In this document: piece by piece, positions 1-64,000 of the stretch
Layout of the letters: the number at the start of each line of letters is the position of its first letter
How positions within the stretch are numbered: the first letter of the stretch is position 1
Assembly: GCA_964632135.1 (NCBI GenBank)
Contig: CAZWEI010000001.1
Span: forward strand, 29,883 to 93,882
Direction: 5' to 3'
Source: Candidatus Micrarchaeota archaeon
GTDB taxonomy: Archaea > Micrarchaeota > Micrarchaeia > Burarchaeales > JBFMAP01
DNA: 64,000 bases
Translations under genes and position numbers: made by a program
Notes under the pieces: generated by a model
What the model was told of the DNA's origin: nothing
Databases searched by the model: none
What the model saw: the letters and a program-made list of their open reading frames with translations, nothing else

Positions 1-125
1 TCAAAGGCAGAGAGGCGCGCGAGCCCTCTCTTCCCGACGAGCCTTAGCATCGCGAGCGTGAACAAATAGATGGCAGCAACGCGCAATACTTGGGACATCG
101 CGCTCTCGCCCAGCAGAAGGGACAT
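1..125 (-). CDS. DUF421/YetF-like membrane protein, N-terminal fragment (gene runs off the left edge)
   Basis: Reverse-strand translation from the ATG at 125-123 gives MSLLLGESAMSQVLRVAAIYLFTLAMLRLVGKRGLARLSAF. The hydrophobic helix followed by LRLxGKRxLxxLSxFD is typical of DUF421 N-termini. Confidence 0.4.
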   Translation of the reverse strand, partial: MSLLLGESAMSQVLRVAAIYLFTLAMLRLVGKRGLARLSAF

Positions 126-197
126 GAGAAACTAACGCGATGAGTATTTATAAGTTTTTTTCTCTATTTTTGAGTGTGTATGTGAAGAGGTGTAAAA

Positions 198-1385
198 ATG
201 GGAAAATTGGATGAGACTCTCGGGGCCGAGCTTAACGGATTGCGCGAGAAGAACCTGCTCTGGAAGATTCACGTGCTCGGCGGCGCGTCTGTTCCGCGCG
301 CAAACATCGACGGAAAGGAAGTGCTCGTGATGTGCTCGAACAACTATCTCGGGCTTAGCAACCACCCGAAACTCAAGCGCGCTGCAATCGAGGCGACGAG
401 AAAATACGGCGCAGGCTCGGGTTCCGTGCGCGTGATTGCAGGCACGATGGACCTTCACGTGAAACTCGAGGAGACAATCGCGCGCTTCAAGCACACCGAA
501 GACGCGATCGCGTTTCAGACGGGATTTATGGCGAACCAAGGGAGCATCCCCCAACTTATTGGCGAGGGCGACCTCGTGATAAGCGACGAATTAAATCACG
601 GGAGCATAATAGACGGCGTCCGGCTCACGAAGGCTGAGAGGAAAATATACGCGCACAAGAACACGGAGGAGTTGGAGAAAATCCTGCAGGAGGCAAACGC
701 GAAAACATACAGGAGAAAAGTAATCGTAACCGACGGGGTTTTCAGCATGGACGGGGACATCGCGCCCCTACCGCGAATAGTCGAACTCGCCGAGAAATAC
801 GGCGCAATCACATATGTTGACGACGCGCACGGGGACGGGGTTCTCGGGGAGAACGGAAGGGGGATAGTGAACCATTTCAAACTCGAGGGGCGCGTGGATG
901 TCGAGATGGGCACATTCTCAAAGGCGTTCGGTGTTGTGGGGGGTTATGTGGCGGGAAGCAAAATTTTATGCGAATTTCTCAGAAATAAGGCGCGCTCGTT
1001 CCTTCTGACGGGTTCGCACCCGCCTGCGACCGCCGCTGCATGCATCGCCTCGCTCGAACTGCTCGAGCAGAAACCGCAGATTGTGAAAAAATTGTGGCGG
1101 AACACGAAATTCTTCAAGAAAAGGATGAAGCAGTTGGGGTTCGACATCGGGGTAAGCGAGACTCCGATAACGCCGGTGATGACAGGCGACAGCGCGCTCG
1201 CGAACAAGTTCAGCGAGGAGCTTTTCGCAGAAGGGGTTTTCGCGCTTCCAATCGTCTATCCGATGGTCGCGATGGGAAAGGCGCGCATACGCACGCAGTT
1301 GAACGCAGCCCATTCGCGCGATGACTTGGAGTTCGCGCTCGGCGTTTTCGAGAAGTGCGGGAAGAAACTGGGAGTCATTCAGTGA
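198..1385 (+). CDS. kbl: 2-amino-3-ketobutyrate CoA ligase / glycine C-acetyltransferase (alpha-oxoamine synthase family, PLP-dependent)
   Basis: 395-aa ORF collinear with E. coli Kbl: CSNNYLGL, ISDELNHGSIIDG, DGVFSMDGDIAPL, DDAHG..GENGRG, TFSKA (PLP-lysine), RIRTQLNAAHS. Confidence 0.85.
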   Translation: MGKLDETLGAELNGLREKNLLWKIHVLGGASVPRANIDGKEVLVMCSNNYLGLSNHPKLKRAAIEATRKYGAGSGSVRVIAGTMDLHVKLEETIARFKHTEDAIAFQTGFMANQGSIPQLIGEGDLVISDELNHGSIIDGVRLTKAERKIYAHKNTEELEKILQEANAKTYRRKVIVTDGVFSMDGDIAPLPRIVELAEKYGAITYVDDAHGDGVLGENGRGIVNHFKLEGRVDVEMGTFSKAFGVVGGYVAGSKILCEFLRNKARSFLLTGSHPPATAAACIASLELLEQKPQIVKKLWRNTKFFKKRMKQLGFDIGVSETPITPVMTGDSALANKFSEELFAEGVFALPIVYPMVAMGKARIRTQLNAAHSRDDLEFALGVFEKCGKKLGVIQ

Positions 1386-1389
1386 AATC

Positions 1390-2601
1390 ATGATAAGCGA
1401 GGAAGTGGAGGCGCGCGGGCACCTCATCGATTCGAAAATGCTCTCGAGAATTTTAGACGCGATACTGTACATGGGCGGGGACTTTTCAATAGAGAAGTTG
1501 GAGATCGGAAAGACGCACCGCGACAAGTCGTACGCGCGCATACTCGTTCTCGCCGATGGAAACAAACTTGCGGGCATCGTGAGCGCGATAAGGAAGATGG
1601 GCGCGACGCCGATGAGGAGCGAGAGCGTTCGGCTTGCGCGCGCGCCGCGCGATTCGGTCCTGCCTGATGGCTTCTACTCAACAACTAATTTGGAAACGTG
1701 GGTGAATTTGGGAAGTTGGGTGAAGGTTGAGGACCAACGCATGGACGCTGCAATAGTCGTGGAGGGAAGGCGCGCGAAATGCAGGAAGATGGGCGAGATC
1801 AGGAAAGGCGAGAAGGTTGTTATTGGCGACGAGGGCGTGCGAGTCGTCCCTCTCGAGCAGGAGGAAAGTGAGAGGGCGCGCAACGGAGACGTTTTTTCAT
1901 TTATGGTGAGCGGGGTGTCATCTGAAAGGGACACCTCCCTCCTCGTCAGGCAGATTGCGAGCGAATTGAAATGGCTGAAGAAAAAGCGCGGAAAGGTTTT
2001 TGTTGTTGTGGGGCCTGCAGTGGTGCACACAGGAGGCGAGGGCGCGCTCGCGAGCATAATAAGGAAAGACTACATCAACGGCGTGCTGAGCGGCAACGCG
2101 AGCGCGGTTCATGATTTGGAGAAGGCGATGTTCGGGACATCGCTCGGAGTGTGCGCGAGCACCGGGAAACTCAGCGAGGACGGAAGCAGCAGGCACATCC
2201 GCACAATCAATGAAATCAACAAATACGGTTCGATAAAGAGGGCGGTTGAGGCGCGTGCTGTGAAAAAAGGAATTTTTTATGAGTGCGTGAAAAACAAGAT
2301 TCCGTTCGTTCTCGCGGGCTCGATTCGCGACGACGGGCCTCTTCCAGAAGTAATAACAGATGTGATGAAAGCGCAGAAGGAATACTCGAAACTATTGAAA
2401 GGCGCTGACCTCGTGCTCCTTCTCTCGAGCACGCTCCACTCAGTCGCGGTCGGGAACATGCTTCCTGCGCGCGTGAAAACTATTTGCGTTGACATCAATC
2501 CTGCAACAGTGACGAAATTAATCGACAGGGGAAGCGCGCAGGCGCGCGGCGTGGTCACTGATGTCGGCTTATTTTTGAAGGAGTTGGACAGGGCGCTTTG
2601 A
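1390..2601 (+). CDS. LOR/SDH conserved-domain protein (TIGR00300-like; ornithine cyclodeaminase-like)
   Basis: Starts at the ATG of MISEEVEARGHLIDS, immediately after the kbl stop. About 400 aa with Rossmann-like segments, resembling the archaeal LOR/SDH single-domain family. Assignment is from memory of the family, not a search. Confidence 0.4.
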   Translation: MISEEVEARGHLIDSKMLSRILDAILYMGGDFSIEKLEIGKTHRDKSYARILVLADGNKLAGIVSAIRKMGATPMRSESVRLARAPRDSVLPDGFYSTTNLETWVNLGSWVKVEDQRMDAAIVVEGRRAKCRKMGEIRKGEKVVIGDEGVRVVPLEQEESERARNGDVFSFMVSGVSSERDTSLLVRQIASELKWLKKKRGKVFVVVGPAVVHTGGEGALASIIRKDYINGVLSGNASAVHDLEKAMFGTSLGVCASTGKLSEDGSSRHIRTINEINKYGSIKRAVEARAVKKGIFYECVKNKIPFVLAGSIRDDGPLPEVITDVMKAQKEYSKLLKGADLVLLLSSTLHSVAVGNMLPARVKTICVDINPATVTKLIDRGSAQARGVVTDVGLFLKELDRAL

Positions 2602-2616
2602 GATTGGGATGATTTT

Positions 2617-3210
2617 ATGGCAAAAAACGACGGCAAGATAGTGGTGAGCGCGCACTGCGACCTGATATGGGGGGCCGCGAGCGTGAAACTTCTCAGGAAG
2701 AAAAAGAGGAGGTATTACTGCGGCAACCTCGATAACGTTGTATGCGTGGCAGAGGTCCTCAGGTCAGTGATGCCGCGCGTGAAGGACAGACGGGTGAGGT
2801 TCTATTTCACGACCGGGGAGGAAACAACAATGAGCGGCGCGAGGACTGTGATGAAAAGGGAGGGGGGCGCGCTTTACATACCCATAGACATCACGAATGC
2901 GGCGAGAAAATCCGATGTGAATGTGGAGTGGATGCGCAACGTGGACAAAAAGGCGCTCAGGAAAGTTCTCAGGAGAATCCCGCGGCTGAAGGTGGGTTTC
3001 AAGACAGGGCACGTTGACGAGACGCACGTGTACGGCGCGAGGAACCCCACGTTCTCGCTTAATCTCCCTGTTGAGGGGCACATGCACGGAATTTCCTATG
3101 TCTCTTTCTGGAAGGCAAGGCGGTTCGGAAGGGCTGTCGCGGAGATATTGAGAAGAATAAGAAAAAATTACGACCACATCTGCGCGGTCAAAAAACGAAA
3201 ACCGCGCTAG
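2617..3210 (+). CDS. short M20/M28/M42-like metallohydrolase-motif protein (hypothetical)
   Basis: 197 aa with HCD, GNLDN and TGEE motifs in the order of the two-metal ligand set of M20/M42 peptidases. Much shorter than canonical members. Confidence 0.3.
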   Translation: MAKNDGKIVVSAHCDLIWGAASVKLLRKKKRRYYCGNLDNVVCVAEVLRSVMPRVKDRRVRFYFTTGEETTMSGARTVMKREGGALYIPIDITNAARKSDVNVEWMRNVDKKALRKVLRRIPRLKVGFKTGHVDETHVYGARNPTFSLNLPVEGHMHGISYVSFWKARRFGRAVAEILRRIRKNYDHICAVKKRKPR

Positions 3211-4748
3211 TAAAGATAGCCCCACGTGTGCAGCATGTCGCTGTCCCTGACCCAGCGCTCTGCTATGTCGGTGCGGTAGAACATGTTCGGGATGAGGATG
3301 TTGTCAACGCGCTTGTAAGCCTGCTTTCTCGCGTCGTCCACGGTGATTCCAGAGCCTGTCACGATGAGCGCGTAGCCCGACTGGCCTGCCAGCCGCCAAT
3401 CCCCCTCGACCATTTTCACGTCCGCTATGTGCACTCCGTCGTAAGCCGGCTTCTTGAAAATCACGGTCGCGTCCTCTGAATACCGCCTGAAAGCCGCAGG
3501 GTCTGTGAACGGGAACGGCGGAACTGCAACAACCACGCCCACTTGGAATCCCTTCTTCGTCTTAAGCTCTGGTGTTTGCCTGTCCGCCAAAGCATGCAGG
3601 AACTCGCCCCAACTACCCGTAACTCCCTCCATCTGTATGCTTATCGTGGGATAGCCGAAGCGCGAGGTGAACTCGAGCGGGTAGATTCCCTTTGCGTTTG
3701 CTATGCAATTGAGGTCTATGTATCCCACGTAGCCCGACTGGGCTAGCGCGAATTTCATTTTCATCAGCGTCTCGTTGAACAGCGTGTTCGGAGGCGACCA
3801 GAACATCATCGTCCCCATCTCGCCTGTGTTCGGGCCTATGTCCCCCGGAAACATCTTCTTGTACTCGAAATTCACGTTTATGGGATAAACGAAATCGCTC
3901 CCGTTGAAGAACGCGCCGACCGCGATCTCGACTCCCTGCGCGAACTTCTGCAACTGGAAGTTGTTCAGTTTCTTTGACCAGCTCTTCTTGTAATGCTCGA
4001 GTATGTTAAGCAGGTCGTCGCCGTCCTCCTCCTGCCCTATGAAAGAGAGTTCCTTCTCGTTCTGCGCCTTGCCGCTTGGCTTTATCACGTATCTGCCGGG
4101 GTTCTTCTTCACGAAGTCTATCGCCTCGTCGAAGTCGTTGAAATCCCAGTGCGGAAGCACGCTCACGCCCGCCTTCTTGAGTTCGTTCTGCCCGAACTCC
4201 CTGTCGTCCTCGAGTTGGTCGGTGTAAAGCGAGCCGCCCACGACTGCCTTTCCTTCTTTTCTCAAATCCTCCGCGACCTGCCCGAAGCCAATATCATCGA
4301 ACACAATCACATCAGCCCAGTCCTTAAGAGATTTCCAATCGTCGCACTTGTCCACGAATCCATCGGCAACGTCCTTCTCTGTTTTCGCGTTGATGTAGTA
4401 TTTCGCCTCGTTGCCCTCCTTCCTCACCTGCCACGCGAGGTCTCCGATGAGCCCATCAAAAGACACGAAAAGAAATTTTGTCGGCTTCTGCTTCTCCTCT
4501 TTCTCTTCTCTCTTCTCTTCCTTTCTCTCTTCCTTTTTTTCTTCTTTCTTCTCCTCTTTCCTCTCCTCTTTTCTTTCTTCCCTCTTTTCGTCCCTCTTTT
4601 CCTCTTTCCTTTCCTCTCTTTTTTCTTCCTCCCTTTTCTCTTTCTTTTCTTCCTTTGCTTCCCCGTTCGATTCCGAACCATTGCGTGAACCTTGTGTCAT
4701 AATTATGTTGAACATTCCGGCGGTTATAAACGTTTCTATAATTTCCAT
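3207..4748 (-). CDS. purD: phosphoribosylamine--glycine ligase-like ATP-grasp protein (PurD family, divergent) with an N-terminal E/K-rich low-complexity extension; start uncertain
   Basis: Matches PurD in the central and C-terminal regions (DIGPNTGEMG vs DTGPNTGGMG; IDLNCIANAKGIYPLEFTSRFGYP vs VIEFNCRFGDPETQ). The GGREHA motif is missing. The first ~95 codons are a KEE/REE repeat; an alternative GTG start at VSFDGLIG is possible. Confidence 0.6.
   Translation of the reverse strand: MEIIETFITAGMFNIIMTQGSRNGSESNGEAKEEKKEKREEEKREERKEEKRDEKREERKEERKEEKKEEKKEERKEEKREEKEEKQKPTKFLFVSFDGLIGDLAWQVRKEGNEAKYYINAKTEKDVADGFVDKCDDWKSLKDWADVIVFDDIGFGQVAEDLRKEGKAVVGGSLYTDQLEDDREFGQNELKKAGVSVLPHWDFNDFDEAIDFVKKNPGRYVIKPSGKAQNEKELSFIGQEEDGDDLLNILEHYKKSWSKKLNNFQLQKFAQGVEIAVGAFFNGSDFVYPINVNFEYKKMFPGDIGPNTGEMGTMMFWSPPNTLFNETLMKMKFALAQSGYVGYIDLNCIANAKGIYPLEFTSRFGYPTISIQMEGVTGSWGEFLHALADRQTPELKTKKGFQVGVVVAVPPFPFTDPAAFRRYSEDATVIFKKPAYDGVHIADVKMVEGDWRLAGQSGYALIVTGSGITVDDARKQAYKRVDNILIPNMFYRTDIAERWVRDSDMLHTWGYLY
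4470..4680. repeat. CT/GA-strand-biased low-complexity microsatellite-like tract
   Basis: (ctcttc/ctttct)n-like polypyrimidine run on the + strand, open in several frames. It encodes an EK-rich peptide on the minus strand. Confidence 0.7.
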
Positions 4749-4800
4749 AAATTCAATAAAAAAGAAAAAAGAGAATCACGCGTTTAAGCGCAATTAATTT

Positions 4801-6126
4801 TCACCGATTCTTGTCGTGGCGCGGCCTGCTTCTAAATTGAGTCCTGCTGGTACCGGCGCCGCGCGGTGAATAGCCCTGCCCTTGGCGCGGCGGATAACCC
4901 TGTCCCTGCCTGCGTGGGGGATAGTCGCGTCCATGCGGACCGTATGATTGCCGCGGTCTTTCCTGCCAATCCCCGGAGCCGCCCTCGCGACGCGAAGGAA
5001 TCGTAAGTTTTTCCTCCTCCACCGTGATTCCGCACTCGCGCTCAATCTGCCCCAGAAGCCCGAGCTCGTCGCTCGCGACTATGGAGAACGCGGTTCCCCC
5101 TTTCCCCATCCTTCCGGTCCTGCCGACCCTATGCGTATATATGAGCGGCTCTTCTGGAAGGTTGAAGTTTATCACGTGCGAAATGCCCGAAATGTCGAGC
5201 CCGCGCGCAGCGAGGTCCGTAGCAACAAGGACGTTTATCTCCCCTTTCCTGAACTTGTCCATGGCGACGTCCCTCTGCCTCTGGCTGAACCCTCCGTGGA
5301 GCGCCTCCACTTTCAGGCCGAACCGCATCAGGTCGTTCGCAAGCCTCTCGACAACGAACTTCGTCCTGCAGAAAATCAGGGTGTGCGTGGGCTTCCTCTG
5401 CGAAAGGTACGCGAACAGCGCGCGGTACCTATCGTGGAAATCAACCTGCGCGAATGAATGTTTTATGTGCTTTATCGTAAGTTCATCCTTGCTCACCGCA
5501 ACATAATGCGGATATGACTGGTATTCCTTTGAAAGCGCGAGAATCTCTGGCGGCATTGTGGCTGAGAAGAGAAGCGTCTGCCTCTGCTTCGGAACGTGCG
5601 AGAGTATCTGCCTCACGTCATCTATGAAACCCATATCAAGCATCCGGTCCGCCTCGTCGATGACGACGCACGAGACGTTACCGAGTTCGAGCGTGCCCCT
5701 TTGCAAATGGTCTAATATTCTTCCGGGCGTGCCGGCGACAATCTGCACCCCGCGCGAGAGCTTCTCTATTTGCACGTTGATGCTCGCACCTCCGTAAATT
5801 GGAAGCACGTGCCCGCGCATGTATTTCCCAATTCTCTTTATCTCGTCGCTTATCTGCACTGCGAGCTCCCGAGTAGGAGCGAGTATGAGCGCCTGCGTGT
5901 CCCTTGAGTTCGGGTCGATGGATTCTATGAGGTAGATGCCGAACACAGCGGTCTTTCCCGTCCCTGTCTGCGCCTGGCCTATCACGTCTTCCCCTTGGAA
6001 TACGATGGGCAGCGTCTCGCGCTGAATATCGGTCGGCTTGATTATTCCCATTTCCTTCAGCGCCTTCATAACCTCCGGCCTGAGGTTGAAGTTCGAAAAG
6101 TCATTCATTTCAGTCATATTTTTCAA
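4801..6126 (-). CDS. DEAD-box ATP-dependent RNA helicase with C-terminal RG/QGQGYPPR-repeat tail
   Basis: Motifs AQTGTGKT, PTRELA, DEAD (VIDEADRML), SAT, HRVGRTGR. C-terminal repeats GYPPRQGQGYSPRG. Confidence 0.85.
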   Translation of the reverse strand: MKNMTEMNDFSNFNLRPEVMKALKEMGIIKPTDIQRETLPIVFQGEDVIGQAQTGTGKTAVFGIYLIESIDPNSRDTQALILAPTRELAVQISDEIKRIGKYMRGHVLPIYGGASINVQIEKLSRGVQIVAGTPGRILDHLQRGTLELGNVSCVVIDEADRMLDMGFIDDVRQILSHVPKQRQTLLFSATMPPEILALSKEYQSYPHYVAVSKDELTIKHIKHSFAQVDFHDRYRALFAYLSQRKPTHTLIFCRTKFVVERLANDLMRFGLKVEALHGGFSQRQRDVAMDKFRKGEINVLVATDLAARGLDISGISHVINFNLPEEPLIYTHRVGRTGRMGKGGTAFSIVASDELGLLGQIERECGITVEEEKLTIPSRREGGSGDWQERPRQSYGPHGRDYPPRRQGQGYPPRQGQGYSPRGAGTSRTQFRSRPRHDKNR

Positions 6127-6244
6127 CTCCTTGGTTTTACTCCGCGAAGCAGCAGAAATAGAATCTGTCGTTCACGTGTGTCCAATAATCACACTTTAAT
6201 CCTTTTATTCCTTTCGCAAGTTAAAACTTGCGAAATTTTCGCAG

Positions 6245-6301
6245 CTTCCAATTCGCGCTCCGCGCGAATGGACCATTTGTCCTTTTGGACAAACTGGTCG
6301 C
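6245..6301. repeat. 57-bp near-identical copy (55/57) of an internal segment of the suhB/IMPase-like gene (second copy at 16062-16118)
   Basis: tccaattcgcgctccgcgcgaatggaccatttgtcctt(t/c)tggacaaa(c/t)tggtcgct occurs at both loci in the same orientation. Here it is intergenic. Confidence 0.8.
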
Positions 6302-6402
6302 TGCGAATCCTTTCTCCCTGCGTTTTTTGGAAAATTACCCCCTCGAACTCGTTTTTAAATCCGCGCGCATCCTTTTATTTTTTATTGAATCAGTAGAAAC
6401 CG

Positions 6403-6677
6403 TGACAACCAAAAAACACTTTTCAACAGAGGAGGCGAAGAGGATTGGCGAGGCGCTCGGGCTGGACTGGCGCGCGTTCGACGTGGAGCAGTTCAGGATG
6501 GGAATGGATGTGGAACTTGAGCACGGGACGCGCGACCCGCACACGAACGTGACCGACGACGACCCGCTGATTACAGGGAAAATCGCGCTCGCGCACCTGA
6601 ACGAGTTTCCGGATTACTACACGCGCCTAGAGAAGATGGAGGAGGAAGCCGAGAGATCCCACAGCAAGAAAAAATGA
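6403..6677 (+). CDS. small conserved protein with VELEH..D....I..HL.E.PDYY motif (DUF5661-like); start uncertain (GTG 6403 or ATG 6498)
   Basis: Peptide KHFSTEEAKRIGEALGLDWRAFDVEQFRMGMDVELEHGTRDPHTNVTDDDPLITGKIALAHLNEFPDYYTRLEKME is followed by an A-rich polypurine tract. Confidence 0.35.
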
Positions 6678-6743
6678 AAAAATAAGGAAGAAAATAAGAA
6701 AAATAAGAAAAAGAAAGAAGAAAGAAAACGAGTGGGTTCGGAA

Positions 6744-7421
6744 TTATACGTTGAACCTCTTTCTCGCCTTCTTCACGATGTCCTTCGCGTCATCCTGCCC
6801 GCCAAGACCGAACGCGAGCGCGAACGCCGCTGCGACTCCGAAGGTTATTCCCTGGAGCACGGTGTTGAACGACATCACCACTATCGCCATATTGAACCCG
6901 ACAGTGGAGAGCGCGACCGTCACTCCCATCAGCACTATTATCACTTTTGCAACAGTGCCGATGAACTTATAGTACGGGAACTCGCCCAAATCATAGATTT
7001 TCTCCTTCACCAGCTCGCCCACGAGCGCGGACAGCACAACCATTATGCCGGCGCCCACGAGAACAGGCAGGTAGAAGAGCACTGAGTTCACGAAGGTCGC
7101 AAGCGCGCCAAGGTACACGAGCGCGACCGCCATCTGCACGAACACGAGCAGCGTGTAGTATTTCGTGAGTTGCACGAGTATCTTGCCTATCTTCGCCTTC
7201 CCTAACGCGTCATCCATTCCGTGCTTCTTGAGCGTCTCCTCGAACTTGACCGCCTTAAGAAGCTTCTCAACTATCTTTGCCACGATGACCGCGACCGCCC
7301 AGCCCACGACGAAGACAACGAGCGCGGCTATGAGATTCGGTATGAACCCCACGGCCATATCCACGTTCTTCGCTATGCTGCTCTGGAGCACTGTCGCATA
7401 GTCGGTAGCACCAACTGTCAT
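6744..7421 (-). CDS. membrane protein with repeated conserved-TM-helix segments (TM_helix-like)
   Basis: 225 aa with repeated hydrophobic helices such as FIPNLIAALVVFVVGWAVAVIVAKIV. Confidence 0.45.
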   Translation of the reverse strand: MTVGATDYATVLQSSIAKNVDMAVGFIPNLIAALVVFVVGWAVAVIVAKIVEKLLKAVKFEETLKKHGMDDALGKAKIGKILVQLTKYYTLLVFVQMAVALVYLGALATFVNSVLFYLPVLVGAGIMVVLSALVGELVKEKIYDLGEFPYYKFIGTVAKVIIVLMGVTVALSTVGFNMAIVVMSFNTVLQGITFGVAAAFALAFGLGGQDDAKDIVKKARKRFNV

Positions 7422-7542
7422 GTTACCACCCCTCGAGGGATATTGGGTTTCCCCCTTTAAATACCTTGCGAATTACCGAACGCGTTCGAACGCGTTCGTG
7501 CGTTGGAATTCGTTATATATTTGTTCCCTGAGAAGTGAGTTC

Positions 7543-9084
7543 ATGGATCCCTCTCTCATCAAGGAGGGCGCGTTCGAGCCTCGCGCATACCAGACGCAAA
7601 TCGCGCAGAGCGCGCTATCGAAAGGAAACACGCTCGTGATACTGCCCACGGGACTGGGAAAAACAATCGTGGCGCTTGTCGTTATGGATGCGGTTCTCGC
7701 GCGCAGGCAGAAGGTGCTCTTTCTCGCGCCCACGAAGCCACTCGCAGAGCAACACAGGAAGAAAATACTCGCGTCGATGAAATTGAACGAGGAGGAAGTC
7801 GCGCTGCTCACAGGCGAGAAAACGGCGAAAGATAGGATTGGTGATTGGGGGAGCGCGCGCGTCGTTGTCGCTACTCCTCAAACCGTGAAGAACGACATCG
7901 GGCGGAGGCGCGCGAGTTTGGATAATTTTGGCTTGGCTGTTTTTGACGAGGCGCACCGAACAATTGGGAATTATGCATATACGTTTGTCGCGGATGAATG
8001 CGCGAAAAACAATGTGCTCGTGCTCGGACTCACTGCTTCCCCGGGCGGAAAAGAGGAGAAAATCCGCGAGATAACCGAGACGCTGAAAATCAAAAATATC
8101 GAGATACGCACCGAAACAGATGAGGATGTGGAGCCGTATGTGCAGCCGCTGGATGCGAAATGGATTGAGCTCGAGCTCCCTGCTGAATTTGTTGAGGTGA
8201 AGCGCGCGCTGGAGGAAATAATAATTGAAAAAACAAAGACGCTGACGGAGCTGGGCTACCTTTACGGGAATTTCAAAATCGCCTCGAAGCGCGCGCTGCT
8301 CGACGCGAAGAGGAAACTGGACGCGCAGAGGGGCAGAAACCCACGTTATTTTATTGGGATGACGACTTACGCGATGCTTTTCAATCTGGTGCACGCGCAC
8401 GAACTACTCGAGACGCAGGGGCCTGGCACTTTTCTCGAGTTTTTCAGGCGGATGGGGGAGCGCGTAACACAAAGTAAGGCGGTGAAAACAATCCTCGCGA
8501 ACAAGAGAATTCACGAGATACTCGCGGCCGCGGAGAAATTGAGCGAGCATCCGAAACTCGACAAGTTGCGCGCGCTCGTAGAGGAAAGAAAGGGGAAAAC
8601 GCTCATCGTTTTTGTGCAATACAGAGATCAGATAAAGCACGTTGTTGGGGAGTTGAACAAACTAGAGGGCGTGCGCGCGGTGCAGTTCGTTGGAAAGCGC
8701 GAGGGCGTCTCGCAGAAATTGCAGAAGGAGACGATCGAGAAATTCAGGAGAGGCGAGTTCAACGTTCTCGTTGCGAGTTCGATTGGCGAGGAGGGGCTTG
8801 ATATTCCCTCTGTCGACTGCGTGATTTTCTACGAGCCGATTGCGAGCGAAATCCGCTCGATTCAGAGAAGAGGCAGGGCAGGGCGCGCGAAGGCAGGCGA
8901 GGTTATTGTGCTCATCACGAAGGGGACGCGCGACGAGGCGTACTACTGGGTCGCGCAAAAGAAAGAAAAAAGGATGAGGAGAATCGTTAAGAGGATGCAG
9001 CTGGGTTTCGAGGGAAAGGGGAGAACGACGGAAAGAAAGAAAAAAGTGAGAGTTCAGAGTAAGATGACGGATTATTTCGGATAA
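7543..9084 (+). CDS. hef: Hef/FANCM-like ATP-dependent helicase (helicase module only, no ERCC4 nuclease domain)
   Basis: Start at MDPSLIKEGAFEPRAYQ. Motifs LPTGLGKT, DEAH (FDEAHR), TASPG, QRRGRAGR, with the Hef-type insert between the RecA-like lobes. It ends after the helicase core plus a basic tail. Confidence 0.75.
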   Translation: MDPSLIKEGAFEPRAYQTQIAQSALSKGNTLVILPTGLGKTIVALVVMDAVLARRQKVLFLAPTKPLAEQHRKKILASMKLNEEEVALLTGEKTAKDRIGDWGSARVVVATPQTVKNDIGRRRASLDNFGLAVFDEAHRTIGNYAYTFVADECAKNNVLVLGLTASPGGKEEKIREITETLKIKNIEIRTETDEDVEPYVQPLDAKWIELELPAEFVEVKRALEEIIIEKTKTLTELGYLYGNFKIASKRALLDAKRKLDAQRGRNPRYFIGMTTYAMLFNLVHAHELLETQGPGTFLEFFRRMGERVTQSKAVKTILANKRIHEILAAAEKLSEHPKLDKLRALVEERKGKTLIVFVQYRDQIKHVVGELNKLEGVRAVQFVGKREGVSQKLQKETIEKFRRGEFNVLVASSIGEEGLDIPSVDCVIFYEPIASEIRSIQRRGRAGRAKAGEVIVLITKGTRDEAYYWVAQKKEKRMRRIVKRMQLGFEGKGRTTERKKKVRVQSKMTDYFG

Positions 9085-9096
9085 TTGAGTGGTCGC

Positions 9097-9834
9097 ATGG
9101 ATTACGAGAAAATCGCGAATAAAATTTCCACGAGGCTGCGCGAGTACGCGAGAGGCGCGAAGCGGGAAGTTGGAGTTATTGGACTTAGCGGCGGCGTGGA
9201 TTCGGCATTAACCACAGCGCTTGCCGCGCGCGCGCTCGGGGCGAAAAACGTAATCGGAGTCATCATGCCGACGAAAATAACAAAAAAAAATGACATCGAG
9301 GATGCGCGTGCGCTCGGGCGTTCGCTTGGGATAAAAGTTGTCGAGATTGATATTGATGATATTGTCGCTCTGATGGAAAAAAAGTTATGTGCGATTCGTG
9401 TTTGCAAAATGAATGAGGTTGATGTTGGTAATCTGGCTGCGCGCGTTAGGATGGCGATTCTCTACAACATCGCTGCGCGCGAGAACGGCCTTGTTATAGG
9501 CACTGGCGACAAATCCGAAATCTCGATTGGGTATTTCACGAAATACGGGGACGGCGGCGTTGACATCCTTCCAATCGGCGGCCTTTACAAAACAGAAGTA
9601 AGGGAGATGGCGCGCGCACTAGGGATTCCCGAGAGAATAGCAAACAAACCGGCATCTCCTGGATTGTGGAGGAAGCAAACCGCGGAGAGGGAATTGGGCG
9701 CGTGCTACGAGGTTATAGATGAGGTTTTAAGGACGCGCGGCGGAAGGCACTGGGACAAGGGAAAGAAAATTCTTAGGCGCGTTCTGGAAACAGAGCACAA
9801 GAGAAGGATGCCTGAGATAATAAAAGTCGTATAA
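9097..9834 (+). CDS. nadE: NH3-dependent NAD+ synthetase
   Basis: PP-loop GLSGGVDS, then TGDKSE and YFTKYGDGG, as in NadE. Confidence 0.85.
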   Translation: MDYEKIANKISTRLREYARGAKREVGVIGLSGGVDSALTTALAARALGAKNVIGVIMPTKITKKNDIEDARALGRSLGIKVVEIDIDDIVALMEKKLCAIRVCKMNEVDVGNLAARVRMAILYNIAARENGLVIGTGDKSEISIGYFTKYGDGGVDILPIGGLYKTEVREMARALGIPERIANKPASPGLWRKQTAERELGACYEVIDEVLRTRGGRHWDKGKKILRRVLETEHKRRMPEIIKVV

Positions 9835-9835
9835 A

Positions 9836-10702
9836 TCAGAGGTCGCCTGGTTTCAAAAGACCGGCCCCGAGCATTTCCTTGTGGAACTTACCGAAGCCAG
9901 GGTCTATCCCACTAGCCTTATTTAGGAATTCGAGCGCGTTTTTTCTTACGCCCCCACGAATGCTTTTGAACAGGTTAGCCGAAGCGTTTCGGCCGAATTT
10001 TTCATCTATCGCCGTTTGTATTATCCCCAAATCCTTACGCCTGTACGCACACTCAAGCACTGGCTGCGACGAGTTGTTTTCCATCCAAAGAGCAGCTGCC
10101 ACAGACTCGGGGTAGGACAACGCGGATATTCCAACTGTGCGGAGAATCTTTGAGGAGAACAAATCGGTTATCCCCTCGTTCAACCATCCCGGGTTTATGT
10201 ACCCGGTGGAATGTATCAGGTCGTGCGTCACGGAGTAATGCATGCTGGTCTCGCTGGCAAGTTGCGTTACGGGGAGAAGCACAGCGCCAAGCAGGCCGTT
10301 GTTGGCGCCGCTGTAACCGCGCGGAACCCTCAAAGCAAATGTTTTTTCTGAAAGCACGAGTATCGGCGTGCGCAGCATCGACATCCTCTGATGCAAGTAA
10401 TTATGCAAAACTTTGGTTGCTTCCTGAATCGCAAAGCTCGCTGCGCGTTCTATCAAATCTATTTTTTCATCTTCTACGGCAAGTTTTCGTTCTATAAATA
10501 TCGCGGGCTCGTTTAGAATTTTGAAAAGACGGCGCAGAACGAATCCTTCAAGAATAATGTTTGGGTTTTTGGGTAATTCGATATCGTGCACGGCATACAC
10601 GACGTACTCGTCGATTTTTGACTGAAGGGGGTGGTTGCTGGAGAACGGAGGGCATGGTCCGCGCTGCAATCCGGCGGATGACGTCCTGCGCTTTAGCTCC
10701 AT
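9836..10702 (-). CDS. hypothetical protein
   Basis: 288-aa ORF tightly spaced with the downstream minus-strand genes. No recognisable motifs. Confidence 0.35.
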   Translation of the reverse strand: MELKRRTSSAGLQRGPCPPFSSNHPLQSKIDEYVVYAVHDIELPKNPNIILEGFVLRRLFKILNEPAIFIERKLAVEDEKIDLIERAASFAIQEATKVLHNYLHQRMSMLRTPILVLSEKTFALRVPRGYSGANNGLLGAVLLPVTQLASETSMHYSVTHDLIHSTGYINPGWLNEGITDLFSSKILRTVGISALSYPESVAAALWMENNSSQPVLECAYRRKDLGIIQTAIDEKFGRNASANLFKSIRGGVRKNALEFLNKASGIDPGFGKFHKEMLGAGLLKPGDL

Positions 10703-10757
10703 GACAAACAGTTTTGCATTTTAAAATTAATAACATTTTCTGCGCGCGGACAAAAAA

Positions 10758-12539
10758 TTAGCCCGCGCCGCCGCCCCCGCCACCGCCGCCTCCTCCGCCT
10801 CCACCACCAAAGCCGCCGCCGTGTCCCGAGGCTCCCATGGAGGTTGAGAAGGAACTGAAAGAAGAGTTGATGGAACTCAAACTGCTAAGAGCCGCAACGC
10901 CGCGCGCGGATGCGAACCACGCGGGGTGGTAATTTTTCTCATTTATTTGGAGTTTCATCGCCTCTATTACTTTGTCGGCGCACCCGAGCGCCGTCGCGTA
11001 GACGAGGTATTTGTCCCATATTATCACTGAAGATGGAGGGTATTGTTTTAGAAGAGTCAGGTCAGAGACGAAACGTTTGAACGCGCTCCACGTCTCGTAA
11101 TGCAGCGCGCCGTCCGGAGTTCTTTTCTGGAGGAATTTTTTTCCATAAACTATAATCACCGCGCATAGCAGTATCGAAACGAACAAACTCAAAATCGTAA
11201 GGACCAGAGCCGTCTCATCCGTGTCTATGATGTCCGCCAAGATGAATACAAACCCGAAGAGCGAGAGTACTAGGAGGGCTATTGACGCGAAGAACGCGTA
11301 ATTCGCAATCCTGGAAGCCTTCTCCTCATGGAATTTGTACTGCCTCGCATCCTTCGCGACCTTTTTCTGCCATGATTCAAACCACTTTGAAAAGGAAGTT
11401 CTGAAACTTGCGTCCTTTTTGAGCTCGCCTATCACCACCGAATCGGATGGAAATACCTCGAGGACTTCCCTCTCGTAATCATTCAATTTTTCATCCGGTG
11501 CCTTTAGTTTTGTTAGTTTCAGGTCCCTGTCCGAGCCGAACACGCCCAGGAATTTTCCCTTCCTTACCTCCTCAAGTTTGAGGTAGCGCCTCTGCGCGAG
11601 GTCTATTGTGGTCGCGATAAATGCGTTCATGTTCGGCTTCTTATTTTCAGCGTCCATGAGCGTGCTGAGAATCGCCGGGGAATAGCCGTAAGGGGGCTCG
11701 TGAAAATACGTCTGGTCAAATTGAACCTTTGGCTCCCTTCCGTAGAAGTGCCACAGAATTCCGATGACGAGGGCGAGAAGAAGCGGGATGAGAGGGGGGA
11801 GAAAGGGCGCGATGCCCGCGAGCGCCTCGTTCCTTTTTCTTGTTTCAAAATTCCTTTTTTCTTCTTCAATTATGTTTGCGAGACCATCGCCAGGCTTGTT
11901 TGCTGTGAATATGCTGTTTATTGCCTTGCTCGGAAAAACGACCCTCCCTTCTACAAACGTTCTCTGCGGGACGTTTAGGACTACGAAATCGACTCTTCCA
12001 TCAGAGATTGTGGTGAATCCGTTTTCAGGCCCGTGGCCCCACGCGAGTACATCCAATTTTTTTATTCCTGCGGGCAGGTAAACTACCGCGCGCACCACGT
12101 CGGCGCGCACTTCCCACTGGTCGCCGTGGAACTTCCAGTAGAAGTCAGCCACGTCGTCATAGCGGACTAGTTGGTTTTTCACAGTGTATTTTAGGGTGAA
12201 CGTTCGGCTCTCGTCTTGCGCGCTGAAGCGCCAGAGTATGCGCTGGCTATTGCCCTCCACGCTGATTTCCGGGGTTAGTTTTTTGCTTCCATCCAAAACC
12301 TGAATATCGGAAAGTGCTATCATTTGGCCTCCTGGACTCAGAAGGGAGACATCCTGGTACGCGAAAGTGAACGGGCCGGAAAATTTGAATGTGAGGTTTT
12401 CAACGACGTCGAAGGAGCCGTCAGAGTTAATCCAGACGCCGACATCGATATTTGAGAGGTAGTAGGACTTGGACAACGAAAGAGAACAGAAGGTAAGTAG
12501 CACAAACAGAACCGTGGATGTTCGCATAACAGACCTCAA
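10758..12539 (-). CDS. DUF2207-family membrane protein with C-terminal poly-Gly tail
   Basis: Signal peptide, a large N-terminal ectodomain, a TM segment, a cytoplasmic region, a second TM region, and a C-terminal GGGFGGGGGGGGGGGGGGAG run. This architecture is typical of DUF2207. Confidence 0.55.
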   Translation of the reverse strand: MRSVMRTSTVLFVLLTFCSLSLSKSYYLSNIDVGVWINSDGSFDVVENLTFKFSGPFTFAYQDVSLLSPGGQMIALSDIQVLDGSKKLTPEISVEGNSQRILWRFSAQDESRTFTLKYTVKNQLVRYDDVADFYWKFHGDQWEVRADVVRAVVYLPAGIKKLDVLAWGHGPENGFTTISDGRVDFVVLNVPQRTFVEGRVVFPSKAINSIFTANKPGDGLANIIEEEKRNFETRKRNEALAGIAPFLPPLIPLLLALVIGILWHFYGREPKVQFDQTYFHEPPYGYSPAILSTLMDAENKKPNMNAFIATTIDLAQRRYLKLEEVRKGKFLGVFGSDRDLKLTKLKAPDEKLNDYEREVLEVFPSDSVVIGELKKDASFRTSFSKWFESWQKKVAKDARQYKFHEEKASRIANYAFFASIALLVLSLFGFVFILADIIDTDETALVLTILSLFVSILLCAVIIVYGKKFLQKRTPDGALHYETWSAFKRFVSDLTLLKQYPPSSVIIWDKYLVYATALGCADKVIEAMKLQINEKNYHPAWFASARGVAALSSLSSINSSFSSFSTSMGASGHGGGFGGGGGGGGGGGGGGAG

Positions 12540-12542
12540 ACA

Positions 12543-13253
12543 TCATATGAGCAGCATGCTCAACTCCTTTACTTCCATCTCTCCCTCTAATGCTTCCTTC
12601 AGCGTCACGTAGCACATCGGGCACGGGGTCACGAGAACGTCTGCGCGCGTGTCTATTGCGTGGCGCGCGCGCTCCTTTGCCACCGCCTTCGTGAGCGCGG
12701 GGAAGTTCGCCCTCATTCCGCCGCCTCCGCCGCAGCAGAAGGACTTGCTTTTCGCGAGCCTCATTTCCTTCACCTCGCAGCCGAGCGCGCGCAATATTTC
12801 TCTGGGCTCGTCGAAAACGCCGTGCTGCCTCAGTTTGCACGGGTCGTGGTATGTTACCTTTAGGTTGAGGGGCTTGAACTTCGCGCCCTTCTTCATCGCA
12901 TTCCAGATGGTTTGAGTGGCGTGCTCCGCGGGAATGTCACACTTTATGAGTTTCGGGTATTCGTAAGCGAACATCCGGTAGCAGGCAGGGCAGTTGCAAA
13001 TTATTCGCGCGACGCCGCGCTCCTTGAAGAGTTTGTAATTCTTCTCCGCGAGTGCGCGGGCATCATCCGCGTATCCTGCCGTGATGACCGGGAGACCGCA
13101 GCAGACCTCGAGGTCCTTGAGTTTTATGAAATCGATTCGCAGTTTTCCGAATATCTTCTCGTAATTATCCATTACGTCGCGGAGCGCGAACTTCGTTAAG
13201 CAACCCGGGTAGTAGAGCGTGTTCCCGCCCATGAACTTATCGAGAAGCCCCAT
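12543..13253 (-). CDS. cysteine-rich CCG-domain protein (HdrB/GlpC/LutA-like Fe-S subunit)
   Basis: Two CCG-type cysteine clusters: CCGLPV...CNCPACY and CCGGGGG...TPCPMCY. Confidence 0.65.
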   Translation of the reverse strand: MGLLDKFMGGNTLYYPGCLTKFALRDVMDNYEKIFGKLRIDFIKLKDLEVCCGLPVITAGYADDARALAEKNYKLFKERGVARIICNCPACYRMFAYEYPKLIKCDIPAEHATQTIWNAMKKGAKFKPLNLKVTYHDPCKLRQHGVFDEPREILRALGCEVKEMRLAKSKSFCCGGGGGMRANFPALTKAVAKERARHAIDTRADVLVTPCPMCYVTLKEALEGEMEVKELSMLLI

Positions 13254-13272
13254 TCGATCACTGCAAACGCAC

Positions 13273-14382
13273 TTACCAGTTAATCACGTTGATTGTCTTC
13301 AGCATTATCATTCCGAGCGCAATCATAACTATTCCCATGAGAAGTTTCATATATTTTCTCCTCCCGAGCCTCCACTCCTCCATCTTCTCCGCGGTGTAGC
13401 CGAAATTGAAAAGGATGAGGATGATGAACAGCGGAAGGACGAAGACCAGGTTGTAGAGGAGAAGGTCGAGTATCGCGGTCTGCGTCGAGCCGAGCGCGAG
13501 CATGCTCAATATCGCGAAATAGACGCCTCCTGTGCACGGGAGTTCGACGAGCGAGACGAGGATGCCGAGCGCAATCGCAGCAGGCATTGAAGCGCGATAA
13601 ACATAACCCTCTATCATCGGCTTGTATTTCGCCGGAATCTCGAGCGAGAACCACTTTCCGTAAAAGAAGAAATCCTTTATGTTCACGAGCCCGGCGAGAA
13701 TTGCGAGAACAGCCATTACCACGTAAACGACCATCACGACCTCGAAACTCTTTATCGTGGTGAGTATGCCCACGCCAGCGAGGAAATAAGTCACATAGAC
13801 TGCTGCGATGTATGCAAGCCCTATGCGCAGCGTGCGCGCCTTCGCGCCGATTGCGGTGATGTACGCGAGGAGGAAAATCATCACCGCGAACGCGCACGGG
13901 TTTATGCTGTCCACGACTGCGGCGAGTATTATCAGATAGAGGGGCGGCTCGATGTCTGCCGGGGTTATTTTTATATCCGCATTTGAGAGCGGGTCCCCGC
14001 AGTCGCGCGAGAGGCACTTGCCAACCTCATCCTCCAAATTCTTCTGTATCGGTCCGTCGCCGAAAAGATATTTGTCGCCTATGAAAACCATCGGCGTGGT
14101 GCAGTTCGCGCGCGGAATCGAGTAGTATTTGCAAAGCGCCTGAAGGTAGATTTGGTTTTTCCCAATGTCAGTTTCGAGACGCGTGACGTTCAGCGAGGGG
14201 TATTTCGGGAGCAGGTAGTGGTTTATGTAGCCGTCGACGTTCAGGCAGTGGGTGCAAGTCTGTGTGTAGAAAAAATAAAGTTGAATTTTGCTCGTGTTTG
14301 AATCTGCGCGAGCGGATGGTGCAAGTGAGATAAGCGAGAGGATGGCGATTAGGGTGAGTGCGGCGTTTTTCATTTTTATCAT
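13273..14382 (-). CDS. secreted thioredoxin-fold domain fused to a CcdA/DsbD-type transmembrane domain (thiol:disulfide electron-transfer protein), paralog 1
   Basis: Signal peptide, then Trx-like CTHC, then multi-TM with SINPCAF and LPCTGG cysteines as in CcdA. The 5' end overlaps paralog 2 by about 4 nt. Confidence 0.6.
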   Translation of the reverse strand: MIKMKNAALTLIAILSLISLAPSARADSNTSKIQLYFFYTQTCTHCLNVDGYINHYLLPKYPSLNVTRLETDIGKNQIYLQALCKYYSIPRANCTTPMVFIGDKYLFGDGPIQKNLEDEVGKCLSRDCGDPLSNADIKITPADIEPPLYLIILAAVVDSINPCAFAVMIFLLAYITAIGAKARTLRIGLAYIAAVYVTYFLAGVGILTTIKSFEVVMVVYVVMAVLAILAGLVNIKDFFFYGKWFSLEIPAKYKPMIEGYVYRASMPAAIALGILVSLVELPCTGGVYFAILSMLALGSTQTAILDLLLYNLVFVLPLFIILILFNFGYTAEKMEEWRLGRRKYMKLLMGIVMIALGMIMLKTINVINW

Positions 14383-15491
14383 ATTTTTATTGCACCCATC
14401 TGCTCTAAAATTATCGCCCCCACGAGTATGAGGGTCACTCCTATGAACAGCCTGAACGCGCCCCTGTTCTCCTCCCTCCATTTGTCTATTTTTTCAGGAG
14501 GAACCCCGAGATAGACGACCGTCGCGAGGATGATGAGCGGGAACACGAGCCCGAGGTTGAACGCCACGAGAAGGGGGAGCGCGCCCATCCTCACCGCCGC
14601 GTCGCTTGAGGCGGCGTTGCCGAGAATGTAGAGGTAGATCCCGCCGACGCAGGGCGCCTTCACGAGCGAGAAGAGCGCTCCCAGGAGGAACGAGGCGAGG
14701 AAATTCGCGCGGTACGTGAGCGACTCGATTATTTTCTTCGCGCCTGCAGGGGTTTCTATGAGTTTGCTGTGCGGGTTGTTGTAATCTTTCAAATACCACG
14801 CGCCGATTAGGATTACAAATGCTGCGATTATGTAATTCAGAAGTTTCACATCAATGTAACTTGATGCGCTGAGAAGCCCATAGCCCACCACGAGGTAGGT
14901 TGCAAAAATCCCGAGCGCGAAAAATATCGTGGTCATTATCAGGCGAGCCTTGCTCTTCGAGACCGCGAGCGAGTATGAGACGAGGAACAGAAGGACCGCG
15001 AAAAGGCAGGGGTTGAAGCCGGCAACAATACCAGTGAGGAAAACGCTCACGGGATTGAGGGTGGTAAGCCCAAGCGCGCGCAATATCGCATCAAGCAGCG
15101 AGGGGCTTTTCTCTATTCCTATGTCAACGCGCGGGCATTCTGTTTTCGTGCAGTTTTCAAGGAGCGCGCGCAACTGCATTTCGGATATCTCGCCCACGAT
15201 GAATGTCCTTCCCCCGAGAATCACTGTGGGAACCGCGCCCTCCTCGGGAGAATAGCCGAATTTCCCGTAGTCGCGCGCCATCGTTTCCCTGTTCGCGGCG
15301 TTCTCCCAGACCTCGAATTTCTGGATGTTCAACTCGTAATCGCTGCTGACTTTTTCCAGAAGTTTTTCGAAGTTCAGGCAGTGCGGGCACGTGCTTCCGT
15401 AATAAACGGTGATATCAATCGGCTTCGCGCTCGCTAGCGGAGGGAGAGCAAGCAAAAGCATCAGGATGAAAATCGATTTCTCGTGTTTCAT
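14379..15491 (-). CDS. secreted thioredoxin-fold domain fused to a CcdA/DsbD-type transmembrane domain, paralog 2
   Basis: Signal peptide, then CPHC, then TM domain with FNPCLF and APCVGG. Same architecture as the neighbouring gene. Confidence 0.6.
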   Translation of the reverse strand: MKHEKSIFILMLLLALPPLASAKPIDITVYYGSTCPHCLNFEKLLEKVSSDYELNIQKFEVWENAANRETMARDYGKFGYSPEEGAVPTVILGGRTFIVGEISEMQLRALLENCTKTECPRVDIGIEKSPSLLDAILRALGLTTLNPVSVFLTGIVAGFNPCLFAVLLFLVSYSLAVSKSKARLIMTTIFFALGIFATYLVVGYGLLSASSYIDVKLLNYIIAAFVILIGAWYLKDYNNPHSKLIETPAGAKKIIESLTYRANFLASFLLGALFSLVKAPCVGGIYLYILGNAASSDAAVRMGALPLLVAFNLGLVFPLIILATVVYLGVPPEKIDKWREENRGAFRLFIGVTLILVGAIILEQMGAIKI

Positions 15492-15492
15492 G

Positions 15493-16335
15493 CTATTTCC
15501 CGTTTATCAGTGCCAGCGCTTTTTCGTGGATTTTCCTGTTCGCGCTCGCGACGAATGAAAGTTTTTCATTTATATCCAATGAGATTTTTAAATGCTTTCC
15601 GTCTCGTTCGGTGATTACCGCGCCTGCCTTCTGGGCGATGTGCATTCCGGGCACATGGACCGCAGGGAGGCTGCCGCGCACGTCAATGAACATTTGCGTA
15701 GCGCCGCTCGCGAGATAGCACAACCCCAAAACGTTCGCGCCTATCCTTCGTATATCTTTCACGCGCGAGAGGAGCGGAAGAAGGTCTGCGTAATTTCCTC
15801 TTTTGTTCTCATCCACCTCGACAATCAGACGCTCGAGCCTTGTTTCGCGCGAAGTTTGGATTTTCTTGTTGTTCTTGTAGGCAAACTTTTCATCCGCGTA
15901 AAACTCGTCTCCGTGGGAAAGGTCGCGCACATACGAAAAATAGATGTCATCGTAATCGCGCGAGCGCGAGAAGGAGAGCGCGATGCAGTAAAATGGAACG
16001 CCCAGCCCGAAGTTGTCAGAGCCGTCGAGCGGGTCGCAAACCACGATTCCCTCGCCCTTCTCCAATTCGCGCTCCGCGCGAATGGACCATTTGTCCTTCT
16101 GGACAAATTGGTCGCTCAATTCAACCTCGCCCTTTTCCTCTGTAACCAACACTCGCCCTATTCCCGCACGCTTTAGTTCTTCAATCGCCATATTTTCAAT
16201 CTCGACGTCCGCGCGTATGCTCCGCTGGCCTATCGCGTTCATCCCGAGCAGCTCGCGCGCATTTTTCTTTCTCGTTATTTCCACTGCGCGCGCCGAGAGC
16301 CGCCTGCAAACCCTCAGCAGCTTTCCCTTTTCCAT
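15493..16335 (-). CDS. suhB: inositol monophosphatase / archaeal fructose-1,6-bisphosphatase family protein
   Basis: LVTEEKGE, DPLDGSDNF, and a C-terminal IDVRG-type segment of the IMPase fold. Confidence 0.75.
   Translation of the reverse strand: MEKGKLLRVCRRLSARAVEITRKKNARELLGMNAIGQRSIRADVEIENMAIEELKRAGIGRVLVTEEKGEVELSDQFVQKDKWSIRAERELEKGEGIVVCDPLDGSDNFGLGVPFYCIALSFSRSRDYDDIYFSYVRDLSHGDEFYADEKFAYKNNKKIQTSRETRLERLIVEVDENKRGNYADLLPLLSRVKDIRRIGANVLGLCYLASGATQMFIDVRGSLPAVHVPGMHIAQKAGAVITERDGKHLKISLDINEKLSFVASANRKIHEKALALINGK
16062..16118. repeat. 57-bp segment of the suhB/IMPase-like gene; the parent copy of the 6245-6301 repeat
   Basis: On the minus strand it encodes SDQFVQKDKWSIRAERELE within the suhB/IMPase-like ORF. 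Confidence 0.8.
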
Positions 16336-16374
16336 GGGTTAAGTATAAAAAACAAATTATAAAAAGTGTTAGAT

Positions 16375-17415
16375 ATGGCTGGCGAGGTTTTCTTCTCAAA
16401 GGACAAGGGGAGGATAGCGGAGCTTGTTGAGCGCGTTCTCGATATTGACAGGGGCGACGTGGTCGCGGTGAAACTGCACATTGGCGAGCTCGGGAATAAG
16501 ACGCACGTTGGGCCAGAGGTCGCAAAAATTGTTGTTGAGAAGATTCGCGAGCACGGGGGCGAACCGTTTCTCACGGACACGCGCACCTGGTACAAGGGAA
16601 GCAGGAACAACGGCCGCTCGCACGTGCAGAACGCGCTCGCGCACGGGTTCGGGAAAGTTGGCGCGCCTTTCAAAGTAGCTGACGAGAGGGGCGGGTTGGA
16701 TTACGAGACGAGCGGCATTCTAAAAACTGTTGAATTGGGCGCGCTTTTTGAGAAAGCCAACTATTTGTTTGCAATCTCCCATGATAAGGGGCACATTCTC
16801 GCAGGGTTCGGGGGCGCGCTCAAGAATTTGGGGATGGGGTGCGCGACGCCAGCGTGCAAGCTCGCGCAGCATAGGACAGTGGGAATTGAGATTGATGAAA
16901 CGAAATGCACTGGATGCGGAAGGTGCGCGGAGGTTTGCGAGTACGCTGTTGTGCGCGAGGGAAAGCGCCGCGATGAAAATGAGAAGTGCTGGAGATGCCC
17001 GTCGTGCGGGGGGGAATGCCCGCAGAAAGCCGTAAGGCTCGTGAATCAAGAAAACCTGCAGCGCGCGCTTGCGTCAGTCTCGCTCGCGGTGAAGAATTTG
17101 TTCAAGGGAAACTGGGGCTTCCTTAGCGCGGGCATAAACATCACGCAGGAGTGCGACTGCGCTGTTGATTCAGGGAAAATAATTCACGAGGACGTGGGTT
17201 ATTTCTCCGCGCGCGACCCTGTTGCAATAGATGCCGCGTTTCTCGAGATGGTCGGAGCTGAAATTTTCGAGCGCGCAATTTTTTCGCAAAGCGAAAAAAT
17301 GCGCATTTTTCCCGAAGGGAAAAATTGCGCGAACAGGGTGAACCCAATCTGGCAGGTGAAGGAGGCCGAAAGTTTGGGGGTTGGGAGCGCGGAATATAAA
17401 CTCGTCTCGTTGTAG
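16375..17415 (+). CDS. DUF362-domain protein with ferredoxin-like 4Fe-4S cluster motifs
   Basis: CTGCGRCAEVCE and CWRCPSCGGECP motifs embedded in the DUF362 pattern. Confidence 0.55.
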   Translation: MAGEVFFSKDKGRIAELVERVLDIDRGDVVAVKLHIGELGNKTHVGPEVAKIVVEKIREHGGEPFLTDTRTWYKGSRNNGRSHVQNALAHGFGKVGAPFKVADERGGLDYETSGILKTVELGALFEKANYLFAISHDKGHILAGFGGALKNLGMGCATPACKLAQHRTVGIEIDETKCTGCGRCAEVCEYAVVREGKRRDENEKCWRCPSCGGECPQKAVRLVNQENLQRALASVSLAVKNLFKGNWGFLSAGINITQECDCAVDSGKIIHEDVGYFSARDPVAIDAAFLEMVGAEIFERAIFSQSEKMRIFPEGKNCANRVNPIWQVKEAESLGVGSAEYKLVSL

Positions 17416-17506
17416 AGGATAGTGTTAAATAATCTTTGCTGCATATAATAATACTTGTTCTATCTTGTATGTTTATCATGTGTTTATTCACGTAGGGGGT
17501 GAATTT

Positions 17507-18076
17507 ATGCCTGGATTTATGATATCCGATGGGACTAAGACACTTTTGCATAAATCTAAAGGAGGGACAGTCCCGTATCGCAGTGATCCGGAGGATTTTA
17601 AAAAAGCGAAACTGCTTATTAAGGGGCTATATCACGGGTCGTTTTCAACATTGGGGGGGGATAGTCGTACTAACATAGAAACAGCCAATAGACTTCTTAG
17701 TAATACAATACAAAGTAAATTTTCTGAACTTGTTGAGACCTGTGATTTAAAGGTGACGAACCACCTTATCCGAGCTTTGACTTTTGAAAGAGAAGACAAA
17801 CCTGAGGAGGTTATGGTCAGTTTGAAAGCCGCGCATGAGGCATACATGATGAAGAATAAGTTGCTCACTCTGGAAGTTGACTATATCGGAAAAATCAGAA
17901 AAGAGGGAACATTGCTAGCGCTCTCGATCGACGTAGCTTTTCTGATCAGAGAGGCAACAGACGCTTTAAAGGACGCTAAAATAGTGCAAAAGGAAATCTC
18001 GAGACTGGAAGCATTTATGAGTGGAAGAGGGGCAAATGTAAAACGCAAATTCACAACATTAAAGCTTGGCATATAG
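17507..18076 (+). CDS. hypothetical protein in an AT-rich (compositionally atypical) segment
   Basis: 190-aa ORF preceded by an AT-rich promoter-like region (gcatataataata). Composition is clearly lower-GC than its surroundings. Confidence 0.35.
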   Translation: MPGFMISDGTKTLLHKSKGGTVPYRSDPEDFKKAKLLIKGLYHGSFSTLGGDSRTNIETANRLLSNTIQSKFSELVETCDLKVTNHLIRALTFEREDKPEEVMVSLKAAHEAYMMKNKLLTLEVDYIGKIRKEGTLLALSIDVAFLIREATDALKDAKIVQKEISRLEAFMSGRGANVKRKFTTLKLGI

Positions 18077-18287
18077 TGAATAGTCGGTGGTTTCGACAAT
18101 AATTTTTGAAGCGCATCACTGGAAACTCACTCCTGCGCGCGCTATTTATTCTTTTAATTACTTTTTCTATCGGTCACACAATCACGCCTAAAGGCGTGAT
18201 GGCGTAGTGAGCCGAGTGAAATGTTTCATTTGCGCCTTTACCCGCGCACGAGCGCGGGCTTCGGGCGTGAATGTGTGAGGTGAGAAT

Positions 18288-18542
18288 ATGCCGAGAAAAA
18301 CTGAGACTGAAATCGAGACTGGATCCGAGGAGGCGCCTGAGCGCGCGGAAGAGGGAGAGAAGCCCAAGGGCGAGAGGCCCGCGTTCCGCGTTGTGCAGGC
18401 TGAGCGCGACGCGAACGGCGAGAGCAGGTACAGGAGCGTGGGCGGGATGTGGAGGCGCGTGAGCAAGAACGGGAAGGAGTTCTACTCGCTCGGAATCGGG
18501 AACCTCAGGCTGCTCGTGTTCCCGAATGAAGGCGCGGAGTAA
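18288..18542 (+). CDS. small acidic hypothetical protein
   Basis: 84-aa ORF preceded by three perfect hairpins. No recognisable family. Confidence 0.25.
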   Translation: MPRKTETEIETGSEEAPERAEEGEKPKGERPAFRVVQAERDANGESRYRSVGGMWRRVSKNGKEFYSLGIGNLRLLVFPNEGAE

Positions 18543-18723
18543 CCTCGGGGTTTTGTTACATACTTTTATAAACAACAATCTCGCCAATAAATCCCACAAA
18601 AAGAGGTGAGAGGAATGCGGGATGAATTGGAAGGAAAGTTGGGGAAGAACGGAAAAGGAAGCAGGCAGTTGGGTGTAGTTTCCGGAAGGCACAGGGACGC
18701 GCAGATGGTTTATAGGACTACTT

Positions 18724-18915
18724 TTGAAATGCGAACCTGGCGGTTTGGGTATTGCTGGTAGGCCGAAGGTCCTGAATTCTGAGCAAGAGTTACTGGCAAT
18801 CGAACTCTATTCTAAAGAAGGGCTGAGCGTACGCTCCATCGCAGACGAGCTGGGAGTCTCGCACATGACGGTCTGGAGGCTCATCAAGTATGTGCGCTCC
18901 GTGCGCAGCGATTAG
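18724..18915 (+). CDS. small resolvase/Hin-type helix-turn-helix protein (TTG start); possibly a remnant of a serine recombinase C-terminus
   Basis: GRPKVLNSEQELLAIELYSKEGLSVRSIADELGVSHMTVWRLIK matches the HTH_7 tail of resolvases/invertases (GRPxxL..EQ......G.S...IA..LGVS..T.YR). Confidence 0.4.
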   Translation: MKCEPGGLGIAGRPKVLNSEQELLAIELYSKEGLSVRSIADELGVSHMTVWRLIKYVRSVRSD

Positions 18916-19488
18916 GTGATGTCGATGGCCGACGCTGCGCAAGTAAACCTATATGTTATCAGACACGGCCGGACGTGGGCGAACGTGCATGGCGTTTTCC
19001 CCAACGCTGGCTCGAGACTCACGCGCGAGGGCCTGGAGCAGGCGTGGTTGGTCCGGGATAAATTCAGAAAGATGAACGTGCTCATTGACACGATAATAGT
19101 AACGCCTACGCTGAGGGCGTGGGAAACGGCAGAACCCACGGTGGCGGGACAGATGAAAAAACCCCGCATAATAGTCGTACCTGGGCTGGCTGAAAAGGAC
19201 CCGGGCAGGGCGGCCGGGATGAGGATTCCGAACGGGTTCGAAGAAATAGACCGCGCATGCGTGAAACGCGGGGGCGAGAGCTGGGAGCAGTTCATTGAGC
19301 GAGTTGTAGGGACAGCCGGTAGACTTTTGAGGGACATTAGGGAGGGGAAACTCGGCGCTAACGTCGCGATATTCTCCCACTCGCTCTCGAACAGAATCCT
19401 CCTCGGGGTGATTGAGGGAAGGCGCGCGTGGGACTGCCTGCGCGGTAAGGGGCAGGAGAACGGCGCGATAAGGACAATCGAACTTTAG
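18916..19488 (+). CDS. histidine phosphatase superfamily protein (phosphoglycerate mutase-like)
   Basis: N-terminal RHGRTWAN catalytic motif, later ETAE and an H..SHS..NRILL segment. Confidence 0.65.
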   Translation: MMSMADAAQVNLYVIRHGRTWANVHGVFPNAGSRLTREGLEQAWLVRDKFRKMNVLIDTIIVTPTLRAWETAEPTVAGQMKKPRIIVVPGLAEKDPGRAAGMRIPNGFEEIDRACVKRGGESWEQFIERVVGTAGRLLRDIREGKLGANVAIFSHSLSNRILLGVIEGRRAWDCLRGKGQENGAIRTIEL

Positions 19489-19639
19489 ACGCCGTCGTTC
19501 GCCGTCGATAACTATTTATACCCGGCGCGCGCGAATATACTCGGAGCGAGGGGCCGACAGCTATCTCTTGGAAACAGGGGAGGAAGTTCTGCCCATCACG
19601 AAAGCAGAGTGGTCTAAGGCCGTAAATGGGAACAGAAAC

Positions 19640-21050
19640 GAGACTGCCCGGTTCAGATGAGGATGAAGCGATGAGATGTGCCGGCGCAGGTGAAACGAAT
19701 CCCATTGAATGCGAGATGTGTGATGCAAGACCTCGAAGGTCGCTCAGTCAGATGCTGTTGAAAACAAAAGGCAGACTATGGCCCTCCGCTCCGTGAATTA
19801 CCACCCGATAAATCGCGTGGCTTCTTCTTTCCTTGACGAAACCATTGTTTCGTCTCCAGAAGCGTTACTTCCCGTCGTTCCAACGGTAGCCCTGTTGAGT
19901 ATGTTTATTGCTGCATTTAGATCTCTATCCACGCGAAGCCCGCAGGAACGACAATGGTATATTCTGTCTTGAAGCGCCTTGTCAATCACTGCGCCGCAGC
20001 GGCTGCACGTTCTCGTAGTATTTTTAGGATTCACGAAAAATACCCTGCAACCGGCTCCCTCCGCCTTGTATGCAAGCATATTCGCAAACATATTCCAGCC
20101 AACATCATTTATTGCCTTTCCATATCTTCGCGTTGCCATCTCTTGAGAAGCCAATCTCTCCGTTGCTATCAGAGAATAGGAATTGACTAGCGAAGTTGAA
20201 AGTTTGTGAAGAAAATCCCTTCGACAATTGGCAATCGTTTCATGTTGTCTCGCAACTCTATTCTTTGCTTTAGTCCTGTTCCTGCTTCCTTTCTTGCACC
20301 TTGAAAGATGCCTTTGCAGAAAAGCAAGACGCGCCTCATGCTTTTTGAAATGCCTTGGGTTTTCGATTATTTTTCCATCTGATAGCGTCGCAAATTTTAA
20401 CAAACCCAGATCTACACCTACCATTTCTCCATCGTTTTTTCTCGGTTGTTTCTCTGGTTCTTCAACGCAAAAAATTGCGAACCATTTTCCAGAAGCTTCT
20501 CTTTTCAAAGTCAACGTCTTAATCATGCCATTTATTTCCCTGTGCTTTCTGATGAATATTTTTCCAAAAGGAGTAACTTTCAGTTTTTTAGCAAGTGAAA
20601 AACCCGTTTGTGGATAAACGAGGCTTTTCATTCTATCAGAGGACTTGAAACGCGGGAAACCTGGCTTTAGCCAATTCTTTTTCATCTCAATTTTTTTCCA
20701 TAGAGTATCAAGAAGCCGGTCAACAAGTTCCTGCCCAACCTGAGAATAGAGTCCGCTATTTTTCACCATCTCTCTCAGTGTTCTTTTTGTGGGAAACTTT
20801 CCATAGTTTTTGTACATCTCTTTTGTAAAAGCAAGCATTTCATTCCATAATTCTTTTGATAGCCATAGATGAGTGTTCATCTGTTTCTCTTGACTTCTTG
20901 TGGGGTATATGCGAAATTTGTATGCCCTCATAGCTTCTTCTTCTCTTATTCCGTTTAAATATACGGAGAAGCTCAGTAATTTTCCAGTGATAAACGCACC
21001 ATAAAAGAGATGCCTTGCCTATCTATTAAAACGGGTGAGAATTGGCGTCT
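19640..21050 (-). mobile_element. IS200/IS605-family insertion element (TnpB only, IS1341-like); approximate ends
   Basis: tnpB ORF at 19798-20931, lower GC than flanks, a subterminal hairpin (gacctcgaaggtc) 3' of tnpB where an omega RNA would lie. No tnpA. Confidence 0.5.
19798..20931 (-). CDS. tnpB: IS605 OrfB/TnpB family RNA-guided endonuclease-like transposase accessory protein
   Basis: N-terminal MRAYKFRIYPTRSQE; a RuvC-like segment (VGVDLGL, ...E...); C-terminal zinc finger CSRCG...CRSCG and RDLNAAINI. Confidence 0.9.
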   Translation of the reverse strand: MRAYKFRIYPTRSQEKQMNTHLWLSKELWNEMLAFTKEMYKNYGKFPTKRTLREMVKNSGLYSQVGQELVDRLLDTLWKKIEMKKNWLKPGFPRFKSSDRMKSLVYPQTGFSLAKKLKVTPFGKIFIRKHREINGMIKTLTLKREASGKWFAIFCVEEPEKQPRKNDGEMVGVDLGLLKFATLSDGKIIENPRHFKKHEARLAFLQRHLSRCKKGSRNRTKAKNRVARQHETIANCRRDFLHKLSTSLVNSYSLIATERLASQEMATRRYGKAINDVGWNMFANMLAYKAEGAGCRVFFVNPKNTTRTCSRCGAVIDKALQDRIYHCRSCGLRVDRDLNAAINILNRATVGTTGSNASGDETMVSSRKEEATRFIGW

Positions 21051-21108
21051 ATCATATATCTAGTTCCTGTAACTTATTTTTAAATGTTATTCGCGAAAAT
21101 ACTTCTGT

Positions 21109-21274
21109 GCCAAGGTAACTCAGCCTGGTTAGAGTGCCAGAACTTTTCTTTGCAAAAAGAAAAGCGCGCGAAACTCATAAGCACAGCTTTGTGAGTAATG
21201 AGCCCTTGCGGCAATGATGTGCGAAGCAACCAGGTGAAATCTGGAAGTCGCGAGTTCAAATCTCGCCCTTGGCA
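21109..21274 (+). tRNA. intron-containing tRNA (about 92-nt intron in the anticodon arm); isotype unresolved (Lys-UUU-like or non-canonical)
   Basis: Acceptor GCCAAGG/CCTTGGC+A73; D arm ACTC-AGCCTGGTTA-GAGT; anticodon stem CCAGA ... TCTGG split by the intron (which contains a 9-bp hairpin cttttcttt/aaagaaaag); variable loop AAGTC; T arm GCGAG-TTCAAAT-CTCGC. No encoded CCA. Confidence 0.6.
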
Positions 21275-21285
21275 CTTTTATTTTT

Positions 21286-21804
21286 TCACTTGTACGCTTC
21301 AAGCAGCTGCACTGCTTCTTCATTTCCTGCAAGAGTTATCTGGAGTTTTTGAGCCAGTTCCTTTGCTTCGCCTGCGTCCAGAATCCGTTCGGTCACAGTC
21401 TCAGTCTTCCCATCGTAGTACATGTACGATAGCATCGGATTTGCGGGTATCCCTTTCTCATTCGTGATGAACTCCAAGGAGTTCGTAGTATTGGCAACCG
21501 CTTCCATTTCCTTTCCGCTAACCTGAATTACATTCAAGTTCATCTGGTCATTTGAATAATCAAGACCTGGCTGGTGGTCGGCAAATTTTGCAACATTGAA
21601 TCTCACTCCAATGCCAATTGACGGGATTATTTTCTTCTGCGGCCCGACCCAGGTTAATTTAATCTGGTCCTTGCTCAAGTCTCCCGCCTTGCTTAGGTCT
21701 TCCGCTGACGCAGTGGCGTTCACTCCAGTCTCTCCTGTCTGAGTGCACCCAATCAAAATCGCAAGCAAAAGCAAAACCGATGCAATCAGAATTTTTCCGT
21801 TCAT
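21286..21804 (-). CDS. secreted lipoprotein-like hypothetical protein
   Basis: Start at MNGKILIASVLLLLAILIGCTQ (lipobox-like LIGC). Confidence 0.4.
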   Translation of the reverse strand: MNGKILIASVLLLLAILIGCTQTGETGVNATASAEDLSKAGDLSKDQIKLTWVGPQKKIIPSIGIGVRFNVAKFADHQPGLDYSNDQMNLNVIQVSGKEMEAVANTTNSLEFITNEKGIPANPMLSYMYYDGKTETVTERILDAGEAKELAQKLQITLAGNEEAVQLLEAYK

Positions 21805-21817
21805 TCGTCTCACCAGG

Positions 21818-22963
21818 TCATTTTTTCGGCACTGCGAATCCGTGGTTCTTGCCCCAGTTGTCCACCGCATCCTTGAAAATCGGTGAGGGTGGCTTGTAAG
21901 ACCCGCCAACCCTGGATGCGCCTGCCCCGCCCTTTACCTGCGTAAACTCCCATGCAATGCATCCGTAATACGCCCCTGCGTCAGCGCCTTGCGCGCAGAA
22001 CGCGCACACCTCGAATTCATAGGATATTCTTGAAACGTTTTTGCCCCACTTTGCTTCAAGAGTAGTGAAGTCTCCTGGGAGGATTCTTGGGGCATCGTAC
22101 ATTGTTGCATTCAGGTTCCCAGCGTGCTTTCCCTGCTTCCCTACCTTGTCGCTTGCATCATCCCCGTTATAGTACGGGTCATTCTCTCCATTGATGTAAT
22201 CTATCACGCACTTCCCCCACACTCCTCCGTCCACCTCGTCCGCATCCTGGAATACCCATTTTGGGGAGGAGTCGCTCTGGTGCTCGAAATATTTATTAGT
22301 TCCATCCTGGAAATAAGCGCGAGAGCATACCACCTGCATGAAAACGATTTTTGTGCAGTTCTCTATGCAAACCGGAGCATAGGTCAGGTTGATTTCACTT
22401 CCCTGGCTAACTCCGGTCACGTTTGCGTACTCTGTTACTCTGGGTGGCACAACTGCTGGAGGCGGCGCCACCGGCGGCTGCACTGGCGGCGGCGCCACCA
22501 CGCCGCCATCGTCTTTTTTCTTTCCCTCCCATTCACAGCTTCCCCCCTCAATGGATTTGACGGTCTTCCCGGCATCGCTTTCAACTATCAATCCATTCCA
22601 TTCATACTCTACAAGCTTCCCGGTAACAGGGCAGGGGATTATTGCAACGGCAATCAGTTTATCCCCTTCAATGCGCCCGCTCACGGTCCCGCTGGCGGTT
22701 TCGGATTCCAGCTCCCCTTTCACCTCGTTCCCGGCCACGGTCAGCGTCATTGCACCTTCCGTGGCATAATCCAAGCCGGACAACTGGCATCTCCATCCGC
22801 CATCCCACTCGCCCTCGTTTCCAGAAGCATTTCCAGAGTTCGCAGTTTCTTCCTTCGCATACTGGGAGTCGTCGTAGTAAGTCTGGCCGCTGATGGCGAG
22901 TGCAAAAATGAAAAGAAGCGCTATAAATACGAGAAACAAGAAAGGCCTGGGCGTGGCATTCAT
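21818..22963 (-). CDS. secreted hypothetical protein with Pro-rich linker
   Basis: Signal peptide, a PPPVQPPVAPPPAVVPP linker, a Cys-containing C-terminal domain. Confidence 0.4.
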   Translation of the reverse strand: MNATPRPFLFLVFIALLFIFALAISGQTYYDDSQYAKEETANSGNASGNEGEWDGGWRCQLSGLDYATEGAMTLTVAGNEVKGELESETASGTVSGRIEGDKLIAVAIIPCPVTGKLVEYEWNGLIVESDAGKTVKSIEGGSCEWEGKKKDDGGVVAPPPVQPPVAPPPAVVPPRVTEYANVTGVSQGSEINLTYAPVCIENCTKIVFMQVVCSRAYFQDGTNKYFEHQSDSSPKWVFQDADEVDGGVWGKCVIDYINGENDPYYNGDDASDKVGKQGKHAGNLNATMYDAPRILPGDFTTLEAKWGKNVSRISYEFEVCAFCAQGADAGAYYGCIAWEFTQVKGGAGASRVGGSYKPPSPIFKDAVDNWGKNHGFAVPKK

Positions 22964-23054
22964 GCGATAGTGTTATTGGCCGTGATTTAAAAACGTTCGG
23001 TTGCATCTTTTCGCGCGCGAGATTCGACCCAGTTCACAGCCCCCAGCCCACAGC

Positions 23055-23064
23055 CCGGCCCACA
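23055..23064. repeat. 10-bp target-site duplication CCGGCCCACA (left copy)
   Basis: Identical 10-mer at 29618-29627, each directly abutting a terminal inverted repeat. Confidence 0.6.
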
Positions 23065-23079
23065 AGCTTTGCACACAAA

Positions 23080-24372
23080 TCAAACACTTTCCACAACGCC
23101 GTCCCGATTTATGTGCAGCCTCGGGAATAAATGTGCGAACTCCTTGAAATCAGCAGCTATGCCGAGCTCGTGTATCTCGTGGATGAGGACGACCACGTTG
23201 TGGCATAGCACCTTCGCAAGCGCCTCGTTCACCTGCCCGGCCTCGTTCTTGAGCATCAGCCTGCCGTTGAACTTCCTCTTCAGCATGCTGAACGTCGTCT
23301 CGACGTTGGAGCGCTGGTGGTAGTGGCTGTAGAAGCGCTCCTGGTTGAGCTTGAAGTAATAGAACATTTTCGCCCATGCCTTGGAGCCCAGCTTGTTCGG
23401 CGCTGCGTTCTCCTTGAAGGGGATGTAGGGGGTAGCCCCGAAATCCCACGCCAGCTGCATGTTCGCCCTCGAAGAATACCCCATGTCGGCGCAAACTTCC
23501 CTTATCTTGAAATTTTTTGCGGTCTCCTTGACGAGAACAGGGAATTGGGGGCAATCGTTCCTGCTGCCGTCCGTAACAACCACATGCGTTACGATGTTGG
23601 TTTTGGTCCCGCAGATCAGGTGGACCTTCAGCCAGTCCTTGACCCTCTTGTCGCCGTTGAACCTGTAGTCGAGCCAGCGGGAATAGAAGGCGCTTGAAAG
23701 GCCGCTTGCGTCGACTGCGAACGTGCTCTCGAAATCCCGCAGGGGCAGCGCCGAAATCTGTATCAGGGCGGTCAGGACGGGCGTCAGCTCCTCCTTGTTG
23801 AGATAGCCCAGCAGCGTGTTGAAGTGGGGCACGCGGCTTAGGTAGCCCCTTCCCTTGGCAATCTCCAAGTCGGAGTTGAGGCGCCGGGACGAAAGCATCT
23901 CGTAGGTCTTGCAGACCGAGGCGAAGACCATCTCCCGCAGCGGCATCGGAGGCCTGCCCGCCCCCTTGTTCGGCACTTCCGGGATGAGCTCCGCGAGCTG
24001 GCTGAGCAGGTCGAGGAACATGAGCTTCTCCTGCGTCTGCGCCTCGTTGTAGGCAGGCCAGTTCTGCTTCGGCTGCGGGACGGGGACGGGCCTGCCGGTC
24101 TCAATTGTGGCCTGCGCAAAGCTCTCCGGCTCGCCGCTTTCAACCTTCCTGTTCAGGAGGAAGGCACGGCAGGCCTTGATGTGCCCGCAGTCCTCGCGGC
24201 TATTCAAGAAAGCAGCGCAGTTGCAGATCCAGCAGTTCGGCGTCTTCACTATGACGGCCTCCCCGGCGGGTTCATTGATAGAGAAGATATAGTGCCCCCT
24301 GTGGGCGCGGAGCAGCACTACCCCCGAAGAGCCGCGATATTTGCAGGGCGTTTGGTCAGTCGTGTTATACAC
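23080..24372 (-). CDS. IS4/IS5-superfamily DDE transposase with N-terminal SWIM-type zinc finger
   Basis: CWICNCAAF...CGHIKAC (CxCxnCxH); DDE segments FAVDASG and CADMGYSS; C-terminal Y-x2-R-x3-E-x6-K signature (YHQRSNVETTFSMLKRKF). Confidence 0.8.
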   Translation of the reverse strand: MYNTTDQTPCKYRGSSGVVLLRAHRGHYIFSINEPAGEAVIVKTPNCWICNCAAFLNSREDCGHIKACRAFLLNRKVESGEPESFAQATIETGRPVPVPQPKQNWPAYNEAQTQEKLMFLDLLSQLAELIPEVPNKGAGRPPMPLREMVFASVCKTYEMLSSRRLNSDLEIAKGRGYLSRVPHFNTLLGYLNKEELTPVLTALIQISALPLRDFESTFAVDASGLSSAFYSRWLDYRFNGDKRVKDWLKVHLICGTKTNIVTHVVVTDGSRNDCPQFPVLVKETAKNFKIREVCADMGYSSRANMQLAWDFGATPYIPFKENAAPNKLGSKAWAKMFYYFKLNQERFYSHYHQRSNVETTFSMLKRKFNGRLMLKNEAGQVNEALAKVLCHNVVVLIHEIHELGIAADFKEFAHLFPRLHINRDGVVESV

Positions 24373-24445
24373 CTTTTAGTATATTACTAATAGGTATATG
24401 TGAACCTACATGTTTATATACCTTTTGGTAACATATCAATAGTAT

Positions 24446-24604
24446 ATGCCTAAGGTCAAACTTGAAGGTTACGGGTGCGAACGATGTGGACACGAGTGGC
24501 TTCCAAGGAAGACTTCGGAGAGAGAACCAAGGGTGTGTCCGAAGTGCAAATCACCGTATTGGGATAGACCCCGCCGTAAGGAGGCAAAAAAGAAAAATCC
24601 GTAA
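24446..24604 (+). CDS. 52-aa C4 zinc-ribbon protein (below the ORF-track length cutoff)
   Basis: ATG at 24446; encodes MPKVKLEGYGCERCGHEWLPRKTSEREPRVCPKCKSPYWDRPRRKEAKKKNP, with a CxxC pair at each end and a basic tail. It overlaps the out-of-frame listed ORF 24462-24644. Confidence 0.4.
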   Translation: MPKVKLEGYGCERCGHEWLPRKTSEREPRVCPKCKSPYWDRPRRKEAKKKNP

Positions 24605-24738
24605 TGCTCCGACCTGTCGCGTGTTTGGACACTCCTGCTCATGACTCGTTCATTGTGCGGGGTGTCCTTACCGCTTCACACCCTCTTCGTTAAATCCTAT
24701 ACACGCCAACAGTTTATCGTGATTACGGATTTTTCGCG

Positions 24739-25056
24739 TTATTTTTTCACTGCTCCCTTTTCGAGAATATCGAAAAATTTGTCGCCTAACTTTTTGATTT
24801 GTTCCCAATCCCCCTTGTCTTTGATATTAAGCCGATTAACCTGCGTTATTGGGTCTTTTTCGTCGTTAGGTATAACCTTCAAAACACCCAGATCCCGTTT
24901 TACGCTACCCTTTATCTTGCCTTTCGCTATGCGTATTTTGCGTTCATGAGAATTATCGTCTTCTATGATGCCTACTACTACCGCCCACATCCCGCCGAGA
25001 GGAATTATCTCCCACTGAACCCAATGCGAACCGAATTGGTTTTCTTTTGCCACCAT
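24739..25056 (-). CDS. hypothetical protein (transposon cargo)
   Basis: 105-aa ORF inside the transposon. No recognisable motifs. Confidence 0.25.
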   Translation of the reverse strand: MVAKENQFGSHWVQWEIIPLGGMWAVVVGIIEDDNSHERKIRIAKGKIKGSVKRDLGVLKVIPNDEKDPITQVNRLNIKDKGDWEQIKKLGDKFFDILEKGAVKK

Positions 25057-25331
25057 CTCTATCCCCCCTATCCCTCTCTCTATTACATATATATTCCGTT
25101 GAGCGACCCATTTGTTATTTAAACCTCTCCGCCCTAATTATCTCGAAGCGACCCCCGCGATTCGAACGCGGATTTGGATGGTGCCGTTGGCGAGGCTTTA
25201 CATATCCATCCCGTCTTTCCGCTTAGACGAGGGGCGCGCTCTGATGCCATACAGTAGGCATCTGGAGTATTTAAATGTTTCGGAAGCCCCGAAGCGTATA
25301 CGAACGCGCCGAAAGAAATGAGGTGATTGAA

Positions 25332-25763
25332 ATGATGCTGATTCCATCGTTGCCGTCGCACTTGAAGCCAGAGGTAATCGCCCTACTTACGGCAAGTAGG
25401 CAAAAAATATTGATTGAATTGCTACAAGAAGAACAAACGCTTAGCAGGTTAGCCGAACGCGTTTCCATCAACATCCAACCGTCCTCCCTTTTTGAGTCGC
25501 TTGATATCCTTGAAAAGAACGGTCTTGTTAAAAAAGACAAGAACAAAGTATATTCGATAACGAAAGATGGCATGTTGGTAGGACTTATTCTTTTGAAACC
25601 CAACGGTATAAAAGAGAATAAGATTAGAGAACTACTCGATAAGGTTCTAAGGGACGAATTCTGTGTTTTGGATGAGGAGGAGAGGAGAGATTTAATAGAC
25701 AATTTCAGGCAACTTGGGGAACATATAACCGAAACGAAAAAAGAAGCGTGCGAAGAGACTTGA
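25332..25763 (+). CDS. winged-helix transcriptional regulator-like protein (possible controller of the RM cargo)
   Basis: ASRQKILIELLQEEQTLSRLAERVSI...LEKNGLVKK is an ArsR/MarR-like wHTH. Located directly upstream of the methyltransferase. Confidence 0.4.
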   Translation: MMLIPSLPSHLKPEVIALLTASRQKILIELLQEEQTLSRLAERVSINIQPSSLFESLDILEKNGLVKKDKNKVYSITKDGMLVGLILLKPNGIKENKIRELLDKVLRDEFCVLDEEERRDLIDNFRQLGEHITETKKEACEET

Positions 25764-25890
25764 TAGACCCAATCAACCAATAGGCGACGAACAGTCAAAA
25801 CCGCCAAAATCCACCGAAGGCGCGCCAGCACCACCGGCCAAGGCATGATTTAAATTAGTTAGTGGTTTACTCTTAATTTGCCTCGGGGAT

Positions 25891-26880
25891 TTGCTTATGA
25901 TCATGCATACCGTTATCGAGCTGTTCGCAGGCGCAGGAGGATTGGCCTTGGGCTTAGAGCGGGCAGGTTTGAAGACAAAACTCCTTATAGAGATAGACAA
26001 GGATTGCGTGGCTACACTCAGAAAAAACAGGCCAGGGTGGAATGCGCAGCAGACGGACATAAAAGAATTCGACTTCACCGGCATGACTGCGGACGTGGTC
26101 TCCGGCGGCTTCCCGTGCCAGGCCTTCAGCTATGCCGGCAAAAAGCTCGGCTTCAACGATGTCCGCGGGACGCTGTTCTTCGAGTTCGCACGCTGCATCA
26201 AGGAAGTCAGGCCGAAGGTTTTCCTCGCAGAAAACGTGGCCGGGCTCCCGAGCCATGACCATGGGCGCACGTTGAAGACAATGCTCAGCATCCTTGAGAA
26301 CGAGGTCGATCACTACGATGTGCAATGTAAAGTCCTCAATGCATGGGATTACGGCGTAGCACAGAAGAGGAAGAGGATATTCATTATAGGGACAGAACCA
26401 GGCTGCTCATTCAGTTATCCGCAAAAACAGGAGCCAAGGCTTGTGCTTAGGGACGCGCTTCGGAATGTCCCTTCCTCCCCAGGGGCAGCCTTTTCTCCGC
26501 GAAGGAAGGAAATACTCGGCCATGTCCCACCAGGGGGCTCTTGGGTTAACCTCCCCATCGAACTTCAGAAGGAATACATGGGTGCAAGCTTCACATCCGG
26601 TGGAGGGCGGAGGGGGATGGCACGGAGGATCTCCTGGGATGAGCCTTCCTTGACCTTAACGTGCTCACCGACGCAAAAGCAGACTGACAGGATACACCCG
26701 GAGGAGACGCGGCCTTTCACGGTTAGGGAGTACGCAAGGATACAGAGTTTCCCAGACGACTGGGAGTTTTGCGGGTCGGTTGTTTCACAATATAGGCAGA
26801 TAGGCAATGCGGTGCCGGTAAACCTCGCCGAGGCAGTAGGCCGGAGCATCATAAATGCGCTTGAGGAGCTTTGCTCTTAA
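25891..26880 (+). CDS. dcm: DNA (cytosine-5)-methyltransferase
   Basis: Motif I FAGAGG, motif IV GGFPCQAFS, motif VI ENV, motif VIII QKRKR, motif X GNAVP. Confidence 0.9.
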   Translation: MLMIMHTVIELFAGAGGLALGLERAGLKTKLLIEIDKDCVATLRKNRPGWNAQQTDIKEFDFTGMTADVVSGGFPCQAFSYAGKKLGFNDVRGTLFFEFARCIKEVRPKVFLAENVAGLPSHDHGRTLKTMLSILENEVDHYDVQCKVLNAWDYGVAQKRKRIFIIGTEPGCSFSYPQKQEPRLVLRDALRNVPSSPGAAFSPRRKEILGHVPPGGSWVNLPIELQKEYMGASFTSGGGRRGMARRISWDEPSLTLTCSPTQKQTDRIHPEETRPFTVREYARIQSFPDDWEFCGSVVSQYRQIGNAVPVNLAEAVGRSIINALEELCS

Positions 26881-26893
26881 AATCCATCTGCTC

Positions 26894-28345
26894 CTAAACT
26901 ACTGCTTGATGGGGTTTAAGCCTCCATGCAGCTTTACTTCCACCCTTCTCTGGAACTCTTTCAATAATCCCTCTATTTGAAAGAGCAATAAAACAGCGCT
27001 TAACCTGATTTTCTGAACCTATCCCTGTGATTTCTCTTGCTGTTTTGTTATTAATTTCGTGATTGTGTTTTAAGAATTCCAAGATTTGTTCTTCGGGAGT
27101 AGCGAGTGTTTGGTGAGGTAGAATTACAATTACTCGATTATCCTTAACAATTATCGTTGGTTCTTTAAGTCTCACAGCTCTCATTTTTTGAAAGGCAGTA
27201 TTTAGTCCTTCTCCAATATCCTTGTTAGGTGGTTCTGGATACTTGTTAAGAAGCCTAACTATTTTTGGATTTCTTGAGAAACGCTCTTGTAAAATATTGT
27301 CTTTAGTAATATGTCCTGGCAAACCACCCGGGCTATGGACTTCGATGCGATTATTAAAAATAAATACTAACACGTCATCCGAAATATTATAGTCCCTGTG
27401 GATTATAGCATTAACGAGGATTTCTTTAATGGCTTCGGGGGGATATTTGGCTTTTTCTAATCCAGCCGCACCCATGATTGGAACTGATTCGACCATTTGC
27501 TGGATTATACCTATACTTTGTTCTATTTGGTCATATAAATTTGCTTCCACTGTTTCTTGTCTTTCCAGATGTTCTCGGGTTGGCTCTGCATCAGATGTCT
27601 TATACCGAGTTATTTTTACTGCACATTTTTTAGGTAATGCGGCGGATGGAACTTCGTCATACAACAAGATTGAGCCATACGTTGGTTTTTCTGAACCCGA
27701 CTCACCACTGATTAATCTCTGCTTTTTTAGAAAAGTTTCTGGTCCGGTTCTGGGAGAATACTCTTGTAAGAATCGATTCAAAGGTTTAGCGGAATATAAC
27801 CCTTCCAGGTTATAACTTTCAACGGATTGATTTTCATAGGATGTGGCGCCCTTTGATAAACTGAGATTAAGAATGGCATCGCCAGTAATCTCAAGACATT
27901 GCGCCCCTTTTCTAACATACACCTTATTGTCAGAAGTATAATGAACCTTTGGGCTTTTTTGTATTGTTACTTTGAGGACTTTTCCTAATTCAGGATGTAC
28001 ATTAACGGGATAATATTCAAAATAAAGACTATCAAGTGACGGTCTAATATCGATTAGATTTTGAATCGATGCGTTGGCTTCCTCTTGTTCTTTGAATCCG
28101 TCCCATCTACCAAAAATCCCTGGTGGGGCGGTTGTGTCGCGTTTGTCAATTATTCCTATAAAAATTTCTCCACCATCTGCATTAGCAAAAGCAACGGCTT
28201 TTTTCTGTAATGTCCTTCCATCACCTTGTTTTCTTGTCGCATCAAAGAAGTGGCTTTCCTCCTGATTAAGAAAAGTAATGGCTTCACTTTCGTTTATGGT
28301 GATTTCTTCAAACATAACATAACCCGTTTGAACCTGCTCCCACAA
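26894..28345 (-). CDS. AlbA_2 (Schlafen-like divergent AAA) plus HATPase_c_4 domain protein; putative ATP-binding regulator or defence-associated protein
   Basis: C-terminal EILVNAIIHRDYNISDDVLVFIFNNRIEVHSPGGLP is the hallmark of HATPase_c_4. The N-terminal region fits AlbA_2-type proteins. Confidence 0.55.
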   Translation of the reverse strand: MWEQVQTGYVMFEEITINESEAITFLNQEESHFFDATRKQGDGRTLQKKAVAFANADGGEIFIGIIDKRDTTAPPGIFGRWDGFKEQEEANASIQNLIDIRPSLDSLYFEYYPVNVHPELGKVLKVTIQKSPKVHYTSDNKVYVRKGAQCLEITGDAILNLSLSKGATSYENQSVESYNLEGLYSAKPLNRFLQEYSPRTGPETFLKKQRLISGESGSEKPTYGSILLYDEVPSAALPKKCAVKITRYKTSDAEPTREHLERQETVEANLYDQIEQSIGIIQQMVESVPIMGAAGLEKAKYPPEAIKEILVNAIIHRDYNISDDVLVFIFNNRIEVHSPGGLPGHITKDNILQERFSRNPKIVRLLNKYPEPPNKDIGEGLNTAFQKMRAVRLKEPTIIVKDNRVIVILPHQTLATPEEQILEFLKHNHEINNKTAREITGIGSENQVKRCFIALSNRGIIERVPEKGGSKAAWRLKPHQAVV

Positions 28346-28388
28346 GTTAGTCTGGTGTAAATCGATTACTTAATCGATTGTCTTGTGT

Positions 28389-28841
28389 TTAAGTCCTTTC
28401 TTTATTAAATCGACTACACTCTTTTATCCTTTCCGTGTACGCGCCCAAAGCCCTCTTAACACGCTGTAGCGCGTAGCCTGGCCTTTTAATGACCTGGGTT
28501 TCCAGTATCCTGACGACCTTCCAGCCAATCCTGCGCAGTTCCCGGTTAACCCCTTTGTCCCTTGCCATATTCCTTAGCAGCTTTTTTCTCCAAAACGCGT
28601 TGGCTGGTTTTATTCCCCTCTTACGCCAATTGTACCCATGCCAAAATTCACCGTCTATAAAAACTGCAACTTTCTTCTTGCTGAACACCATGTCCGGTGT
28701 CCCTGGCAGCTTGCTGTAGGTCGAGAAATTGATTTTTGCCTTTTTTAGCAGCTTGCGGAATGTAAGTTCTGGCTTAGTGTTTTTGGAACGTATCCTCGAC
28801 ATTATGCGGCTCCTGGTTTTCTTATCGAATACGTCTGCCAT
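28389..28841 (-). CDS. vsr: very short patch repair endonuclease
   Basis: TKPELTFRKLL, FIDGEFWHGY (FVDGCFWHGH-type), WRKKL. Vsr is the classic Dcm partner. Confidence 0.85.
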   Translation of the reverse strand: MADVFDKKTRSRIMSRIRSKNTKPELTFRKLLKKAKINFSTYSKLPGTPDMVFSKKKVAVFIDGEFWHGYNWRKRGIKPANAFWRKKLLRNMARDKGVNRELRRIGWKVVRILETQVIKRPGYALQRVKRALGAYTERIKECSRFNKERT

Positions 28842-28856
28842 CGCGCTGCACCCCGT

Positions 28857-29582
28857 TTAATGGAGGGATGCGTTAAAGAATTCTACCAGCTTGGCTCTGT
28901 CCGAATCGGTAATGCTAACCTCTGTGCCAAGGATATCGCCTATGGCTTTCGGAAGCGCGTTCCAAACGGACTCCAATGCCGTCGGATCCCCCGTAACCAA
29001 CTCGTAAACCTTTTTCCCGAAGATCCTCCTTATCCGCTCATCCGAACGGCGCCTATAAAGCCAAACACGTTCTCCTGATGAGCCATCCCTCTCAAGGATA
29101 TACGCCCAGTACGCCTTAGCTCTTGGGTATCTCTCTACGGCTGCCTCTAATTTATCCCTGACCTTCTCAAGCGAGCCAGAATTTACGGTGTTGAATTTAT
29201 TCTTGAGTTCCATAAACACCGTGTTGTCCTCCTTCCTCAAATCCACCCCGGTTTCGTCGCCCGTCCCAAGGTTGACCCAACCATCAACCCCGCCAAGAAG
29301 TTTCTGGTGGAATTCGCCTATCGTATTGTTCAAGGTCTTATCGTTTTGCCGTATAACCTCGCCTCTGATCCACCTATCCACTGTACTGCCACTGTTTATT
29401 ATATCAAAAACCATCTTGAATGGGTCGATGGTATTGCGCCGCAGCTCTACCAAGTCAATCTCATTGTCCGAAGTTGGGTAAGCTCCGCATACATGGCGTG
29501 CGCAAGCCAGGAAATGGGCGTCAGAAACAAACCCAACATAATGGTTAGTGGTCGGCATATCCGAATTTATGTGCAACCGCAT
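28857..29582 (-). CDS. putative type II restriction endonuclease (PD-(D/E)xK-like GVD...FMELK motif); hypothetical
   Basis: 241 aa with GVDLRKEDNTVFMELKNK (D-x12-ExK). Convergent with dcm inside the transposon. The first six residues (MRLHIN) are encoded by a copy of the transposase 3'-end sequence. Confidence 0.3.
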   Translation of the reverse strand: MRLHINSDMPTTNHYVGFVSDAHFLACARHVCGAYPTSDNEIDLVELRRNTIDPFKMVFDIINSGSTVDRWIRGEVIRQNDKTLNNTIGEFHQKLLGGVDGWVNLGTGDETGVDLRKEDNTVFMELKNKFNTVNSGSLEKVRDKLEAAVERYPRAKAYWAYILERDGSSGERVWLYRRRSDERIRRIFGKKVYELVTGDPTALESVWNALPKAIGDILGTEVSITDSDRAKLVEFFNASLH

Positions 29583-29601
29583 TAATAAATGTGCAGCGCC
29601 G

Positions 29602-29617
29602 GTTTTATGTGCAAAGC
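29602..29617. repeat. right terminal inverted repeat of the transposon (...TTATGTGCAAAGC)
   Basis: Reverse complement matches the left terminus at 23065-23080. Confidence 0.55.
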
Positions 29618-29627
29618 CCGGCCCACA
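29618..29627. repeat. 10-bp target-site duplication CCGGCCCACA (right copy)
   Basis: See the left copy at 23055-23064. Confidence 0.6.
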
Positions 29628-29628
29628 G

Positions 29629-29644
29629 AAATATATTTAAATTT
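29629..29644 (+). promoter_or_regulatory. archaeal TATA-box/BRE-like element of the thermosome gene (aaatatatttaaattt)
   Basis: AT-rich TTTAWATA-like box about 120 nt upstream of the thermosome ATG in otherwise GC-rich sequence. It lies 2 bp from the transposon target duplication. Confidence 0.35.
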
Positions 29645-29764
29645 GTAGTCATGTATATCTAGTGAAAATGTCAGCCCACGGGGGCGCATTTTGAAAATTG
29701 TTGTTAGTTAGAATAGACGTTCTGTTAAATTGGAAATGAAAACTGGAAACTTGGAGGTGTTGGA

Positions 29765-31420
29765 ATGGCACAGGGAGGAAATTTTGGAGGGCAGCAGGTA
29801 CTGGTGCTGCCAGAGGGTTCGAATCGTCTTCTTGGAAGGGACGCGCAGCGCACTAATATTGCGGTGGCGTTTGCGGTCGCGAACGCGATCCGCACCACGC
29901 TCGGGCCGAGGGGGATGGATAAGATGCTCGTGAGCGAGCTTGGCGACATCGTCATCACGAACGACGGCGCGACCATAATGGAGGAGATGAACGTGGAGCA
30001 TCCTGCCGCGAAAATCATGGTGGAGATAGCGAAGACGCAGGATAAGGAAGTTGGCGACGGCACTACTACCGCGGTGATGCTTGCAGGCGAACTCCTGAAG
30101 CGTGCAGGCGACTTGCTGGATCAGGACATACACGCGAGCACGATAATAAACGGGTACAAGAACGCGGCGCAGAAGTGCGCGGAGTATCTTGAAAGCATAA
30201 GCTACCCCGTCAGGCTCGAGGACACCGAGACGCTCGAGAAAATCGCGTCGATATCAATGGGCTCAAAGACGGTAGGAGTCGGCGGCTCAAAGGACAAGCT
30301 CGGGAAACTCGTCGTGAAGGCGATAAAGCAGGTCGCCGAGAAGAGGGACGGGAAGTATGTCGTTGACGGCGATTTCATAAAAGTCGAGAAAAAGGAGGGC
30401 GGGAAGATTGAGGACACTGAATTGATAAACGGCGTGCTGGTTGATAAGGAAATAGTTCACCCCGGGATGCCGAAGAAAGTGGAGAACGCGAAGATCGCGC
30501 TCGTGGACTCCGCACTCGAAATCGAGAAAACGGAAACTGATGCAAAAATTGAGATAACGTCGCCCCAGCAGATGAGCGAATTCCTCGCGCAGGAGGAAAA
30601 AATGCTGAAGGAGATGGTCGAGAAAGTAGCGGCGAGCGGGGCGAACGTCGTGTTCTGCCAGAAGGGAATCGACGACGTGGCGCAGCACTTCCTCGCGAAG
30701 AAGGGAATCGTGGCCGTGAGGCGCGTGAAGAAGAGCGACATGGAGAAGCTCGCGCGCGCAACAGGCGGAAAAATCGCAACGAGTTTGGACGATTTGAGCA
30801 AGGAGGATTTGGGATTCGCGGGCGTCGTCGAGGAGAAGAAAATCTCCGGAGAGCAGATGGTGTTCGTGGAGAAGTGCAAGGACCCGAAGAGCGTGACGAT
30901 ATTCGTGAGGGCGGGAACAGAGCACGTTGTGAGCGAGGGCGAGCGCGCGATAAAGGACGGGATAGGCGCGGTCAGCAGCGCCGTCGAGGAGGGGAAATAC
31001 GTCACAGGAGGCGGAAGCACCGAGATGGAGCTCGCGACGCTGCTGAGGAAATACGCGACTGAGATTGGCGGGAGGGAGCAGCTCGCGATTCAGGCGTTCG
31101 CTGACGCGCTCGAGACGGTTCCGAGGACGCTCGCGGAGAGCGCGGGAATGGACGCCATTGACACTCTCGTGCAGCTGAGGATGAAGCACAAGAAGGCGGA
31201 CGGAAGAAGCGCAGGCGTGAACGTGTACACCGCGAAAATCGACGACATGAAGTTCCTCGGGGTCATCGAGCCCGTGATGGTGAAGAAGCAGGCCATTTCG
31301 AGCGCGAGCGAGGCAGCGGAGATGCTCCTTCGCATCGACGACATGATAAGCGCGAGGGCGAGGGCGCCGTCCATGCCGCCAGGCGGGGGGATGGGTGGAA
31401 TGGGCGGGGAGATGGAATAA
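29765..31420 (+). CDS. ths: thermosome subunit (group II chaperonin)
   Basis: Typical N-terminal GRDAQRTNI, then GPRGMDKML and [11 protein letters not shown]-binding GDGTTT, and a C-terminal GGMGGM tail. Confidence 0.9.
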
Positions 31421-31466
31421 ACCTCTGCCCCATTGCTTTTTATTTTTATATTTTCTATTTCTTCCC

Positions 31467-32351
31467 ATGGCAATCGTTGCCGCGCTGTGCGACATCTGCG
31501 GAAAAGTCGCCGTGGTTTCAACCTGCAGGCTGTGCGGCGCGCGCGCCTGCCCCAAATGCTCGAGCGGGGGAGCGTGCGCGAGATGCAGAGGGGGACGGGA
31601 AGGCAGTGGTGGGAGAATGGGTGGAAAGAAACTGTTCGCATTTATTCTCGCATTTGTTGCGCTGTTTAATTTCGCGAGCGCAGCTTCGTTTGTCCTTTAT
31701 ACCGGAGGCGACGCGAGCATAGGAAACTACACCATCAGACTGCTGAACGTGAGCGTGCTTGGAAAAAACGTCTCGTTTGTCTCTGTTTCGATAGTCGATG
31801 GCGGGCGGAAGAGTTTCGAGGACATAATGACTGGCTCGGGTTATGTCTGGGCTCTTGATGAGGATAACGAGGCGGTCCTCGGAGTGGAGTCTGTTGACGA
31901 GCAGGGAATGGGATGGGCGCGGCTCAACCTCAGCGCAAGACCGCGCAGCGAGAACCTCACGGAATCGAACTCGACAAAGGCGCGCGCATCACGGGCGATA
32001 ATAGGCGCTTATTTTTACATAATGGAACTCAGGGCGAACGGCTCGTTCGACACGTCATCCGCAGAGAACAAGTTGTACGAGGCGCAGAACGCCTACAGGG
32101 AGAAAAATTACGAGAGCGCGCTTGCCCTCGCAGGAGAAGCCGACGGGATTGCGCGCGGGCTGAACCAAACGATAAACGTAACGGCGCCCGCGAACGAGAC
32201 TGGCCAGATATATGTCGAAACCATCCCTGAGGTCAAGGAGCCCGAGAGGCCGAACACCGCGCTCGTGATCGGGATTATCGTCGTCGCGTGCATCGTCGCG
32301 TTCGCGATAACTTATTTCAAAATACTGAAGAAGTGGCAGAAGAGGTACTGA
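31467..32351 (+). CDS. membrane protein with N-terminal C4 zinc ribbon, glycosylated ectodomain and C-terminal TM anchor (hypothetical)
   Basis: CDICGK...CRLCG...CPKC...CARC, then a hydrophobic segment, an ectodomain rich in N-x-S/T sequons, a C-terminal TM and a KKWQKRY tail. Confidence 0.35.
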   Translation: MAIVAALCDICGKVAVVSTCRLCGARACPKCSSGGACARCRGGREGSGGRMGGKKLFAFILAFVALFNFASAASFVLYTGGDASIGNYTIRLLNVSVLGKNVSFVSVSIVDGGRKSFEDIMTGSGYVWALDEDNEAVLGVESVDEQGMGWARLNLSARPRSENLTESNSTKARASRAIIGAYFYIMELRANGSFDTSSAENKLYEAQNAYREKNYESALALAGEADGIARGLNQTINVTAPANETGQIYVETIPEVKEPERPNTALVIGIIVVACIVAFAITYFKILKKWQKRY

Positions 32352-32459
32352 ACGCCCGCTTATGGCTGGCTTCCTGAAGTGGAAAGCAGCATAGAGCTCG
32401 TGAAGGGATTCGACAAGTCGAGTTATGAGAGGTATATAATGTAGCACGCAGAAGCGGCG

Positions 32460-34619
32460 CTAGCACAAACGTTTTGCTATCTCGCGCGCGGCTTCCTTGC
32501 TCAGATTCCTGTTCGCGTTCCCGCACATGGGGTCGAGCACGCACGAGGGGCACCCGCTCTTGCAGTCGCACTTCTCCAATCTCTCGCGCGCCATCCCCAA
32601 TATTTTCTCGAACTTCTCGTAAATTATGCGCGCGAGCCCCGCGCCTCCTGGCACGCCGTCGTAAATGTACATTCTTCCCGATGGGTAGCTTATTCCCCCA
32701 ACCTCCGCCGGGTCCGCGCCAGTGAGCGCTGGGAGCATCGCGATTGAAACATGTTCGAGCGCGTGGAGCCCGTCGCCAAAATTGTCAACTAAACTCACTA
32801 CGCGCGCAGGAAAATCAAAAAAAATCGCATGCGTGTCGAAGGAGTGGAGGTAGGGCTCATCGAAAATTTTTCTCGAAACCTGCGTGTCGCGTAAATAATC
32901 GCGCTTTACATACCCATAAATTTCATCAGTGATGTGAACGCTCGCAAGGCTTAAGTTTCCTGAGAGTGAGGCGCGCTCGTTGAAAACGTCAATAACTTCT
33001 GCCGTTTTTTCCCTGAGCGCGATCGTATATTCAGTAGTTGCGCGCGGCAGTTTCAGAACGCGCGCGGTCTTGTTTTCAACATCGAGCGATTCCGAAACGT
33101 ACTGCTCGCCTCCGTGGAGGTAGAGCGCGCCTGGGAACAGCTCGCACATCGCCATCGACTCCTCGCGCTCGCCCAGAAATTTACCGCTCTCCGCATCGAA
33201 AATTTTAACCGGCTCCGCGCTCCCTCGAACGCCTGCGCTTCGCAAAACCTGAAGCCCTTTTCTCGTTGGGATGAAAACACCCGAGAAATCTCGCAGGAGC
33301 CCCTCGCGCAAAAGAAACTCCAGCACCGCGCGCGCGCCTTCCATCTCGCCCACCTCGTCGGCGTCAAGCGGGCGGTCGCGCGCCATCGCGAGAATCTGCA
33401 GCCGAAGCACATATTCATTCGAGGGGTTCGCATAGCAGTTCTCGGGCTCGCCTTTCAGGTATTCGTTCATGTTTTCGGCGTAATACTGATCGAGCGGGTT
33501 CTCGCGCGCAACGAATACGGCGCTAGCCTCCTGCCCCTTCCTGCCCGCCCTGCCGATTCTCTGCCGGACGCGCGTGAGCGTTCCCGGAAATCCCGCAAGA
33601 ACCACCGCGTCAACAGAGCCGATGTCCATCCCCAGTTCGAGCGCGGAGGTAGTCGCAAGCGCGCGCACGTCCCCTTTCTTGAACTCGTGCTCGAGCCTCC
33701 TTCGCGCCTCGCCCTCGAGCCCGCTCCTGTAAACTTTCAGCGGAACTCCCTCTTCTTTTGCCATCATACCGAGCCGCTCTACAACGGAATGGCTGTTCCC
33801 GAAAACAAGCACCTTCTCCTTATCGAGAAGAAGCGCGCGAGCGAGCTTCAGGCTCGTCGTCGTGTAGCTCTCGCCTCTCGTAAGTGAATTCACGATGTAA
33901 TGATGCGTTTTTGATTTGGGCGCCCATCTCGCATCCACAATGGAGAATTTTCTCTCGAAAAGTTGCTCTGCAAATGCGAGCGCGTTTCCAACGGTCGCAG
34001 AGCAGCAGATGAATTGAACCTCCGGGTTCTTGTTTTTCAGGAGTATGCGGTGGAGCCTCCGCGAAATATTTGAAAGGTGCGCGCCCAGCACTCCTGAGTA
34101 GATGTGAATTTCATCAACCACTACGTATTTCAATTTGGAAAAAAACCAATCAAAAAGGCGCGCGTTCATGAGCATGAAGTGGAGCATGTCGACGTTTGAG
34201 ATGAGAATTTGCGGCTTATCCGCGCGTATTTGCGCGCGGGCGTGCTGCGGCGTGTCGCCGTCATAAACGTCTGCGCGCGCGCCGAGGAGCGCGAACTCGC
34301 GGAACCGCTCAAGTTGGTCGCGCGAGAGCGCCTTAGTAGGATAAAGGAGAAGACTGTTCTTTCCCTCGAGTGCCGCCTCGATAACCGGCACGAGGTAAAT
34401 TTCAGTTTTGCCGCTCGCGGTGGGCGCGCTCACCACCACGTTCTCGCCCGCGCGTATCCTCCCAATCCCCTCTGCCTGGTGCTTGTAGAAATTAACGACG
34501 CCGCGCGCCTCGAGCGCGCGCCGAACGTCGGCATTTATCTCAACCTCTCCAAAGACGGCTTTCTGCTCGCGCTCGAGAAACTCCGAATCTGCGGAAATTT
34601 TTTCCTTCATCCCAGCCAT
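32460..34619 (-). CDS. DEAD/DEAH-box helicase with C-terminal DUF1998 zinc-binding domain (MrfA/Hrq1-like)
   Basis: SAPTASGKT; DEIH (VVDEIH); SAT; QRIGRAGRKG; C-terminal CDCKSGCPSCVLDPMCGN cluster characteristic of DUF1998. Confidence 0.7.
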   Translation of the reverse strand: MAGMKEKISADSEFLEREQKAVFGEVEINADVRRALEARGVVNFYKHQAEGIGRIRAGENVVVSAPTASGKTEIYLVPVIEAALEGKNSLLLYPTKALSRDQLERFREFALLGARADVYDGDTPQHARAQIRADKPQILISNVDMLHFMLMNARLFDWFFSKLKYVVVDEIHIYSGVLGAHLSNISRRLHRILLKNKNPEVQFICCSATVGNALAFAEQLFERKFSIVDARWAPKSKTHHYIVNSLTRGESYTTTSLKLARALLLDKEKVLVFGNSHSVVERLGMMAKEEGVPLKVYRSGLEGEARRRLEHEFKKGDVRALATTSALELGMDIGSVDAVVLAGFPGTLTRVRQRIGRAGRKGQEASAVFVARENPLDQYYAENMNEYLKGEPENCYANPSNEYVLRLQILAMARDRPLDADEVGEMEGARAVLEFLLREGLLRDFSGVFIPTRKGLQVLRSAGVRGSAEPVKIFDAESGKFLGEREESMAMCELFPGALYLHGGEQYVSESLDVENKTARVLKLPRATTEYTIALREKTAEVIDVFNERASLSGNLSLASVHITDEIYGYVKRDYLRDTQVSRKIFDEPYLHSFDTHAIFFDFPARVVSLVDNFGDGLHALEHVSIAMLPALTGADPAEVGGISYPSGRMYIYDGVPGGAGLARIIYEKFEKILGMARERLEKCDCKSGCPSCVLDPMCGNANRNLSKEAAREIAKRLC

Positions 34620-34673
34620 AGGGGTATATAAACCAGTTTAGTAATAAATTATTACTTATTCTGGGGAATTCGC

Positions 34674-35492
34674 ATGATGACGTTTAAGCCTAACATGCGG
34701 TGGCTGAAGGATAGCGACAGCTGTGGGCAGACGGGCCCGGGCGGTGGTGGTTTTAAGAAAGGGAGCGCACCCAGCGGGGTCATGGAGTTTATAAATGAAC
34801 AGAAGTTGCAAAAACTCTCCGAAAACCTCTGGATTGGGGTTAGAACAGCGAAGGGGTGGGGGTTGGAAAAAGCGACGGCAGAGGACGTAAGGGGCCTGCT
34901 ATCGCTCATGGTCGGGATGTGCCCAAGCGAAACATTCGAAAGGGCGTTTAAGCTTGTTTGGGGCATTAAGAAAAGAGCGAGTGAAATGGATGGGGCGGCT
35001 GAGTTCAAGATAAACGACAAACGCGACAAGATAACCTTTTACATTTTCAAGAACGTCCAGCTGGATGCAGGTATGATAGTGTACAAGGCGATGATTGCAA
35101 ACGGCGGGCTGCGGCCTGACCCTGTGTGGTTTAACAGTGGTTCTGAGCCGTTTTATGGATTAATATTTGGGGATGCGCAATACGCGCCTTCGCGCGCGAA
35201 TCTCATCATTGTCGACAAGAGGGGGAAACCTATTAACGATAAAAAGTCGATGATGCTGCAGAGGACGTTTTCAAAATTTTTCGATAAGAAGGTCGCCGAG
35301 GACTTCATCGCGAAAATCGTGGAGATTGCCGAGACCGAGGGACTTAGACTCAAGCATACGTACCTGCACTACGAGGGGGTTGTAACAGGCATTCTGTTCG
35401 CAGATGCACATGGAAAAAGTGGCAGCGTATGCGTGTCAACAGAAAGAATTCAGGGGACCGGCGTTTTCAAAACGCTTCATTTTCGCGGTTGA
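34674..35492 (+). CDS. hypothetical protein
   Basis: 272-aa ORF. No recognisable motifs. Confidence 0.3.
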   Translation: MMTFKPNMRWLKDSDSCGQTGPGGGGFKKGSAPSGVMEFINEQKLQKLSENLWIGVRTAKGWGLEKATAEDVRGLLSLMVGMCPSETFERAFKLVWGIKKRASEMDGAAEFKINDKRDKITFYIFKNVQLDAGMIVYKAMIANGGLRPDPVWFNSGSEPFYGLIFGDAQYAPSRANLIIVDKRGKPINDKKSMMLQRTFSKFFDKKVAEDFIAKIVEIAETEGLRLKHTYLHYEGVVTGILFADAHGKSGSVCVSTERIQGTGVFKTLHFRG

Positions 35493-35587
35493 AAAAAGCA
35501 GTATATACTCATTTCCGAGTAAATAAGTTTAAAAGAGTATGAAGAGAAATAGGCGCGAGAAGAATAGGGTTGGGAAGGGGTGGAAGA

Positions 35588-36370
35588 ATGGCGCTTAAAA
35601 CGTATCAGATAATGGCCATCGCGCTCCTTGCCGCGCTGGGCGCGGTATTCCAGTTGACTCACGATGTTCTGGGAATCTCGCGCGCAATCACGGGCTTCAT
35701 GTACGTCGACCTTGTTGCAGTTCCCGTGCTGCTCGCGTTCTTCGTTCTCGGGTTCGAGTCCTCGCTTTACGTCGCGGTCCTAATCGCGCTTCTTATCACG
35801 CTTCTCACAGGGGACTGGATAGGCGCGAGCATGAAGTTCGCTGCCACGCTTCCGATGGTTCTCGTGCCAGGGCTCATGGTCGTGCTCATGGGCAGGAAAT
35901 ACCACATCTTTGACGTCGTACTCGTCGTTGTGGGCAGCATCGCGCTCGCGATAGTGGCGCTCATCCTCGCGGGAACTGTCGGCTCGTCGCCGCTTATCAC
36001 CGGCATTGTCAAGGACAAGCTGGTCTTGGGCCTGCTTCCGATACTGGTTCTCGCGGGCTGGTCCGTGCTCCTCGCGTACCTCTGGGGCAAGGCAGGCGGG
36101 GCGAACATGACCCTTCTCGCGCGCTCCGACGTGATGATCCTCACGCTTCTGCTCGCGCTTTTCGTTCGCGGTATTGCTGCCGTGGTGAGCAACTACTACT
36201 ACGCGATCCCGATTTTCTTTGGGATGAGCACTGAGGCCGCGATGGACGCGTTCCCGTGGTACATAATTTTCGGCTGGAACGCCGTCCAGGGGCTCGTTGA
36301 GATGCTCATTGCCTGGGTCATCGCGTTCAGGTTCAGGTTCGTGGAGAGATACGGGCAGATTGGATACTAG
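35588..36370 (+). CDS. ECF-transporter substrate-specific (S) component-like integral membrane protein
   Basis: About 6 TM helices, located immediately upstream of EcfA/EcfT homologs. Confidence 0.45.
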   Translation: MALKTYQIMAIALLAALGAVFQLTHDVLGISRAITGFMYVDLVAVPVLLAFFVLGFESSLYVAVLIALLITLLTGDWIGASMKFAATLPMVLVPGLMVVLMGRKYHIFDVVLVVVGSIALAIVALILAGTVGSSPLITGIVKDKLVLGLLPILVLAGWSVLLAYLWGKAGGANMTLLARSDVMILTLLLALFVRGIAAVVSNYYYAIPIFFGMSTEAAMDAFPWYIIFGWNAVQGLVEMLIAWVIAFRFRFVERYGQIGY

Positions 36371-36380
36371 AGGTTGTCGC

Positions 36381-37130
36381 ATGATAGAGATTTCTGGGCT
36401 TTCATTTTCCTATCGCGAGGAGCGCGTTCTTGATGGCATAGATTTGAAAATACGCGGGGGCGAGTTCTTGGGGATTATTGGACCCGTGGGCTCAGGGAAG
36501 ACGACGTTCCTCCTCACGCTGAACGGGATAATACCGCACATGATAAAGGGGAAATTCGGGGGAGGCGTGAAAATTTTCGGGAAGGACACGCACGAATCAA
36601 AAGTCCCAACCCTTGCGCGCGACGTGGGGATTGTTTTTCAGGACCCGGATTCGCAGATATTTTCATTGAAAGTAGCGGACGAGGTCGCGTTCGGGCTGGA
36701 GAACATAGGCGTGCCTCGGGAGGAGATTGATGCGCGCGTGAAGGAGGCGCTTCGTGCTGTCGGGTTGGAGGGGCGCATCAACGACGATCCAAACAACCTT
36801 TCAGGAGGACAGAAGCAGAAACTCGCGCTTGCGTGCGTCCTCGCGATGGACCAAAAAATTTTCGCGCTCGACGAGCCTGTCTCGAACATGGACCACGGGG
36901 GCGCTGTTGAAATTTACGAAATTTTAAGGCGCGCGAACGAGAACGGAAAAACAATAATCGTCGTTGAGCACGATTCTGAACTTCTTCTCGAATACGCGAA
37001 CAGGATAATCGTTTTGGACAAGGGAAGGATTGCGCTGGACGGGAAGGCGGTGCGCGTCCTCTCGAGCAGGAAAATTTCGGAACTGGGTTTGAAAGTACCT
37101 TGTGAATTGAAAAAGAAAACGAAAAAATGA
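36381..37130 (+). CDS. ecfA: energy-coupling factor transporter ATPase (CbiO/EcfA)
   Basis: Walker A GPVGSGKTT, ABC signature LSGGQKQK, Walker B FALDEP, H-loop. Confidence 0.8.
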   Translation: MIEISGLSFSYREERVLDGIDLKIRGGEFLGIIGPVGSGKTTFLLTLNGIIPHMIKGKFGGGVKIFGKDTHESKVPTLARDVGIVFQDPDSQIFSLKVADEVAFGLENIGVPREEIDARVKEALRAVGLEGRINDDPNNLSGGQKQKLALACVLAMDQKIFALDEPVSNMDHGGAVEIYEILRRANENGKTIIVVEHDSELLLEYANRIIVLDKGRIALDGKAVRVLSSRKISELGLKVPCELKKKTKK

Positions 37131-37139
37131 GATGACAAA

Positions 37140-37748
37140 ATGCTCGCGTACAAGGGCAATTCAACACTCATCCACTCGGTTGATGCGCGCGTCAAAATAG
37201 TTTTGCTGTTATTTCTTGTTGGCGCACTGCTTGCCTTTCCTAGGGCAGAGGTCGCGATTTCGGTTTTTGTTTTTGTGGTTTTATTGTATTTCGTCTCGAG
37301 AATTTCTTTGTTCGAGATGTTCGGCGAGCTGAAATTTTTCTGGATGATAATTCTTCTTCCAATAGTAATTCACGCGTTTTTTACGAAAGAGGGAATTTTG
37401 TATGGTTTCGCGCGCAGTATTGTTCTTTTCGATTTGAGCGCGCTCACGTTTCTCTTAATCTACACGACCGAACTGAAAAAAATCCTGCGCGCGCTAGTCT
37501 TTTTCAAACTCCCTAGGACGCTCGCGTTCGCGCTCACCACCTCAATACGCTTCATTTCTGTTTTGCAGAGGGAGTTGGAGAGGATAAAAATCGCGCAGGC
37601 GTCGCGCGGGCACGAGTTCAAGAATGTTTTCTCATCAATCCCATTATTTGTCCCTCTTTTCCACAGCGTTTTCAGGCGCGCGCTGGAACTCTCGATGTCA
37701 CTTGAGGCGCGCGCGTTCGACCCCGAGGACATAAAAATTAGTGAATAA
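37140..37748 (+). CDS. ecfT: energy-coupling factor transporter transmembrane (T) component (CbiQ/EcfT)
   Basis: Polytopic membrane protein with a C-terminal ARxxRGxE-like coupling-helix region (QASRGHEF). Confidence 0.65.
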   Translation: MLAYKGNSTLIHSVDARVKIVLLLFLVGALLAFPRAEVAISVFVFVVLLYFVSRISLFEMFGELKFFWMIILLPIVIHAFFTKEGILYGFARSIVLFDLSALTFLLIYTTELKKILRALVFFKLPRTLAFALTTSIRFISVLQRELERIKIAQASRGHEFKNVFSSIPLFVPLFHSVFRRALELSMSLEARAFDPEDIKISE

Positions 37749-38138
37749 TCAACGGATAATGTCCTCTAATTTCCGGTCTATTCCAAGCGCGCGCTTCTTC
37801 GTTACCGTGAAAGTTTTATCCTGCTCCTCGAGTTCGGAAAGATACATGAACTTCCAGCCTATCCTTGAAATCCGCCACGCGATGAATGTGGTTATACCGG
37901 TGTTCTCCTCCCATTTTTTGAGCGCGAGAAACTTTTCCTTCTCGATGCCGATGCTTCCGGTGTCCCATGCCTTGCACTCGAACGCGTACTGCACCCCTTT
38001 CTTGAAAACCAGAAGGTCAGGCGAAAGAGAGGAAACCCCGCTGCCAGCCGCGCGAATCACTGAAAACCCGCGCTCGGAAAAAGTGTTTATCAGTTCGCGC
38101 TCCCCGCGCGCGCCCTTCGCGTAGCGGCCGAATGTCAT
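37749..38138 (-). CDS. hjc: Holliday junction resolvase Hjc
   Basis: Start at MTFGRYAKGARGERELINTFSERGFSVIRAAGSG...PDLLVFKKGVQYAFECKA, the Hjc PD-(D/E)xK pattern. Confidence 0.8.
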   Translation of the reverse strand: MTFGRYAKGARGERELINTFSERGFSVIRAAGSGVSSLSPDLLVFKKGVQYAFECKAWDTGSIGIEKEKFLALKKWEENTGITTFIAWRISRIGWKFMYLSELEEQDKTFTVTKKRALGIDRKLEDIIR

Positions 38139-38189
38139 GAGTGTGTTTTGGCGTGGGGGTTTAAATATTTGAAGTGAGTAAGAATAGAT

Positions 38190-38945
38190 ATGAAAGCTGA
38201 CACGAGACTGGCGAGCCATGAACAGGCGCGAAGTAGAATAACGCAAAGCCCGAAAGTTGAACTAGCCAATCTGGAAGAAGTTCTGAAAAGCAAAGTGCCG
38301 GCCATCAAACTGTTCAAGCGCGACAAGGGGCCGGACGAGGAGAGTATGATAATTAAGGAGGTAGGACTCGTCATCTCCGAGCACTGGAATCCGAGCGAGT
38401 CAAATGAAAAGAACTTGAAGGCGCTGGAAGGTTTTTTCAAAGAACTCAATAATGCGCTGATTAAGGCCGAGAGCGAGGATGCCTCGCCGGAAAAACTGAA
38501 GGCGCTGGTTCACATTGTCTATGACCGCGTTTCGTTTAGGGAGAAAAAGGATATTATTACGGTAAGCGAAAACGAGGTTCTCGAGGCTGCCGAGCAGATA
38601 ACTGAAATGCATGCACGAGTGGTAAAAAAGATTGACGCGGTAATACCGATAAGGGCTTTGTACGATGTAATAAAAGTGATGGAGGAGATAAGGGAGCGGG
38701 ATCTGTATAAAAACCGTACGACGCAGGAAGTCGAGGACTTGACCGTAATCGCGGAAAAAATAGGAAAAGACGTAAAACGGGAAATGAACGCGATTGGTTA
38801 CGAGCTGCGGATTGACAACGTGAGGGAATTTTTGGCGCACGGGAACCCGGGCTGGAAAACGAGGAAGAAGCTCGAAGACGCGGTGGAGCTGGCGAAGCAG
38901 GACGGATGGGTTTTGGGCGAGTGCAAAAAATTTTTAGGAAAATGA
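38190..38945 (+). CDS. hypothetical protein
   Basis: 251-aa charged, helical ORF. No recognisable motifs. Confidence 0.3.
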   Translation: MKADTRLASHEQARSRITQSPKVELANLEEVLKSKVPAIKLFKRDKGPDEESMIIKEVGLVISEHWNPSESNEKNLKALEGFFKELNNALIKAESEDASPEKLKALVHIVYDRVSFREKKDIITVSENEVLEAAEQITEMHARVVKKIDAVIPIRALYDVIKVMEEIRERDLYKNRTTQEVEDLTVIAEKIGKDVKREMNAIGYELRIDNVREFLAHGNPGWKTRKKLEDAVELAKQDGWVLGECKKFLGK

Positions 38946-39051
38946 GACTGCGCTGGCTGGTCTATGTAACTGTTTCGGGATATTCGTCTTCTGCCGTATG
39001 CGAGTCTGGCGCGCGCGAACGTTTATAAAATTAGCCGTGCATAAGGAAGTC

Positions 39052-39594
39052 ATGAGGACAGACGTTAGAGTAGGAGACTGCATGACGCGCGGCGTCGTCA
39101 CTGTGAAGGTCGGCGCCAGCGTGATGGAGATAGCCAAAACGCTCAAGAAGAACGAGGTAGGCTCGGTGATAGTTACTCACGACGGGAAGATGAAGGGAGT
39201 GATAACCGAGAGGGACATCGCTTACAAGATAGTCGCGGAGGGGAAGGACCCGAGGAAAACGACGGCGAAGGACGTGATGAGTTCGCCGGTTACCACGATA
39301 AGCGCTGATAAGAACATCGAGGAGGCGGCAGTGCTGCTGAAGAGGAAGGACATAAAGCGGCTGCCTGTTGTTGATGGAAAAGGTAAGCTCGTGGGAATCG
39401 TCACAGAGGGCGACCTGCTCGCGGTATACCCCGGCCTGCTGGAGGTTCTTCAGGAGGACGCAGACATTCACAGGTTTCACCCGACAGAGGTTTTCACAGG
39501 GGTTTGCGAGCGTTGCGGCAATTACTCTGATACGCTTCGTAGGAGTGTTGGAAAACTCACGTGCGAGGAATGCTGCGAGGAGGAAGAGGTATAG
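39052..39594 (+). CDS. CBS-pair domain protein with C-terminal zinc ribbon
   Basis: Two CBS motifs (VMT..VVTV...SV.E; VMSSPVTTIS) and a C-terminal CERCGN...CEEC cluster. Confidence 0.55.
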   Translation: MRTDVRVGDCMTRGVVTVKVGASVMEIAKTLKKNEVGSVIVTHDGKMKGVITERDIAYKIVAEGKDPRKTTAKDVMSSPVTTISADKNIEEAAVLLKRKDIKRLPVVDGKGKLVGIVTEGDLLAVYPGLLEVLQEDADIHRFHPTEVFTGVCERCGNYSDTLRRSVGKLTCEECCEEEEV

Positions 39595-39754
39595 TTTATA
39601 TACCCGCGCGGAGTAATATTACCGCTGTGCAAGGATGGCTTGGGGAGATAAGCGAATCCGTGAACTGGAGTCAACATTGCACAGCACATCGAGAATTTCA
39701 GGCACGCGGACGAAGTTTCGGTTTCCTGCTCGTTCTGCTGTCTTCATTGAGAGA

Positions 39755-40003
39755 ATGAAAATCGAAGTGACCACGATACCGAACTCCAGAGAATTCGGAG
39801 TCGAGCGAAGGGACGGAAGGTTTGTTGTTCGAGTGAAAGAAAAGGCGGAAAGGGGAAGGGCGAACATCGAGCTCGTGAAGAAAATGCGCGAGATGCTCGG
39901 GTGCGGCGTGCGAATCGCGCGCGGCGCAGGCTCGCGGAAAAAATTGCTTGAAGTTGATGTTGATGAGGAAACGTTCCTTGCTCGAACAGGAATTGAAAAA
40001 TAA
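39755..40003 (+). CDS. DUF167/YggU-family small protein
   Basis: MKIEVTTIPNSREFGVERRDGRFVVRVKEKAERGRANIELVKKMREMLGCGVRIARGAGSRKK fits the DUF167 pattern. Confidence 0.45.
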   Translation: MKIEVTTIPNSREFGVERRDGRFVVRVKEKAERGRANIELVKKMREMLGCGVRIARGAGSRKKLLEVDVDEETFLARTGIEK

Positions 40004-40379
40004 ACTGAAGATTCTGAAGAGGACGCTCCGCGAGATTGAGGAGAGCCGCGCGGTTGTGCTCGTGGAGGGAAAAAAAGACAGGGAAGCGCTTGAAAGAATT
40101 GGGGTGAAGAACAGGATTGTGCTCGTGGGAATGGGGGCGCGCTCAGCATGCGAGAGGCTCTCTGGCTTTGATGAGGCGGTAATACTCGCCGACTTCGACG
40201 AGAGGGGCGAGGAGATCGCGCGAGAAATTGAGGAGACGCTCGGGGCGTGCAACATCCGTCCAAACACCGAGTACGGGAGAAGGCTCCGCTACGTCTTGGG
40301 CGTGCGGAACTTCGAGGAGATTGAAGGCAAACTCGAGGAGTTTGAGAAGAAATGCAAGGAGAATGGAATTGATTTGTGA
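39948..40379 (+). CDS. small Toprim-domain protein (start uncertain; overlaps the preceding ORF)
   Basis: VVLVEGKKDREALERIG...VILADFDERGEEIA is the E...DxD pattern of Toprim. Confidence 0.45.
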   Translation: MKLMLMRKRSLLEQELKNKLKILKRTLREIEESRAVVLVEGKKDREALERIGVKNRIVLVGMGARSACERLSGFDEAVILADFDERGEEIAREIEETLGACNIRPNTEYGRRLRYVLGVRNFEEIEGKLEEFEKKCKENGIDL

Positions 40380-40445
40380 AAGTTGCGGAAGGAAATTGAA
40401 AAAATTGAATGTTGTAAAATGAATTGAAAACCAAAGGTGAGAAAA

Positions 40446-41753
40446 ATGGCCAAGACATACGTTGACACTGTGAAATACGTCGTATACGCGAATATTGAGA
40501 TTGGAGGGATGGTTGAAAAGCCTGACGTGGTGGGCGCTGTTTTCGGGCAGACCGAGGGCCTGCTCGGGGACGAGCTCGACCTGCGCGAACTTCAGAAAAA
40601 CGGAAGGATCGGGAGGATAGAGGTTGATATACAGGTGAGGAGCGGGAAGAGCGTCGGGAAAATCATGCTCCCGTCGAGCCTGGATATGGTCGAGACCAGC
40701 ATACTTGCGGCAGCGCTCGAGACGGTCGACCGGGTCGGACCGTGCGACGCGAAAATACATGTTGAGAAGATAGAGGACACGCGGAACGTGAAGAGAAAGG
40801 CGGTCGTGGACAGGGCGAAGAGCCTGCTGAAGACCCTTCTCGCGAACGAGATACCGGAAAGCAGGGAGATATCCGAGATGGTGCGGCAGGAAGTGAAGAT
40901 TGCGGAGATAAACGAGTACGGGCCAGAGAAACTGCCGTGCGGGCCGAACATAGCCACATACGAGTCGATAGTAATAGTCGAAGGGCGCGCGGACGTGCTG
41001 AACCTCCTGAAGAACGACATAAACAACGTGATAGCGGTCGGAGGCGCGAACGTGCCGAGAACTATCGCTGCGCTCTGCAGGGAGAAGGAGGTCACGCTGT
41101 TTCTCGACGGGGACAGGGGCGGGGACATAATACTCCGCGAACTTACGAACGTCGCGGACGTGGATTATGTCGCGCGCGCGCCGTACGGAAAGGAGGTCGA
41201 GGAGCTCACGCGCAAGGAGTTAATCAAGTGCATGAGGAGCAGGGTTCCTATAGAGCAGGTTGATGGCGTTACAAAAAGGCAGAGGGAGCCTAACGAGCGC
41301 GGGGAGCGGCCGGAGCGTTCAGAGCGCGCGGAACGAGGGGAGCGGTTCGAGCGGCACGAGCGCGTCGAGACGATAGCGGATATTGCTAAGGAGCCTGCGC
41401 AGTCAAGACAAGCCGTGCAAGCACAATTGCAACCACCTGAGCCTCAGCAGCCACTGGCGAGCGAGCCGCCGGCAGCGCTCATGAACAGCCTGAATGAATT
41501 GGAGAACACGCTGCGCGCGCGGCTGTACGACGAGCAATTGAATTTGAAGAGCGAGATTCCCGTGCGCGACCTCATAAGAAACCTGGGCGAAGGCGAGGGC
41601 GGAATCCACGCCATCGTCCTGGATGGGATAATCACGCAGAGGCTCGTTGATTTGAGCGAGAGCAAAAACGTGAAGATGCTCGTCGGGGTAAAATTGGGGA
41701 ATGTTTTCAGAAAATCGGAAAAGGTGGCAGTCGCGATTAAGAACGCCGCGTAG
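40446..41753 (+). CDS. dnaG: archaeal DNA primase DnaG (Toprim-type)
   Basis: N-terminal AKTYVDTVKYVVYANIEIGGMVEKPDVVGAVFGQTEGLL, Toprim IVEGRADV...LDGDRGG, and an acidic/repetitive linker. Confidence 0.85.
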   Translation: MAKTYVDTVKYVVYANIEIGGMVEKPDVVGAVFGQTEGLLGDELDLRELQKNGRIGRIEVDIQVRSGKSVGKIMLPSSLDMVETSILAAALETVDRVGPCDAKIHVEKIEDTRNVKRKAVVDRAKSLLKTLLANEIPESREISEMVRQEVKIAEINEYGPEKLPCGPNIATYESIVIVEGRADVLNLLKNDINNVIAVGGANVPRTIAALCREKEVTLFLDGDRGGDIILRELTNVADVDYVARAPYGKEVEELTRKELIKCMRSRVPIEQVDGVTKRQREPNERGERPERSERAERGERFERHERVETIADIAKEPAQSRQAVQAQLQPPEPQQPLASEPPAALMNSLNELENTLRARLYDEQLNLKSEIPVRDLIRNLGEGEGGIHAIVLDGIITQRLVDLSESKNVKMLVGVKLGNVFRKSEKVAVAIKNAA

Positions 41754-41775
41754 CGAAACTAGCATCACGGCGTCG

Positions 41776-41997
41776 TCAGAAGTCGAGGTCAGGCTCGCCC
41801 TCCTCTTCTGCTTTTTTTATGTCTTCCTCTCGCGATATGTGGTACGCTAGAATCACTGTTACAACGGCAACGATGAAAGAGAACAGACCAACAGTAAACG
41901 CATCCTCATTTATCTGAGAGTAGAAATGAAAGAACACCGCGGCGGCAAGAACGCCCATGATCAGCGAAACTGCAAACCTGAGTTTTTTCACGCGCAT
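41776..41997 (-). CDS. small two-TM membrane protein (hypothetical)
   Basis: 73 aa with two hydrophobic helices and an acidic tail. Confidence 0.25.
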   Translation of the reverse strand: MRVKKLRFAVSLIMGVLAAAVFFHFYSQINEDAFTVGLFSFIVAVVTVILAYHISREEDIKKAEEEGEPDLDF

Positions 41998-42024
41998 TTG
42001 AACACCGATTTGAACATGCGAAAC

Positions 42025-42180
42025 TGAAAGTGGGCTCGCCCGGGAATCCGGAACAGCAATTGATGGTTTTCTATCGAACCGGGAGTTTTCACCGTGTAAG
42101 GGTGACGTCTTACCACTGCCGGCCTGCCGACAATCTGGCGCGAGGCAGCAGGCCTTCGACTACGAGCCCGGTGAATTGTT
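42025..42180 (+). ncRNA. candidate structured ncRNA in a 227-nt gap (possibly SRP RNA domain IV-like); strand and identity uncertain
   Basis: Closing helix gggctcg/cgagccc; internal hairpins tcacc-gtgtaag-ggtga and ggcctgcc...ggcag(c)aggcc; a GCGA tetraloop and an AGCAG stretch. The gap is unusually long for a terminator plus promoter. Confidence 0.2.
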
Positions 42181-42224
42181 ATGTTTGGTGGGATTTAAAT
42201 TAAATGCTATGGGGCTGTGACGCG

Positions 42225-43676
42225 TCACGCTACCTCGCTCTCGTCTGATTTCCTGCGCTTTGCCCCGTAGTCGCTCATTCCCGCGCGCCACCACGAGTCG
42301 TACCTCTCGCTCACCTGCTCCTCTATGCTCCTTCCGCGCTTGAGCGCCGCGCGCACGTGCTTCTCGTCTATCAACTCGCTGCCATCCGTGACCGCGAGGT
42401 CGCCTGCCAACTTTATTATCCCGCTGAGGTCCCGCAGGCGCAGCGTGAGGCCGACGACGTCGTCTATGGATTTTGCGCGCGCCCTCGCCTCGTCAAGAAG
42501 CACGGCAACTGCCTTCGAGTTTGCGTGTGGAATCCTTCCATCTTTCCTTATCTCCTGCGCGATGAACTGCACGAGTTTTTTCCTGTTCTCATCAGTGTCG
42601 GGCATCGTGGTGCCCAGCAGCACCTCGTATCCGTTGCCCAGTATGCGCGAGCGCAGGGGTGGGAGGAGATGATCCATGTCATTCGTGTTGAGCGCGCCTA
42701 TGAGTATGAAGTCGCACGGCACGTTGTCAACGCGTATTGATGCGCCTGTGCTCGATGCGTTGCGCCCGGCAATCGGGAATTTCTTCTCCTGCATGGCTGT
42801 CAGAAGATATCTCTGCAAATATCCAAGCGTCGCTATCTCATCAATAAATAAAACGCCCTCGTGCGCCTCGTGAATCGCGCCCGGCACCACGCGCAAGTAA
42901 GCGGCCATTCCAATCTCCGGATGACCGCCGTATGGATCGTGCTTCACATCGCCGACAAGTTCGGTCTCGCTCGCGCCCGTCGCCTGAATGAACGTGTTTC
43001 GCTGAAGAGGAAGAATTATTTTGCGCGGGCGCTTTGATTCTATTTCTTCAATTTTCCGCAAAGATGACTGGTCATAGATGCGAATCTTTCCCTCCTCGTC
43101 GCGCTCGTAAAGAACGACCTCCTCGCGCCCGTCCGGGAATGCGCGCGTCGTGTGAACGCGGTCCTCCCTCACCTCGCCCATGAACCCGAAAATCAAATCG
43201 TCAAATGGGGACAACTCGCGGCGGTATTTATCCGCCCCGCACTTTGGGCAGACCGGCGTGTTGAAGTTGCTGAGGTTCCCGCACCTTTTGCACCTGAACC
43301 CGAGCCTCTCGGCGACGAACGACGGAACCTCGGAAGCGGAAAGCATCTTGCCCTCGAATTCCTTCGGCTTCCTATCCTTCACTATTTTCTCGCGGTCGCG
43401 CACCTCAATCACTGGCCGCTCTGGGTTTTCCGGATTGTGGAGAACGGAGACCTCCTGCGTCGGCTGCGGGAGTATGAATGCAATCGCCTGCGCGAGCATG
43501 CTCTTCCCTGTGCCCGGAGGGCCGACGAGAAGGAGATGACGGCGCTGCCTCGCGACCACGCGCGCTATCTTAACTACCTCGTCCTGCCCGATTATCATTT
43601 CTAGAGGATTTTTAGGCAGAATGATTTCCCGCGTGCTCTCGAAATCGAGGAAGCCGGCGCGCGCGTCTGGTTCCAT
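42225..43676 (-). CDS. LonB-type AAA+ ATPase without the protease domain; a zinc ribbon replaces the LonB membrane anchor
   Basis: QDEVVKIARVVARQRRHLLLVGPPGTGKSMLAQAIAFILP closely matches the archaeal LonB N-terminus. A CKRCGN...CPKCG insert sits between Walker A and B. Sensor-2-like RLRDLSGIIKLAGDLA...KHV is present. The protein ends there, with no Ser-Lys protease domain. Confidence 0.65.
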   Translation of the reverse strand: MEPDARAGFLDFESTREIILPKNPLEMIIGQDEVVKIARVVARQRRHLLLVGPPGTGKSMLAQAIAFILPQPTQEVSVLHNPENPERPVIEVRDREKIVKDRKPKEFEGKMLSASEVPSFVAERLGFRCKRCGNLSNFNTPVCPKCGADKYRRELSPFDDLIFGFMGEVREDRVHTTRAFPDGREEVVLYERDEEGKIRIYDQSSLRKIEEIESKRPRKIILPLQRNTFIQATGASETELVGDVKHDPYGGHPEIGMAAYLRVVPGAIHEAHEGVLFIDEIATLGYLQRYLLTAMQEKKFPIAGRNASSTGASIRVDNVPCDFILIGALNTNDMDHLLPPLRSRILGNGYEVLLGTTMPDTDENRKKLVQFIAQEIRKDGRIPHANSKAVAVLLDEARARAKSIDDVVGLTLRLRDLSGIIKLAGDLAVTDGSELIDEKHVRAALKRGRSIEEQVSERYDSWWRAGMSDYGAKRRKSDESEVA

Positions 43677-43722
43677 GTGAATAGTTCAGCACAAAAATTT
43701 TATATATTTTTGGAAATGCTCG

Positions 43723-46143
43723 CTACTGTAATAAAAGGCATTTTCCCTCACCTAAGTTACAATCTGAGTAGCAGCAGTCCCAATCATCGCTACAATCTCC
43801 TCCATCGGGAACACACGCAACACCACCACATATACCGCTAGTGCATGATACGCCAGGGCAACAGTCGCTATCCTGAGTGCACTCTTCGCCGTTAATTCGA
43901 CATGACTTACATTTGTAACCTGTAGTATCGCAATAGCCCGCATATTGGACGTCCTGAATGTCGTCGTAGGATCCGCAGCATTGGTACACCCCTATTTCAC
44001 CAAACAATATGCGCTCTTGCTCCAGGGTAAAAGAGGATGCGGCGCCGCGCTGGTCCTTAGGCGTAAACAGCATAACTCCTGTGCCTGGACCTTTGGATAG
44101 CCCAACTTGACAATTGGAGCCTGTAGCAACACAATACGCGCATGTGTTGTTGGTACCGTAACAAAACGCTCCATCCTCGTGATAGCAACACTCATCACTG
44201 GTTGCACACATTCTGCCTAATGCCGTGCATTCCGGGCAGATATTGGCTGCGTCACACGTAACGGCGGGGTTGCAGCAGTCCCTGTATTTTTCACCGGTTC
44301 CACTGTCAACACCACAACCCCAATAACCCGTAAGAGTGCAGTTCTGGCACGTTCCTTCGTAGCAAGCCGCGTCGTATCCATAGCCCATCGTATTTTCATT
44401 ATAACCGCAGCAGTCCTCGTTTTGCGTGCAGCTCTCGGTCAAGGCGCTGCATAATGGCGGAATGTAGCGGCACGTGCAGTCCGTCGCGTTTACCGCCCAG
44501 TTTATGGGACATGTTACGCCGGAGCAGTCGCACTGGCAGTTACTGTCGTTGCGCTTTCCGCCCGCTGTTTCGTTGCAGGAGTTCTGGCAGTCGCATGAGC
44601 AGTCGGTAGTGAGGTGTATGGGTTGGTTGTTGCACATCGTTTCTGAAATCTGCTGCTGTCTTGCGGGGTCGCCGCAGTTGCACGCGCAGTCCATGTTGTA
44701 CGTGCCTCCGTGGCAGTCGTTTGAGCAGTGGCAGACGCAGTACTCGTCAAGAGCCCCGCCAAACGCGCACGTCGCATTCGTGCAGTCGCAGGTGCAGTCA
44801 GGATAAGGCGCCTGCTGCTCGCCGTTGCAGCTCCAGTAACAAGACGAGGACGAGTATGAACAACCCCATCCCTCCTTGCAGCAAAGCCCGTTTGGATTGC
44901 AGTAAAAGCCAGTGCAGCATGTTTCGTTGTCGCTTTCGTTGTAAGGACCTACTTTGCAATTTGACGGGTGGTGCGTGCATATGGATTTGGGGAATTTGAA
45001 TTCGCATCGTTCGGTCGTGGAGTTGCAGGTATAGCCTGGGCAGCACGGGGCAGAGGAATTGCAGGGCAATGGATTTGCGCAATGAACGCAAGTCCCATGG
45101 GAATCAGTGCAGCAGTTTTGAGTACTGTTCCAAACCGAACCGTACGGACAGCAACTAGACGTAGGGCAGGTTGCTGGATATGCTACGGGATCGCATGTTC
45201 TTTCCGCCGGGCATGCAAAAACGCACACCCCGGCGCTGTTGGTACAGCATTTCTGGGTCGCATTCCAAACAGCGCCGGCTGGACAGCAGCCCGAGGAGGG
45301 GCAGGTTATCGGATAGAGCATATGGCTGCACATTCTTTTTGCAGGGCATGACGGAGTTGTTGCGCATTCCCCGGTGCCGTCTAAGCAGCAGGGTTCAGGG
45401 GAGGAACCGCTGGCACCCCAACTGGTGCCGGACGGACAGCAGCCTGAGGATGGGCACGTCGCGGGATTAGCCGCTGGATTACACGTTCTTTCTATTGGGC
45501 AGAAAGAAACGCAAACTCCGGCGCTGTTTGTGCAGCAGTTTTGCGTTGTGTTCCAAATTGTGCCGACAGGGCAGCAATCCGTCGCGGGGCATGTTGCGGG
45601 GTGAGCGGAATGGCTGCACTCTCTCGCTGTCGGGCATATGAATAGGCACGTTCCGAAGTTGTCAAGGCAGCAATTTTGTGTATTATTCCAAACCGTAAAT
45701 TTTGGACAACAGCCGGAGGATGGACAAGTTTCAGGGTATGCCGACGGATTGCACCGCATGTCAGGCAGACAAAGAGATGAAATGCATTTCATTTGATGGC
45801 AAACAGAATCAGGACAGCATGCGTATGGATCTCCTTGAGGCACGCCAACTTTGCATTTGGGCGGATTTGAACAAGAGATGTAGGCGCATATTCCGTATTT
45901 GTCAGTGCAGCAGTTCTGAACAGTGTCCCAAACCGTGTTTGTAGGGCAGCATCCTGATGGAGGACACACCGCGGGGTATGCCGATGGGTCGCATTGCCGA
46001 GCAGTTGGACAAGTTGGCTTGACCGGAACAACCCCGCTTGTTTTGCATAGGAGCGCGATTAGGAGAAGCAGGATCATGCCTCCTACAAGAACCCCGAGTT
46101 TCTCTTGCGGTGAAGAGCCGGGACGGGCAGGCATTGGTTCCAT
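43723..46143 (-). CDS. 806-aa secreted or anchored Cys-rich tandem-repeat glycoprotein
   Basis: N-terminal signal/anchor; at least six ~45-aa repeats of the form C..A.P..CP.SGCCP.G..WN.TQNCCT.S.G.CV (visible also as ~135-bp DNA repeats); about 110 Cys in total; many N-x-S/T sequons. Confidence 0.55.
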   Translation of the reverse strand: MEPMPARPGSSPQEKLGVLVGGMILLLLIALLCKTSGVVPVKPTCPTARQCDPSAYPAVCPPSGCCPTNTVWDTVQNCCTDKYGICAYISCSNPPKCKVGVPQGDPYACCPDSVCHQMKCISSLCLPDMRCNPSAYPETCPSSGCCPKFTVWNNTQNCCLDNFGTCLFICPTARECSHSAHPATCPATDCCPVGTIWNTTQNCCTNSAGVCVSFCPIERTCNPAANPATCPSSGCCPSGTSWGASGSSPEPCCLDGTGECATTPSCPAKRMCSHMLYPITCPSSGCCPAGAVWNATQKCCTNSAGVCVFACPAERTCDPVAYPATCPTSSCCPYGSVWNSTQNCCTDSHGTCVHCANPLPCNSSAPCCPGYTCNSTTERCEFKFPKSICTHHPSNCKVGPYNESDNETCCTGFYCNPNGLCCKEGWGCSYSSSSCYWSCNGEQQAPYPDCTCDCTNATCAFGGALDEYCVCHCSNDCHGGTYNMDCACNCGDPARQQQISETMCNNQPIHLTTDCSCDCQNSCNETAGGKRNDSNCQCDCSGVTCPINWAVNATDCTCRYIPPLCSALTESCTQNEDCCGYNENTMGYGYDAACYEGTCQNCTLTGYWGCGVDSGTGEKYRDCCNPAVTCDAANICPECTALGRMCATSDECCYHEDGAFCYGTNNTCAYCVATGSNCQVGLSKGPGTGVMLFTPKDQRGAASSFTLEQERILFGEIGVYQCCGSYDDIQDVQYAGYCDTTGYKCKSCRINGEECTQDSDCCPGVSCTSGICGGVACVPDGGDCSDDWDCCYSDCNLGEGKCLLLQ
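45100..46020. repeat. tandem ~135-bp coding repeats (Cys-rich module array)
   Basis: Repeated DNA segments such as ...gcaaactccggcgctgtttgtgcagcagttttgcgttgtgttccaaa... and ...gcacaccccggcgctgttggtacagcatttctgggtcgcattccaaa.... Confidence 0.6.
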
Positions 46144-46187
46144 ACGGTTTACAACCCCGAGTGTTTATCTTTTTATTTGTTTATAAA

Positions 46188-49100
46188 CTATTCGGCGCGG
46201 CATTTGTACTCATCGTACAACTGCATTATGCGCGAGGGATCGCACATCGTGCTGTTCGTCTCGTTTGCAGCGCACATCGTCATCGTCAATCCTTGCGAGC
46301 GGTAGTAATAGTCCGCGCATCCCTTGAACCATTCCTCGAATCCCTCCTTGCGCGCGTAAGCAGGCGGACCGGTGGTCAAACCGTAATTACCCGTGAGCGG
46401 CTGGCACGTGCCGTCCATCAGGCAGTATTGCGCGATTCCGGAAATCCCGGCGCCTGTGAGTTGGTATGTTTCTTTTTCGTACATTTCCGCGAACGCAGCG
46501 CCGACGCCTTTTCCGGCGCACGCGCCGACGCCCACGCCTTCCAGATTATAGGAGAGAATAACTGTCGGCTTTGTGTAATTGTACACCACGAACCTCGAAA
46601 GATTTTTAATCTCGTCCCACGCCCTGCTCGCGTTGCACACGCATTCTCCTCCTGTCTCCTCGCATATTGAACTCGTGTTCGCGAAAACGATGAAACCCAC
46701 CATGTCGGTGCTGTTGCGCGCGAGCCGCATTATGTTTTGTATATCAGCCTCTGTCGCGCCTGGAAGCCTGACCGCGAAAGTGGTCGTGCAGTTCGCGCAC
46801 TCTTTCGTGATGTTTTTCAATTGGTCCGCGATGCAGTTTTGATTTGAAAGGGGGATGGAGATGTCCTGCGTGAGAAGCGTGGGCCACGAGGGGCCGAACG
46901 GGTTGTATTTTTTGTAGTAGAACTTGTCCCAGAAAGGAGTCATGTACTCTGGATTGTTGTCAAGATAACTGTTCAGTTTTTGCGCGAGAGGAACAACGTC
47001 CGCCCCTGAGCAGGCGCCAGGGGCAAGAGTGATGAGGAGCGAGAGGCCGGTCGAGACGTCTGTTATTGTTATATCTACGGACGGCATCGTAATGCACTGC
47101 GTCTCGTTCGGCGCGAGGGAAATTAACGCAGGTAGCGGGGGCGGATTTGGCGCGAGCGAAAGTTGGTGGTTCCTGTTGTCCAGATTGTAGAAGCATATCC
47201 GCGTCCCTTCTTTCGCGCTCATATTCATCGAAGGCTCGAAGAGTTGGTCGATTATCGGGACCACGATGTCGTACGTGTAACTGACTATCCCCTCGCGGTT
47301 GTTGCTCACGCAGTCGATGAGCGTGTGCCTTCCCACATCTGGCGACCAGCAGTACGGGCTCGTCTGGTTTATGGTCGGGAGCAGGCTCGCGTTGTAGCCC
47401 CCTCCTGGACGCTCCTGGATGAGAAGGAGCCTGTACCCCCCTGCGTATGCGCCGCTCGCATTCCAGCAGACCGTGCTGCCCGGCGAAGTTGTCACGACCT
47501 CCTGCGAGAAGTTCATCTCAGCGAGGGAAACCTCTCTCGTGCCGCCGACAATCGGCATAGTCACATCAACGGTCATGCAGCCCATCTGGCTGCTGTCAAA
47601 GGTTGAAGGACAACTCACCTCAGGGACGTACAGCGTCATTCTTGTCGGCGGGGTTACGTCGCATATTCTTAAACTATAATCGCCTCCTCCGACATCCTCG
47701 AGTTGTATTTTCACTGCCGAGCGCGCGGGAACAACTACGTTTGGCGGCGAGACAGGAACGACCCACGCGTACTGGCCGGCAGGAAGGCCGGTGAAGCAAA
47801 CGCTATCATCCTCGTGCACGGATAGAGTGCTCCACGGGGACGGGCTGGTCAGATCCGGATCGTTCATATCTATGTCCGCGCCATAGTAGAATGTTTCCGT
47901 GGAGGAGCGTTTGCAGGTGGAAATACTTACGTGCGTGGCGAAGGTGAGCGCGATCGGGAAGGTCATGTTCGCGCCCGCAGCAAGGTGGTATTCCACGCCA
48001 TTGAGCGAGAACCATCTCGCATACGCGCCGCCGTTGTTGATAATTTTTGGAATCACCCTGCTGTAGCGCACCCCTTTATCAAGCATCGAATAGGAGCACC
48101 AGCAGAGATTCCACACGTTCTGGTCAGTGCAGTTGTCATAAACCCAGTCGCCGCAAAAGTCATCTATGCATTTGTCAAACGGCTGCTGCAGGGTGAGGTT
48201 GATCGCCGAGGTATCGGTGAACTCGCTTGAGTTCAGAACGTTCATATTGAATTTCTTGTGATCGCCAAAAATATCGCGGTAATAGACTTCATACGAGCCG
48301 ACCGGGAAGTTGAAGCACTGGCCGTTGCTGAATCTGAAGCCATTGAAGAAATTGTAATCTATCGAAAGGACTCTGTCCTTGTACCCGCGGTTTTTGAAGT
48401 AGAGCTCGTTATTGTTTGTCGTGAGCGTTGAGGGAGTGAACGGGGCGAATGTGAGGCTTATGATCGCGCTCAGGTTTTGGACATCTACAGTATATCTGCG
48501 CGCGGACACGTCGTCTTCGAGCACGTACGAGCCAGCAGAGATGTTTGAGACGTTGCGCGTTCCGCCTGGCGGGAGGGTTAGCGACCCTAGCCACGAGCCG
48601 CTCTGCGCGAGAGTGTGGCTCAAGCGGTCGATGTTCCTCCAGGAGACGTTGCTTCCCGCGGGCACGCCGTAATATTCATCGAGCAGCAGGCCGGAAATAT
48701 CAACGCGCATGGTCTCATCCGCGCCCCCGCTGTTGAAAACGAGCGCGGTCAGGACATCCTGATTCAGGAGGTCTTTCAGGTTCATCAGCGTGACAGTCCC
48801 TATGTCCCCGAAAACATCCTGGACCGCGAGCCCGAGGCTCAAATTCGATTCGGTCGCAGGGCCGATGAAATAAACGTCCTGCGAGAACGCCTTCGACTCC
48901 TGGATGATGAGCGTGCTCGTCGCGTTCGCGGTCGCATTGTCTGTTGCATTTATTGGATATTCGTACTCGTAGTAGAACTGCCTCACGCCTACTGTGGAGG
49001 GTACTGAAGACTCGAGGTCCCAGAAAATTCGCTGGTTCGGACTTACGGTCTGCCCGGTCCAAAAGTCCATTGGAACGTCCACTGTTCTGGTGCGCGCGAA

Positions 49101-51854
49101 CAACGTGTGATTGACATTATCCGCGTTTTCCCAATAAACCGTTTCATTGTTGTATACGTAAATCAGATTCGGATAGGTTCCTGCCGAGGTCATGAAAAAC
49201 TTCTTCTCCTGCGAACTCGTGATGATGAGCGTGTGGTTCTGGGTGATGTTCTCGGAACGCACGACATAATCGTAGTAGTAATGAATCCCCGCTGCGACCG
49301 AAGTGCAAATCACGCGCTCTGGCAGCACTATGCCGATTGACGTGATGTTGTGCTCGACATCATCCGAGTTTATGAGGCAGATGCTGCCGCCCGGAGGAAC
49401 GCTCACGTAATTCGGCGACGGACCGAGCATCGTGAGGTTTATGTTCGTAGGAAGCGTGGGGCTTACCGTTATAGTCGCGTTTGTTCGCGTGACATTGTCC
49501 CGAACACCATAAATTTGCAGGGACTCGTTGATGAGTGTAAAGCAGACCCTGCTCTTCGCGAGAACATCGAAAACAGCAGGAAGAGGCGGCAGGAAATTTG
49601 AAGTGAGGCGCCTGTCAAGCCTGCCCGGGTTTATGAAGCACAGTGTTGTATTTGAAACAAGCGCGAGATTGGAAGGCTTGAACGCAGGGTCCTGCAACCT
49701 GACCGTATATTCGGACGTTTTGCCCGTGACGTAGACGGTCACGAACGGCGGGGTGGAGATCGTTATGTTTAAGTAATAGCCCCTGGTTCCGCCGCCGGCG
49801 CAGGATACCGTCGCGTTTATGTCGATTATGTTGTACGCCCCGCGCTGATAGTTTGGAAGCTGGAATCCGCCCATCCAATTCTGTGAGCCGCAGACACAAA
49901 TGTTGTCATCCATCTGCGGACCGGCGGGCTGGCGGTTGATTAGCGTGTTCCCGCAATCGCTTATCAAGAACCCGCTCACGAGCACGCTCATCGCTTCAGG
50001 GGGGACGTATAAATTCAGCCTGTAGGACGCTGTCCCGCTCACGTCAGTTTCGTATTGCTGGAAAGAGAGCGCGGTGCTGTTCGTGCCCGCTGCATTGATG
50101 TCGTAGAAAATGTATGTTCCAGGCGTCCTGTCCTCATATGCACCGGAATACTGGTTGAGGAAAGACGCGCGCGACTGCCAGCAGCACGAGGAGCTGTTGG
50201 ACACTGAATGGATTTCTTTCGGCACAAGCATCTCGCCTTCAAGTTTGTACACGTGCAGGGTGTGCGATTTGCTCGCGTCGGTGTTGTTGAAGCAGACGTC
50301 GTCTCCCCATATTATTCCGACCTCCTCTGGGTTCGGGCCGCCTGCCGCAAGCTCGACCTTGTTGTTGATGCTCTTAACGAATATTGAGCCGTATGTGTCC
50401 GTGTTTATGTCGCGGAAAGCGTGTGGTCCTAGTTTTTTCATCGCGCCAGGCGGAAGTGTCAGGGTTCCGCCTGCGAGTACTGTTTGGGTTATGTCAGGCG
50501 TGGGCTCGGTGTCGTCTCCGAACCATAGTTCTATAATGTGGGCCTCCTCTGCGTTGTTTCGTATCGAGATGTTCTGCCCCTCTGAAACGACAAGGTCTGC
50601 GGGCATGAACGAGTCAGCATCGAGGTAGATGAAGCCTTCTGAACTTATCGCGAGCGTCGATTCGAGTCCTGTTTTTGCGTCAGTAACCGTGTATTCTTCG
50701 GCAGGCGGCGGGGAGAAGGTGTGGTTTAGCGTGAAGTTCGATGAGCACGTGAGCGCGCTCACGTTGAGATTTTCCTTCGGGCGCGGTCCTGAGAACGCGA
50801 GGGTGTGAACCGGTATCGTCGAGTTCGCGACGTTGTCCCAGCAGATGAGCGAGCCGTCCGTTATCGTTATTTCATCAGGCTCGAAAAGCGGGTCGCCGAC
50901 AGTCATCTCCGAAACTTTTTCAAGTTTCGGCTTGCAGTATTCCCTCGCGCTGAGGAAATCGTTGAAACTCGGGCCCTGGCCGAGCATGAAGTACTGGAGT
51001 TCCTTGAAAGGGTCGCGCGTAATCGCGTACAACTCGTTCGCCCCGCATGGAATTTCTGTGAGGAGAAGACCGCCCTGCAGAGTCGCCTCGTAGTGCACTG
51101 CGCACGAGCCCCAGAACGTGCGCGTCCCAGCCCGGTCGTTGCATTCGTACGCGACCTGCGCAGAATAACCGGACAGACATTCCGCGGTGCACCCGCTGGT
51201 CGTAACCGAGGTGGGGGGCAGTACGACCATGCAGCCGTAGCCGACGCACGGGGGCTTGTAAATTCTGTATGTATACGAAACTCCAAGATGCGTAACTGTC
51301 ACATCCTCATATTCGCACGTGCAACCGTTCGGGCTCTGGTCGGGTACAAGAGGACAGCAGTAATAATGCGCGCAGTGGGAGGAGTGGTGGGCCCAACTGC
51401 AGCAAAGGAAGCAGCCTCCGCACGCGCAGCCGTGAACCTCCCAGCCCAAGAAATCCATCGTGCCGATGCCCCCGCAGTTGCAGCAGTCGTCGCACGTCAT
51501 CCTCGTCCATTTTCCGGCATCGTTGCAGGAGTCATACGCGAAACAAGCATACATCGGCGCGCCCGTTGTCCTTATGTCCTTGCAGCTGTCGCCCCATTTC
51601 GTGTTGAACTCGCGCGGATCGAGCCCCTGCCCCTTGCTGGTGTATCCTCCGCTGCATTCCCAGCGCGTGTAGAGGGGCCTCTTCGCCCTCACCTGGCACA
51701 TGCACGTGGCGTTCTCGCACGAGGAGGTCGCCTCGATTCTGACCTCAATCGTGCTCGGCACGCTTGTGCGCGGCGTCATGTAAAGGCATCCGAACAAGAA
51801 TAGGAACACAAACGCGAGGCTGAAAAAAACCAATGGTGAGATTTCCCTTTTCAT
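46188..51854 (-). CDS. 1888-aa giant secreted surface (glyco)protein with lipobox-like signal peptide
   Basis: N-terminal FLFLFGC signal; a Cys-rich N-terminal ~250 aa; a long region with dozens of N-x-S/T sequons; no C-terminal TM anchor. The + frame is unbroken for 5.6 kb. Confidence 0.6.
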   Translation of the reverse strand: MKREISPLVFFSLAFVFLFLFGCLYMTPRTSVPSTIEVRIEATSSCENATCMCQVRAKRPLYTRWECSGGYTSKGQGLDPREFNTKWGDSCKDIRTTGAPMYACFAYDSCNDAGKWTRMTCDDCCNCGGIGTMDFLGWEVHGCACGGCFLCCSWAHHSSHCAHYYCCPLVPDQSPNGCTCEYEDVTVTHLGVSYTYRIYKPPCVGYGCMVVLPPTSVTTSGCTAECLSGYSAQVAYECNDRAGTRTFWGSCAVHYEATLQGGLLLTEIPCGANELYAITRDPFKELQYFMLGQGPSFNDFLSAREYCKPKLEKVSEMTVGDPLFEPDEITITDGSLICWDNVANSTIPVHTLAFSGPRPKENLNVSALTCSSNFTLNHTFSPPPAEEYTVTDAKTGLESTLAISSEGFIYLDADSFMPADLVVSEGQNISIRNNAEEAHIIELWFGDDTEPTPDITQTVLAGGTLTLPPGAMKKLGPHAFRDINTDTYGSIFVKSINNKVELAAGGPNPEEVGIIWGDDVCFNNTDASKSHTLHVYKLEGEMLVPKEIHSVSNSSSCCWQSRASFLNQYSGAYEDRTPGTYIFYDINAAGTNSTALSFQQYETDVSGTASYRLNLYVPPEAMSVLVSGFLISDCGNTLINRQPAGPQMDDNICVCGSQNWMGGFQLPNYQRGAYNIIDINATVSCAGGGTRGYYLNITISTPPFVTVYVTGKTSEYTVRLQDPAFKPSNLALVSNTTLCFINPGRLDRRLTSNFLPPLPAVFDVLAKSRVCFTLINESLQIYGVRDNVTRTNATITVSPTLPTNINLTMLGPSPNYVSVPPGGSICLINSDDVEHNITSIGIVLPERVICTSVAAGIHYYYDYVVRSENITQNHTLIITSSQEKKFFMTSAGTYPNLIYVYNNETVYWENADNVNHTLFARTRTVDVPMDFWTGQTVSPNQRIFWDLESSVPSTVGVRQFYYEYEYPINATDNATANATSTLIIQESKAFSQDVYFIGPATESNLSLGLAVQDVFGDIGTVTLMNLKDLLNQDVLTALVFNSGGADETMRVDISGLLLDEYYGVPAGSNVSWRNIDRLSHTLAQSGSWLGSLTLPPGGTRNVSNISAGSYVLEDDVSARRYTVDVQNLSAIISLTFAPFTPSTLTTNNNELYFKNRGYKDRVLSIDYNFFNGFRFSNGQCFNFPVGSYEVYYRDIFGDHKKFNMNVLNSSEFTDTSAINLTLQQPFDKCIDDFCGDWVYDNCTDQNVWNLCWCSYSMLDKGVRYSRVIPKIINNGGAYARWFSLNGVEYHLAAGANMTFPIALTFATHVSISTCKRSSTETFYYGADIDMNDPDLTSPSPWSTLSVHEDDSVCFTGLPAGQYAWVVPVSPPNVVVPARSAVKIQLEDVGGGDYSLRICDVTPPTRMTLYVPEVSCPSTFDSSQMGCMTVDVTMPIVGGTREVSLAEMNFSQEVVTTSPGSTVCWNASGAYAGGYRLLLIQERPGGGYNASLLPTINQTSPYCWSPDVGRHTLIDCVSNNREGIVSYTYDIVVPIIDQLFEPSMNMSAKEGTRICFYNLDNRNHQLSLAPNPPPLPALISLAPNETQCITMPSVDITITDVSTGLSLLITLAPGACSGADVVPLAQKLNSYLDNNPEYMTPFWDKFYYKKYNPFGPSWPTLLTQDISIPLSNQNCIADQLKNITKECANCTTTFAVRLPGATEADIQNIMRLARNSTDMVGFIVFANTSSICEETGGECVCNASRAWDEIKNLSRFVVYNYTKPTVILSYNLEGVGVGACAGKGVGAAFAEMYEKETYQLTGAGISGIAQYCLMDGTCQPLTGNYGLTTGPPAYARKEGFEEWFKGCADYYYRSQGLTMTMCAANETNSTMCDPSRIMQLYDEYKCRAE

Positions 51855-51863
51855 TTTTTCACT

Positions 51864-52601
51864 TCATTTGTTATTGAAACTCAGCAACTCCATGCTCCCG
51901 CCGCCGCCCTCGGCGGTGGAAACTATTTTTACTGGCACTGGGACTCCGTCGGCAATCCAGACTGTGCTCGCCTCCTCTGGAAGCGAATACACGCTCGTGT
52001 TGAAAACGCCGGCGGGAACGCGCACCTCCTCGTGCCTGAGCAGTTTCGCGCCCGCGAGGTTTTCCTTGCACATCACGCCGGGTATGCCGGATACGTCGGC
52101 GCAATCAGCCTCTGTGGTGAAAGGCTGGCCCCCTGCGAAGCTCATCGAGATTTCAAGCTTTTTGCACTTGAGCGTGTTTTTCTCGAGCCACATCAGACTA
52201 TTCATGCTCGCGCTCTGCCCCTGAACCGAAGCGTTCGTTGAAATCTCGACCTTGTACGTGTCGGTCCCGTCCACGAGTTCGGTTCCTATATAATTGTACG
52301 ATGTGCGCGCCTCCTGCGTGCCTCCATATTGGCTGTCCGCCGAAACCTTGTAGGCATACGAGAACTCGGGGGTCATGTTGAACAGCGGGGTGCAGTTCAT
52401 GGGCTCGGCGCGCGGCTTTTGAGTTCCGTTCTCCGAGAGGTTTCCCACGGAGAAAACTGAAAAATTCTCACCTGCACTCGGCATCGGAGGCGGCGTATAC
52501 GAGAGCGATGAGATGAGAACCAGTATCACCCCCAGAATTATTATCGCGAGAACCGTCATCTGCGCAACAACGCTCATGTTTCTCTGAACCAGTTTTTTCA
52601 C
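51864..52601 (-). CDS. N-terminally anchored hypothetical protein (operon member)
   Basis: MKKLVQRNMSVVAQMTVLAIIILGVILVLI anchor, then an extracellular domain with sequons and a C-terminal GGGGS. Confidence 0.4.
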   Translation of the reverse strand: MKKLVQRNMSVVAQMTVLAIIILGVILVLISSLSYTPPPMPSAGENFSVFSVGNLSENGTQKPRAEPMNCTPLFNMTPEFSYAYKVSADSQYGGTQEARTSYNYIGTELVDGTDTYKVEISTNASVQGQSASMNSLMWLEKNTLKCKKLEISMSFAGGQPFTTEADCADVSGIPGVMCKENLAGAKLLRHEEVRVPAGVFNTSVYSLPEEASTVWIADGVPVPVKIVSTAEGGGGSMELLSFNNK

Positions 52602-52615
52602 ATCAACACCTTCGC

Positions 52616-53641
52616 TTACAATATTTTAAATAAACTCCTGCCCATCTCGGAAACGTCCGCGCCAAGGACAGGCGCGATCGCGCGCACGAACGCGAACGTG
52701 ACCACGAGCACGACAATGGGGTAGAAGAACGCGTAGACTATCATGCTCACCGTCTGGCCCCCGAGGCCGGACGAGCCCATCGCCGCCTCTGCCTGCGCGA
52801 CCTTTATCAGCGTCGCGAACGCGGCTGGGTCGTTCGCGCATATGTTCGTGCTCATCGTTATCTGCGGGGCCTGGCATCCGGATGGCGGGGAGCCGGAACT
52901 CATCAGAATCACTACGAACATGAGCGGATATACGATGTAAAGGCCGATGGCGAGCGCGATCATGAGCGCGCCTGCGCCGCGCGTGTACGGGAATATTCGA
53001 AGTATGATTCCTATCGGCAGATAAACCGTGAACATCGCGGTCTCAACCCACTGGAGGAGGTTGTACTGGAAGTAGAGCGCGAGCGCGAGCCACGTGAGGC
53101 TGTTCGCCTTGTAGTGCGCCTCCACGATCATGCTGTACAGCGGATACGAGAACCATTTGAAAGGAATCGGAATCCGGAGTATGAACGGCGAGACGATGAT
53201 GTCGCTCGCGAGAAGCCGCTCTATCCCCGGCTTGTACGTCTCCTTGTATTTCGACTCGACGCACTTGAGCATCGCGCGCAAATATACATAACTCGCGTCG
53301 AACGGGCTCACCTTCGCGAGCCCCGCCATGCCCGGCACGACTATGCTGCCTGCGAAAATCTCCGTCTGATTTTGGATGAGGCCGACGCCGTAGGATTCGC
53401 CTGAAACTATTGTGAAAAGAAGGACCACGAGAATAATTGAAGCAAGCACCTGCGCTAGTTCGCTCTTCACCCATCTCCTGAGGTCCGGAAGCTCGAAAAA
53501 TTTCGAGAGCATGTACGCGAGCGCGACTATGAAAATCTGTATCATTATCGCGAGGAGCGCGATCGCAATCCAGCTCGCGTCGCCCAGGACGGTTTTTCCA
53601 AGGTCAGCCGCAGTCGTGTTCCACATAACATCATCTTTCAA
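52616..53641 (-). CDS. polytopic membrane protein, paralog family (NE[LIF]YQ / LPIG-LR-FP-TR / C-terminal LGxDVxI motifs), member 1
   Basis: VKSELAQV; YLPIGIILRIFPYTRGAGALMIALAIGLYIVYPL; C-terminal PVLGADVSEMGRSLFKIL. Confidence 0.55.
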   Translation of the reverse strand: MKDDVMWNTTAADLGKTVLGDASWIAIALLAIMIQIFIVALAYMLSKFFELPDLRRWVKSELAQVLASIILVVLLFTIVSGESYGVGLIQNQTEIFAGSIVVPGMAGLAKVSPFDASYVYLRAMLKCVESKYKETYKPGIERLLASDIIVSPFILRIPIPFKWFSYPLYSMIVEAHYKANSLTWLALALYFQYNLLQWVETAMFTVYLPIGIILRIFPYTRGAGALMIALAIGLYIVYPLMFVVILMSSGSPPSGCQAPQITMSTNICANDPAAFATLIKVAQAEAAMGSSGLGGQTVSMIVYAFFYPIVVLVVTFAFVRAIAPVLGADVSEMGRSLFKIL

Positions 53642-53665
53642 TCATATCCGATCATTGTCTTTATA

Positions 53666-54652
53666 TCACACCATCCTCGTCAGCGTCGTGATGTCGACCT
53701 CCTCGCCAAGCGCGCGGGAGAGGTCGCGCACGACCGCTATTATTATTATACTATTTATGGCAGGAAGCAGGAACGCCGCGAAAATCACCGTCGCGATTTG
53801 CGATATCGCCCTGCTCAGGAAGAAATCGGCGATCAGCGATTCGATCGTGAAAACGGCGACCATTATGTTTCCTGTGACCGCGGAGACCGCGATTGATGGA
53901 ATGCTTGACTTCAGCGCCTCAAGGACGTCCCTCCAGACGGACACGCTCTCTACGCTCGTGGGCTGCCCGAGCACGACGAAATTCAGCATGAGCATGAACG
54001 GATACGCGACGAACAGGCCGATCGCGATTGCCATGAGCGCGCCGCCGAACTTCCGCGTGATTGGGAACGAGCGGCACACCACGCCGATTGGAAGGAGGAT
54101 GCTGAGCATCCCCACGTTTATTATTTTCAGCACGACAATCTGCGCGATGGTCACGAGAAGGCATATCGCCACCGCATTCACGAGGAAATTCAGTATGGTC
54201 ATTAGCGCGCTGAGCCCTGCGAAAGGCGACATTATCACCGTGACGAATGTGATTGGGAGTCCGCCGGTAAACGAGGAGAGCATCATAACTATGTTCGACA
54301 TCCCGAGAACTCCTCCGAGAACGACCGCGGTCTTGTCCCTGAGCCAGAGCAGAAAGAACTCCGCGACGTCAAACATGTTCCCGCCAACGTTCAGCCCGAA
54401 ATCGGAGAAGTTGAGCGAGCACAGCGTCGTGACGAGGAGTATGATGGACGCGAGGAAGAGCGCGGTTATGAAAACCTGGTAGAGTTCATTCTTTGCGCGC
54501 GCAACAAGCCAGGGGTTTCCCATGTACGTGCCTATCATGTAGAGCAGGGAGATTACGAAATAGGACGTGAGGATGCCTATCAAACTCAGCCCCTGCCAGC
54601 TGCCAAGCCAGTCACTGGGCGACACGCACGCGTTCGGCATTGCCATTTTCAC
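53666..54652 (-). CDS. polytopic membrane protein, same paralog family, member 2
   Basis: AKNELYQV; LLPIGVVCRSFPITRKFGGALMAIAIGLFVAYPF; C-terminal RALGEEVDITTLTRMV. Confidence 0.55.
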   Translation of the reverse strand: MKMAMPNACVSPSDWLGSWQGLSLIGILTSYFVISLLYMIGTYMGNPWLVARAKNELYQVFITALFLASIILLVTTLCSLNFSDFGLNVGGNMFDVAEFFLLWLRDKTAVVLGGVLGMSNIVMMLSSFTGGLPITFVTVIMSPFAGLSALMTILNFLVNAVAICLLVTIAQIVVLKIINVGMLSILLPIGVVCRSFPITRKFGGALMAIAIGLFVAYPFMLMLNFVVLGQPTSVESVSVWRDVLEALKSSIPSIAVSAVTGNIMVAVFTIESLIADFFLSRAISQIATVIFAAFLLPAINSIIIIAVVRDLSRALGEEVDITTLTRMV

Positions 54653-54694
54653 ACCATTCCAATCAATTCAATCAAATTCAATCGAAATCAATCA

Positions 54695-55780
54695 TCAGAT
54701 TATTTTCACGAGCGAGGTGAAATCGATCTCCGCGCCCAGGAGGGACGCGAGGGACCTCGTGAACATTATCGTGGCGATGAGGCACATAAGCGGCAGCAGC
54801 ACCGCAGCGACGACGGACATGTAGAGCATCGGCCCGAAATCCCCCTCGTAAGTCATTTCCTTCACGAACTCCGAGGGCGCGCTCCCTCCCCTGTTGAACA
54901 TGTCGTCGATTATGTCGCGCGCGTTCCCCGCCATCGCGAGCGTGAGGCTGCCACTGCATTTGTAGGTGTTGCAGTGGTCGCGGACTATCTGCTCGGACGC
55001 GAGATACGTGAGCGGAAGAACGATGTAGAAACCAATCGAAATCGCGATGAACGCGCCGCCTGCCATCCTCGTGAACGGGAACGCGCGCAGCGCAATCCCC
55101 ACAGGAAGGAAGAACGCGAACATGTAATCGCGCGCGAACTCGAGGAGCATCTCCTGCGCGCGCAACTGTATTATCGAAAGCGAGAGGATGGAGAGCGCGT
55201 AACCGAACATGTCCATGACGGGCCTGAACGCCGCGCCGGGCACAATATCAAACGTGAGCGCCTGCTTTATGTCGAACATCAGCGTCATCGAGGCGATTGC
55301 ACCCGCGAGTATGTCGAAGTGAATCATCGTCTTCACGTAGCCTGTTATCTGCTCCCGGAGGGCGCGCGCATATGCGACGGCGTGGTTCTGGAGCGCGTTC
55401 CAGTCGCCCGCGCACGAGAACGAGGAGTATGTGTAAGTGCCGGTGCCATTCAAGAAATTTGTGCTGCAGAACGCGGGGAACAGCATGGTGTTCAGGTACC
55501 AGTCCGCGGAGATGAGCATCCCGAGCATGAACGCCGTCGCCGCTAGTTGGTAGAACTCGTTGCGCGCGAACGAGATGAGGTTGTTCGAATTCACTCCGGT
55601 GCCCACCGCGTATATGAGCGCCATCACCGTGAGCATGGTGAGCAGGACTATGAGCGTCACTGTCTGCCATCTCTGGCACCAGACGGACGTGCAGTCCGCA
55701 CGAACAAGCGTTGAGAGCAGCACTAACGCGACGAAGGCGAGCAGAATTTTTCTTGCGTTCTTCATTGCCGGTTTTTTCAT
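54695..55780 (-). CDS. polytopic membrane protein, same paralog family, member 3 (Cys-containing N-terminal extension)
   Basis: ARNEFYQL; FLPVGIALRAFPFTRMAGGAFIAISIGFYIVLPL; C-terminal SLLGAEIDFTSLVKII. Confidence 0.55.
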   Translation of the reverse strand: MKKPAMKNARKILLAFVALVLLSTLVRADCTSVWCQRWQTVTLIVLLTMLTVMALIYAVGTGVNSNNLISFARNEFYQLAATAFMLGMLISADWYLNTMLFPAFCSTNFLNGTGTYTYSSFSCAGDWNALQNHAVAYARALREQITGYVKTMIHFDILAGAIASMTLMFDIKQALTFDIVPGAAFRPVMDMFGYALSILSLSIIQLRAQEMLLEFARDYMFAFFLPVGIALRAFPFTRMAGGAFIAISIGFYIVLPLTYLASEQIVRDHCNTYKCSGSLTLAMAGNARDIIDDMFNRGGSAPSEFVKEMTYEGDFGPMLYMSVVAAVLLPLMCLIATIMFTRSLASLLGAEIDFTSLVKII

Positions 55781-55788
55781 TTCTACAC

Positions 55789-57135
55789 CTACAGCAATCT
55801 CGTGAGCCCTGCTATCTCGACATCCCCGCCGAGCGCAGGCGAGAGCGCCTTTATGAACGCGAGCGTTATGAAAATGTTCAGAAGCGGGAGCGCGACAGCA
55901 GGTATCATCAGCATCGCCGTCGTGTCGAGAACGCCAATTGAGGACATTCCTGTGATTGGATCAATTGCGGGCATCCCTGTTACGGGATCGTACTGCGTGA
56001 AAAGCACCTTTGCAAAATCGCTCGACGACGGGGTTAGGTCGTGCGTGAAAAGGATGAGGTCCTTTGGCTGCGGGGTTCCGTGCGGAATAAGGTCTGTGTT
56101 GAGTTTTGGAAGAACAGGGATGACATCGACAGTGTACCAGCCGAGAACGTACAGCAGCGGGAAAATGGAGTAGAGACCGAGCGCTATCGCGAGCATCAGC
56201 CCGCCGAGTTTGCGCGTGAACCACAGCGTCCTCAGAATCAAGCCAGCCACGAGAAATATCGGGAAAACGCCGTTTTGTATGTAGAGCAGAACCTGCTCCT
56301 GGAACTTCACGCTCAGCATCGCCTTTGCCATGAAGTCCGCGGCTGTCCCGAGTTGCTCGTATAGTACGCCATAGCCCGCGAACGGCGCGATGTCGAACTT
56401 CAGCGAGAAAGGCAGGCCGAGTATGTTTATGTAAAACCCGAAATGCATCGTCTCGACGAACACGAGCTCCGCGTACATCTTCACGGTCGCGCGCGCCTGC
56501 TGTGCTATCTGCTCGTACGTGCGGCCGAGGAATGCGCGCGCGAGGTAGAAGTGGCAGGGATATGTGCAGGTTATCGTGCCGCCCTGGACCGCCTCCCATC
56601 TCCCTGCGCCCTTTCCCGCGCCCGCGCCGGTCTCGCGATAGCGATAGGTGTATGCCGTCGCATTTGGTATTATCACCCACGTCCCTGTTGCATTGGACGC
56701 GCTCCAGCCCGTCTGGCTCCCGAGTATTTTCGCGCCGAACTCCTGCGAAACCGATTCGAGAAGCGGGACGAACACGACGAACGCGCCGAAAAGTATCGCG
56801 GACACGAACGCCTGGTAAATCTCGTTCTTGATGAGCGTTTCCAAATCCCGCAACTGGAACGCGCGCGCGACCATCCACGCGGATATGAGCGCGAAGACCG
56901 CGATGATTATCACGAGCCCGCCGGCGGACTGCCACGTCCCGCCCCATCTCTGCCAAAGGCTCATCGGCGTGGGCCTGCACACGCACCCGCCGGTTGTTGG
57001 TATGCATTCGCCGGAGCAACAGGTGCAGGGCGCGATGGTGCATAACTCGCCTGTTCTCGTGCATCCAGGAGTCGTGCATCCGAACATCAGCAACAGGAGG
57101 ATTGCAAGCGAGACAATCGCCAGCGTTACTCTCAT
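55789..57135 (-). CDS. polytopic membrane protein, same paralog family, member 4 (lipobox-like signal plus Cys-rich N-terminal ectodomain)
   Basis: LLLMFGCTTPGCTRTGELCTIAPCTCCSGEC...; IKNEIYQA; FLVAGLILRTLWFTRKLGGLMLAIALGLYSIFPL; C-terminal PALGGDVEIAGLTRLL. Confidence 0.55.
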   Translation of the reverse strand: MRVTLAIVSLAILLLLMFGCTTPGCTRTGELCTIAPCTCCSGECIPTTGGCVCRPTPMSLWQRWGGTWQSAGGLVIIIAVFALISAWMVARAFQLRDLETLIKNEIYQAFVSAILFGAFVVFVPLLESVSQEFGAKILGSQTGWSASNATGTWVIIPNATAYTYRYRETGAGAGKGAGRWEAVQGGTITCTYPCHFYLARAFLGRTYEQIAQQARATVKMYAELVFVETMHFGFYINILGLPFSLKFDIAPFAGYGVLYEQLGTAADFMAKAMLSVKFQEQVLLYIQNGVFPIFLVAGLILRTLWFTRKLGGLMLAIALGLYSIFPLLYVLGWYTVDVIPVLPKLNTDLIPHGTPQPKDLILFTHDLTPSSSDFAKVLFTQYDPVTGMPAIDPITGMSSIGVLDTTAMLMIPAVALPLLNIFITLAFIKALSPALGGDVEIAGLTRLL

Positions 57136-57141
57136 TCAAGC

Positions 57142-58050
57142 TCACTCCATCAGTTGATAATCATACGTGAATACTGTCACGAGCACACGAATAAACGTGA
57201 TTGTGATTATGAGGTTGAGCGCGGGAAGAAAGACGGCCTGCGGGAGCATCATCCCGATCGTCTGGAACGTGTTGCACACTGTCCCGTGCCCCATCTCCGA
57301 GAAGACGTCGGAGAGCCCGCTCCTCCCGGAACTGCACCACTCCGTGAAACTCCTGTCCAGGCTCACCTCCTCCATCACCTTCATATCGAAAACGTACGTG
57401 AGCGGGAAGACGATGAAAAACCCTATTGCTATCGCCATAAGGTACGCGCCTGCCTCGCGCATGAACGGGACTGTCCTCAAAATGAAGCCTATCGGCAATA
57501 GGAATATGAAGAACGTGTCCTTCACGAACGAGAGGAAAAGTTTCTGGAAAAGAAGGCTCGCCGAAATGGGCGTTACGAGAAACGCGAGGGTCTCGAAAAG
57601 GTAACTCGCCGTGCCGTAGCCTGCGAGTGGAGAGAAGCAGAACAGACCCGTGCAGCTCGGAATCGCAATGCTGAACGCGGCCTTTCTCTGCGCGCTCAGG
57701 CTCATGTCAAACAGGGACTGGACAGCAGGCACCATCTTGCCCCATATCAACCCGTGGAGGTATTTGTCAGAGACCTTGAAGGGGTCTGCGCCTGCCACTC
57801 CCTGTGAAATATCGCATGAGAGCAACGCGAACGAGATGACGCCGCCTATAAGTATGCACGCGACTATCGTCTGGTAGAGTTCGCCCTTCGCCCAGAACTC
57901 CCAATCGGTGCGGCGCGTGAACTGGGAAATCATGTACACGAGCGCGACCAGGAAGAACGAGATGAGAAGGGCTAGCGCCATGAACGGAACCCAGTTCCAA
58001 TAGTCCGACTGGAATGTGCAGTAGTACGTTAGCGCAGCCATTTGGGACAC
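57142..58050 (-). CDS. polytopic membrane protein, same paralog family, member 5 (lacks the shared C-terminal motif)
   Basis: AKGELYQT; LLPIGFILRTVPFMREAGAYLMAIAIGFFIVFPL; ends ...VFTYDYQLME, six nt before the next gene. Confidence 0.5.
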   Translation of the reverse strand: MSQMAALTYYCTFQSDYWNWVPFMALALLISFFLVALVYMISQFTRRTDWEFWAKGELYQTIVACILIGGVISFALLSCDISQGVAGADPFKVSDKYLHGLIWGKMVPAVQSLFDMSLSAQRKAAFSIAIPSCTGLFCFSPLAGYGTASYLFETLAFLVTPISASLLFQKLFLSFVKDTFFIFLLPIGFILRTVPFMREAGAYLMAIAIGFFIVFPLTYVFDMKVMEEVSLDRSFTEWCSSGRSGLSDVFSEMGHGTVCNTFQTIGMMLPQAVFLPALNLIITITFIRVLVTVFTYDYQLME

Positions 58051-58071
58051 CTGTGCACACAGCTCATAATT

Positions 58072-59826
58072 TCATATGAACTCCGCAAGACCGGTTATTC
58101 TCGCCTCTCCTCCGAGAGCTGTTGAGAGCGAGCGCATCGCCGTTACAACTATTATCAAATCAAGTATTGGGAAGACGAACGCTGCGATGATGGGCTGCAT
58201 CATCCAGGGCACGGCGTCGGCGTAATAATCAAAACCGCTTCCAGCCACTTCGCCAACTCCCGGATAGAAAACGCTCGCGATCATGACAAGAACGAAAGCG
58301 ATGATTTGGATGAACGCCCACACCATGCTCCATATCCACATTATTATTGCAAAAAAGAAACACCAGGGGAACTTCCACCACTTGTCGCAGTAGTGCGAGA
58401 ACCTCGGGCCCTGGAACGCGTCGGTTATGCTCCCCATGTCGAGCATTTTCAGCGGGAGAGCGCCCCAGTATTCTTCCCGCGGTATCGGGGTAACCGAGCT
58501 GTATATCTCGTTGTTCATGACAAGGGTGAGCGGATAAACTACGTACGCGCCTATTGCGACCGCCATCAGCGTCGCGCCCAATTTCCTCGTGAGCGTGAAC
58601 GAGCGCAGGACGACGCCTATTGGCAGGAATATTTTGAACATCGTCTCTGAGATGAATTGGAGTAGGACGAACTGTCCTATCATCGAGAAGAGCGCGAGCG
58701 AAATGAGGTTCGCGCCCGTGTTTATTATATTGGAAATTATCGAAAGTCCGTAGAATGGCGAGAACGAAAAGGAGAACCCCAGGAAAATTGGGAACAGGCC
58801 TATCACCGGGGGCGGTACTGCCCCGGCGCCCCCTTCTGAAGGAGGCTTGGGGCACTGCTTCCCGATGCACGTGCCAAAGCCCGCGCCTCCTCCGAGATAC
58901 TGAATCAGACCTATCCCGAACTCCGCCTTCACTGTTTTTCCAAATGCGGCGAGGAGGTCGCCTGACACGCGGTTCGTGTAGCCCTGCGCTATGCTCATGT
59001 AGTCCTCGCCGCTGACAGTCCCAAAGTCTTGGATGACGGTGTTGGACAAAAAGACGAGGAATATTATGCTGCCCACGAACCACACGGAAACGGAAACCTC
59101 CACGAATTCCCTTCTCGCGTAAGCGTGGAGTTCAGGGGAATGGAGGAATGAGGCGACCATTATCAGCAGCGCGACTAGCATGTAGCCGATTATTAGCGCG
59201 ACGAGCGTTATCGGAACCCATGTGTTCCACGCGTCAACCGTGAGCGTGCTGCCGAGAATCGAGGACGAGAAATTCGTGCACGCGTTGTTAAAGCAGTACT
59301 GGCCGCCTGAGCATGGGCAGTCCTCGCAGCAGAAGGAGGTGTTTTCAAAATATGGCGAGCCGGAATCGCAGGTCCCGTTGTAGTTGCAGCATGGGGTGAC
59401 GAGGCGCGTGGCGCACGCTCCCCAGTGGCAGTATTTTTCTCTGCAGATTTCAGTCGCAGGGCCTATGCAGCCCGGCGCAGGCGCGCCGTTGATTCCGACA
59501 TACTCGCATTTGGAGGTCACCGCTTCCAAAGGGGCGTACACCACGTCGTCACTCGCGTTGTATAGAACGCACGTTTTGTAGCCGCATATAAAGAGCTCGT
59601 AGCACTGGCATTGGGTATCATTGTATATGCAAAAAGGCGTGTCGTCCCTGACGCACTTATACGTATCCGGATCGCAGCGCTCGAGCGTGCACGGCTCCTT
59701 GTCGTGGTCGCATTGGGTTAGGTTTGCTGAGAACGGGTCGCAGGACTCCCCGAGCGCGTGAGCGGGCTTGGCGAACAAAAACAATATCACAAATAGTAAC
59801 ACGATTGTCTTTGGCAAGGAGTTCAT
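58072..59826 (-). CDS. polytopic membrane protein, same paralog family, member 6 (signal peptide plus ~200-aa Cys-rich N-terminal ectodomain)
   Basis: More than 30 Cys in the first 200 aa; ARREFVEV; FLPIGVVLRSFTLTRKLGATLMAVAIGAYVVYPL; C-terminal TALGGEARITGLAEFI. Confidence 0.55.
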   Translation of the reverse strand: MNSLPKTIVLLFVILFLFAKPAHALGESCDPFSANLTQCDHDKEPCTLERCDPDTYKCVRDDTPFCIYNDTQCQCYELFICGYKTCVLYNASDDVVYAPLEAVTSKCEYVGINGAPAPGCIGPATEICREKYCHWGACATRLVTPCCNYNGTCDSGSPYFENTSFCCEDCPCSGGQYCFNNACTNFSSSILGSTLTVDAWNTWVPITLVALIIGYMLVALLIMVASFLHSPELHAYARREFVEVSVSVWFVGSIIFLVFLSNTVIQDFGTVSGEDYMSIAQGYTNRVSGDLLAAFGKTVKAEFGIGLIQYLGGGAGFGTCIGKQCPKPPSEGGAGAVPPPVIGLFPIFLGFSFSFSPFYGLSIISNIINTGANLISLALFSMIGQFVLLQFISETMFKIFLPIGVVLRSFTLTRKLGATLMAVAIGAYVVYPLTLVMNNEIYSSVTPIPREEYWGALPLKMLDMGSITDAFQGPRFSHYCDKWWKFPWCFFFAIIMWIWSMVWAFIQIIAFVLVMIASVFYPGVGEVAGSGFDYYADAVPWMMQPIIAAFVFPILDLIIVVTAMRSLSTALGGEARITGLAEFI

Positions 59827-59946
59827 TATTCGCGCACCAATAGTATTTCGTAGAAGGGTTTTAATCCTTTGCTGAGTTGTACTCCGCGCAACGTCTCGCG
59901 CACGCGCTTAGGATAAATATATAAACTTCGGAGAGGATACACAATC

Positions 59947-62900
59947 ATGCGGGCGTTAGCGTTCGTTTTTGCCTGTTCGCTGTTTCTGTTTCTGTTAGCG
60001 AACCCTGCGCTCGGGCAGACGTGCGCTGTTGGGAAACTGCCCACCTACATAGAAGTTACAACCGTTTCAAACGAGAACGTTGGCACGCTGGAGGCAAAGG
60101 CGACCCTTTATTACGTTGATGATTTCAGGAAGACGACCGGCGTGCTTCCTTACCAGGACGTCTATTTTCAAAAATGCCCGTCAGGCTGCCCGCCGGGCAG
60201 CAAAATATGCGACCTGGGCTGCTGCGACAACGCAGGCGGACGTTACTGCGGCCCCTCCACACTGAGGTTCTGCCTTCCTTCGGAATGGATGTGCGACAGG
60301 GGCTGTTGTTTTGCAGATGCAAGCACAATAAAGGGCAGGACCGACAGCAACGGGGAGGCGTTCGCGGTTTTTCCAAAGGACAACATATCCGTGGTCGCGA
60401 TGTACAAGGGGGGCGACAGGTATTTCCCGAGCAACAGCAGCGGCACGTACGGCTCGAGCCCGCTCGGGAACATCACGCTGGGCGCGTGCTTCCCGCTGTT
60501 CCTCCTTCTCGGCCTCCTTCTCGTGGCGATGGGCGCCGCGGGATACAACCCCCTCGGTATGTTTGATTTCTCCGCGGTCCGCGTCCCGCGCGCGCGAATC
60601 CGTCCGCTCATCAGCTTCCAGATGAGCTCGCGCGCGATAACCGCATCACTGGCTCTGGGCGCGAAAAGGAACTTGGAAAAGGCGAGTGTCGACCTGCAGA
60701 TGCTGAAGGACTTGAAGGCCAAGCTCGGCAATGAAACCGACCCAGGCAAGAAAAAGGAATTGCAGAATAAAATCGATGGCCTAGAGAGCAAATACGGTAA
60801 ACAGGACGCAAAAAAAATCGCAGACTCTGAAAAAAAACTCAAGGACGTCGCGCGCGAGTTGCAGGAGGAGAAGAAAAAGGGGAAGAACGCCGACCCGGGA
60901 AAAATCGCAAGTTTGAAAAAAGAGTTGGACGATGAAAAGCGCAGTTTGCATCTGGAAAAAGGCAAGACTGGGCGCAGCGTTGAGGAAACCATCGAACATC
61001 TGAAGAAACAGGTTAGGTTCTTTGAGAACCTTACGAGTCCGCAGCCAGTTAAAATGGGCAAAGTAGTGGACGTTATAACCGGCGCGCCTGTCGCAGGAAT
61101 GGCTATAAGAGCGATAGGAAAAGCGCTCAAAGGGAAGAAACACGAAGAGAAAAAAACTGAAGAAGGCGGAGAAACTCAAGAGAAGATGGTCCAACGGGTC
61201 AAGACAGTCAAGGATGTAACAGTGCTCGGGAAAGCCTCTGGCACAGTTTGGAAGGGAGCGAAATTCGTCGCTAAGATGACCCTCTGGTCGTTCAAGGCCC
61301 CTTTTGCAGGGATAAAGAAATTCGGCGAGTGGTGGGACGAGTTTGCAAAGAGCAAGGCAGGCCGGGGCATCTTTAGTTTCTTGGGAATCGTAACTTTCGG
61401 CATGGCTGGAAGGAAGGATTACGGCACGAACATAAGCATTGGTCCTGTCACGTTCTACGCAGGGAGCCCAGGATACATAGAAACGGTGTATGGCTGGATG
61501 GATGCGCGGGCATTACTGATGCAGCAAAACAAGAAGGTCGTGAAACAGATAGGCGATGCTCTTGAGATTGACGGGGACGTGGTTTGGGTGACGATTGCAA
61601 GCGGGTATTTTAGCATTGGCGGCGCCGGGGCAAGAAGAGATGACGTTCTGAGAGAGGAACACAGGATTCACAAGGACAAAGATGGCAATGTCGTGGAAAA
61701 ACTGGTTTCCAGCAAGGCGACGGAAGGCAGCGGCGAGAACGTGAAGGACGTGGTGCTTTACAAGGACATGCGCAAGGACAAGGACAATAATGTTTATGTG
61801 AATGGCGTTTACGTTAGGGAGGCCGACGGCACGATTTCTGAGGTGGAGTTGAATGAGAAGGGAGAGCCGATACTCGATAGCGAGGGGAAATTCAAGAGGG
61901 TCGGCAAGCCGCTGGTGATTTATGAAACCGGAAAGAAGCACGGGCTGGTTCTGCTCGAGCCGACTGGCGTGATAGAAGCCTATCAGGGGAAGGAAGGCAA
62001 CACGTCATTTGCGCGCGCGCTTATACGCAAAGTCGTTGGAGTGCTGGGTTTCGCGGACGCAGTGGCCGGCGCATTTGTCCCGTTGCGGTACGGGATGATG
62101 AGCCGCAGAATCTATGATACATCAACAGGAACGGCGGAGATAGGAGTTGCAGAGCCAGAGGACAAAATTGTTTTCATGGCGCTGGATGCAATTGAGAGGA
62201 GCAGAACTGCTGCCGAGAGATACAAGGAAGATGTGATGGATCTCGCCAAGCATAGCAGCATGCAAGACGAGATAAGAAGGATACTTGATGACAAAACGCT
62301 CGCGCCGAATGAAAAATTTGAAGCGCTCAGCACGCTGCTGAAACGGGCCTATGAAAAGAAAGCGCCTCCTGAGGACAGAGGAAAAACCATACTGAGAAAA
62401 ATATTTACTGGCGAAGGCAGCAAGCAGGAGGATGAGGAGGAGGACGTTAAAATACTCACAAAGATACTGACGCGATACAGGTGGATGATGGAAGCCGAAT
62501 CCAGCGCGAGTATGGGCCAGGACCACCTTGAGATGATAAACGCGATGAGCGTGAGGCGCGCGAGGCTTCAGAAGGGCGATAGGGAGATAGATGAAGCAAA
62601 GGAAAAGCTTGCTGACGCGAGCAAGTCATTTGGGTTATCCGTGCCGGAAGCGTGGGAAGTCCTCTACGACAACCTAGGCGAGCACAGAAAAAAAATAACC
62701 GAGAAAAGCGAGGCGCTGAAGAAGGACGCGACTGCGAAGGAGAGCAAGAAACTCGACGAAAAGACAAAAGAAATAATGCAGAAATTAGATGAGTATGTGA
62801 ACACTGTTCGCAGGAACTACGCTGACAACGAGTTCCAGGCCGGCGTTGCTCTTGGACTTATCTATGTGACTTCAAAACGCATAGATGAGATCGACAAGAA

Positions 62901-64000
62901 GATCAAAAAAGAAGATGATGAGGACAATAAAAACGCGCTTAGGAATGAGAGGGAGCAATGGGATAACCTGCAGGATTTTGTTTATGAGTTCAAGCCTAGC
63001 GGAGAGCGGACCGCGAGCATCTCCGCGCTGTTGAAGTCAGTTGTTGAGGGAAAAGACGGCAGGGATAAGCTCACGGCCAAAAGGGATGATCTCACGGCTG
63101 AAGTGGAGAAGTACAAAAAGGAGGTTTACTCGGTCGAGGATGCGTATTACGGTGTGGCTAGGGTGGACGCCATCAGGACTGCAAAAGAAGGGGGGATTGA
63201 AAAAATTGATGAGTTAAGAGAAACATCCGCGAAGACCGGAAATGAAAACGAATCGAAGTTGTTGAGGACGTTGGAGATTGACGGGCTGAGGAAAAAGGCG
63301 GTTGATACTGGAAATCTGAAAGAAAACGAACTGAAGTTATTGACGAAATTGGGGATCGAGGAACTTGACGAACGCAGGAGAGCGGCAAGAGACGCGGGAA
63401 CGCCAAGTGAACTCGTTTTATTGACTGAGTCGGAGATTTCTGATCTTAGGGGGTTAGCTGTGAGTAAGGAAAGATTGGAAGAGGACAAGCTTAAACTTTT
63501 GACTGAGTCGGAAGGGAGGCTGGAAAAGGAGTTGCTAAACCCTCGACTACCGGAGTCCGTGCCTCGTAGGGACGTGGAAGAATACGTTCTTCTTTCCGAG
63601 AATAAGATGGGGGAAGCCTGCAACACGTTTAAAGAAACATTCGGAATTGAACCGACGCCCGAAAACGTAAATGCAATGTACGAAGAACTCGCCAACCAGC
63701 CCAGCATGGAGCAGATTCTTGCAATGCGCGCGTATCCGCAGATTAAGGGGGCCATGGATGAGACGCGTTCTATGCTAACCGAGGGTCTTGACAAAGCGGG
63801 ATATTTCGACGAATTCAAGAAAAACCCGGGGCTACTTTCAGAAAATGACGGCTATAGATATGAGGAGAGTAAAGACAAGTACAAAGAAGAAGAAGCGGAA
63901 AACCAGCACTTCGACGGTATCTTCAACCCGGAGGAGCCTGGCGCGCTGTTCTACAATGCAATCGAGTTGCTTGAGCAGGAGGAGATGGATCCTGAGAAGA
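59947..64000 (+). CDS. giant membrane-anchored coiled-coil protein (more than 1350 aa, 3' end beyond the window): signal peptide, Cys-rich ectodomain, single TM, long repetitive charged coiled-coil region
   Basis: The + frame is open from the ATG at 59947 to the window end (4054 nt). MRALAFVFACSLFLFLLANPALG signal; about 160-aa Cys-rich region; TM LGACFPLFLLLGLLLVAMGAAGY; then K/E-rich heptad-like sequence with internal repeats (ENESKLLRTLEIDGL / ENELKLLTKLGIEEL / ELVLLTESEISDL / KLKLLTESEGRLEKEL). Not in the ORF track because no stop occurs in the window. Confidence 0.55.
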   Translation, partial: MRALAFVFACSLFLFLLANPALGQTCAVGKLPTYIEVTTVSNENVGTLEAKATLYYVDDFRKTTGVLPYQDVYFQKCPSGCPPGSKICDLGCCDNAGGRYCGPSTLRFCLPSEWMCDRGCCFADASTIKGRTDSNGEAFAVFPKDNISVVAMYKGGDRYFPSNSSGTYGSSPLGNITLGACFPLFLLLGLLLVAMGAAGYNPLGMFDFSAVRVPRARIRPLISFQMSSRAITASLALGAKRNLEKASVDLQMLKDLKAKLGNETDPGKKKELQNKIDGLESKYGKQDAKKIADSEKKLKDVARELQEEKKKGKNADPGKIASLKKELDDEKRSLHLEKGKTGRSVEETIEHLKKQVRFFENLTSPQPVKMGKVVDVITGAPVAGMAIRAIGKALKGKKHEEKKTEEGGETQEKMVQRVKTVKDVTVLGKASGTVWKGAKFVAKMTLWSFKAPFAGIKKFGEWWDEFAKSKAGRGIFSFLGIVTFGMAGRKDYGTNISIGPVTFYAGSPGYIETVYGWMDARALLMQQNKKVVKQIGDALEIDGDVVWVTIASGYFSIGGAGARRDDVLREEHRIHKDKDGNVVEKLVSSKATEGSGENVKDVVLYKDMRKDKDNNVYVNGVYVREADGTISEVELNEKGEPILDSEGKFKRVGKPLVIYETGKKHGLVLLEPTGVIEAYQGKEGNTSFARALIRKVVGVLGFADAVAGAFVPLRYGMMSRRIYDTSTGTAEIGVAEPEDKIVFMALDAIERSRTAAERYKEDVMDLAKHSSMQDEIRRILDDKTLAPNEKFEALSTLLKRAYEKKAPPEDRGKTILRKIFTGEGSKQEDEEEDVKILTKILTRYRWMMEAESSASMGQDHLEMINAMSVRRARLQKGDREIDEAKEKLADASKSFGLSVPEAWEVLYDNLGEHRKKITEKSEALKKDATAKESKKLDEKTKEIMQKLDEYVNTVRRNYADNEFQAGVALGLIYVTSKRIDEIDKKIKKEDDEDNKNALRNEREQWDNLQDFVYEFKPSGERTASISALLKSVVEGKDGRDKLTAKRDDLTAEVEKYKKEVYSVEDAYYGVARVDAIRTAKEGGIEKIDELRETSAKTGNENESKLLRTLEIDGLRKKAVDTGNLKENELKLLTKLGIEELDERRRAARDAGTPSELVLLTESEISDLRGLAVSKERLEEDKLKLLTESEGRLEKELLNPRLPESVPRRDVEEYVLLSENKMGEACNTFKETFGIEPTPENVNAMYEELANQPSMEQILAMRAYPQIKGAMDETRSMLTEGLDKAGYFDEFKKNPGLLSENDGYRYEESKDKYKEEEAENQHFDGIFNPEEPGALFYNAIELLEQEEMDPEK

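Follow-up and report, generated by a model that had tools for sequence, protein, structure and literature searches.

The cysteine-rich gene and its neighbours

The window analysed here is a stretch of 64,000 nucleotides from a Candidatus Micrarchaeota archaeon, a very small symbiont. On its minus strand, at 43723..46143, lies an ORF of 806 amino acids, as the earlier note had described, and the rival ORFs that overlap it in the ORF listing are all of ≤127 amino acids. The product is identical to the database protein P0001, an orphan Cys-rich protein with a putative membrane anchor. Because a syntenic ortholog with 70% identity, P0002, is encoded in a Candidatus Micrarchaeota MAG (MAG141), and the dN/dS ratio between the two is 0.16, this is a real gene under purifying selection. 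No paralog of it was found in the window. The gene, its parts and its upstream neighbour are arranged as follows.

46188..51854, minus strand: candidate partner gene, 1888 aa, immediately upstream (ORF listing, adjacency)
46180..46187, minus strand: TATA-box-like TTTATAAA, candidate promoter of the gene's own (read from the sequence; conserved in MAG141 locus L001)
43723..46143, minus strand: whole CDS, 806 aa, 129 Cys (ORF listing, composition, syntenic ortholog P0002, dN/dS)
46039..46143, minus strand: aa 1–35, short tail MEPMPARPGSSPQEKLG, then a hydrophobic segment with a conserved LLC at its end (Kyte-Doolittle scan)
45877..46011, minus strand: W-module 1, aa 45–89, 8 Cys, with WDTV in the sequon position (module alignment)
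45772..45876, minus strand: linker, aa 90–124, 6 Cys, C-x5-C-x11-CC-x4-C-x4-C, knottin-like spacing (read from the sequence)
45079..45771, minus strand: W-modules 2–6, aa 125–355, in tandem, 8 Cys each (module alignment, AF2, periodicity)
44824..45081, minus strand: aa 355–440, two knottin-pattern units C-C-CC-C-C at aa 355–380 and 410–435 (regex)
44455..44823, minus strand: aa 441–563, with 22 Cys and five D/N-C-x-C-x-C units; 85% identity to P0002
44104..44454, minus strand: aa 564–680, two further knottin-pattern units at aa 565–599 and 639–668 (regex)
43984..44103, minus strand: aa 681–720, the sole Cys-free stretch, 33 of its 40 aa missing from P0002
43726..43983, minus strand: aa 721–806, tip with a tandem double knottin-pattern unit at aa 748–772 and 777–802 (regex)

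The protein contains 129 Cys residues, more than the figure of about 110 given in the earlier note, and these make up 16% of its residues, compared with a mean of 1.8% for the remaining 43 ORFs in the window. They form 22 CC doublets, 11 CxC motifs, and 5 CxxC motifs, and exactly 128 of them, an even number, lie beyond the N-terminal anchor. The protein also contains 56 aromatic residues, abundant Pro and Gly, and 12 His, and the pI of the ectodomain is acidic (~4.5).

The gene begins 44 nt downstream of the gene encoding the 1888-aa protein, and TTTATAAA sits right after the stop codon of that gene, about 37–44 nt ahead of the ATG. As the element is kept at the equivalent place in MAG141, it is possibly the gene's own promoter. 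As the Cys-rich gene appears to have this TATA-like element to itself, the two genes may not be co-transcribed. A hydrophobic segment lies in the N-terminal part of the 1888-aa protein, which contains 73 Cys, 29 of these in aa 23–270, as well as 48 sequons against 19.5 expected and about nine cupredoxin-like G..v.f.N.D...H.l motifs with weak plastocyanin-type matches. The adjacency of the two genes is kept in MAG141, and at the distant locus L014, a member of the Cys-rich family abuts a 1949-aa ORF, the C-terminal ~280 aa of which are homologous to the 1888-aa protein (E 1e-12 and 6e-8). Judging from this adjacency, the 1888-aa protein is probably a partner of the Cys-rich protein. There is also a sequon-rich 245-aa protein, and six tandem paralogous polytopic membrane proteins, none of which matched any library searched, are encoded upstream at 51864–59826. 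An origin of the gene from a mobile element or virus was rejected, given its synteny with housekeeping genes in both genomes compared and a negative phage tblastn.

The W-modules and the age of the array

Six modules of ~45 amino acids (aa 45–89, 125–169, 170–214, 215–263, 266–310, and 311–355), here called W-modules, occupy positions 45079–46011 of the window, in agreement with the repeats previously placed at 45100–46020. Each module contains 8 Cys, where a range of 6–8 had been given, with the spacing C-x5-C-x8-C-x4-CC-x11-CC-x6-C, and the eight Cys, P23, and W28 were invariant in 16 modules of three proteins. The tandem arrangement holds for modules 2–6, which abut without linkers (C8-x3-C1 spacing), but not for module 1, which is set apart by the 35-aa knottin-pattern linker. 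Module 4 is a variant with the insertion WGASGSSPEPCC.

According to the earlier note, every module carries a sequon at a fixed position. We found sequons there in only four of the six (N153, N198, N294, and N339), that place being taken by WDTV in module 1 and by WGASGSSPEP in module 4. WN.T was also rejected as a conserved glycosite because P0002 has D instead of N in module 2. Across the family, the sequon position is N or D in 40 of 52 modules (77%), whereas a true sequon is present in 15 of 52 (29%). The fixed position is therefore better read as a conserved Asx (N/D) turn residue than as a conserved glycosylation site.

The AF2 models of the W-modules, which were of moderate confidence (pLDDT 64–69), predict short antiparallel strands around a Trp hairpin, with the best-predicted core at CCP..W..CC..G.C, and no helices of coiled-coil length. 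EGF, furin-like, and TNFR repeats had been named as domains that the module might turn out to match, and no such match was obtained. A Pfam search of the 185-aa module region was negative at a cut-off as permissive as E ≤ 5, and the full protein returned nothing except Toxin_12 at E 0.026. The NCBIfam search gave no match, the module profile found nothing among the PDB sequences at E ≤ 10, and the full 806-aa protein had no match in PDB either. When a profile of the 16 isolated 45-aa modules was compared with a set of 5.8 billion proteins, nine word candidates were retrieved and none scored, the profile being too short for a database of this size. By these sequence comparisons, the W-module is an undescribed 45-residue module, present in no library searched (Pfam, NCBIfam, and PDB).

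The predicted structures also bear on a lectin-like adhesin, in which the W-modules would be glycan-binding hairpins, analogous to CBM14/peritrophin-A or hevein, that hold host glycans through the invariant Trp. The one kind of structural neighbour that recurred for both AF2 models was the CBM14 module (human chitotriosidase ChBD, 6so0; Avr4, 4z4a), and the core of the W-module, CCP.G..W[ND], resembles the CBM14 hairpin, the motif of which is CP.G..F[ND]. However, the Foldseek matches were non-significant (E 2.3–4.3, ~20 aligned columns, probability about 0.1) and were obtained with models of moderate confidence, CBM_14 was not matched in Pfam at the cut-off given above, and the PDB profile search was empty. 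Although DPANN archaea need host attachment and the recognition molecules are not known (PMC11329633), we consider it unlikely that the modules act as lectins.

The repeats had previously been taken as recent, implying a variable surface protein in which the number of modules shifts by ongoing expansion or contraction, with strain-level surface variation as the result. The ~135-bp nucleotide periodicity on which this was based is present and in frame: the nucleotide self-match at a shift of 135 was 0.496, compared with an in-frame background of 0.269 ± 0.022 (z about 10), a shift of 288 gave z about 9.6, and repeat finding returned spacings of 135 and 288 nt with 61–71% identity. However, the periodicity is held by codon positions 1 and 2 (0.64–0.73 match), whereas codon position 3 is near background (0.33–0.42 versus 0.28), and residues that are identical between modules use the same codon at the chance rate (33–58% versus 43–48% expected from codon usage). 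The modules are only 50–67% identical to one another at the DNA level, which explains why Tandem Repeats Finder detects no module array; the only tandem array it reported over 43500–46400 was an 8-nt intergenic repeat. Furthermore, each module is closest to the module at the same position in P0002 (64–87% amino acid identity), not to its own neighbours (44–62%), so that the six modules pair one-to-one and in the same order at dS about 1, P0002 being the only relative available at this distance. The module-4 variant (WGA...P.PCC) already exists at the equivalent position in P0003, which is 35% identical, and is thus older than the split from that protein. Because of the chance rate of shared codons, the confinement of the periodicity to codon positions 1 and 2, and the one-to-one pairing with the modules of the ortholog, the array is, from sequence comparison, ancient and stable, which leaves its recent expansion or contraction unsupported. 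The DNA periodicity can be understood as the footprint of amino acid conservation, with no sign of repeat instability.

The architecture of the family can nevertheless change. The proteins of the sister subfamily in Ca. Micrarchaeum span 443 to 740 aa, and two of them (P0009 and the L006 protein) have near-identical ends and a non-homologous middle, so that the central region has been replaced between the flanks. This is the replacement of a cassette, not the slippage of near-identical units, and we regard a surface protein that varies through its module number as very unlikely. Variation is found elsewhere, in the C-terminal tip of the present protein and in the central region of the sister subfamily.

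The putative anchor, the C-terminal half, and the family

The Kyte-Doolittle scan revealed a single hydrophobic segment in the 806-aa protein, starting from aa 13. The first 18 amino acids are 100% identical to those of P0002, although the DNA carries synonymous changes, and the pattern GG.ILL.LIA.LC of this segment recurs in P0005 and the sister subfamily. From these features, we infer that aa 1–35 are a signal-anchor or signal peptide. The conserved LLC that follows the hydrophobic segment was considered as a candidate lipobox. The whole protein contains 14 sequons, compared with 7.7 ± 2.5 in composition shuffles (P = 0.016). Because of the N-terminal anchor, the even number of 128 external Cys, the twofold sequon enrichment, and the surface-type neighbours, the product looks like a Cys-rich surface protein, which lends support to the earlier description of it as such. 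N-glycosylation is plausible, given the excess of sequons both here and in the neighbouring protein and the cultivated Micrarchaeota, in which the S-layer protein is glycosylated and the N-glycosylation genes are expressed (bioRxiv 10.1101/2021.04.28.441871).

The window also codes for 4Fe-4S and CCG-domain proteins, which may point to an anoxic habitat, where extracellular disulfides would be less certain. The window showed no gene for a thiol oxidase. A possibly anaerobic genome context would suit a metallothionein-like or multi-metal cluster protein, in which the Cys residues would coordinate thiophilic metals, such as Zn, Cu, or Fe, and would not be joined in disulfides. The 22 CC doublets, the 11 CxC motifs, and the five D/N-CxCxC units are in line with such a function, small archaeal eight-Cys domains have been proposed as metal binders (PMC13607799), and some Micrarchaeota are described as inhabitants of metal-rich acid mine drainage. 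In contrast, classical metallothioneins are small, cytosolic proteins without aromatic residues and with their Cys in CxC, CC, and CxxC clusters, whereas this protein has 806 aa, an export/anchor sequence, enriched sequons, and 56 aromatics. Folded disulfide domains are suggested by the beta-hairpin prediction and by the invariance of Pro, Trp, and Gly, the external Cys are exactly even in number, the knottin-type C-C-CC-C-C spacing recurs, and there are only 12 His and 5 CxxC. A metal-binding protein of this kind is thus quite improbable.

The knottin spacing C-C-CC-C-C is found in six units of the C-terminal half, and the linker at aa 90–124 has the same pattern. When fragments were scanned, the Pfam family Toxin_12 scored 20.1 bits against a cut-off of 21, a match noted for the units within aa 355–440, and other toxin families gave E 0.003–0.04. 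When aa 714–806 were scanned alone, Dickkopf_N (PF04706) scored 31.8 bits (cut-off 25, E 1.8e-7), whereas the full-length protein gave no such match, and the cysteine pattern probably accounts for the score. The C-terminal tip also had weak matches in PDB to spider ICK toxins and DKK4 (E 0.04–0.37; 1koz, E 0.04; DKK4, E 0.35), and the double-knot toxin Hi1a was among the weak PDB resemblances of the C-terminal units. These resemblances, together with three short bacterial proteins (P0006–P0008) that consist of repeats of the double-knot unit, are what would be expected if the protein were a polyprotein precursor, cut into many small secreted knottin-like peptides with toxic or antimicrobial action on competitors or the host. 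However, the modules abut without linkers and no conserved cleavage motifs were seen by eye in the module alignments, the conserved N-terminal tail and anchor point to a retained membrane protein, and the order of the units matches that of the ortholog end to end, all of which makes a precursor of this kind extremely improbable.

The identity to P0002 is 64–89% over aa 1–636 and falls to 39–48%, with indels, over aa 637–806. The C-terminal 170 amino acids are the fastest-evolving part of the protein. In the tip (aa 721–806), the identity is 39%, or 23% outside the Cys residues, and dN is 0.56, compared with 0.10–0.13 elsewhere; dS is saturated in the tip, so dN/dS is undefined there. This divergence could be attributable to relaxed constraint rather than to partner- or host-driven selection.

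Among 1.84 billion representatives, only seven relatives were matched at E ≤ 1e-3. W-modules are present in four of them (P0002–P0005), and P0006–P0008 match just the tip region. The named sources of the relatives are MAG141 and Ca. Micrarchaeum sp., both Micrarchaeota, and other family members come from metagenome contigs. We defined the family by an N-terminal tail and a hydrophobic segment with LLC at its end, two or more CCP-x(4-6)-W-x(5)-CC-x6-C modules, and a knottin-pattern C-terminus; this combination is found in the target, P0002, P0003, P0004, P0005, P0009, the L004 protein, and the L006–L014 proteins. A search of the JGI metagenomes with the target-type alignment returned no related loci, and the loci came only from the sister-subfamily alignment. 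Housekeeping genes directly flank the family member at three Ca. Micrarchaeum loci (L004, L005, and L013). From these searches, the W-module family is rare and lineage-restricted, and no description of it was found in the literature on Micrarchaeota/DPANN cysteine-rich or disulfide proteins.

A candidate envelope stalk and its relation to known systems

We consider it reasonably likely that the protein is a disulfide-stapled, glycosylated envelope stalk or adhesin of Micrarchaeota (DPANN), probably partnered with the giant protein; we infer its topology, disulfide bonding, glycosylation, partnership, and adhesion from the features described above. The short conserved N-terminal tail and the one hydrophobic helix would keep the protein in the cytoplasmic membrane or target it for export, and the remaining ~770 residues would lie outside the cell. 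The ectodomain would be a chain of small Cys-stapled units, with six W-modules built on a Trp-bearing beta-hairpin core, followed by the knottin-pattern and CxCxC units. With every one of the 128 external Cys paired, 64 disulfides would give an acidic, N-glycosylated, protease-resistant stalk. The conserved membrane-proximal modules may serve as a spacer, and the rapidly diverging C-terminal double-knot tip as a contact surface. The role would most likely be structural or adhesive, as a stalk or anchor that works with the 1888-aa sequon-rich surface protein, and the protein possibly touches the host cell.

For host recognition and attachment in DPANN archaea, this gene is a concrete candidate. 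In cryo-ET of a Micrarchaeota co-culture, S-layers and nanotubes were observed, and the molecules on the symbiont side were left unnamed (PMC11329633). The candidate belongs to a lineage-restricted family outside the domain libraries, is anchored and extracellular by its sequence features, combines a conserved stalk with a variable tip, and is encoded, in two deep lineages, next to a giant surface protein. With the 8-Cys W-module, archaea would gain a new domain of the small disulfide-rich type, which has rarely been described from them. The 64 potential disulfides raise the question of how an archaeon with a reduced genome oxidises exported cysteines. More speculatively, and with little likelihood as a whole, the protein may be one part of an undescribed Micrarchaeota surface apparatus that makes or regulates host contact, together with the ~1900-aa cupredoxin-like-repeat protein, the 245-aa protein, and the six polytopic paralogs. 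The W-modules would then be a disulfide-locked stalk, and host specificity would be set by the double-knot tip, or in the sister subfamily, by the swapped central cassette.

Several known systems share features with this protein. The resemblance to knottin/ICK and Dickkopf_N (colipase-type) domains lies in the Cys spacing of the C-terminal units and the linker, but the matches arise only from isolated fragments, and those families are eukaryotic secreted peptides or domains, whereas the present units form a chain within a membrane protein of an archaeon. Granulin/epithelin (PF00396) consists of tandem 12-Cys modules with CC doublets and stacked beta-hairpins. The W-modules are likewise tandem (~45–57 aa in the comparison) with CC doublets, a CCP motif, and predicted short beta-hairpins held by Cys, but they contain 8 Cys and two CC doublets rather than 12 and four, differ in the other spacing, in the invariant Trp, and in the archaeal host, and did not match granulin in Pfam at E ≤ 5. 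CBM14/peritrophin-A and hevein are also small disulfide-rich modules with an aromatic residue on a CP.G..[FW][ND] hairpin; CBM14 has 6 Cys, compared with 8 in the W-module, and the module region has no Pfam match.

The VSPs and high-cysteine membrane proteins of Giardia are described as very Cys-rich, single-pass surface proteins thought to form a protease-resistant coat, and the earlier idea of surface variation suits this analogy. Giardia VSPs have CXXC motifs, a C-terminal TM, and a CRGKA tail, and vary by expression switching among many paralogs, whereas the present protein shows no sequence similarity to them and has 5 CxxC in 806 aa, an N-terminal anchor, and no paralog in the window. 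The arrangement of the locus is reminiscent of SlaA/SlaB in Sulfolobales, in that the gene of a large sequon-rich surface protein adjoins that of a smaller membrane-anchored protein; the likeness goes no further than analogy. SlaB is a Cys-poor protein with a coiled-coil stalk and a C-terminal TM, whereas the anchor is N-terminal here, no helices of coiled-coil length are predicted, and no match was found in Pfam or NCBIfam. Typical S-layer proteins contain almost no sulfur amino acids (bioRxiv 10.1101/2021.04.28.441871), in contrast to the Cys-rich protein described here. The S-layer protein of Ca. Micrarchaeum harzensis, SLP_Mh, has a copper-binding-like domain, which may be compared with the weak cupredoxin-like signal in the 1888-aa neighbour, and the authors of that study raised the possible need for a second protein, a membrane-anchored stalk (bioRxiv 10.1101/2021.04.28.441871).

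Architecture and occurrence of the Cys-rich protein

The 806-aa ORF contains 129 Cys residues (16.0%), and is also rich in Gly, Thr, Ser, Pro, and Asn. The earlier note, which was right in substance in describing a Cys-rich modular ORF, had undercounted the Cys at approximately 110. The mean Cys content of the 43 other plausible ORFs in the window was 1.8%, with 5.5% in the next richest, and the ORF listing contained no overlapping alternative ORF of >127 aa at this locus. A hydropathy scan identified only one hydrophobic segment, at the N-terminus, which ends in a conserved LLC; exactly 128 Cys lie beyond it, in an acidic ectodomain with a calculated pI of 4.46. Six instances of the pattern CCP-x(5)-W-x(5-9)-CC were found with a regular expression, each belonging to a unit of approximately 45 amino acids with eight Cys and an invariant Trp (W-module). 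Modules 2–6 are arranged head to tail, and module 1 is set apart by a 35-aa linker with six Cys. The layout is as follows.

Features of the Cys-rich ORF, from the N- to the C-terminus
43723..46143, minus strand: the whole ORF, 806 aa
aa 45–89, 125–169, 170–214, 215–263, 266–310, and 311–355 (window 45079–46011): six W-modules, regular-expression matches extended to whole units
aa 355–380 and 410–435: two units with knottin spacing (C-C-CC-C-C), first after the module array
aa 450–545: five D/N-C-x-C-x-C units
aa 565–599 and 639–668: two further knottin-pattern units, followed by a Cys-free insert
aa 748–772 and 777–802: two knottin-pattern units in tandem at the C-terminal end

Among 5.8 billion clustered proteins, only three matches were found: P0001, which is the same protein (NCBI, 138-kb contig), an ortholog in MAG141 (P0002; 781 aa, 70% identical, [quoted passage not shown]), and a protein from an ENA metagenome (P0003; 929 aa, 35% identical). 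When 1.84 billion representatives were searched exhaustively with HMMER and the three-protein profile, seven proteins reached E <= 1e-3: P0002 and P0003, then P0004 (720 aa) and P0005 (428 aa), which carry W-modules as well, and three short, probably bacterial proteins that match the terminal double knot only. P0009 (563 aa) came from a further search with a family profile. Among 185,579 species-representative genomes, members were found only in MAG141 and in a Ca. Micrarchaeum sp. MAG (locus L004, 460-aa protein). Target-type patterns had no match in the JGI metagenomes, and the Ca. Micrarchaeum-type alignment identified 12 JGI metagenome loci, whose proteins are 443–740 aa long. Every cluster of the family had a single member. 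The W-module family is real but rare, and its members belong to Micrarchaeota wherever the source names the organism.

Directly after the hydrophobic segment lies Cys33 (window 46045–46047; LLC / TMC), which is kept across the family (P0002, P0005, P0009, and L004–L014) and is the single Cys outside the even number (128) in the ectodomain. It may simply belong to the helix, or it could be a site of lipid modification or one related to cleavage. The contig of P0003 (L002) also has, at positions 6102–7289 (plus strand), a gene for a 395-aa protein that carries PG_binding_1 (peptidoglycan-binding) domains. Such a protein is unexpected on an archaeal contig and hints either that the host or target is bacterial or that the taxonomy of the contig is uncertain.

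Age of the module array and regional conservation

The nucleotide-level periodicity that the earlier note had asked about is real. A repeat search detected spacings of 135 and 288 nt with 61–71% identity over 168 nt, and the self-match of the module region at a shift of 135 was 49.6%, compared with 26.9 ± 2.2% at other in-frame shifts (autocorrelation, z ~10); Tandem Repeats Finder reported no tandem array in the gene. When the match was divided by codon position, it was 0.64–0.73 at positions 1 and 2 and 0.33–0.42 at position 3 (background 0.28), and residues identical between modules used the same codon in 33–58% of cases, where the codon usage of the gene predicts 43–48%. Because codon sharing is close to this expectation and the third-position match is low, the synonymous sites have been randomised, and the DNA similarity among the modules is just what the conserved amino acids impose.

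All six modules recur in P0002 with unchanged residue numbers, and the closest match of each is the P0002 module in the equivalent position (82–87% amino acid identity for modules 1, 4, 5, and 6, and 64–67% for modules 2 and 3, vs 44–62% similarity to any non-counterpart module). In a three-way alignment, modules 3–6 also align one-to-one with those of P0003, including module 4, which is unusual in having the insertion W-G-A-...-P-x-P/E-CC. The array is therefore older than these divergences and its module number is unchanged; dS between this genome and MAG141 is ~0.7–1.1. The proposal of the earlier note that the repeats are recent at the DNA level is not supported, and the repeat-driven variation of the protein that it had envisaged, for all the genuine periodicity, is contradicted by the codon and orthology results.

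In the sister subfamily of Ca. Micrarchaeum, P0009 (L005, 2364–4055) and the proteins of loci L006 (1348–2676), L007, and L008 are near-identical in their first ~220 and last ~75 amino acids, whereas their middles (central ~150–270 aa) are non-homologous. The middle of P0009 consists of a duplicated N-terminal domain, W-modules, and knottin-pattern units, and those of L006–L008 consist of CP.GQ.C..G.C repeats, which also occur in the protein of L004 (9743–11125), a locus syntenic with L005. The architecture thus varies among close relatives by replacement of the central block, which suggests cassette replacement by recombination. By contrast, the protein in the window and P0002 differ mainly at the C-terminus.

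Over the whole gene, dN/dS relative to P0002 was 0.16 (Nei–Gojobori), so the gene is a constrained coding sequence, evolving ~4 times faster than the adjacent ATPase gene (dN 0.18 vs 0.04), whose product is 94% identical between the two genomes. Identity to P0002 was 64–89% over aa 1–636, 48% at aa 637–680, and 39% at aa 721–806, falling to 23% in this last segment when Cys was excluded. The dN of the C-terminal tip was 0.56, vs 0.10–0.13 elsewhere, and several indels fall in the tip, among them a Cys-free stretch of 33 aa present only in the window. Despite synonymous DNA differences, the two proteins agree at each of their first 18 residues.

Domain matches, predicted fold, and sequons

With the full-length protein, Pfam returned only Toxin_12 (E 0.026, below threshold), and the module region scanned alone had no Pfam match even at E <= 5. 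NCBIfam contained no match for the protein, and the PDB sequences none for the full-length protein (E <= 1) or for a 16-module profile (E <= 10). For the W-module, no related domain has been described. With the last 93 aa as a separate query, the Dickkopf_N score was 31.8 bits (cut-off 25) and several ICK toxin families scored weakly; the PDB sequences matched were a spider channel-inhibitor toxin, the double-knot toxin Hi1a, and DKK4 (E 0.04–0.37). The C-terminal units are treated here as knottin-like by pattern, their family membership being unproven.

AlphaFold2 predictions from a 16-row module alignment (pLDDT 69) placed a hairpin at residues 27–29 and 34–36, with the Trp and N/D-x-T at the hairpin and its turn. 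A two-module construct (pLDDT 63.6) repeated this pattern in each module, with a third strand following the second CC; prediction was best for CCP...W...CC...G.C.

The protein contains 14 N-x-S/T sequons, approximately twice the 7.7 found in composition-matched shuffles (P = 0.016); the adjoining giant ORF contains 48, compared with 19.5 in shuffles. In cultivated Micrarchaeota, the S-layer protein is glycosylated and N-glycosylation genes are expressed (bioRxiv 10.1101/2021.04.28.441871). This precedent and the sequon excess make glycosylation of the Cys-rich protein plausible. The post-Trp sequon that the earlier note assigned to every module occurs in modules 2, 3, 5, and 6 (N153, N198, N294, and N339) and is missing from modules 1 and 4. 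At this fixed position, an N-N-T of the protein in the window corresponds to D-D-I in P0002, and an N-T-T to D-E-T in P0003. Across 13 family proteins, the residue after the Trp was N or D in 40 of 52 modules and part of a true sequon in 15. The position is best read as an Asx turn residue that sometimes doubles as a glycosite.

Gene neighbourhood and a model for the cell envelope

Neighbouring genes and a comparable distant ORF
46188..51854, minus strand: giant ORF, 1888 aa, ending 44 nt upstream of the Cys-rich ORF
42225–43676, minus strand: LonB-type AAA+ ATPase, 483 aa, syntenic in MAG141
52616–59826, minus strand: six tandem paralogous polytopic membrane proteins (341, 328, 361, 448, 302, and 584 aa; 4–9 predicted TM segments)
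L014, 2262–8111, minus strand: 1949-aa ORF adjoining a Cys-rich family member

The gene order around P0002 is the same as in the window (giant ORF, Cys-rich ORF, LonB-like AAA+ ATPase, Toprim, CBS, etc.). The giant protein carries a hydrophobic segment at the N-terminus, is rich in Cys over its first 270 aa, and has approximately nine cupredoxin-like G..v.f.N.D...H.l motifs spaced 80–92 aa apart and weak plastocyanin-type matches. A Micrarchaeota S-layer protein reportedly contains a copper-binding-like domain (bioRxiv 10.1101/2021.04.28.441871), and the giant may be related to it. In the distant, low-GC, Micrarchaeota-like locus L014, a gap of 26 nt separates a 732-aa family member from the convergent 1949-aa ORF that comes next; the C-terminal ~280 aa of this ORF are colinear and homologous with the giant (E 1e-12 and 6e-8). 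This adjacency, repeated across a deep divergence, is the main evidence pointing to a functional link. At L004, L005, and L013, the immediate neighbours of the family gene are housekeeping genes; L004 and L013 have a ~1410-aa ORF ~1.2 kb upstream, which is sequon-rich in L004.

The same strand also encodes, farther upstream, a sequon-rich single-pass protein of 245 aa and the six membrane paralogs, which match one another (BLASTP E 1e-12 to 1e-29) and share a motif approximating LPIG..LR.FPFTR..GG.LMAIAIG.Y.VYPL. None of the six matched Pfam, neither of two tested matched NCBIfam, and the one tested had no match in the PDB sequences. Two of the six have Cys-rich, knottin-like N-terminal ectodomains.

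The element TTTATAAA, located between the stop codon of the giant and the ATG of the Cys-rich ORF (within 46144–46187, minus strand), is kept in MAG141, and the Cys-rich gene may therefore have its own promoter. The A/T-rich, TATA-like AAAATATATAAAAT lies upstream of the ATPase gene (intergenic 43682–43722, minus strand). With TATA-like elements in both flanking intergenic regions, these closely spaced co-directional genes may be transcribed separately. Of the 608 positions in the LonB model, the ATPase covers 170–402 only; it lacks predicted TM segments and has an insertion resembling a zinc ribbon at aa ~115–153.

Elsewhere in the window, a lower-GC patch (19798–29582; 0.44–0.48 vs ~0.53) is probably an acquired island of restriction-modification and mobile-element genes.

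ORFs of the lower-GC patch
19798–20931: TnpB/IS605-type ORF
23080–24372: IS4-type DDE transposase
25891–26880: C-5 cytosine methyltransferase
26894–28345: Schlafen/AlbA_2 ATPase-like ORF
28857–29582: Eco47II-type restriction endonuclease

In the best-supported model, the Cys-rich protein is a disulfide-stapled, glycosylated stalk protein, membrane-anchored (or exported), of the Micrarchaeota envelope. The conserved W-modules would act as a spacer, the fast-evolving knottin-like tip would provide a contact surface, and the giant surface protein encoded by the adjacent gene is its probable partner. A lectin-like function of the W-modules, metal binding by the protein, and a role as a peptide polyprotein are minor possibilities beside this stalk model. 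The protein is a genuine, unusual orphan with an undescribed 8-Cys module, from a symbiotic and poorly understood lineage. The proposed pairing with the giant is analogous, not homologous, to the stalk-plus-canopy arrangement of Sulfolobales S-layers.

What the first reader, a model, noticed from the sequence alone, without database searches (positions are those of the whole stretch)
46188..51854. 1888-aa giant secreted glycoprotein with lipobox-like signal and no membrane anchor
One of the largest ORFs an archaeal genome usually carries. FLFLFGC lipobox-like signal, a Cys-rich N-terminal region, then about 1600 aa dense in N-x-S/T sequons. No TM, PGF-CTERM, or other recognisable C-terminal sorting signal. 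This could be an S-layer-like or adhesin-like protein dependent on the co-operonic membrane proteins.
Basis: partly seen in the sequence, partly recalled or inferred. Interest (0 to 1): 0.6.

Follow-up and report, generated by a model that had tools for sequence, protein, structure and literature searches.

The report
Giant lipoprotein of Micrarchaeota envelope cluster
The 1888-residue gene is real and encodes a lipid-anchored, sugar-coated surface protein of a tiny symbiotic archaeon (Micrarchaeota); it always sits beside six related membrane proteins in an undescribed gene cluster that may be part of the cell's contact apparatus.

Summary
The ORF at 46188-51854 (-) is a real gene: dN/dS is 0.15 against an 81%-identical ortholog. 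It has one N-terminal hydrophobic segment ending in a lipobox-like Cys, which is conserved in 22/22 relatives. It carries 48 N-x-S/T sequons against 19 expected, and 73 Cys. It is not a recognisable S-layer protein. It contains at least ten copper-less cupredoxin-like repeats (profile match to plastocyanin, E 1e-6). These repeats are inserted into a domain that is contiguous in a related ~850-aa Micrarchaeota family (hhalign 96.6% and 99.4%). Only 42 relatives exist among 1.84 billion representative proteins; every relative that carries a phylum-level name is from Micrarchaeota. In six loci the giant follows the same array: six anciently diverged, positionally orthologous 5-TM paralogs plus a ~240-aa single-pass protein. 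The array is usually flanked by a Cys-rich protein and a divergent TM/coiled-coil protein. The paralogs resemble VirB6/CedA only weakly: VirB6 chains are the top Foldseek hits (E 0.15), and the CedA HMM hits three position-4 orthologs. The cluster has no ATPase. Best reading: the giant is the extracellular lipoprotein of a Micrarchaeota-specific envelope complex, possibly used for cell-cell contact. The function is inferred. My AlphaFold model of the giant failed.

The parts
46188..51854 (-). Giant protein gene: 1888 aa; the mature form is ~205 kDa with pI 4.7
   Evidence: ORF. Orthologs. dN/dS 0.15. Mass and pI.
51786..51854 (-). Signal peptide with lipobox-like end (residues 1-23, ...LFLFG-C23), followed by the conserved motif xMTPR
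   Evidence: It is the only hydrophobic segment. [GAS]-C is conserved in 22/22 relatives. Lipoproteins and AliA are reported as prevalent in DPANN (PMC12462473).
51093..51785 (-). Cys-rich N-terminal region (residues 24-254, 27 Cys), starting with a C-x2-A-x-C-x-C motif that is shared with the short family
   Evidence: hhalign of residues 10-59 against the short family gives 69% probability.
50886..51092 (-). N module (residues 255-323; QGG...FMxGQGPxFxDFxxAxxYC). It is the first half of a domain that is contiguous in the short Micrarchaeota family.
   Evidence: hhalign 96.6%, E 6.6e-10, to short-family positions 69-140. It contains invariant columns across six giants.
47022..50906 (-). Inserted body (residues 317-1611). 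It holds ten cupredoxin-like repeats at 317-404, 409-494, 500-587, 718-798, 805-880, 887-984, 1060-1126, 1132-1202, 1442-1525 and 1532-1611. Three unassigned stretches lie at 588-717, 985-1059 and 1203-1441.
   Evidence: Iterated repeat HMM. Cupredoxin_1 or Copper-bind hits in orthologs. Repeat profile against PDB plastocyanins, E 1.1e-6. No Cys/His/Met copper loop.
46191..47021 (-). C module (residues 1612-1888), predicted to be alpha/beta. It ends in the conserved motif CDPSRxMxLYxxYKC and is the second half of the split domain.
   Evidence: hhalign 99.4%, E 4.3e-21, to short-family positions 198-402. BLAST shows 34% identity to orthologs.
51864..52601 (-). 245-aa single-pass protein (N-terminal TM, beta-rich ectodomain, conserved NCTP motif, 8 sequons). 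It always lies immediately upstream of the giant.
   Evidence: Alignment of 7 orthologs. Synteny. One ortholog hits DUF3108 at E 1.7e-5.
52616..53641 (-). Membrane paralog 6 (341 aa)
   Evidence: AF2 model with pLDDT 81.6. The top Foldseek PDB hits are TrwI/VirB6 chains, but weakly. Orthologs.
53666..54652 (-). Membrane paralog 5 (328 aa)
   Evidence: Paralog alignment. Positional orthology.
54695..55780 (-). Membrane paralog 4 (361 aa, with signal peptide)
   Evidence: NCBIfam CedA hit at E 8.5e-5. The hit recurs in the position-4 orthologs of L008 and L011.
55789..57135 (-). Membrane paralog 3 (448 aa, with a lipobox-like LMFGC and a Cys-rich N-terminus)
57142..58050 (-). Membrane paralog 2 (302 aa; it lacks the C-terminal LGxE motif, as do its orthologs)
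58072..59826 (-). Membrane paralog 1 (584 aa, with a signal peptide and a ~190-aa Cys-rich extracellular N-terminal extension)
43723..46143 (-). 806-aa protein with an N-terminal TM and 129 Cys (16%), including repeated C..S.{2,4}P..CP..CCP...W...CC units. It lies downstream of the giant.
   Evidence: Homologs occupy the same position in L001, L006, L007 and L002. It is absent in L008 and L011.
59947..64000 (+). Divergently transcribed gene that runs off the window (>1351 aa). It has a signal peptide, a ~180-aa ectodomain, a TM, a conserved NPxGxxDF motif, and then a K/E-rich coiled-coil cytoplasmic region.
   Evidence: Translation. Homologs occupy the same divergent position in L007, L008, L011 and L002.
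42225..43676 (-). LonB-like AAA+ ATPase without a protease domain. It is a neighbour, but probably not part of the cluster.
   Evidence: TIGR00764 at 2.3e-108 but below the cutoff. It is present next to the cluster only in the window and L001, not in L002, L006, L007, L008 or L011.

Best explanation
The gene encodes the extracellular subunit of a Micrarchaeota-specific envelope complex. Shown: it is a conserved, selected coding gene. It has a Sec-type signal that ends in a conserved lipobox-like Cys. Its body is at least ten copper-less cupredoxin-fold (Ig-like) repeats. Its N- and C-terminal modules are homologous to the two halves of one domain that is contiguous in a shorter Micrarchaeota protein family. 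It is syntenic with six anciently diverged, positionally orthologous 5-TM paralogs, a small single-pass protein, a hyper-Cys-rich membrane-anchored protein and a divergent TM/coiled-coil protein. Inferred: the protein is exported and its Cys23 is lipidated, so the N-terminus stays at the membrane. It is disulfide-bonded and, in this lineage, heavily N-glycosylated. The N and C modules re-associate into one globular domain near the membrane, and the ~1300-residue repeat insertion projects outward as a loop or stalk. The six paralogs have an N-out, 5-TM, C-in topology and a tentatively VirB6/CedA-like fold. They form a hetero-oligomeric membrane platform or channel on which the giant, the 245-aa protein and the Cys-rich protein assemble, with the coiled-coil protein attached on the cytoplasmic side. 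The most likely role is cell-cell (host) contact, and perhaps exchange across it, in an organism that depends on a host. No ATPase belongs to the cluster, so any transport would be passive or driven by something else.
For: Real gene under purifying selection. Single N-terminal hydrophobic segment, with [GAS]-C conserved in 22/22 relatives. Lipoproteins and the lipidation enzyme AliA are reported as prevalent in DPANN (PMC12462473). Sequon excess of z=7.2. Cupredoxin repeats: an iterated HMM finds 10; Pfam Cupredoxin_1 hits 3/6 orthologs with best E 2.7e-7; the repeat profile matches PDB plastocyanins at E 1.1e-6 over nearly the full length while lacking the Cys/His/Met loop. Split domain: the N and C modules match contiguous positions 69-140 and 198-402 of the short family, at 96.6% and 99.4%. 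Synteny in six loci. One-to-one positional orthology of the six paralogs, which are 22-31% identical to each other. Gene gaps of 6-46 nt. Topology: K+R is 18% in loops 1 and 3 against ~6% elsewhere, and Cys and sequons are confined to the N-terminus and loops 2 and 4. VirB6/CedA likeness: AF2 model with pLDDT 81.6, the top three PDB Foldseek hits are TrwI/VirB6 chains, and the CedA HMM hits the same region in three position-4 orthologs. Family restriction: 42 hits in 1.84e9 representatives; the family members named to phylum level are Micrarchaeota, and most carry no name.
Against: There is no usable structure for the giant; the AF2 model of residues 1203-1888 had pLDDT 32.5. The VirB6/CedA link is weak: Foldseek E is 0.15 with TM 0.30-0.34, the CedA hits are far below the curated cutoff and occur in only one of the six paralog types, and there is no profile match to the TrwI sequence or to any PDB sequence. 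No ATPase or pilin gene is in the cluster. One genome (L005) has a six-paralog array with no giant within 3.6 kb downstream. The Cys-rich protein is missing in L008 and L011. I have no expression, localisation or interaction data. Re-association of the N and C modules and the host-contact role are inferences only.
Confidence: 0.5

Rival explanations
1. It is the S-layer (lattice-forming) protein of this archaeon, or its stalk.
For: It is large, acidic (pI 4.7), secreted and sequon-rich. The known Micrarchaeota S-layer protein is also reported to contain a copper-binding-protein-like domain (bioRxiv 10.1101/2021.04.28.441871).
Against: No S-layer family hit in Pfam or NCBIfam. It has 73 Cys, whereas S-layer proteins, including SLP_Mh, have almost none. 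SLP_Mh is 101 kDa with PF05123. The family is rare (42 representatives), its length varies from 1.9 to 3.4 kaa, and it is embedded in a membrane-protein operon.
Confidence: 0.05
2. It is chiefly an envelope- or glycan-active enzyme. The split N+C domain would be a hydrolase-like alpha/beta domain, as suggested by its relatives that also carry a lysozyme/SLT-like domain. The repeats would be spacers or carbohydrate-binding units.
For: The short family joins the same N+C domain to a C-terminal domain with an SLT signature: Pfam SLT at E 5e-4 in P0068, and a PDB profile search whose top hits are the lytic transglycosylases EmtA and MltC at E 0.08-0.4. The N+C domain has an alternating beta/alpha pattern.
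Against: The giant has no SLT-like domain. The acidic residue of the short family's VTEID motif is not conserved in the giants: the window has TQDIS, and L008 and P0041 have TAPVG. No Pfam, NCBIfam or PDB sequence match identifies the N+C domain as any enzyme.
Confidence: 0.12
3. The cluster is a type IV secretion / Ced-like DNA or protein transfer machine, and the giant is its surface adhesin or tip.
For: The membrane paralogs show weak VirB6/CedA-like signals. CedA and TedA are VirB6 homologs in archaea (PMC9905601). Obligate intracellular Rickettsiales carry 4-5 tandem VirB6 paralogs, some of them giant (PMC2653234, PMC7648143).
Against: There is no VirB4/CedB-like ATPase, no Walker A motif in any cluster protein, and no VirB2-like small pilin gene in the window or in any of the five other loci.
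Confidence: 0.1
4. It is a structural envelope scaffold unrelated to hosts, for example one that maintains the space between membrane and S-layer or the cell shape.
For: It has the same architecture of a lipid anchor plus a long repeat body. It sits in a chromosomal housekeeping neighbourhood with a thermosome, DnaG-like Toprim protein, helicases and an ECF transporter.
Against: Nothing excludes it. The variable length and variable middle region among orthologs and the lineage-specific glycosylation fit an exposed, fast-evolving interaction surface somewhat better than a fixed scaffold.
Confidence: 0.15
5. It is a copper or redox protein, such as a multi-cupredoxin electron conduit or oxidase.
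For: It has ten cupredoxin-fold repeats. One ortholog is annotated 'plastocyanin' by its source.
Against: There is no C-x-H-x-M copper loop anywhere in the protein. In the alignment to plastocyanin, the Cys, His and Met ligand positions are replaced. Only the first His is often kept.
Confidence: 0.02

Closest known systems
Uncharacterised ~750-900-aa Micrarchaeota/Bilamarchaeum lipobox proteins (e.g. MBU0590801.1, MEW6748974.1, MGV8085491.1; P0056-P0068 here)
   Same: They share the lipobox-type signal, the C-x-G-x-C-W-C-M-V-C-like Cys motif, the FMxGQGPxFxDF module, and the alpha/beta module that ends in W(F/Y)xxC. hhalign gives 96.6% and 99.4%.
   Different: In them the two modules are ~58 residues apart, but ~1330 residues apart in the window protein. 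They carry an extra C-terminal SLT/lysozyme-like domain that the giant lacks. The one locus I examined (L009) is not next to the six-paralog array.
VirB6/TrwI (bacterial T4SS) and CedA/TedA (archaeal DNA import), for the co-operonic membrane paralogs
   Same: They are polytopic inner-membrane proteins. The paralogs have an inferred N-out, 5-TM, C-in topology with a large central outside loop (that this matches A. tumefaciens VirB6 is from my memory). TrwI is the top PDB structural hit. The CedA HMM hits the TM3-loop-TM4 region of three position-4 orthologs.
   Different: The similarity is below significance on each single test. There are six distinct paralogs in fixed order instead of one. There is no VirB4/CedB ATPase, no VirB2-like pilin and no other T4SS parts.
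Rickettsiales vir homolog (rvh) T4SS with tandem VirB6 paralogs (PMC2653234, PMC7648143)
   Same: It is a host-dependent organism with a reduced genome, several tandem VirB6-like paralogs, and very large extensions or associated giant proteins.
   Different: The rvh system keeps VirB4, VirB8-11 and VirD4. Its giant parts are fused to VirB6 itself. It is bacterial and diderm.
Cupredoxins (plastocyanin, amicyanin; Pfam PF00127, PF13473)
   Same: The repeat profile aligns to nearly full-length plastocyanin at E 1.1e-6, including the F-x-P...G...N...H strand pattern.
   Different: The copper-binding Cys/His/Met loop is missing. Many repeats carry an intradomain Cys pair instead. There are ten tandem copies inside a 205-kDa surface protein.
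Micrarchaeota S-layer protein SLP_Mh (Micr_00292; bioRxiv 10.1101/2021.04.28.441871)
   Same: It is a secreted, glycosylated surface protein of the same phylum and is reported to have a copper-binding-protein-like domain.
   Different: SLP_Mh has PF05123/TIGR01567 S-layer domains, is 101 kDa and has almost no Cys. None of this holds here.
Large surface proteins of other DPANN, e.g. the Mia14 PKD/Kelch/YVTN/CARDB and LamG proteins (PMC5498576)
   Same: They are very large secreted proteins that take up a sizeable share of a reduced genome, and they are proposed to mediate host contact.
   Different: Their domain content is different. No association with a six-paralog membrane array has been described for them.

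Membership tests
Archaeal S-layer proteins (PF05123/PF05124, TIGR01564/TIGR01567 types) | Match to an S-layer domain model | tested here: not met
   No such hit in Pfam or NCBIfam for the window protein or five orthologs.
Archaeal S-layer proteins | Few or no sulfur-containing residues, and a mass of 40-200 kDa (criteria quoted in bioRxiv 10.1101/2021.04.28.441871) | tested here: not met
   It has 73 Cys (3.9%) and the mature protein is 205 kDa.
Archaeal S-layer proteins | Forms the 2-D lattice and is among the most abundant proteins | not testable with these tools
   This needs proteomics or cryo-ET.
Lipobox lipoproteins | Signal peptide ending in [L/V/I]-3 [A/S/T/V/I]-2 [G/A/S]-1 C+1 (PMC12462473) | tested here: inconclusive
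   The window has L-F-G-C; positions -3, -1 and +1 fit, but F at -2 is non-canonical. Cys preceded by G/A/S is conserved in 22/22 relatives, and many of them are fully canonical (LAGC, LSGC, LSSC).
Lipobox lipoproteins | Lipid modification of the Cys and cleavage of the signal, and presence of AliA/AliB in the genome | not tested
   Only a 64-kb window is available, and I did not look for AliA. The modification itself needs mass spectrometry.
PGF-CTERM / archaeosortase substrates | C-terminal PGF motif plus a TM helix and a basic tail | tested here: not met
   The C-terminus is ...CDPSRIMQLYDEYKCRAE, and there is no hydrophobic segment after residue 28.
Cupredoxin fold (repeat units) | Sequence-profile match to cupredoxin domains | tested here: met
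   PDB plastocyanins at E 1.1e-6 to 1e-4 over profile positions 5-78. Pfam Cupredoxin_1 at 2.7e-7 and Copper-bind at 5e-5 in orthologs.
Blue copper proteins (functional type-1 site) | His...Cys-x(n)-His-x(n)-Met ligand set | tested here: not met
   There is no C-x(1-6)-H-x(1-6)-M in the protein, and the ligand loop is replaced in the alignment.
T4SS / Ced-Ted systems (for the cluster) | VirB6/CedA-like polytopic membrane protein | tested here: inconclusive
   TrwI/VirB6 chains are the top three Foldseek hits, but at E 0.15 and TM 0.30-0.34. The CedA HMM scores 8.5e-5, 5.8e-4 and 0.57 in three position-4 orthologs, all far below the 330-bit cutoff. hhalign against the TrwI sequence is negative.
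T4SS / Ced-Ted systems | VirB4/CedB-type ATPase encoded with the system | tested here: not met
   No P-loop protein lies in the cluster in the window, L002, L006, L007, L008 or L011. The rest of the genome was not searched.
T4SS / Ced-Ted systems | VirB2/CedA1-like small pilin gene | tested here: not met
   The gene gaps of 6-46 nt leave no room for one in the window cluster, and no small gene was called inside the arrays of the other loci.
Known adhesin domain families (PKD, CARDB, LamG, Big, cadherin-like etc.) | Match to such a domain | tested here: not met
   None in the window protein. A distant ortholog, P0043, carries a Laminin_G_3 domain.

The most novel reading that the evidence does not exclude
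The ten-gene cluster encodes a previously unrecognised kind of archaeal cell-cell junction. A hetero-hexameric, ATPase-less channel is built from six VirB6/CedA-derived paralogs. It is crowned by the giant split-domain lipoprotein and a disulfide-knotted protein, and it is tethered inside the cell by a coiled-coil protein. This would be the Micrarchaeota-side structure through which the symbiont docks to, or receives material from, its host. A candidate for it is the ~21-nm barrel-like docking platform seen by cryo-ET in the envelope of the Micrarchaeon ARM-1 (PMC11329633).
Probability: 0.15. Interest if true: 0.9.

Novelty: new variant of a known kind. Interest (0 to 1): 0.62.

Why it matters
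Micrarchaeota and other DPANN archaea have tiny genomes and live attached to hosts. The molecules that make the contact are essentially unknown: the cryo-ET papers I checked describe tubes, docking barrels and attachment organelles without assigning genes to them (PMC11329633, PMC11420986). This window holds a conserved cluster of more than 20 kb, spanning 43.7 kb to the window end. All ten of its products are membrane or surface proteins, and none has a significant family assignment. A cluster that size in a reduced genome is a concrete, testable candidate for that machinery. The giant also shows an unusual piece of protein evolution: about 1300 residues of cupredoxin-fold repeats inserted inside another domain. 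If the VirB6/CedA link holds, the cluster would be an ATPase-less offshoot of conjugation-type machinery in archaea, and a parallel to the VirB6 proliferation in Rickettsiales.

Tried and rejected
1. Direct searches with the giant found nothing beyond three proteins. Pfam, NCBIfam and PDB sequence searches gave no hit. The word-indexed homolog search found only three proteins, even when given an alignment. More orthologs came only through synteny and through the exhaustive HMMER search.

I discarded the model and ran no fold search on it.

4. The profile of the 18 paralogs against PDB sequences gave nothing. hhalign of the paralog profile against R388 TrwI gave nothing.

5. The profile of the N+C domain against PDB gave nothing credible.

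6. I rejected the LonB-like AAA+ gene as the cluster's motor because it is not syntenic in five other loci.

7. I rejected a copper or redox role because the ligands are absent.

8. The DUF3108 hit for the 245-aa family occurs in only 1 of 7 orthologs, so I kept it as a lead only.

9. Literature searches for DPANN/Micrarchaeota combined with VirB6, CedA, giant, cupredoxin or cysteine-rich found no description of this cluster.
Full report
**Observation.** The window carries an ATG-to-stop ORF of 1888 codons at 46188..51854 on the minus strand. It is a real gene.
- An identical protein and an 81%-identical, N-terminally truncated ortholog exist in NCBI data. The ortholog is from a 'Candidatus Micrarchaeota archaeon' MAG.
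- A Nei-Gojobori comparison with that ortholog gives dN/dS = 0.15, and 0.10-0.19 in every 250-codon window.
- The protein has one hydrophobic segment, at residues ~3-28, ending in LFLFG-C23. There is nothing hydrophobic afterwards, and the C-terminus is ...CDPSRIMQLYDEYKCRAE.
- It has 73 Cys, 29 of them in the first 300 residues. It has 48 N-x-S/T sequons against 19.0 +/- 3.9 in shuffles.
- The mature protein would be 205 kDa with pI 4.7.

The exception is 'no membrane anchor', because the lipobox-like Cys is itself the likely anchor.

**Organism and context.** The neighbours are archaeal housekeeping genes: a thermosome, a DnaG-type Toprim protein, helicases and ECF transporter parts. No tRNA or Rfam RNA lies in the window. 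The close relatives that carry a phylum-level name are Micrarchaeota (DPANN).

**Domain anatomy of the giant.** No Pfam, NCBIfam or PDB sequence hit reaches significance for the whole protein.
- A recurring motif, F-x-P-x3-(I/V)-x3-G-x3-C-(F/W)-x-N-x5-H, led to an iterated HMM. It finds ten ~85-residue repeats at 317-404, 409-494, 500-587, 718-798, 805-880, 887-984, 1060-1126, 1132-1202, 1442-1525 and 1532-1611.
- Orthologs hit Pfam Cupredoxin_1 (3 of 6, best 2.7e-7) and Copper-bind (5e-5).
- A profile of 23 repeats matches PDB plastocyanins, amicyanins and nitrite-reductase cupredoxin domains down to E = 1.1e-6 over almost their full length.
- The Cys/His/Met copper loop is replaced in that alignment. 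No C-x-H-x-M pattern occurs anywhere in the protein. The repeats are therefore copper-less cupredoxin-fold (Ig-like) modules, and many carry a probable intradomain Cys pair.
- Three stretches remain unassigned: 588-717, 985-1059 and 1203-1441.

**A split domain.** For an exhaustive HMMER search of 1.84 billion representative proteins, I used an artificial join of residues 1-330 and 1600-1888.
- It found only 42 proteins at E <= 1e-3 and 28 at <= 1e-10.
- Most are giants of 1.9-3.4 kaa. Every hit that carries a phylum-level name is Micrarchaeota or Bilamarchaeum; one is labelled only 'uncultured archaeon' and most carry no name.
- About a dozen hits of 750-900 aa aligned across the artificial junction.
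- I checked this with separate alignments. The giant's residues 255-323 match positions 69-140 of this short family (hhalign 96.6%, E 6.6e-10), and residues 1653-1851 match positions 198-402 (99.4%, E 4.3e-21).
- The lipobox and the first Cys motif also align, at 69% probability.

So the two ends of the giant are the two halves of one domain. That domain is contiguous in the short family, and in the window protein it is interrupted by about 1330 residues of repeats.

The short family also carries a C-terminal lysozyme/SLT-like domain. Pfam SLT scores 5e-4 in one member, and 7 of the 8 weak hits in a PDB profile search are the lytic transglycosylases EmtA and MltC, including the top five. The giant lacks that domain. 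The N+C domain itself has no recognisable relative, and the acidic residue of the short family's VTEID motif is not conserved among the giants. I therefore make no catalytic claim.

My one structure prediction for the giant, on residues 1203-1888, failed with pLDDT 32.5 and was not used.

**Anchor and modifications.** All 22 N-terminally complete members of the giant and short families have G/A/S-Cys at the end of the h-region. Many are canonical lipoboxes such as LAGC, LSGC and LSSC. Lipobox proteins and the lipidation enzyme AliA are reported as prevalent in DPANN (PMC12462473). The sequon excess is strong in the window's subclade (z = 7-9) and moderate or absent elsewhere. Heavy N-glycosylation is therefore a lineage trait, not a family trait.

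**The cluster.** The giant is gene 8 of a tightly packed minus-strand array with gaps of 6-46 nt.
- It begins with six polytopic membrane proteins of 584, 302, 448, 361, 328 and 341 aa. They are 22-31% identical to one another and share motifs such as LPxGxxLRxFPxTRxxG.
- These are followed by a 245-aa single-pass protein, then the giant, then an 806-aa protein with an N-terminal TM and 129 Cys.
- Upstream, a gene of more than 1351 aa is transcribed divergently. It encodes a signal peptide, a small ectodomain, a TM and a long K/E-rich coiled-coil region.
- The same order (six paralogs, a ~240-aa protein, the giant) occurs in L002, L006, L007, L008 and L011. The Cys-rich and coiled-coil genes are present in most of these loci.
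- Each window paralog's best match in the other loci is the paralog at the same position. The sextet therefore predates these lineages and its members are not interchangeable, which suggests a hetero-oligomer (inference).
- One 853-kb archaeal chromosome (L005) has a divergent six-paralog array with no giant within 3.6 kb downstream.
- The LonB-like AAA+ gene at 42225-43676 is adjacent only in the window and in its close relative, so I do not count it as part of the cluster. No cluster protein has a Walker A motif.

**What the paralogs resemble.**
- An AlphaFold model of paralog 6, built with 28 sequences, is confident: pLDDT 81.6, pTM 0.73.
- Its top three Foldseek hits among 350,542 PDB chains are TrwI/VirB6 chains of the R388 type IV secretion system. 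The scores are weak: E 0.15, probability 0.8, TM 0.30-0.34.
- Independently, the NCBIfam CedA model hits the TM3-loop-TM4 region of the position-4 paralog in the window (8.5e-5), in L008 (5.8e-4) and in L011 (0.57). CedA is the archaeal VirB6 homolog (PMC9905601). All three scores are far below the curated cutoff.
- Charge, Cys and sequon distributions give an N-out, 5-TM, C-in topology with large outside loops. From memory, this is also the topology of A. tumefaciens VirB6.
- Against this, a sequence profile search of the PDB and hhalign against TrwI are both negative. Better fold libraries were unavailable.

I rate a true VirB6/CedA relationship at roughly 60%. Even if it is true, the cluster fails the membership test for a T4SS or Ced system, because it has no VirB4/CedB ATPase and no pilin.

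**Interpretation.** The best-supported reading is that the giant is the lipid-anchored, disulfide-stabilised and (in this lineage) heavily glycosylated extracellular subunit of a Micrarchaeota-specific envelope complex. The membrane core of that complex is the six-paralog set. Its repeat body is an insertion that projects from a bipartite membrane-proximal domain.

A role in host contact or exchange is inferred from three things. The phylum lives as an episymbiont. A small genome devotes more than 20 kb to this cluster. The repeat region is variable and presumably surface-exposed.

It is not a recognisable S-layer protein; the identified Micrarchaeota S-layer protein is a 101-kDa, Cys-poor PF05123 protein (bioRxiv 10.1101/2021.04.28.441871). 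It is not a copper protein. Enzyme, T4SS-like and pure-scaffold readings remain as rivals.

**Novelty.** I found no description of this cluster or family in the searchable literature. Papers on Micrarchaeota surface proteins discuss other domain types (PMC5498576), and the cryo-ET studies I checked assign no genes to the observed contact structures (PMC11329633, PMC11420986). I class it as a new variant of known kinds: giant repeat-built surface lipoproteins, and possibly VirB6-type membrane modules. The split-domain architecture and the fixed six-paralog partnership are its new features.

Noticed in passing
window 19798-29582: A low-GC stretch (0.44-0.48, against ~0.53-0.57 elsewhere) carries an IS605 OrfB/TnpB-like gene (19798-20931), a DDE transposase (23080-24372), a C5 cytosine methylase (25891-26880), a Schlafen AlbA_2/HATPase_c_4 protein (26894-28345) and an Eco47II-type restriction endonuclease (28857-29582). 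It looks like a mobile or defence island.
   Followed up: partly
window 42225-43676 (-): A LonB-like AAA+ ATPase (TIGR00764 at 2.3e-108, but below the cutoff). It has no protease domain and has a CxxC...CxxC zinc-ribbon-like insert at about residues 128-147. It lies next to the cluster only in the window and in MAG141.
   Followed up: partly
L009:10001-12637 and proteins P0056-P0068: A family of ~750-900-aa Micrarchaeota lipobox proteins joins the giant's N+C domain, in contiguous form, to a lysozyme/SLT-like domain. The archaea that carry it have no murein of their own. In L009 the gene follows another unannotated 1595-aa protein.
   Followed up: partly
L005:9692-18839 (OY969902.1, an 853-kb uncultured archaeon chromosome): A divergent six-paralog array is followed not by a giant but by two paralogous 293- and 274-aa proteins, each with two N-terminal TMs and a soluble domain. 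A 636-aa polytopic protein lies upstream.
   Followed up: partly
L012:2018-2914: The ortholog of the 245-aa single-pass protein next to the 3405-aa giant P0043 hits Pfam DUF3108 (E 1.7e-5); the other six orthologs do not. P0043 itself carries a Laminin_G_3 domain.
   Followed up: partly
window 55789-57135 (-) and 58072-59826 (-): Paralog 3 also starts with a lipobox-like LLLLMFGC followed by a small Cys-rich segment. Paralog 1 has a ~190-aa Cys-rich extracellular extension with 6 sequons. The membrane core itself therefore carries disulfide-rich ectodomains.
   Followed up: no
window 46188-51854 versus orthologs: The sequon excess is lineage-specific. It is z = 7-9 in the window, P0002, L006, P0029 and P0031, but z = -0.3 to -2.6 in P0003, P0036, P0037 and P0047, even though Asn content is similar in some of these.
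   Followed up: yes
window 50805-51803 (+), 46038-46670 (+), 53412-54482 (+), 55961-57145 (-): Long ORFs of 200-394 aa overlap the cluster genes, antisense or out of frame. Their products are Arg- or Ser-rich and low in complexity, so they look like by-products of composition rather than genes.
   Followed up: no
window 59827-59946: A 120-bp divergent intergenic region lies between paralog 1 and the coiled-coil gene. It holds an A/T-rich TATA-like element (ATAAATATATAAAC) about 25 nt upstream of the coiled-coil gene's ATG, which suggests that the two arms are co-regulated.
   Followed up: no
window giant versus the gene-position index: The exact-sequence look-up of encoding contigs did not find the window protein, although an identical protein, P0001, is in the protein collection on a 138-kb NCBI contig.
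   Followed up: no

What the first reader, a model, noticed from the sequence alone, without database searches (positions are those of the whole stretch)
52616..59826. Six tandem paralogs of an uncharacterised polytopic membrane family with three shared sequence signatures
The motifs come directly from the translations. After TM1: KNELYQ, KSELAQ, RNEFYQ, KNEIYQ, KGELYQ, RREFVE. Mid-protein: LPIG(I/V)xLR(I/S/A/T)FP(Y/I/F)TR..G(G/A).LMAIAIG.(Y/F).V.PL. C-terminal tail in five of six: LG(A/G)(D/E)V.(I/E)..LTR(L/M)(L/V). Member 5 (57142-58050) ends abruptly (…FTYDYQLME) six nt before the next start codon and lacks the tail, suggesting truncation or a functional variant. Tandem arrays of membrane-protein paralogs are characteristic of assembly or secretion machines, for example the VirB6 arrays in Rickettsiales.
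Basis: seen in the sequence. Interest (0 to 1): 0.75.

Follow-up and report, generated by a model that had tools for sequence, protein, structure and literature searches.

The report
Six-paralog VirB6/CedA-like array in Micrarchaeota
Six neighbouring genes in this tiny symbiotic archaeon (Micrarchaeota) encode six old, distinct versions of an unnamed membrane protein that in related genomes sits in one operon with a conjugation-type pilin and ATPase, so it is probably the membrane platform of a secretion or DNA-transfer machine nobody has described.

Summary
Six co-directional genes (52616-59826, minus strand, gaps of 6-42 nt) are true paralogs: 23-35% identity and 58-106 bits in every pair, with the three motifs conserved by position. 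No Pfam or NCBIfam model covers them.

The family is large (3,040 representatives at 50% identity) and almost confined to Candidatus Micrarchaeota. In 124 related loci, the six-gene array recurs in the same order, W1 to W6. These are therefore six ancient orthogroups. The tail-less member (W2) lacks its tail in all 25 complete orthologs, so it is not a truncation.

A seventh, solo subfamily lies in operons ordered as follows:
- a VirB2-like pilin (best PDB match TrwL),
- the family member,
- a ~250-aa protein,
- a CedB/VirB4-like ATPase.

In three genomes, arrays orthologous to this one are followed directly by that ATPase.

Best reading: a multi-paralog VirB6/CedA-like platform of a Ced/Ted-like, T4SS-derived apparatus, flanked here by giant surface proteins. 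It is a new variant of a known kind.

The parts
58072..59826 (-). W1, first paralog (584 aa): signal peptide, then a ~170-aa Cys-rich ectodomain (24 Cys), then the family core
   Evidence: ORF, alignment. Local family HMM E=9e-84. P0001 from a Ca. Micrarchaeota MAG is 85% identical. W1 orthologs come first in arrays elsewhere.
57142..58050 (-). W2, second paralog (302 aa): the shortest member, and it lacks the cytoplasmic C-terminal tail
   Evidence: ORF. Family HMM E=4e-79. All 25 complete W2 orthologs lack the LG.DV…LTRLI tail. The stop codon is 6 nt before the W3 start.
55789..57135 (-). W3, third paralog (448 aa): lipobox-like signal, a Cys-rich N-terminus, and a large extracytoplasmic insertion after TM2
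   Evidence: (E=4e-88). The orthogroup tail LGGDVEIAGLTR(L/I)(L/I) is conserved in 18 orthologs.
54695..55780 (-). W4, fourth paralog (361 aa), with a signal peptide. It is the only window member with a library hit (CedA).
   Evidence: NCBIfam NF041796 Ced_CedA E=8.5e-5, 22.2 bits; residues 176-257 match profile positions 101-183 of 259, which is the conserved core.
53666..54652 (-). W5, fifth paralog (328 aa): the most compact member, used for the structure model
   Evidence: AF2 model m376170bf512b has pLDDT 90.8 and pTM 0.83, with seven long helices and one β-hairpin. Family HMM E=6e-90.
52616..53641 (-). W6, sixth and last paralog (341 aa, TTG start), tail LGADVSEMGRSLFKIL
   Evidence: E=4e-75. 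W6 orthologs are followed directly by c0 and the CedB/VirB4-like ATPase in L014, L064 and L059+L049.
51864..52601 (-). 245-aa protein with an N-terminal TM anchor and 8 N-glycosylation sequons, 14 nt downstream of W6. A conserved neighbour in a subset of arrays.
   Evidence: Homolog directly after W6 in L006 (216 aa, E=6e-10). A 249-aa gene occupies the same position in L056. No significant Pfam or NCBIfam hit.
46188..51854 (-). 1888-aa giant surface protein: lipobox-like signal (LFGC), 3.9% Cys, 48 NxS/T sequons. It starts 9 nt downstream of the 245-aa gene.
   Evidence: Homologs lie in the same position after arrays in L006 (1828 aa, E=2.9e-42) and L056 (E=4.4e-14). A giant lipoprotein-like Cys-rich protein (cluster c6) follows W6 in 9 other loci. 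No Pfam family.
43723..46143 (-). 806-aa membrane-anchored protein made of Cys-rich repeats (16% Cys), same strand, 44 nt downstream
   Evidence: Translation, composition. No Pfam or NCBIfam hit. It belongs to the cluster only by position.
59947..64000 (+). Divergently transcribed giant gene (more than 1351 aa; it runs off the window): signal peptide, small Cys-containing ectodomain, TM helix at ~172-205, then a long Lys/Glu-rich (20.7%) region
   Evidence: It is related to the L005 upstream gene (E=7.5e-104). It is also related to clusters c10 and c12, which flank arrays in at least 9 other loci (E=1.6e-11 and 3.4e-8). No Pfam family.

Best explanation
The six genes encode six distinct, anciently diverged subunits of a VirB6/CedA-like inner-membrane platform. 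That platform belongs to a Micrarchaeota-wide, chromosomally inherited, T4SS-derived apparatus of the Ced/Ted kind.

Each subunit has a five-TM core with the N-terminus outside and the C-terminus inside. Variable, often Cys-rich or giant ectodomains sit at the N-terminus, between TM2 and TM3, and between TM4 and TM5.

The most conserved elements are predicted to face the cytoplasm:
- the Glu of the A-K-x-E-x-Y-Q motif after TM1,
- the tight L-R-x-F-P-x-T-R-x-x-G turn between TM3 and TM4,
- the LG-x-D/E-V…L-T-R-L-I tail (absent in W2).

I infer three further steps, none of them shown:
1. The six proteins co-assemble, one of each, into a hetero-oligomeric base.
2. Its cytoplasmic face docks a CedB/VirB4-like ATPase and the ~250-aa c0 protein, both encoded elsewhere in this genome.
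3. Its outer face supports a VirB2-like pilus or the neighbouring giant surface proteins, forming a conduit or contact device towards the host cell.

Shown: paralogy, conserved gene order, family distribution, operon linkage in relatives, and a high-confidence fold model. Inferred: topology side assignment, hetero-oligomer formation, ATPase docking, and the transported substrate.
For: 1. Paralogy and motifs are real.

2. The family is large and lineage-specific. There are 3,040 representatives at E<=1e-3. More than 119 genomic stretches were found, nearly all from Ca. Micrarchaeota or Micrarchaeia MAGs, including the complete genome CP058998.1.

3. Arrays of 5-6 members are the norm, and the order W1 to W6 is conserved, for example in L067, L073, L054, L030 and L109. 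This points to six non-redundant subunits.

4. A solo subfamily exists: 28 of 28 solos best-hit other solos. It sits in operons ordered c2 > F > c0 > c1. ATPase c1 occurs in 29 loci.

5. The best NCBIfam hits of c1 are CedB (1.5e-24) and the VirB4-like CD1110 family (1.9e-24), with Pfam DUF87 plus AAA_10. A second ATPase, c8, weakly matches CedD. This mirrors the CedB/CedD pair of Sulfolobales (PMC11868833).

6. c2 has a signal peptide and two hydrophobic helices. Its profile's top PDB hit is the R388 VirB2 pilin TrwL (8s6h, E=0.0015, nearly full length).

7. Arrays orthologous to this one lie in the same operon as the machinery. L059 and L049 are contiguous tiles giving c2 c2 > six F > c0 c0 > c1. 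L064 has W5, W6 > c0 c0 c1. L014 has …W6 > c0 > c1.

8. The only non-random library hits of the family are CedA (4 of 119 members, best E=8.5e-5, over the conserved core) and its paralog CedE (1 member).

9. Five helices are hydrophobic in all six paralogs. W1, W3 and W4 carry signal peptides and Cys-rich ectodomains, which puts the N-terminus outside. CedE is reported to have five TM helices (PMC11868833). TrwI/VirB6 has 'seven long α-helices, five mostly hydrophobic' (PMC9259494). From my own recollection, A. tumefaciens VirB6 has five TM segments, a periplasmic N-terminus and a large loop after TM2.

10. CedA and TedA were themselves linked to VirB6 only by profile-profile methods, at 13% identity to each other (PMC9905601).
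Against: - The 64-kb window contains no CedB/VirB4-like ATPase, no c0, no c3 and no pilin gene. The one weak c2 hit is an antisense ORF. Linkage for this genome therefore rests on relatives only.
- Foldseek against PDB gave no hit at E<=0.001 and none to VirB6.
- hhalign of the family profile against a TrwI/VirB6 alignment gave nothing (P=0.32), although that alignment had low diversity (Neff 3.1).
- No member hits Pfam TrbL/VirB6 even at E<=1.
- The CedA hits are far below the curated cut-off (22 against 330 bits) and occur in only 4 of 119 members. TM proteins are prone to spurious matches.
- VirB6 is a homopentamer in R388 (PMC9259494), so a six-paralog assembly has no structural precedent.
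- In this clade the array is flanked by giant surface proteins rather than by T4SS genes. That would also fit a dedicated export or anchoring role.
Confidence: 0.65

Rival explanations
1. The array is a new membrane complex that is not homologous to VirB6/CedA. Its job is to export, fold or anchor the giant Cys-rich lipoprotein-like surface proteins encoded next to it. The association with the ATPase and pilin in other genomes reflects a shared cell-surface neighbourhood, not one machine.
For: In the window and in L006 and L056, W6 is followed by a 216-249-aa anchored protein and a ~1,850-aa giant. In 9 other loci W6 is followed by giant lipoprotein-like c6 and by c10. No structural or profile match to VirB6 was found. 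No ATPase lies in this window.
Against: Orthologous arrays are transcriptionally contiguous with pilins upstream and with c0 and the ATPase downstream in L059+L049, L064 and L014. The solo subfamily is invariably placed between pilin and ATPase. The only consistent library hits are CedA and CedE.
Confidence: 0.17
2. The six proteins are subunits or isoforms of a solute or lipid transporter (permease) that this metabolically reduced symbiont needs for nutrient uptake.
For: They are polytopic membrane proteins with conserved charged residues (E56, R194, R200) near the membrane boundary. Weak, scattered hits to transporter-like families appear in single members.
Against: No transporter family is hit by more than one or two of 119 members. 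The fold has very long helices (49-52 residues) that project beyond a bilayer, plus large variable ectodomains. No substrate-binding protein or ABC ATPase is linked. The operon partners are a pilin and a HerA/VirB4-type ATPase.
Confidence: 0.05
3. The array is part of an integrated conjugative or other mobile element, so it reflects a selfish DNA-transfer system and not a host function.
For: The T4SS-like partner genes (VirB2-like, VirB4-like) are typical of conjugative elements. The window carries transposases and an R-M island at 19.8-29.6 kb.
Against: No homologs appear in 72,556 plasmids or 50,697 phage records. No relaxase or integrase was found by the Pfam scans of the window's larger ORFs, and no conserved integrase- or relaxase-like gene cluster turned up among the related loci. 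Arrays recur next to housekeeping genes: LeuRS in 7 loci, and PurD-like next to solo operons. GC content across the array (0.55-0.57) matches the flanking chromosome. The system is found across Micrarchaeota in conserved order, as expected for vertical inheritance, like the domesticated Ced and Ted systems (PMC9905601).
Confidence: 0.05
4. The six genes are a fast-evolving, redundant family of variable surface or contingency proteins, expanded by recent tandem duplication.
For: The arrangement is tandem. Ectodomain insertions are variable, and some relatives carry giant extensions.
Against: The paralogs share only 23-35% identity. Each has position-specific orthologs in the same order in distant genomes, with orthogroup-specific tails. 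The duplications are therefore ancient and the copies are not interchangeable.
Confidence: 0.02

Closest known systems
CedA/CedE of the Sulfolobales Ced system and TedA of the Thermoproteales Ted system (archaeal VirB6 homologs)
   Same: All are archaeal polytopic membrane proteins. CedE has five TM helices (PMC11868833), as predicted here. They are encoded next to a VirB2-like pilin and a HerA/VirB4-like ATPase; here c1 best-hits CedB and c8 weakly hits CedD. Both systems are chromosomal and domesticated, with no relaxase. More than one paralog can be required (CedA plus CedE). The only library hits of the family are to CedA and CedE.
   Different: Similarity is far below family cut-offs (22 against 330 bits). 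Here there are six paralogs in fixed order plus a seventh solo one, against one or two in Ced and Ted. The family-specific motifs (AKNELYQ, LR.FP.TR..G, LG.DV..LTRLI) and the large Cys-rich ectodomains have no counterpart that I know of in CedA, CedE or TedA; this was not checked. The host lineage is DPANN symbionts. The function (UV-induced DNA import in Sulfolobales) is untested here.
Bacterial VirB6/TrbL (Pfam PF04610), e.g. TrwI of plasmid R388
   Same: The position in the operon relative to VirB2-like and VirB4-like genes is the same. Both have seven long helices, five of them hydrophobic (PMC9259494). The N-out, five-TM, C-in topology with a large loop after TM2 also matches VirB6 as I recall it.
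   Different: No detectable sequence, profile or fold match was found. TrwI forms a homopentamer that carries VirB5, and no VirB5, VirB3 or VirB8 homologs were recognised here.
Tandem VirB6 paralog arrays of Rickettsiales (Rickettsia, Anaplasma, Ehrlichia rvhB6/virB6-1..4)
   Same: Both have several tandem, diverged VirB6-like paralogs in an obligate symbiont or parasite with a reduced genome. Some paralogs carry huge extensions: family members of 850-1,680 aa occur here, and VirB6-4 exceeds 4,000 aa in Anaplasma (PMC7648143, PMC2653234).
   Different: The expansions are independent and lie in different domains of life. Rickettsial paralogs are bona fide PF04610 members. Here the number (six) and order are fixed across a whole phylum.
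T4SS of Patescibacteria (CPR) epibionts
   Same: Both are relaxase-less T4SSs of the monoderm type, widespread in an ultra-small episymbiotic lineage, with VirB2-like pilins. The CPR system is reported to be essential for epibiotic growth in Saccharimonadia (PMC12102498).
   Different: That system is bacterial, with recognisable MPF-FATA components. No six-fold VirB6 paralogy has been reported for it.

Membership tests
VirB6/TrbL (Pfam PF04610) | Significant match to the PF04610 profile or to VirB6 sequences | tested here: not met
   No PF04610 hit for the six at E<=1, nor for any of 119 family members. The PDB profile search found no VirB6. hhalign against a 61-sequence TrwI alignment gave P=0.32.
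VirB6/TrbL (Pfam PF04610) | Fold similar to the solved TrwI/VirB6 structure (7O3V and related entries) | tested here: inconclusive
VirB6/TrbL (Pfam PF04610) | Five hydrophobic TM helices, extracytoplasmic N-terminus, cytoplasmic C-terminus, large extracytoplasmic loop after TM2 | tested here: met
   This rests on prediction only. Five segments are hydrophobic in all six paralogs. Signal peptides and Cys-rich ectodomains lie N-terminal to TM1 in W1, W3 and W4. Variable inserts follow TM2 and TM4, and the conserved Arg residues sit at the TM3-TM4 turn. The VirB6 topology used for comparison is from my own knowledge and PMC9259494.
VirB6/TrbL (Pfam PF04610) | Encoded with a VirB4-family ATPase and a VirB2-family pilin | tested here: inconclusive
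   Met for the family: 29 loci have the ATPase, and c2 best-hits TrwL. Met also for orthologous arrays in L059+L049, L064 and L014. Not met inside this 64-kb window.
CedA (NCBIfam NF041796) / CedE (NF053657) | Score above the curated equivalog cut-off (330 bits) | tested here: not met
   The best score is 22.2 bits, E=8.5e-5 (W4). Four of 119 members hit CedA and one hits CedE at E<=0.01.
CedA (NCBIfam NF041796) / CedE (NF053657) | Local similarity over the conserved core, as expected for a distant homolog | tested here: met
   W4 residues 176-257, which are the TM3-turn-TM4 core, align to profile positions 101-183 of 259. CedA and CedE are the only families hit by more than chance. The signal is weak, so this is a lead and not proof.
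CedA (NCBIfam NF041796) / CedE (NF053657) | Neighbourhood with a CedB-type ATPase (and CedD) and a CedA1/TedC-type pilin | tested here: met
   This holds in relatives only. c1 best-hits CedB (1.5e-24 and 1.5e-16), c8 hits CedD (2e-6), and c2 is a VirB2-like pilin.
CedA (NCBIfam NF041796) / CedE (NF053657) | Required for DNA import or export between cells; induced by DNA damage | not testable with these tools
   This needs genetics or expression data from a cultivated Micrarchaeon.

The most novel reading that the evidence does not exclude
Micrarchaeota carry a phylum-wide, vertically inherited, T4SS-derived nanomachine. Its membrane base is a hetero-oligomer of six different VirB6-like subunits, an arrangement with no precedent in bacteria or archaea. 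Together with a VirB2-like pilus and giant Cys-rich surface proteins, it forms the physical bridge through which these symbionts attach to Thermoplasmatales or other hosts and exchange DNA, proteins or lipids with them. It would be the archaeal counterpart of the T4SS that Patescibacteria need for epibiotic growth.
Probability: 0.3. Interest if true: 0.85.

Novelty: new variant of a known kind. Interest (0 to 1): 0.72.

Why it matters
How DPANN archaea attach to their hosts and take material from them is an open question. No dedicated transfer machine has been defined for Micrarchaeota. I found no paper linking Micrarchaeota with VirB4, VirB6 or Ced.

If the reading is right, three things follow:
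- It extends the Ced/Ted/T4SS lineage to DPANN.
- It defines a large protein family (more than 3,000 clusters at 50% identity) that has no database model.
- It provides concrete, testable candidates for the host-contact apparatus: six membrane subunits, a pilin, one or two ATPases, and giant surface proteins. These could be tested in cultivated Micrarchaeota co-cultures.

The fixed six-paralog composition also bears on how VirB6-type platforms set the symmetry of the pilus and ATPase. Homopentamers and hexamers are mismatched in R388.

Tried and rejected
- **Family libraries.** Pfam and NCBIfam scans of the six gave only noise apart from the CedA hit. A Pfam scan of 119 members at E<=1 showed no TrbL; 2 members weakly hit T4SS_pilin and 1 hit TcpE, too weak to use.
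- **Word-index search.** The protein search with the six-paralog alignment found only 3 hits, probably because the 8,000 scored candidates were mostly unrelated proteins that share short words. The exhaustive profile search was needed.
- **PDB sequence search.** The family profile matched only ABC-transporter TM noise at E~0.03.
- **Locus retrieval.** The search for related loci rejected both alignments as too divergent. I replaced it with a degenerate DNA pattern.
- **Direct VirB6 test.** I fetched R388 TrwI, collected 120 homologs and ran hhalign against the family. The result was negative, but the TrwI set has low diversity, so this is inconclusive.
- **Pilin versus family N-terminus.** hhalign of the c2 pilin profile against the family N-terminus gave P=0.021. 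This echoes the CedA-N-terminus/CedA1 relation in PMC9905601 but is too weak to claim.
- **c0 protein.** Its profile matched only coiled coils in PDB.
- **Mobile-element collections.** tblastn against plasmids and phages found no match.
- **Possible pilin in the window.** The c2-like hit at 35153-35353 is an antisense ORF inside another gene, so I rejected it.
- **Frameshift in W2.** Rejected, because no sequence remains after its stop codon and all orthologs lack the tail.
- **Cluster c7.** This cluster, found next to arrays, is leucyl-tRNA synthetase. It marks a chromosomal position and is not a partner.

Full report
**1. What is in the sequence**

The region 52616-59826 holds six co-directional ORFs on the minus strand. 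In transcription order they are W1 (584 aa), W2 (302 aa), W3 (448 aa), W4 (361 aa), W5 (328 aa) and W6 (341 aa). They are separated by only 6-42 nt.

On the same strand, with gaps of 9-46 nt, four more genes follow:
- a 245-aa membrane-anchored protein,
- a 1,888-aa lipoprotein-like protein with 48 N-glycosylation sequons,
- an 806-aa protein that is 16% cysteine,
- a LonB-like AAA+ ATPase.

Upstream, a gene of more than 1,351 aa is transcribed divergently and runs off the window. It has a signal peptide, a TM helix and a long Lys/Glu-rich region.

**2.

- Every pair of the six aligns at 23-35% identity and 58-106 bits.
- The multiple alignment has 16 invariant columns.
- The three signatures are conserved by position. 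In a 119-member alignment, G190, R200 and G203 (W5 numbering) are invariant, and E56, L175, R194, A208 and P218 are at least 90% conserved.
- A degenerate DNA pattern for the core motif finds 5 sites in the window against 0 in shuffles.

**3. The family is unannotated, large and lineage-specific**

- No Pfam or NCBIfam model covers it.
- An exhaustive profile search found 3,040 representatives (50% identity clusters) at E<=1e-3, and 2,451 at E<=1e-10.
- The closest public protein is 85% identical, is called 'hypothetical protein', and comes from a Candidatus Micrarchaeota MAG.
Almost all are from Ca. Micrarchaeota or Micrarchaeia MAGs. They include the complete genome of Ca. Fermentimicrarchaeum limneticum.
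- Plasmid and phage collections hold no homolog.

**4. The six-gene array is a conserved feature of the phylum**

A family HMM run on the 124 loci fetched up to that point, plus the window, found 363 genes. Arrays of five to six genes are the commonest arrangement, although the loci are only 8 kb long.

Best-hit analysis against the window's six shows the same order W1 to W6 in many genomes. L067, L073, L054, L030 and L109 have clear margins. The six are therefore ancient orthogroups and not recent duplicates.

Each orthogroup has its own C-terminal tail. All 25 complete W2 orthologs lack the tail. No sequence remains after its stop codon either.

**5. What the family is found with**

I clustered the neighbouring genes and found two architectures.

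*Solo operon.* A seventh subfamily exists: 28 of 28 solos best-hit other solos, and 262 of 264 array members best-hit array members. The operon reads c2 > F > c0 > c1.
- c2 is a ~125-aa protein with a signal peptide and two hydrophobic helices. Its profile's best PDB match is TrwL, the VirB2 pilin of plasmid R388 (E=0.0015, nearly full length).
- c1 is present in 29 loci. It is an ATPase whose best NCBIfam hits are CedB (1.5e-24) and the VirB4-like CD1110 family (1.9e-24), with Pfam DUF87 plus AAA_10. HerA and VirB4 chains are its PDB relatives.
- A second ATPase, c8, weakly matches CedD. Sulfolobales likewise use a CedB plus CedD pair (PMC11868833).

*Array.* The array is preceded in about 17 loci by c2 and a 243-aa polytopic protein, c3. 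It is followed by giant lipoprotein-like proteins: c6 and c10, or, as in the window, L006 and L056, a ~245-aa protein plus a ~1,850-aa giant.

*The two architectures are joined in some genomes.*
- L059 and L049 are contiguous tiles of one contig. A 349-aa W6 ORF runs across the junction. Together they read: two pilins > six family genes > c0 c0 > ATPase.
- In L064 (Fermentimicrarchaeum), W5 and W6 orthologs are followed by c0 c0 c1.
- In L014, …W6 is followed by c0 and c1.

At least two MAGs carry both an array and a separate solo locus that includes the ATPase: L062 with L011, and L016 with L083. Two more pair an array with a solo F locus whose stored stretch ends before the ATPase position: L085 with L019, where F is followed by c0, and L054 with L055.

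**6. Direct evidence for a VirB6/CedA relationship is weak but points one way**

W4 hits NCBIfam CedA at E=8.5e-5. The match covers the most conserved part of the protein (residues 176-257 against profile positions 101-183). Of 119 members, four hit CedA and one hits its paralog CedE at E<=0.01. Every other family in that list is hit only once.

Four tests found nothing:
- the PDB profile search,
- hhalign against a TrwI alignment of low diversity,
- the Pfam TrbL model.

For context, TedA and CedA share 13% identity. They were linked to each other and to VirB6 only by HHpred (PMC9905601).

**7. Anatomy and inferred mechanism**

The model has seven long helices and one β-hairpin. Only five segments are hydrophobic in all six paralogs. 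In W5 numbering these are 19-44, 59-79, 173-195, 200-228 and 291-314.

W1, W3 and W4 have signal peptides and Cys-rich domains before TM1, so the N-terminus is outside (inference). On that basis:
- The AKNELYQ loop, the LR.FP.TR..G turn between TM3 and TM4, and the C-terminal tail are cytoplasmic.
- The variable, Cys-rich and sometimes giant inserts lie outside.

This matches what is reported for the known proteins. CedE has five TM helices (PMC11868833). TrwI has seven long helices, five of them hydrophobic (PMC9259494). VirB6, from my own recollection, has an N-out, five-TM, C-in topology with a large loop after TM2.

I infer that the six proteins form a hetero-oligomeric base. The conserved cytoplasmic face would engage the ATPase and c0. 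The outer face would carry the pilus or the neighbouring giant surface proteins. In R388 the VirB6 pentamer is the base on which VirB2 assembles (PMC9259494).

**8. Caveats**

- This window has no ATPase, c0, c3 or pilin gene. The link for this organism depends on orthologous arrays elsewhere.
- Homology to VirB6/CedA is not proven.
- Hetero-oligomer formation, stoichiometry and substrate are inferences.
- The main rival is a dedicated export or anchoring complex for the adjacent giant surface proteins.
- A mobile-element origin is unlikely. Housekeeping neighbours recur (LeuRS, PurD-like). GC content across the array matches the flanks. There are no plasmid or phage homologs.

**9. Novelty**

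I found no paper connecting Micrarchaeota with VirB4, VirB6, Ced or type IV secretion in this sense. The closest parallels are:
- the Ced and Ted systems (PMC9905601, PMC11868833),
- the tandem VirB6 paralogs of Rickettsiales, some with giant extensions (PMC2653234, PMC7648143); this family also has members of 850-1,680 aa,
- the relaxase-less T4SS of Patescibacteria epibionts (PMC12102498).

I rate this a new variant of a known kind and of high interest for DPANN-host biology.

Noticed in passing
window 59947-64000 (+), runs off the window end: A giant gene of more than 1,351 aa with no Pfam match. It has a signal peptide, a small Cys-containing ectodomain, a TM helix near residues 172-205, and then a Lys/Glu-rich (20.7%) region. 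Relatives (clusters c10 and c12) flank arrays in at least 9 other Micrarchaeota loci, either upstream and divergent or downstream.
   Followed up: partly
window 43723-46143 (-): An 806-aa membrane-anchored protein that is 16% cysteine. It is built of repeats of the form C..SAYP.TCP.SGCCP..T.WN.TQNCCT…G.C, and has no family match.
   Followed up: partly
window 42225-43676 (-): A 483-aa LonB-like AAA+ ATPase (TIGR00764, 363 bits, below the 516.6 cut-off). It seems to lack the C-terminal Lon protease domain. It lies 46 nt downstream of the Cys-rich gene on the same strand, so it may be the last gene of the operon.
   Followed up: no
window 19798-29582: A low-GC stretch (0.44-0.48) with mobile and defence genes: an IS605 OrfB/TnpB-like gene with a Cas12f1-like TNB domain (19798-20931), a DDE transposase (23080-24372), a C5 DNA methylase (25891-26880), a Schlafen/AlbA_2 protein, a Vsr endonuclease and an Eco47II-type restriction enzyme (28857-29582).
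   Followed up: no
L061 1425-5819, L070 2893-7704, L094 1006-4242, L046 1-2643, L123 593-3154: Some family members in other Micrarchaeota are fused to very large extensions (853-1,603 aa; representatives reach 1,683 aa). This recalls the giant VirB6 paralogs of Anaplasma and Rickettsia.
   Followed up: partly
L036 7492-7887, L040 3524-3910 and 27 other loci (cluster c2): Small secreted two-helix proteins sit upstream of solo family genes and of many arrays. Their profile matches the R388 VirB2 pilin TrwL (8s6h, E=0.0015). One version (L040 4869-6932, 687 aa) carries the pilin module at the C-terminus of a large secreted domain.
   Followed up: partly
L036 4571-5689 with 662-2899; also L025, L026, L079, L082, L101 and L113: Solo operons of one type carry two ATPases: c1 (~370 aa, best hit CedB) and c8 (~745 aa, weak hit CedD). 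This parallels the CedB/CedD split of VirB4 described in Sulfolobales.
   Followed up: no
L040 2649-3380 and 15 other loci (cluster c3): A conserved 243-aa polytopic membrane protein of unknown family lies directly upstream of one clade of arrays, between the pilin gene and the first family gene.
   Followed up: no
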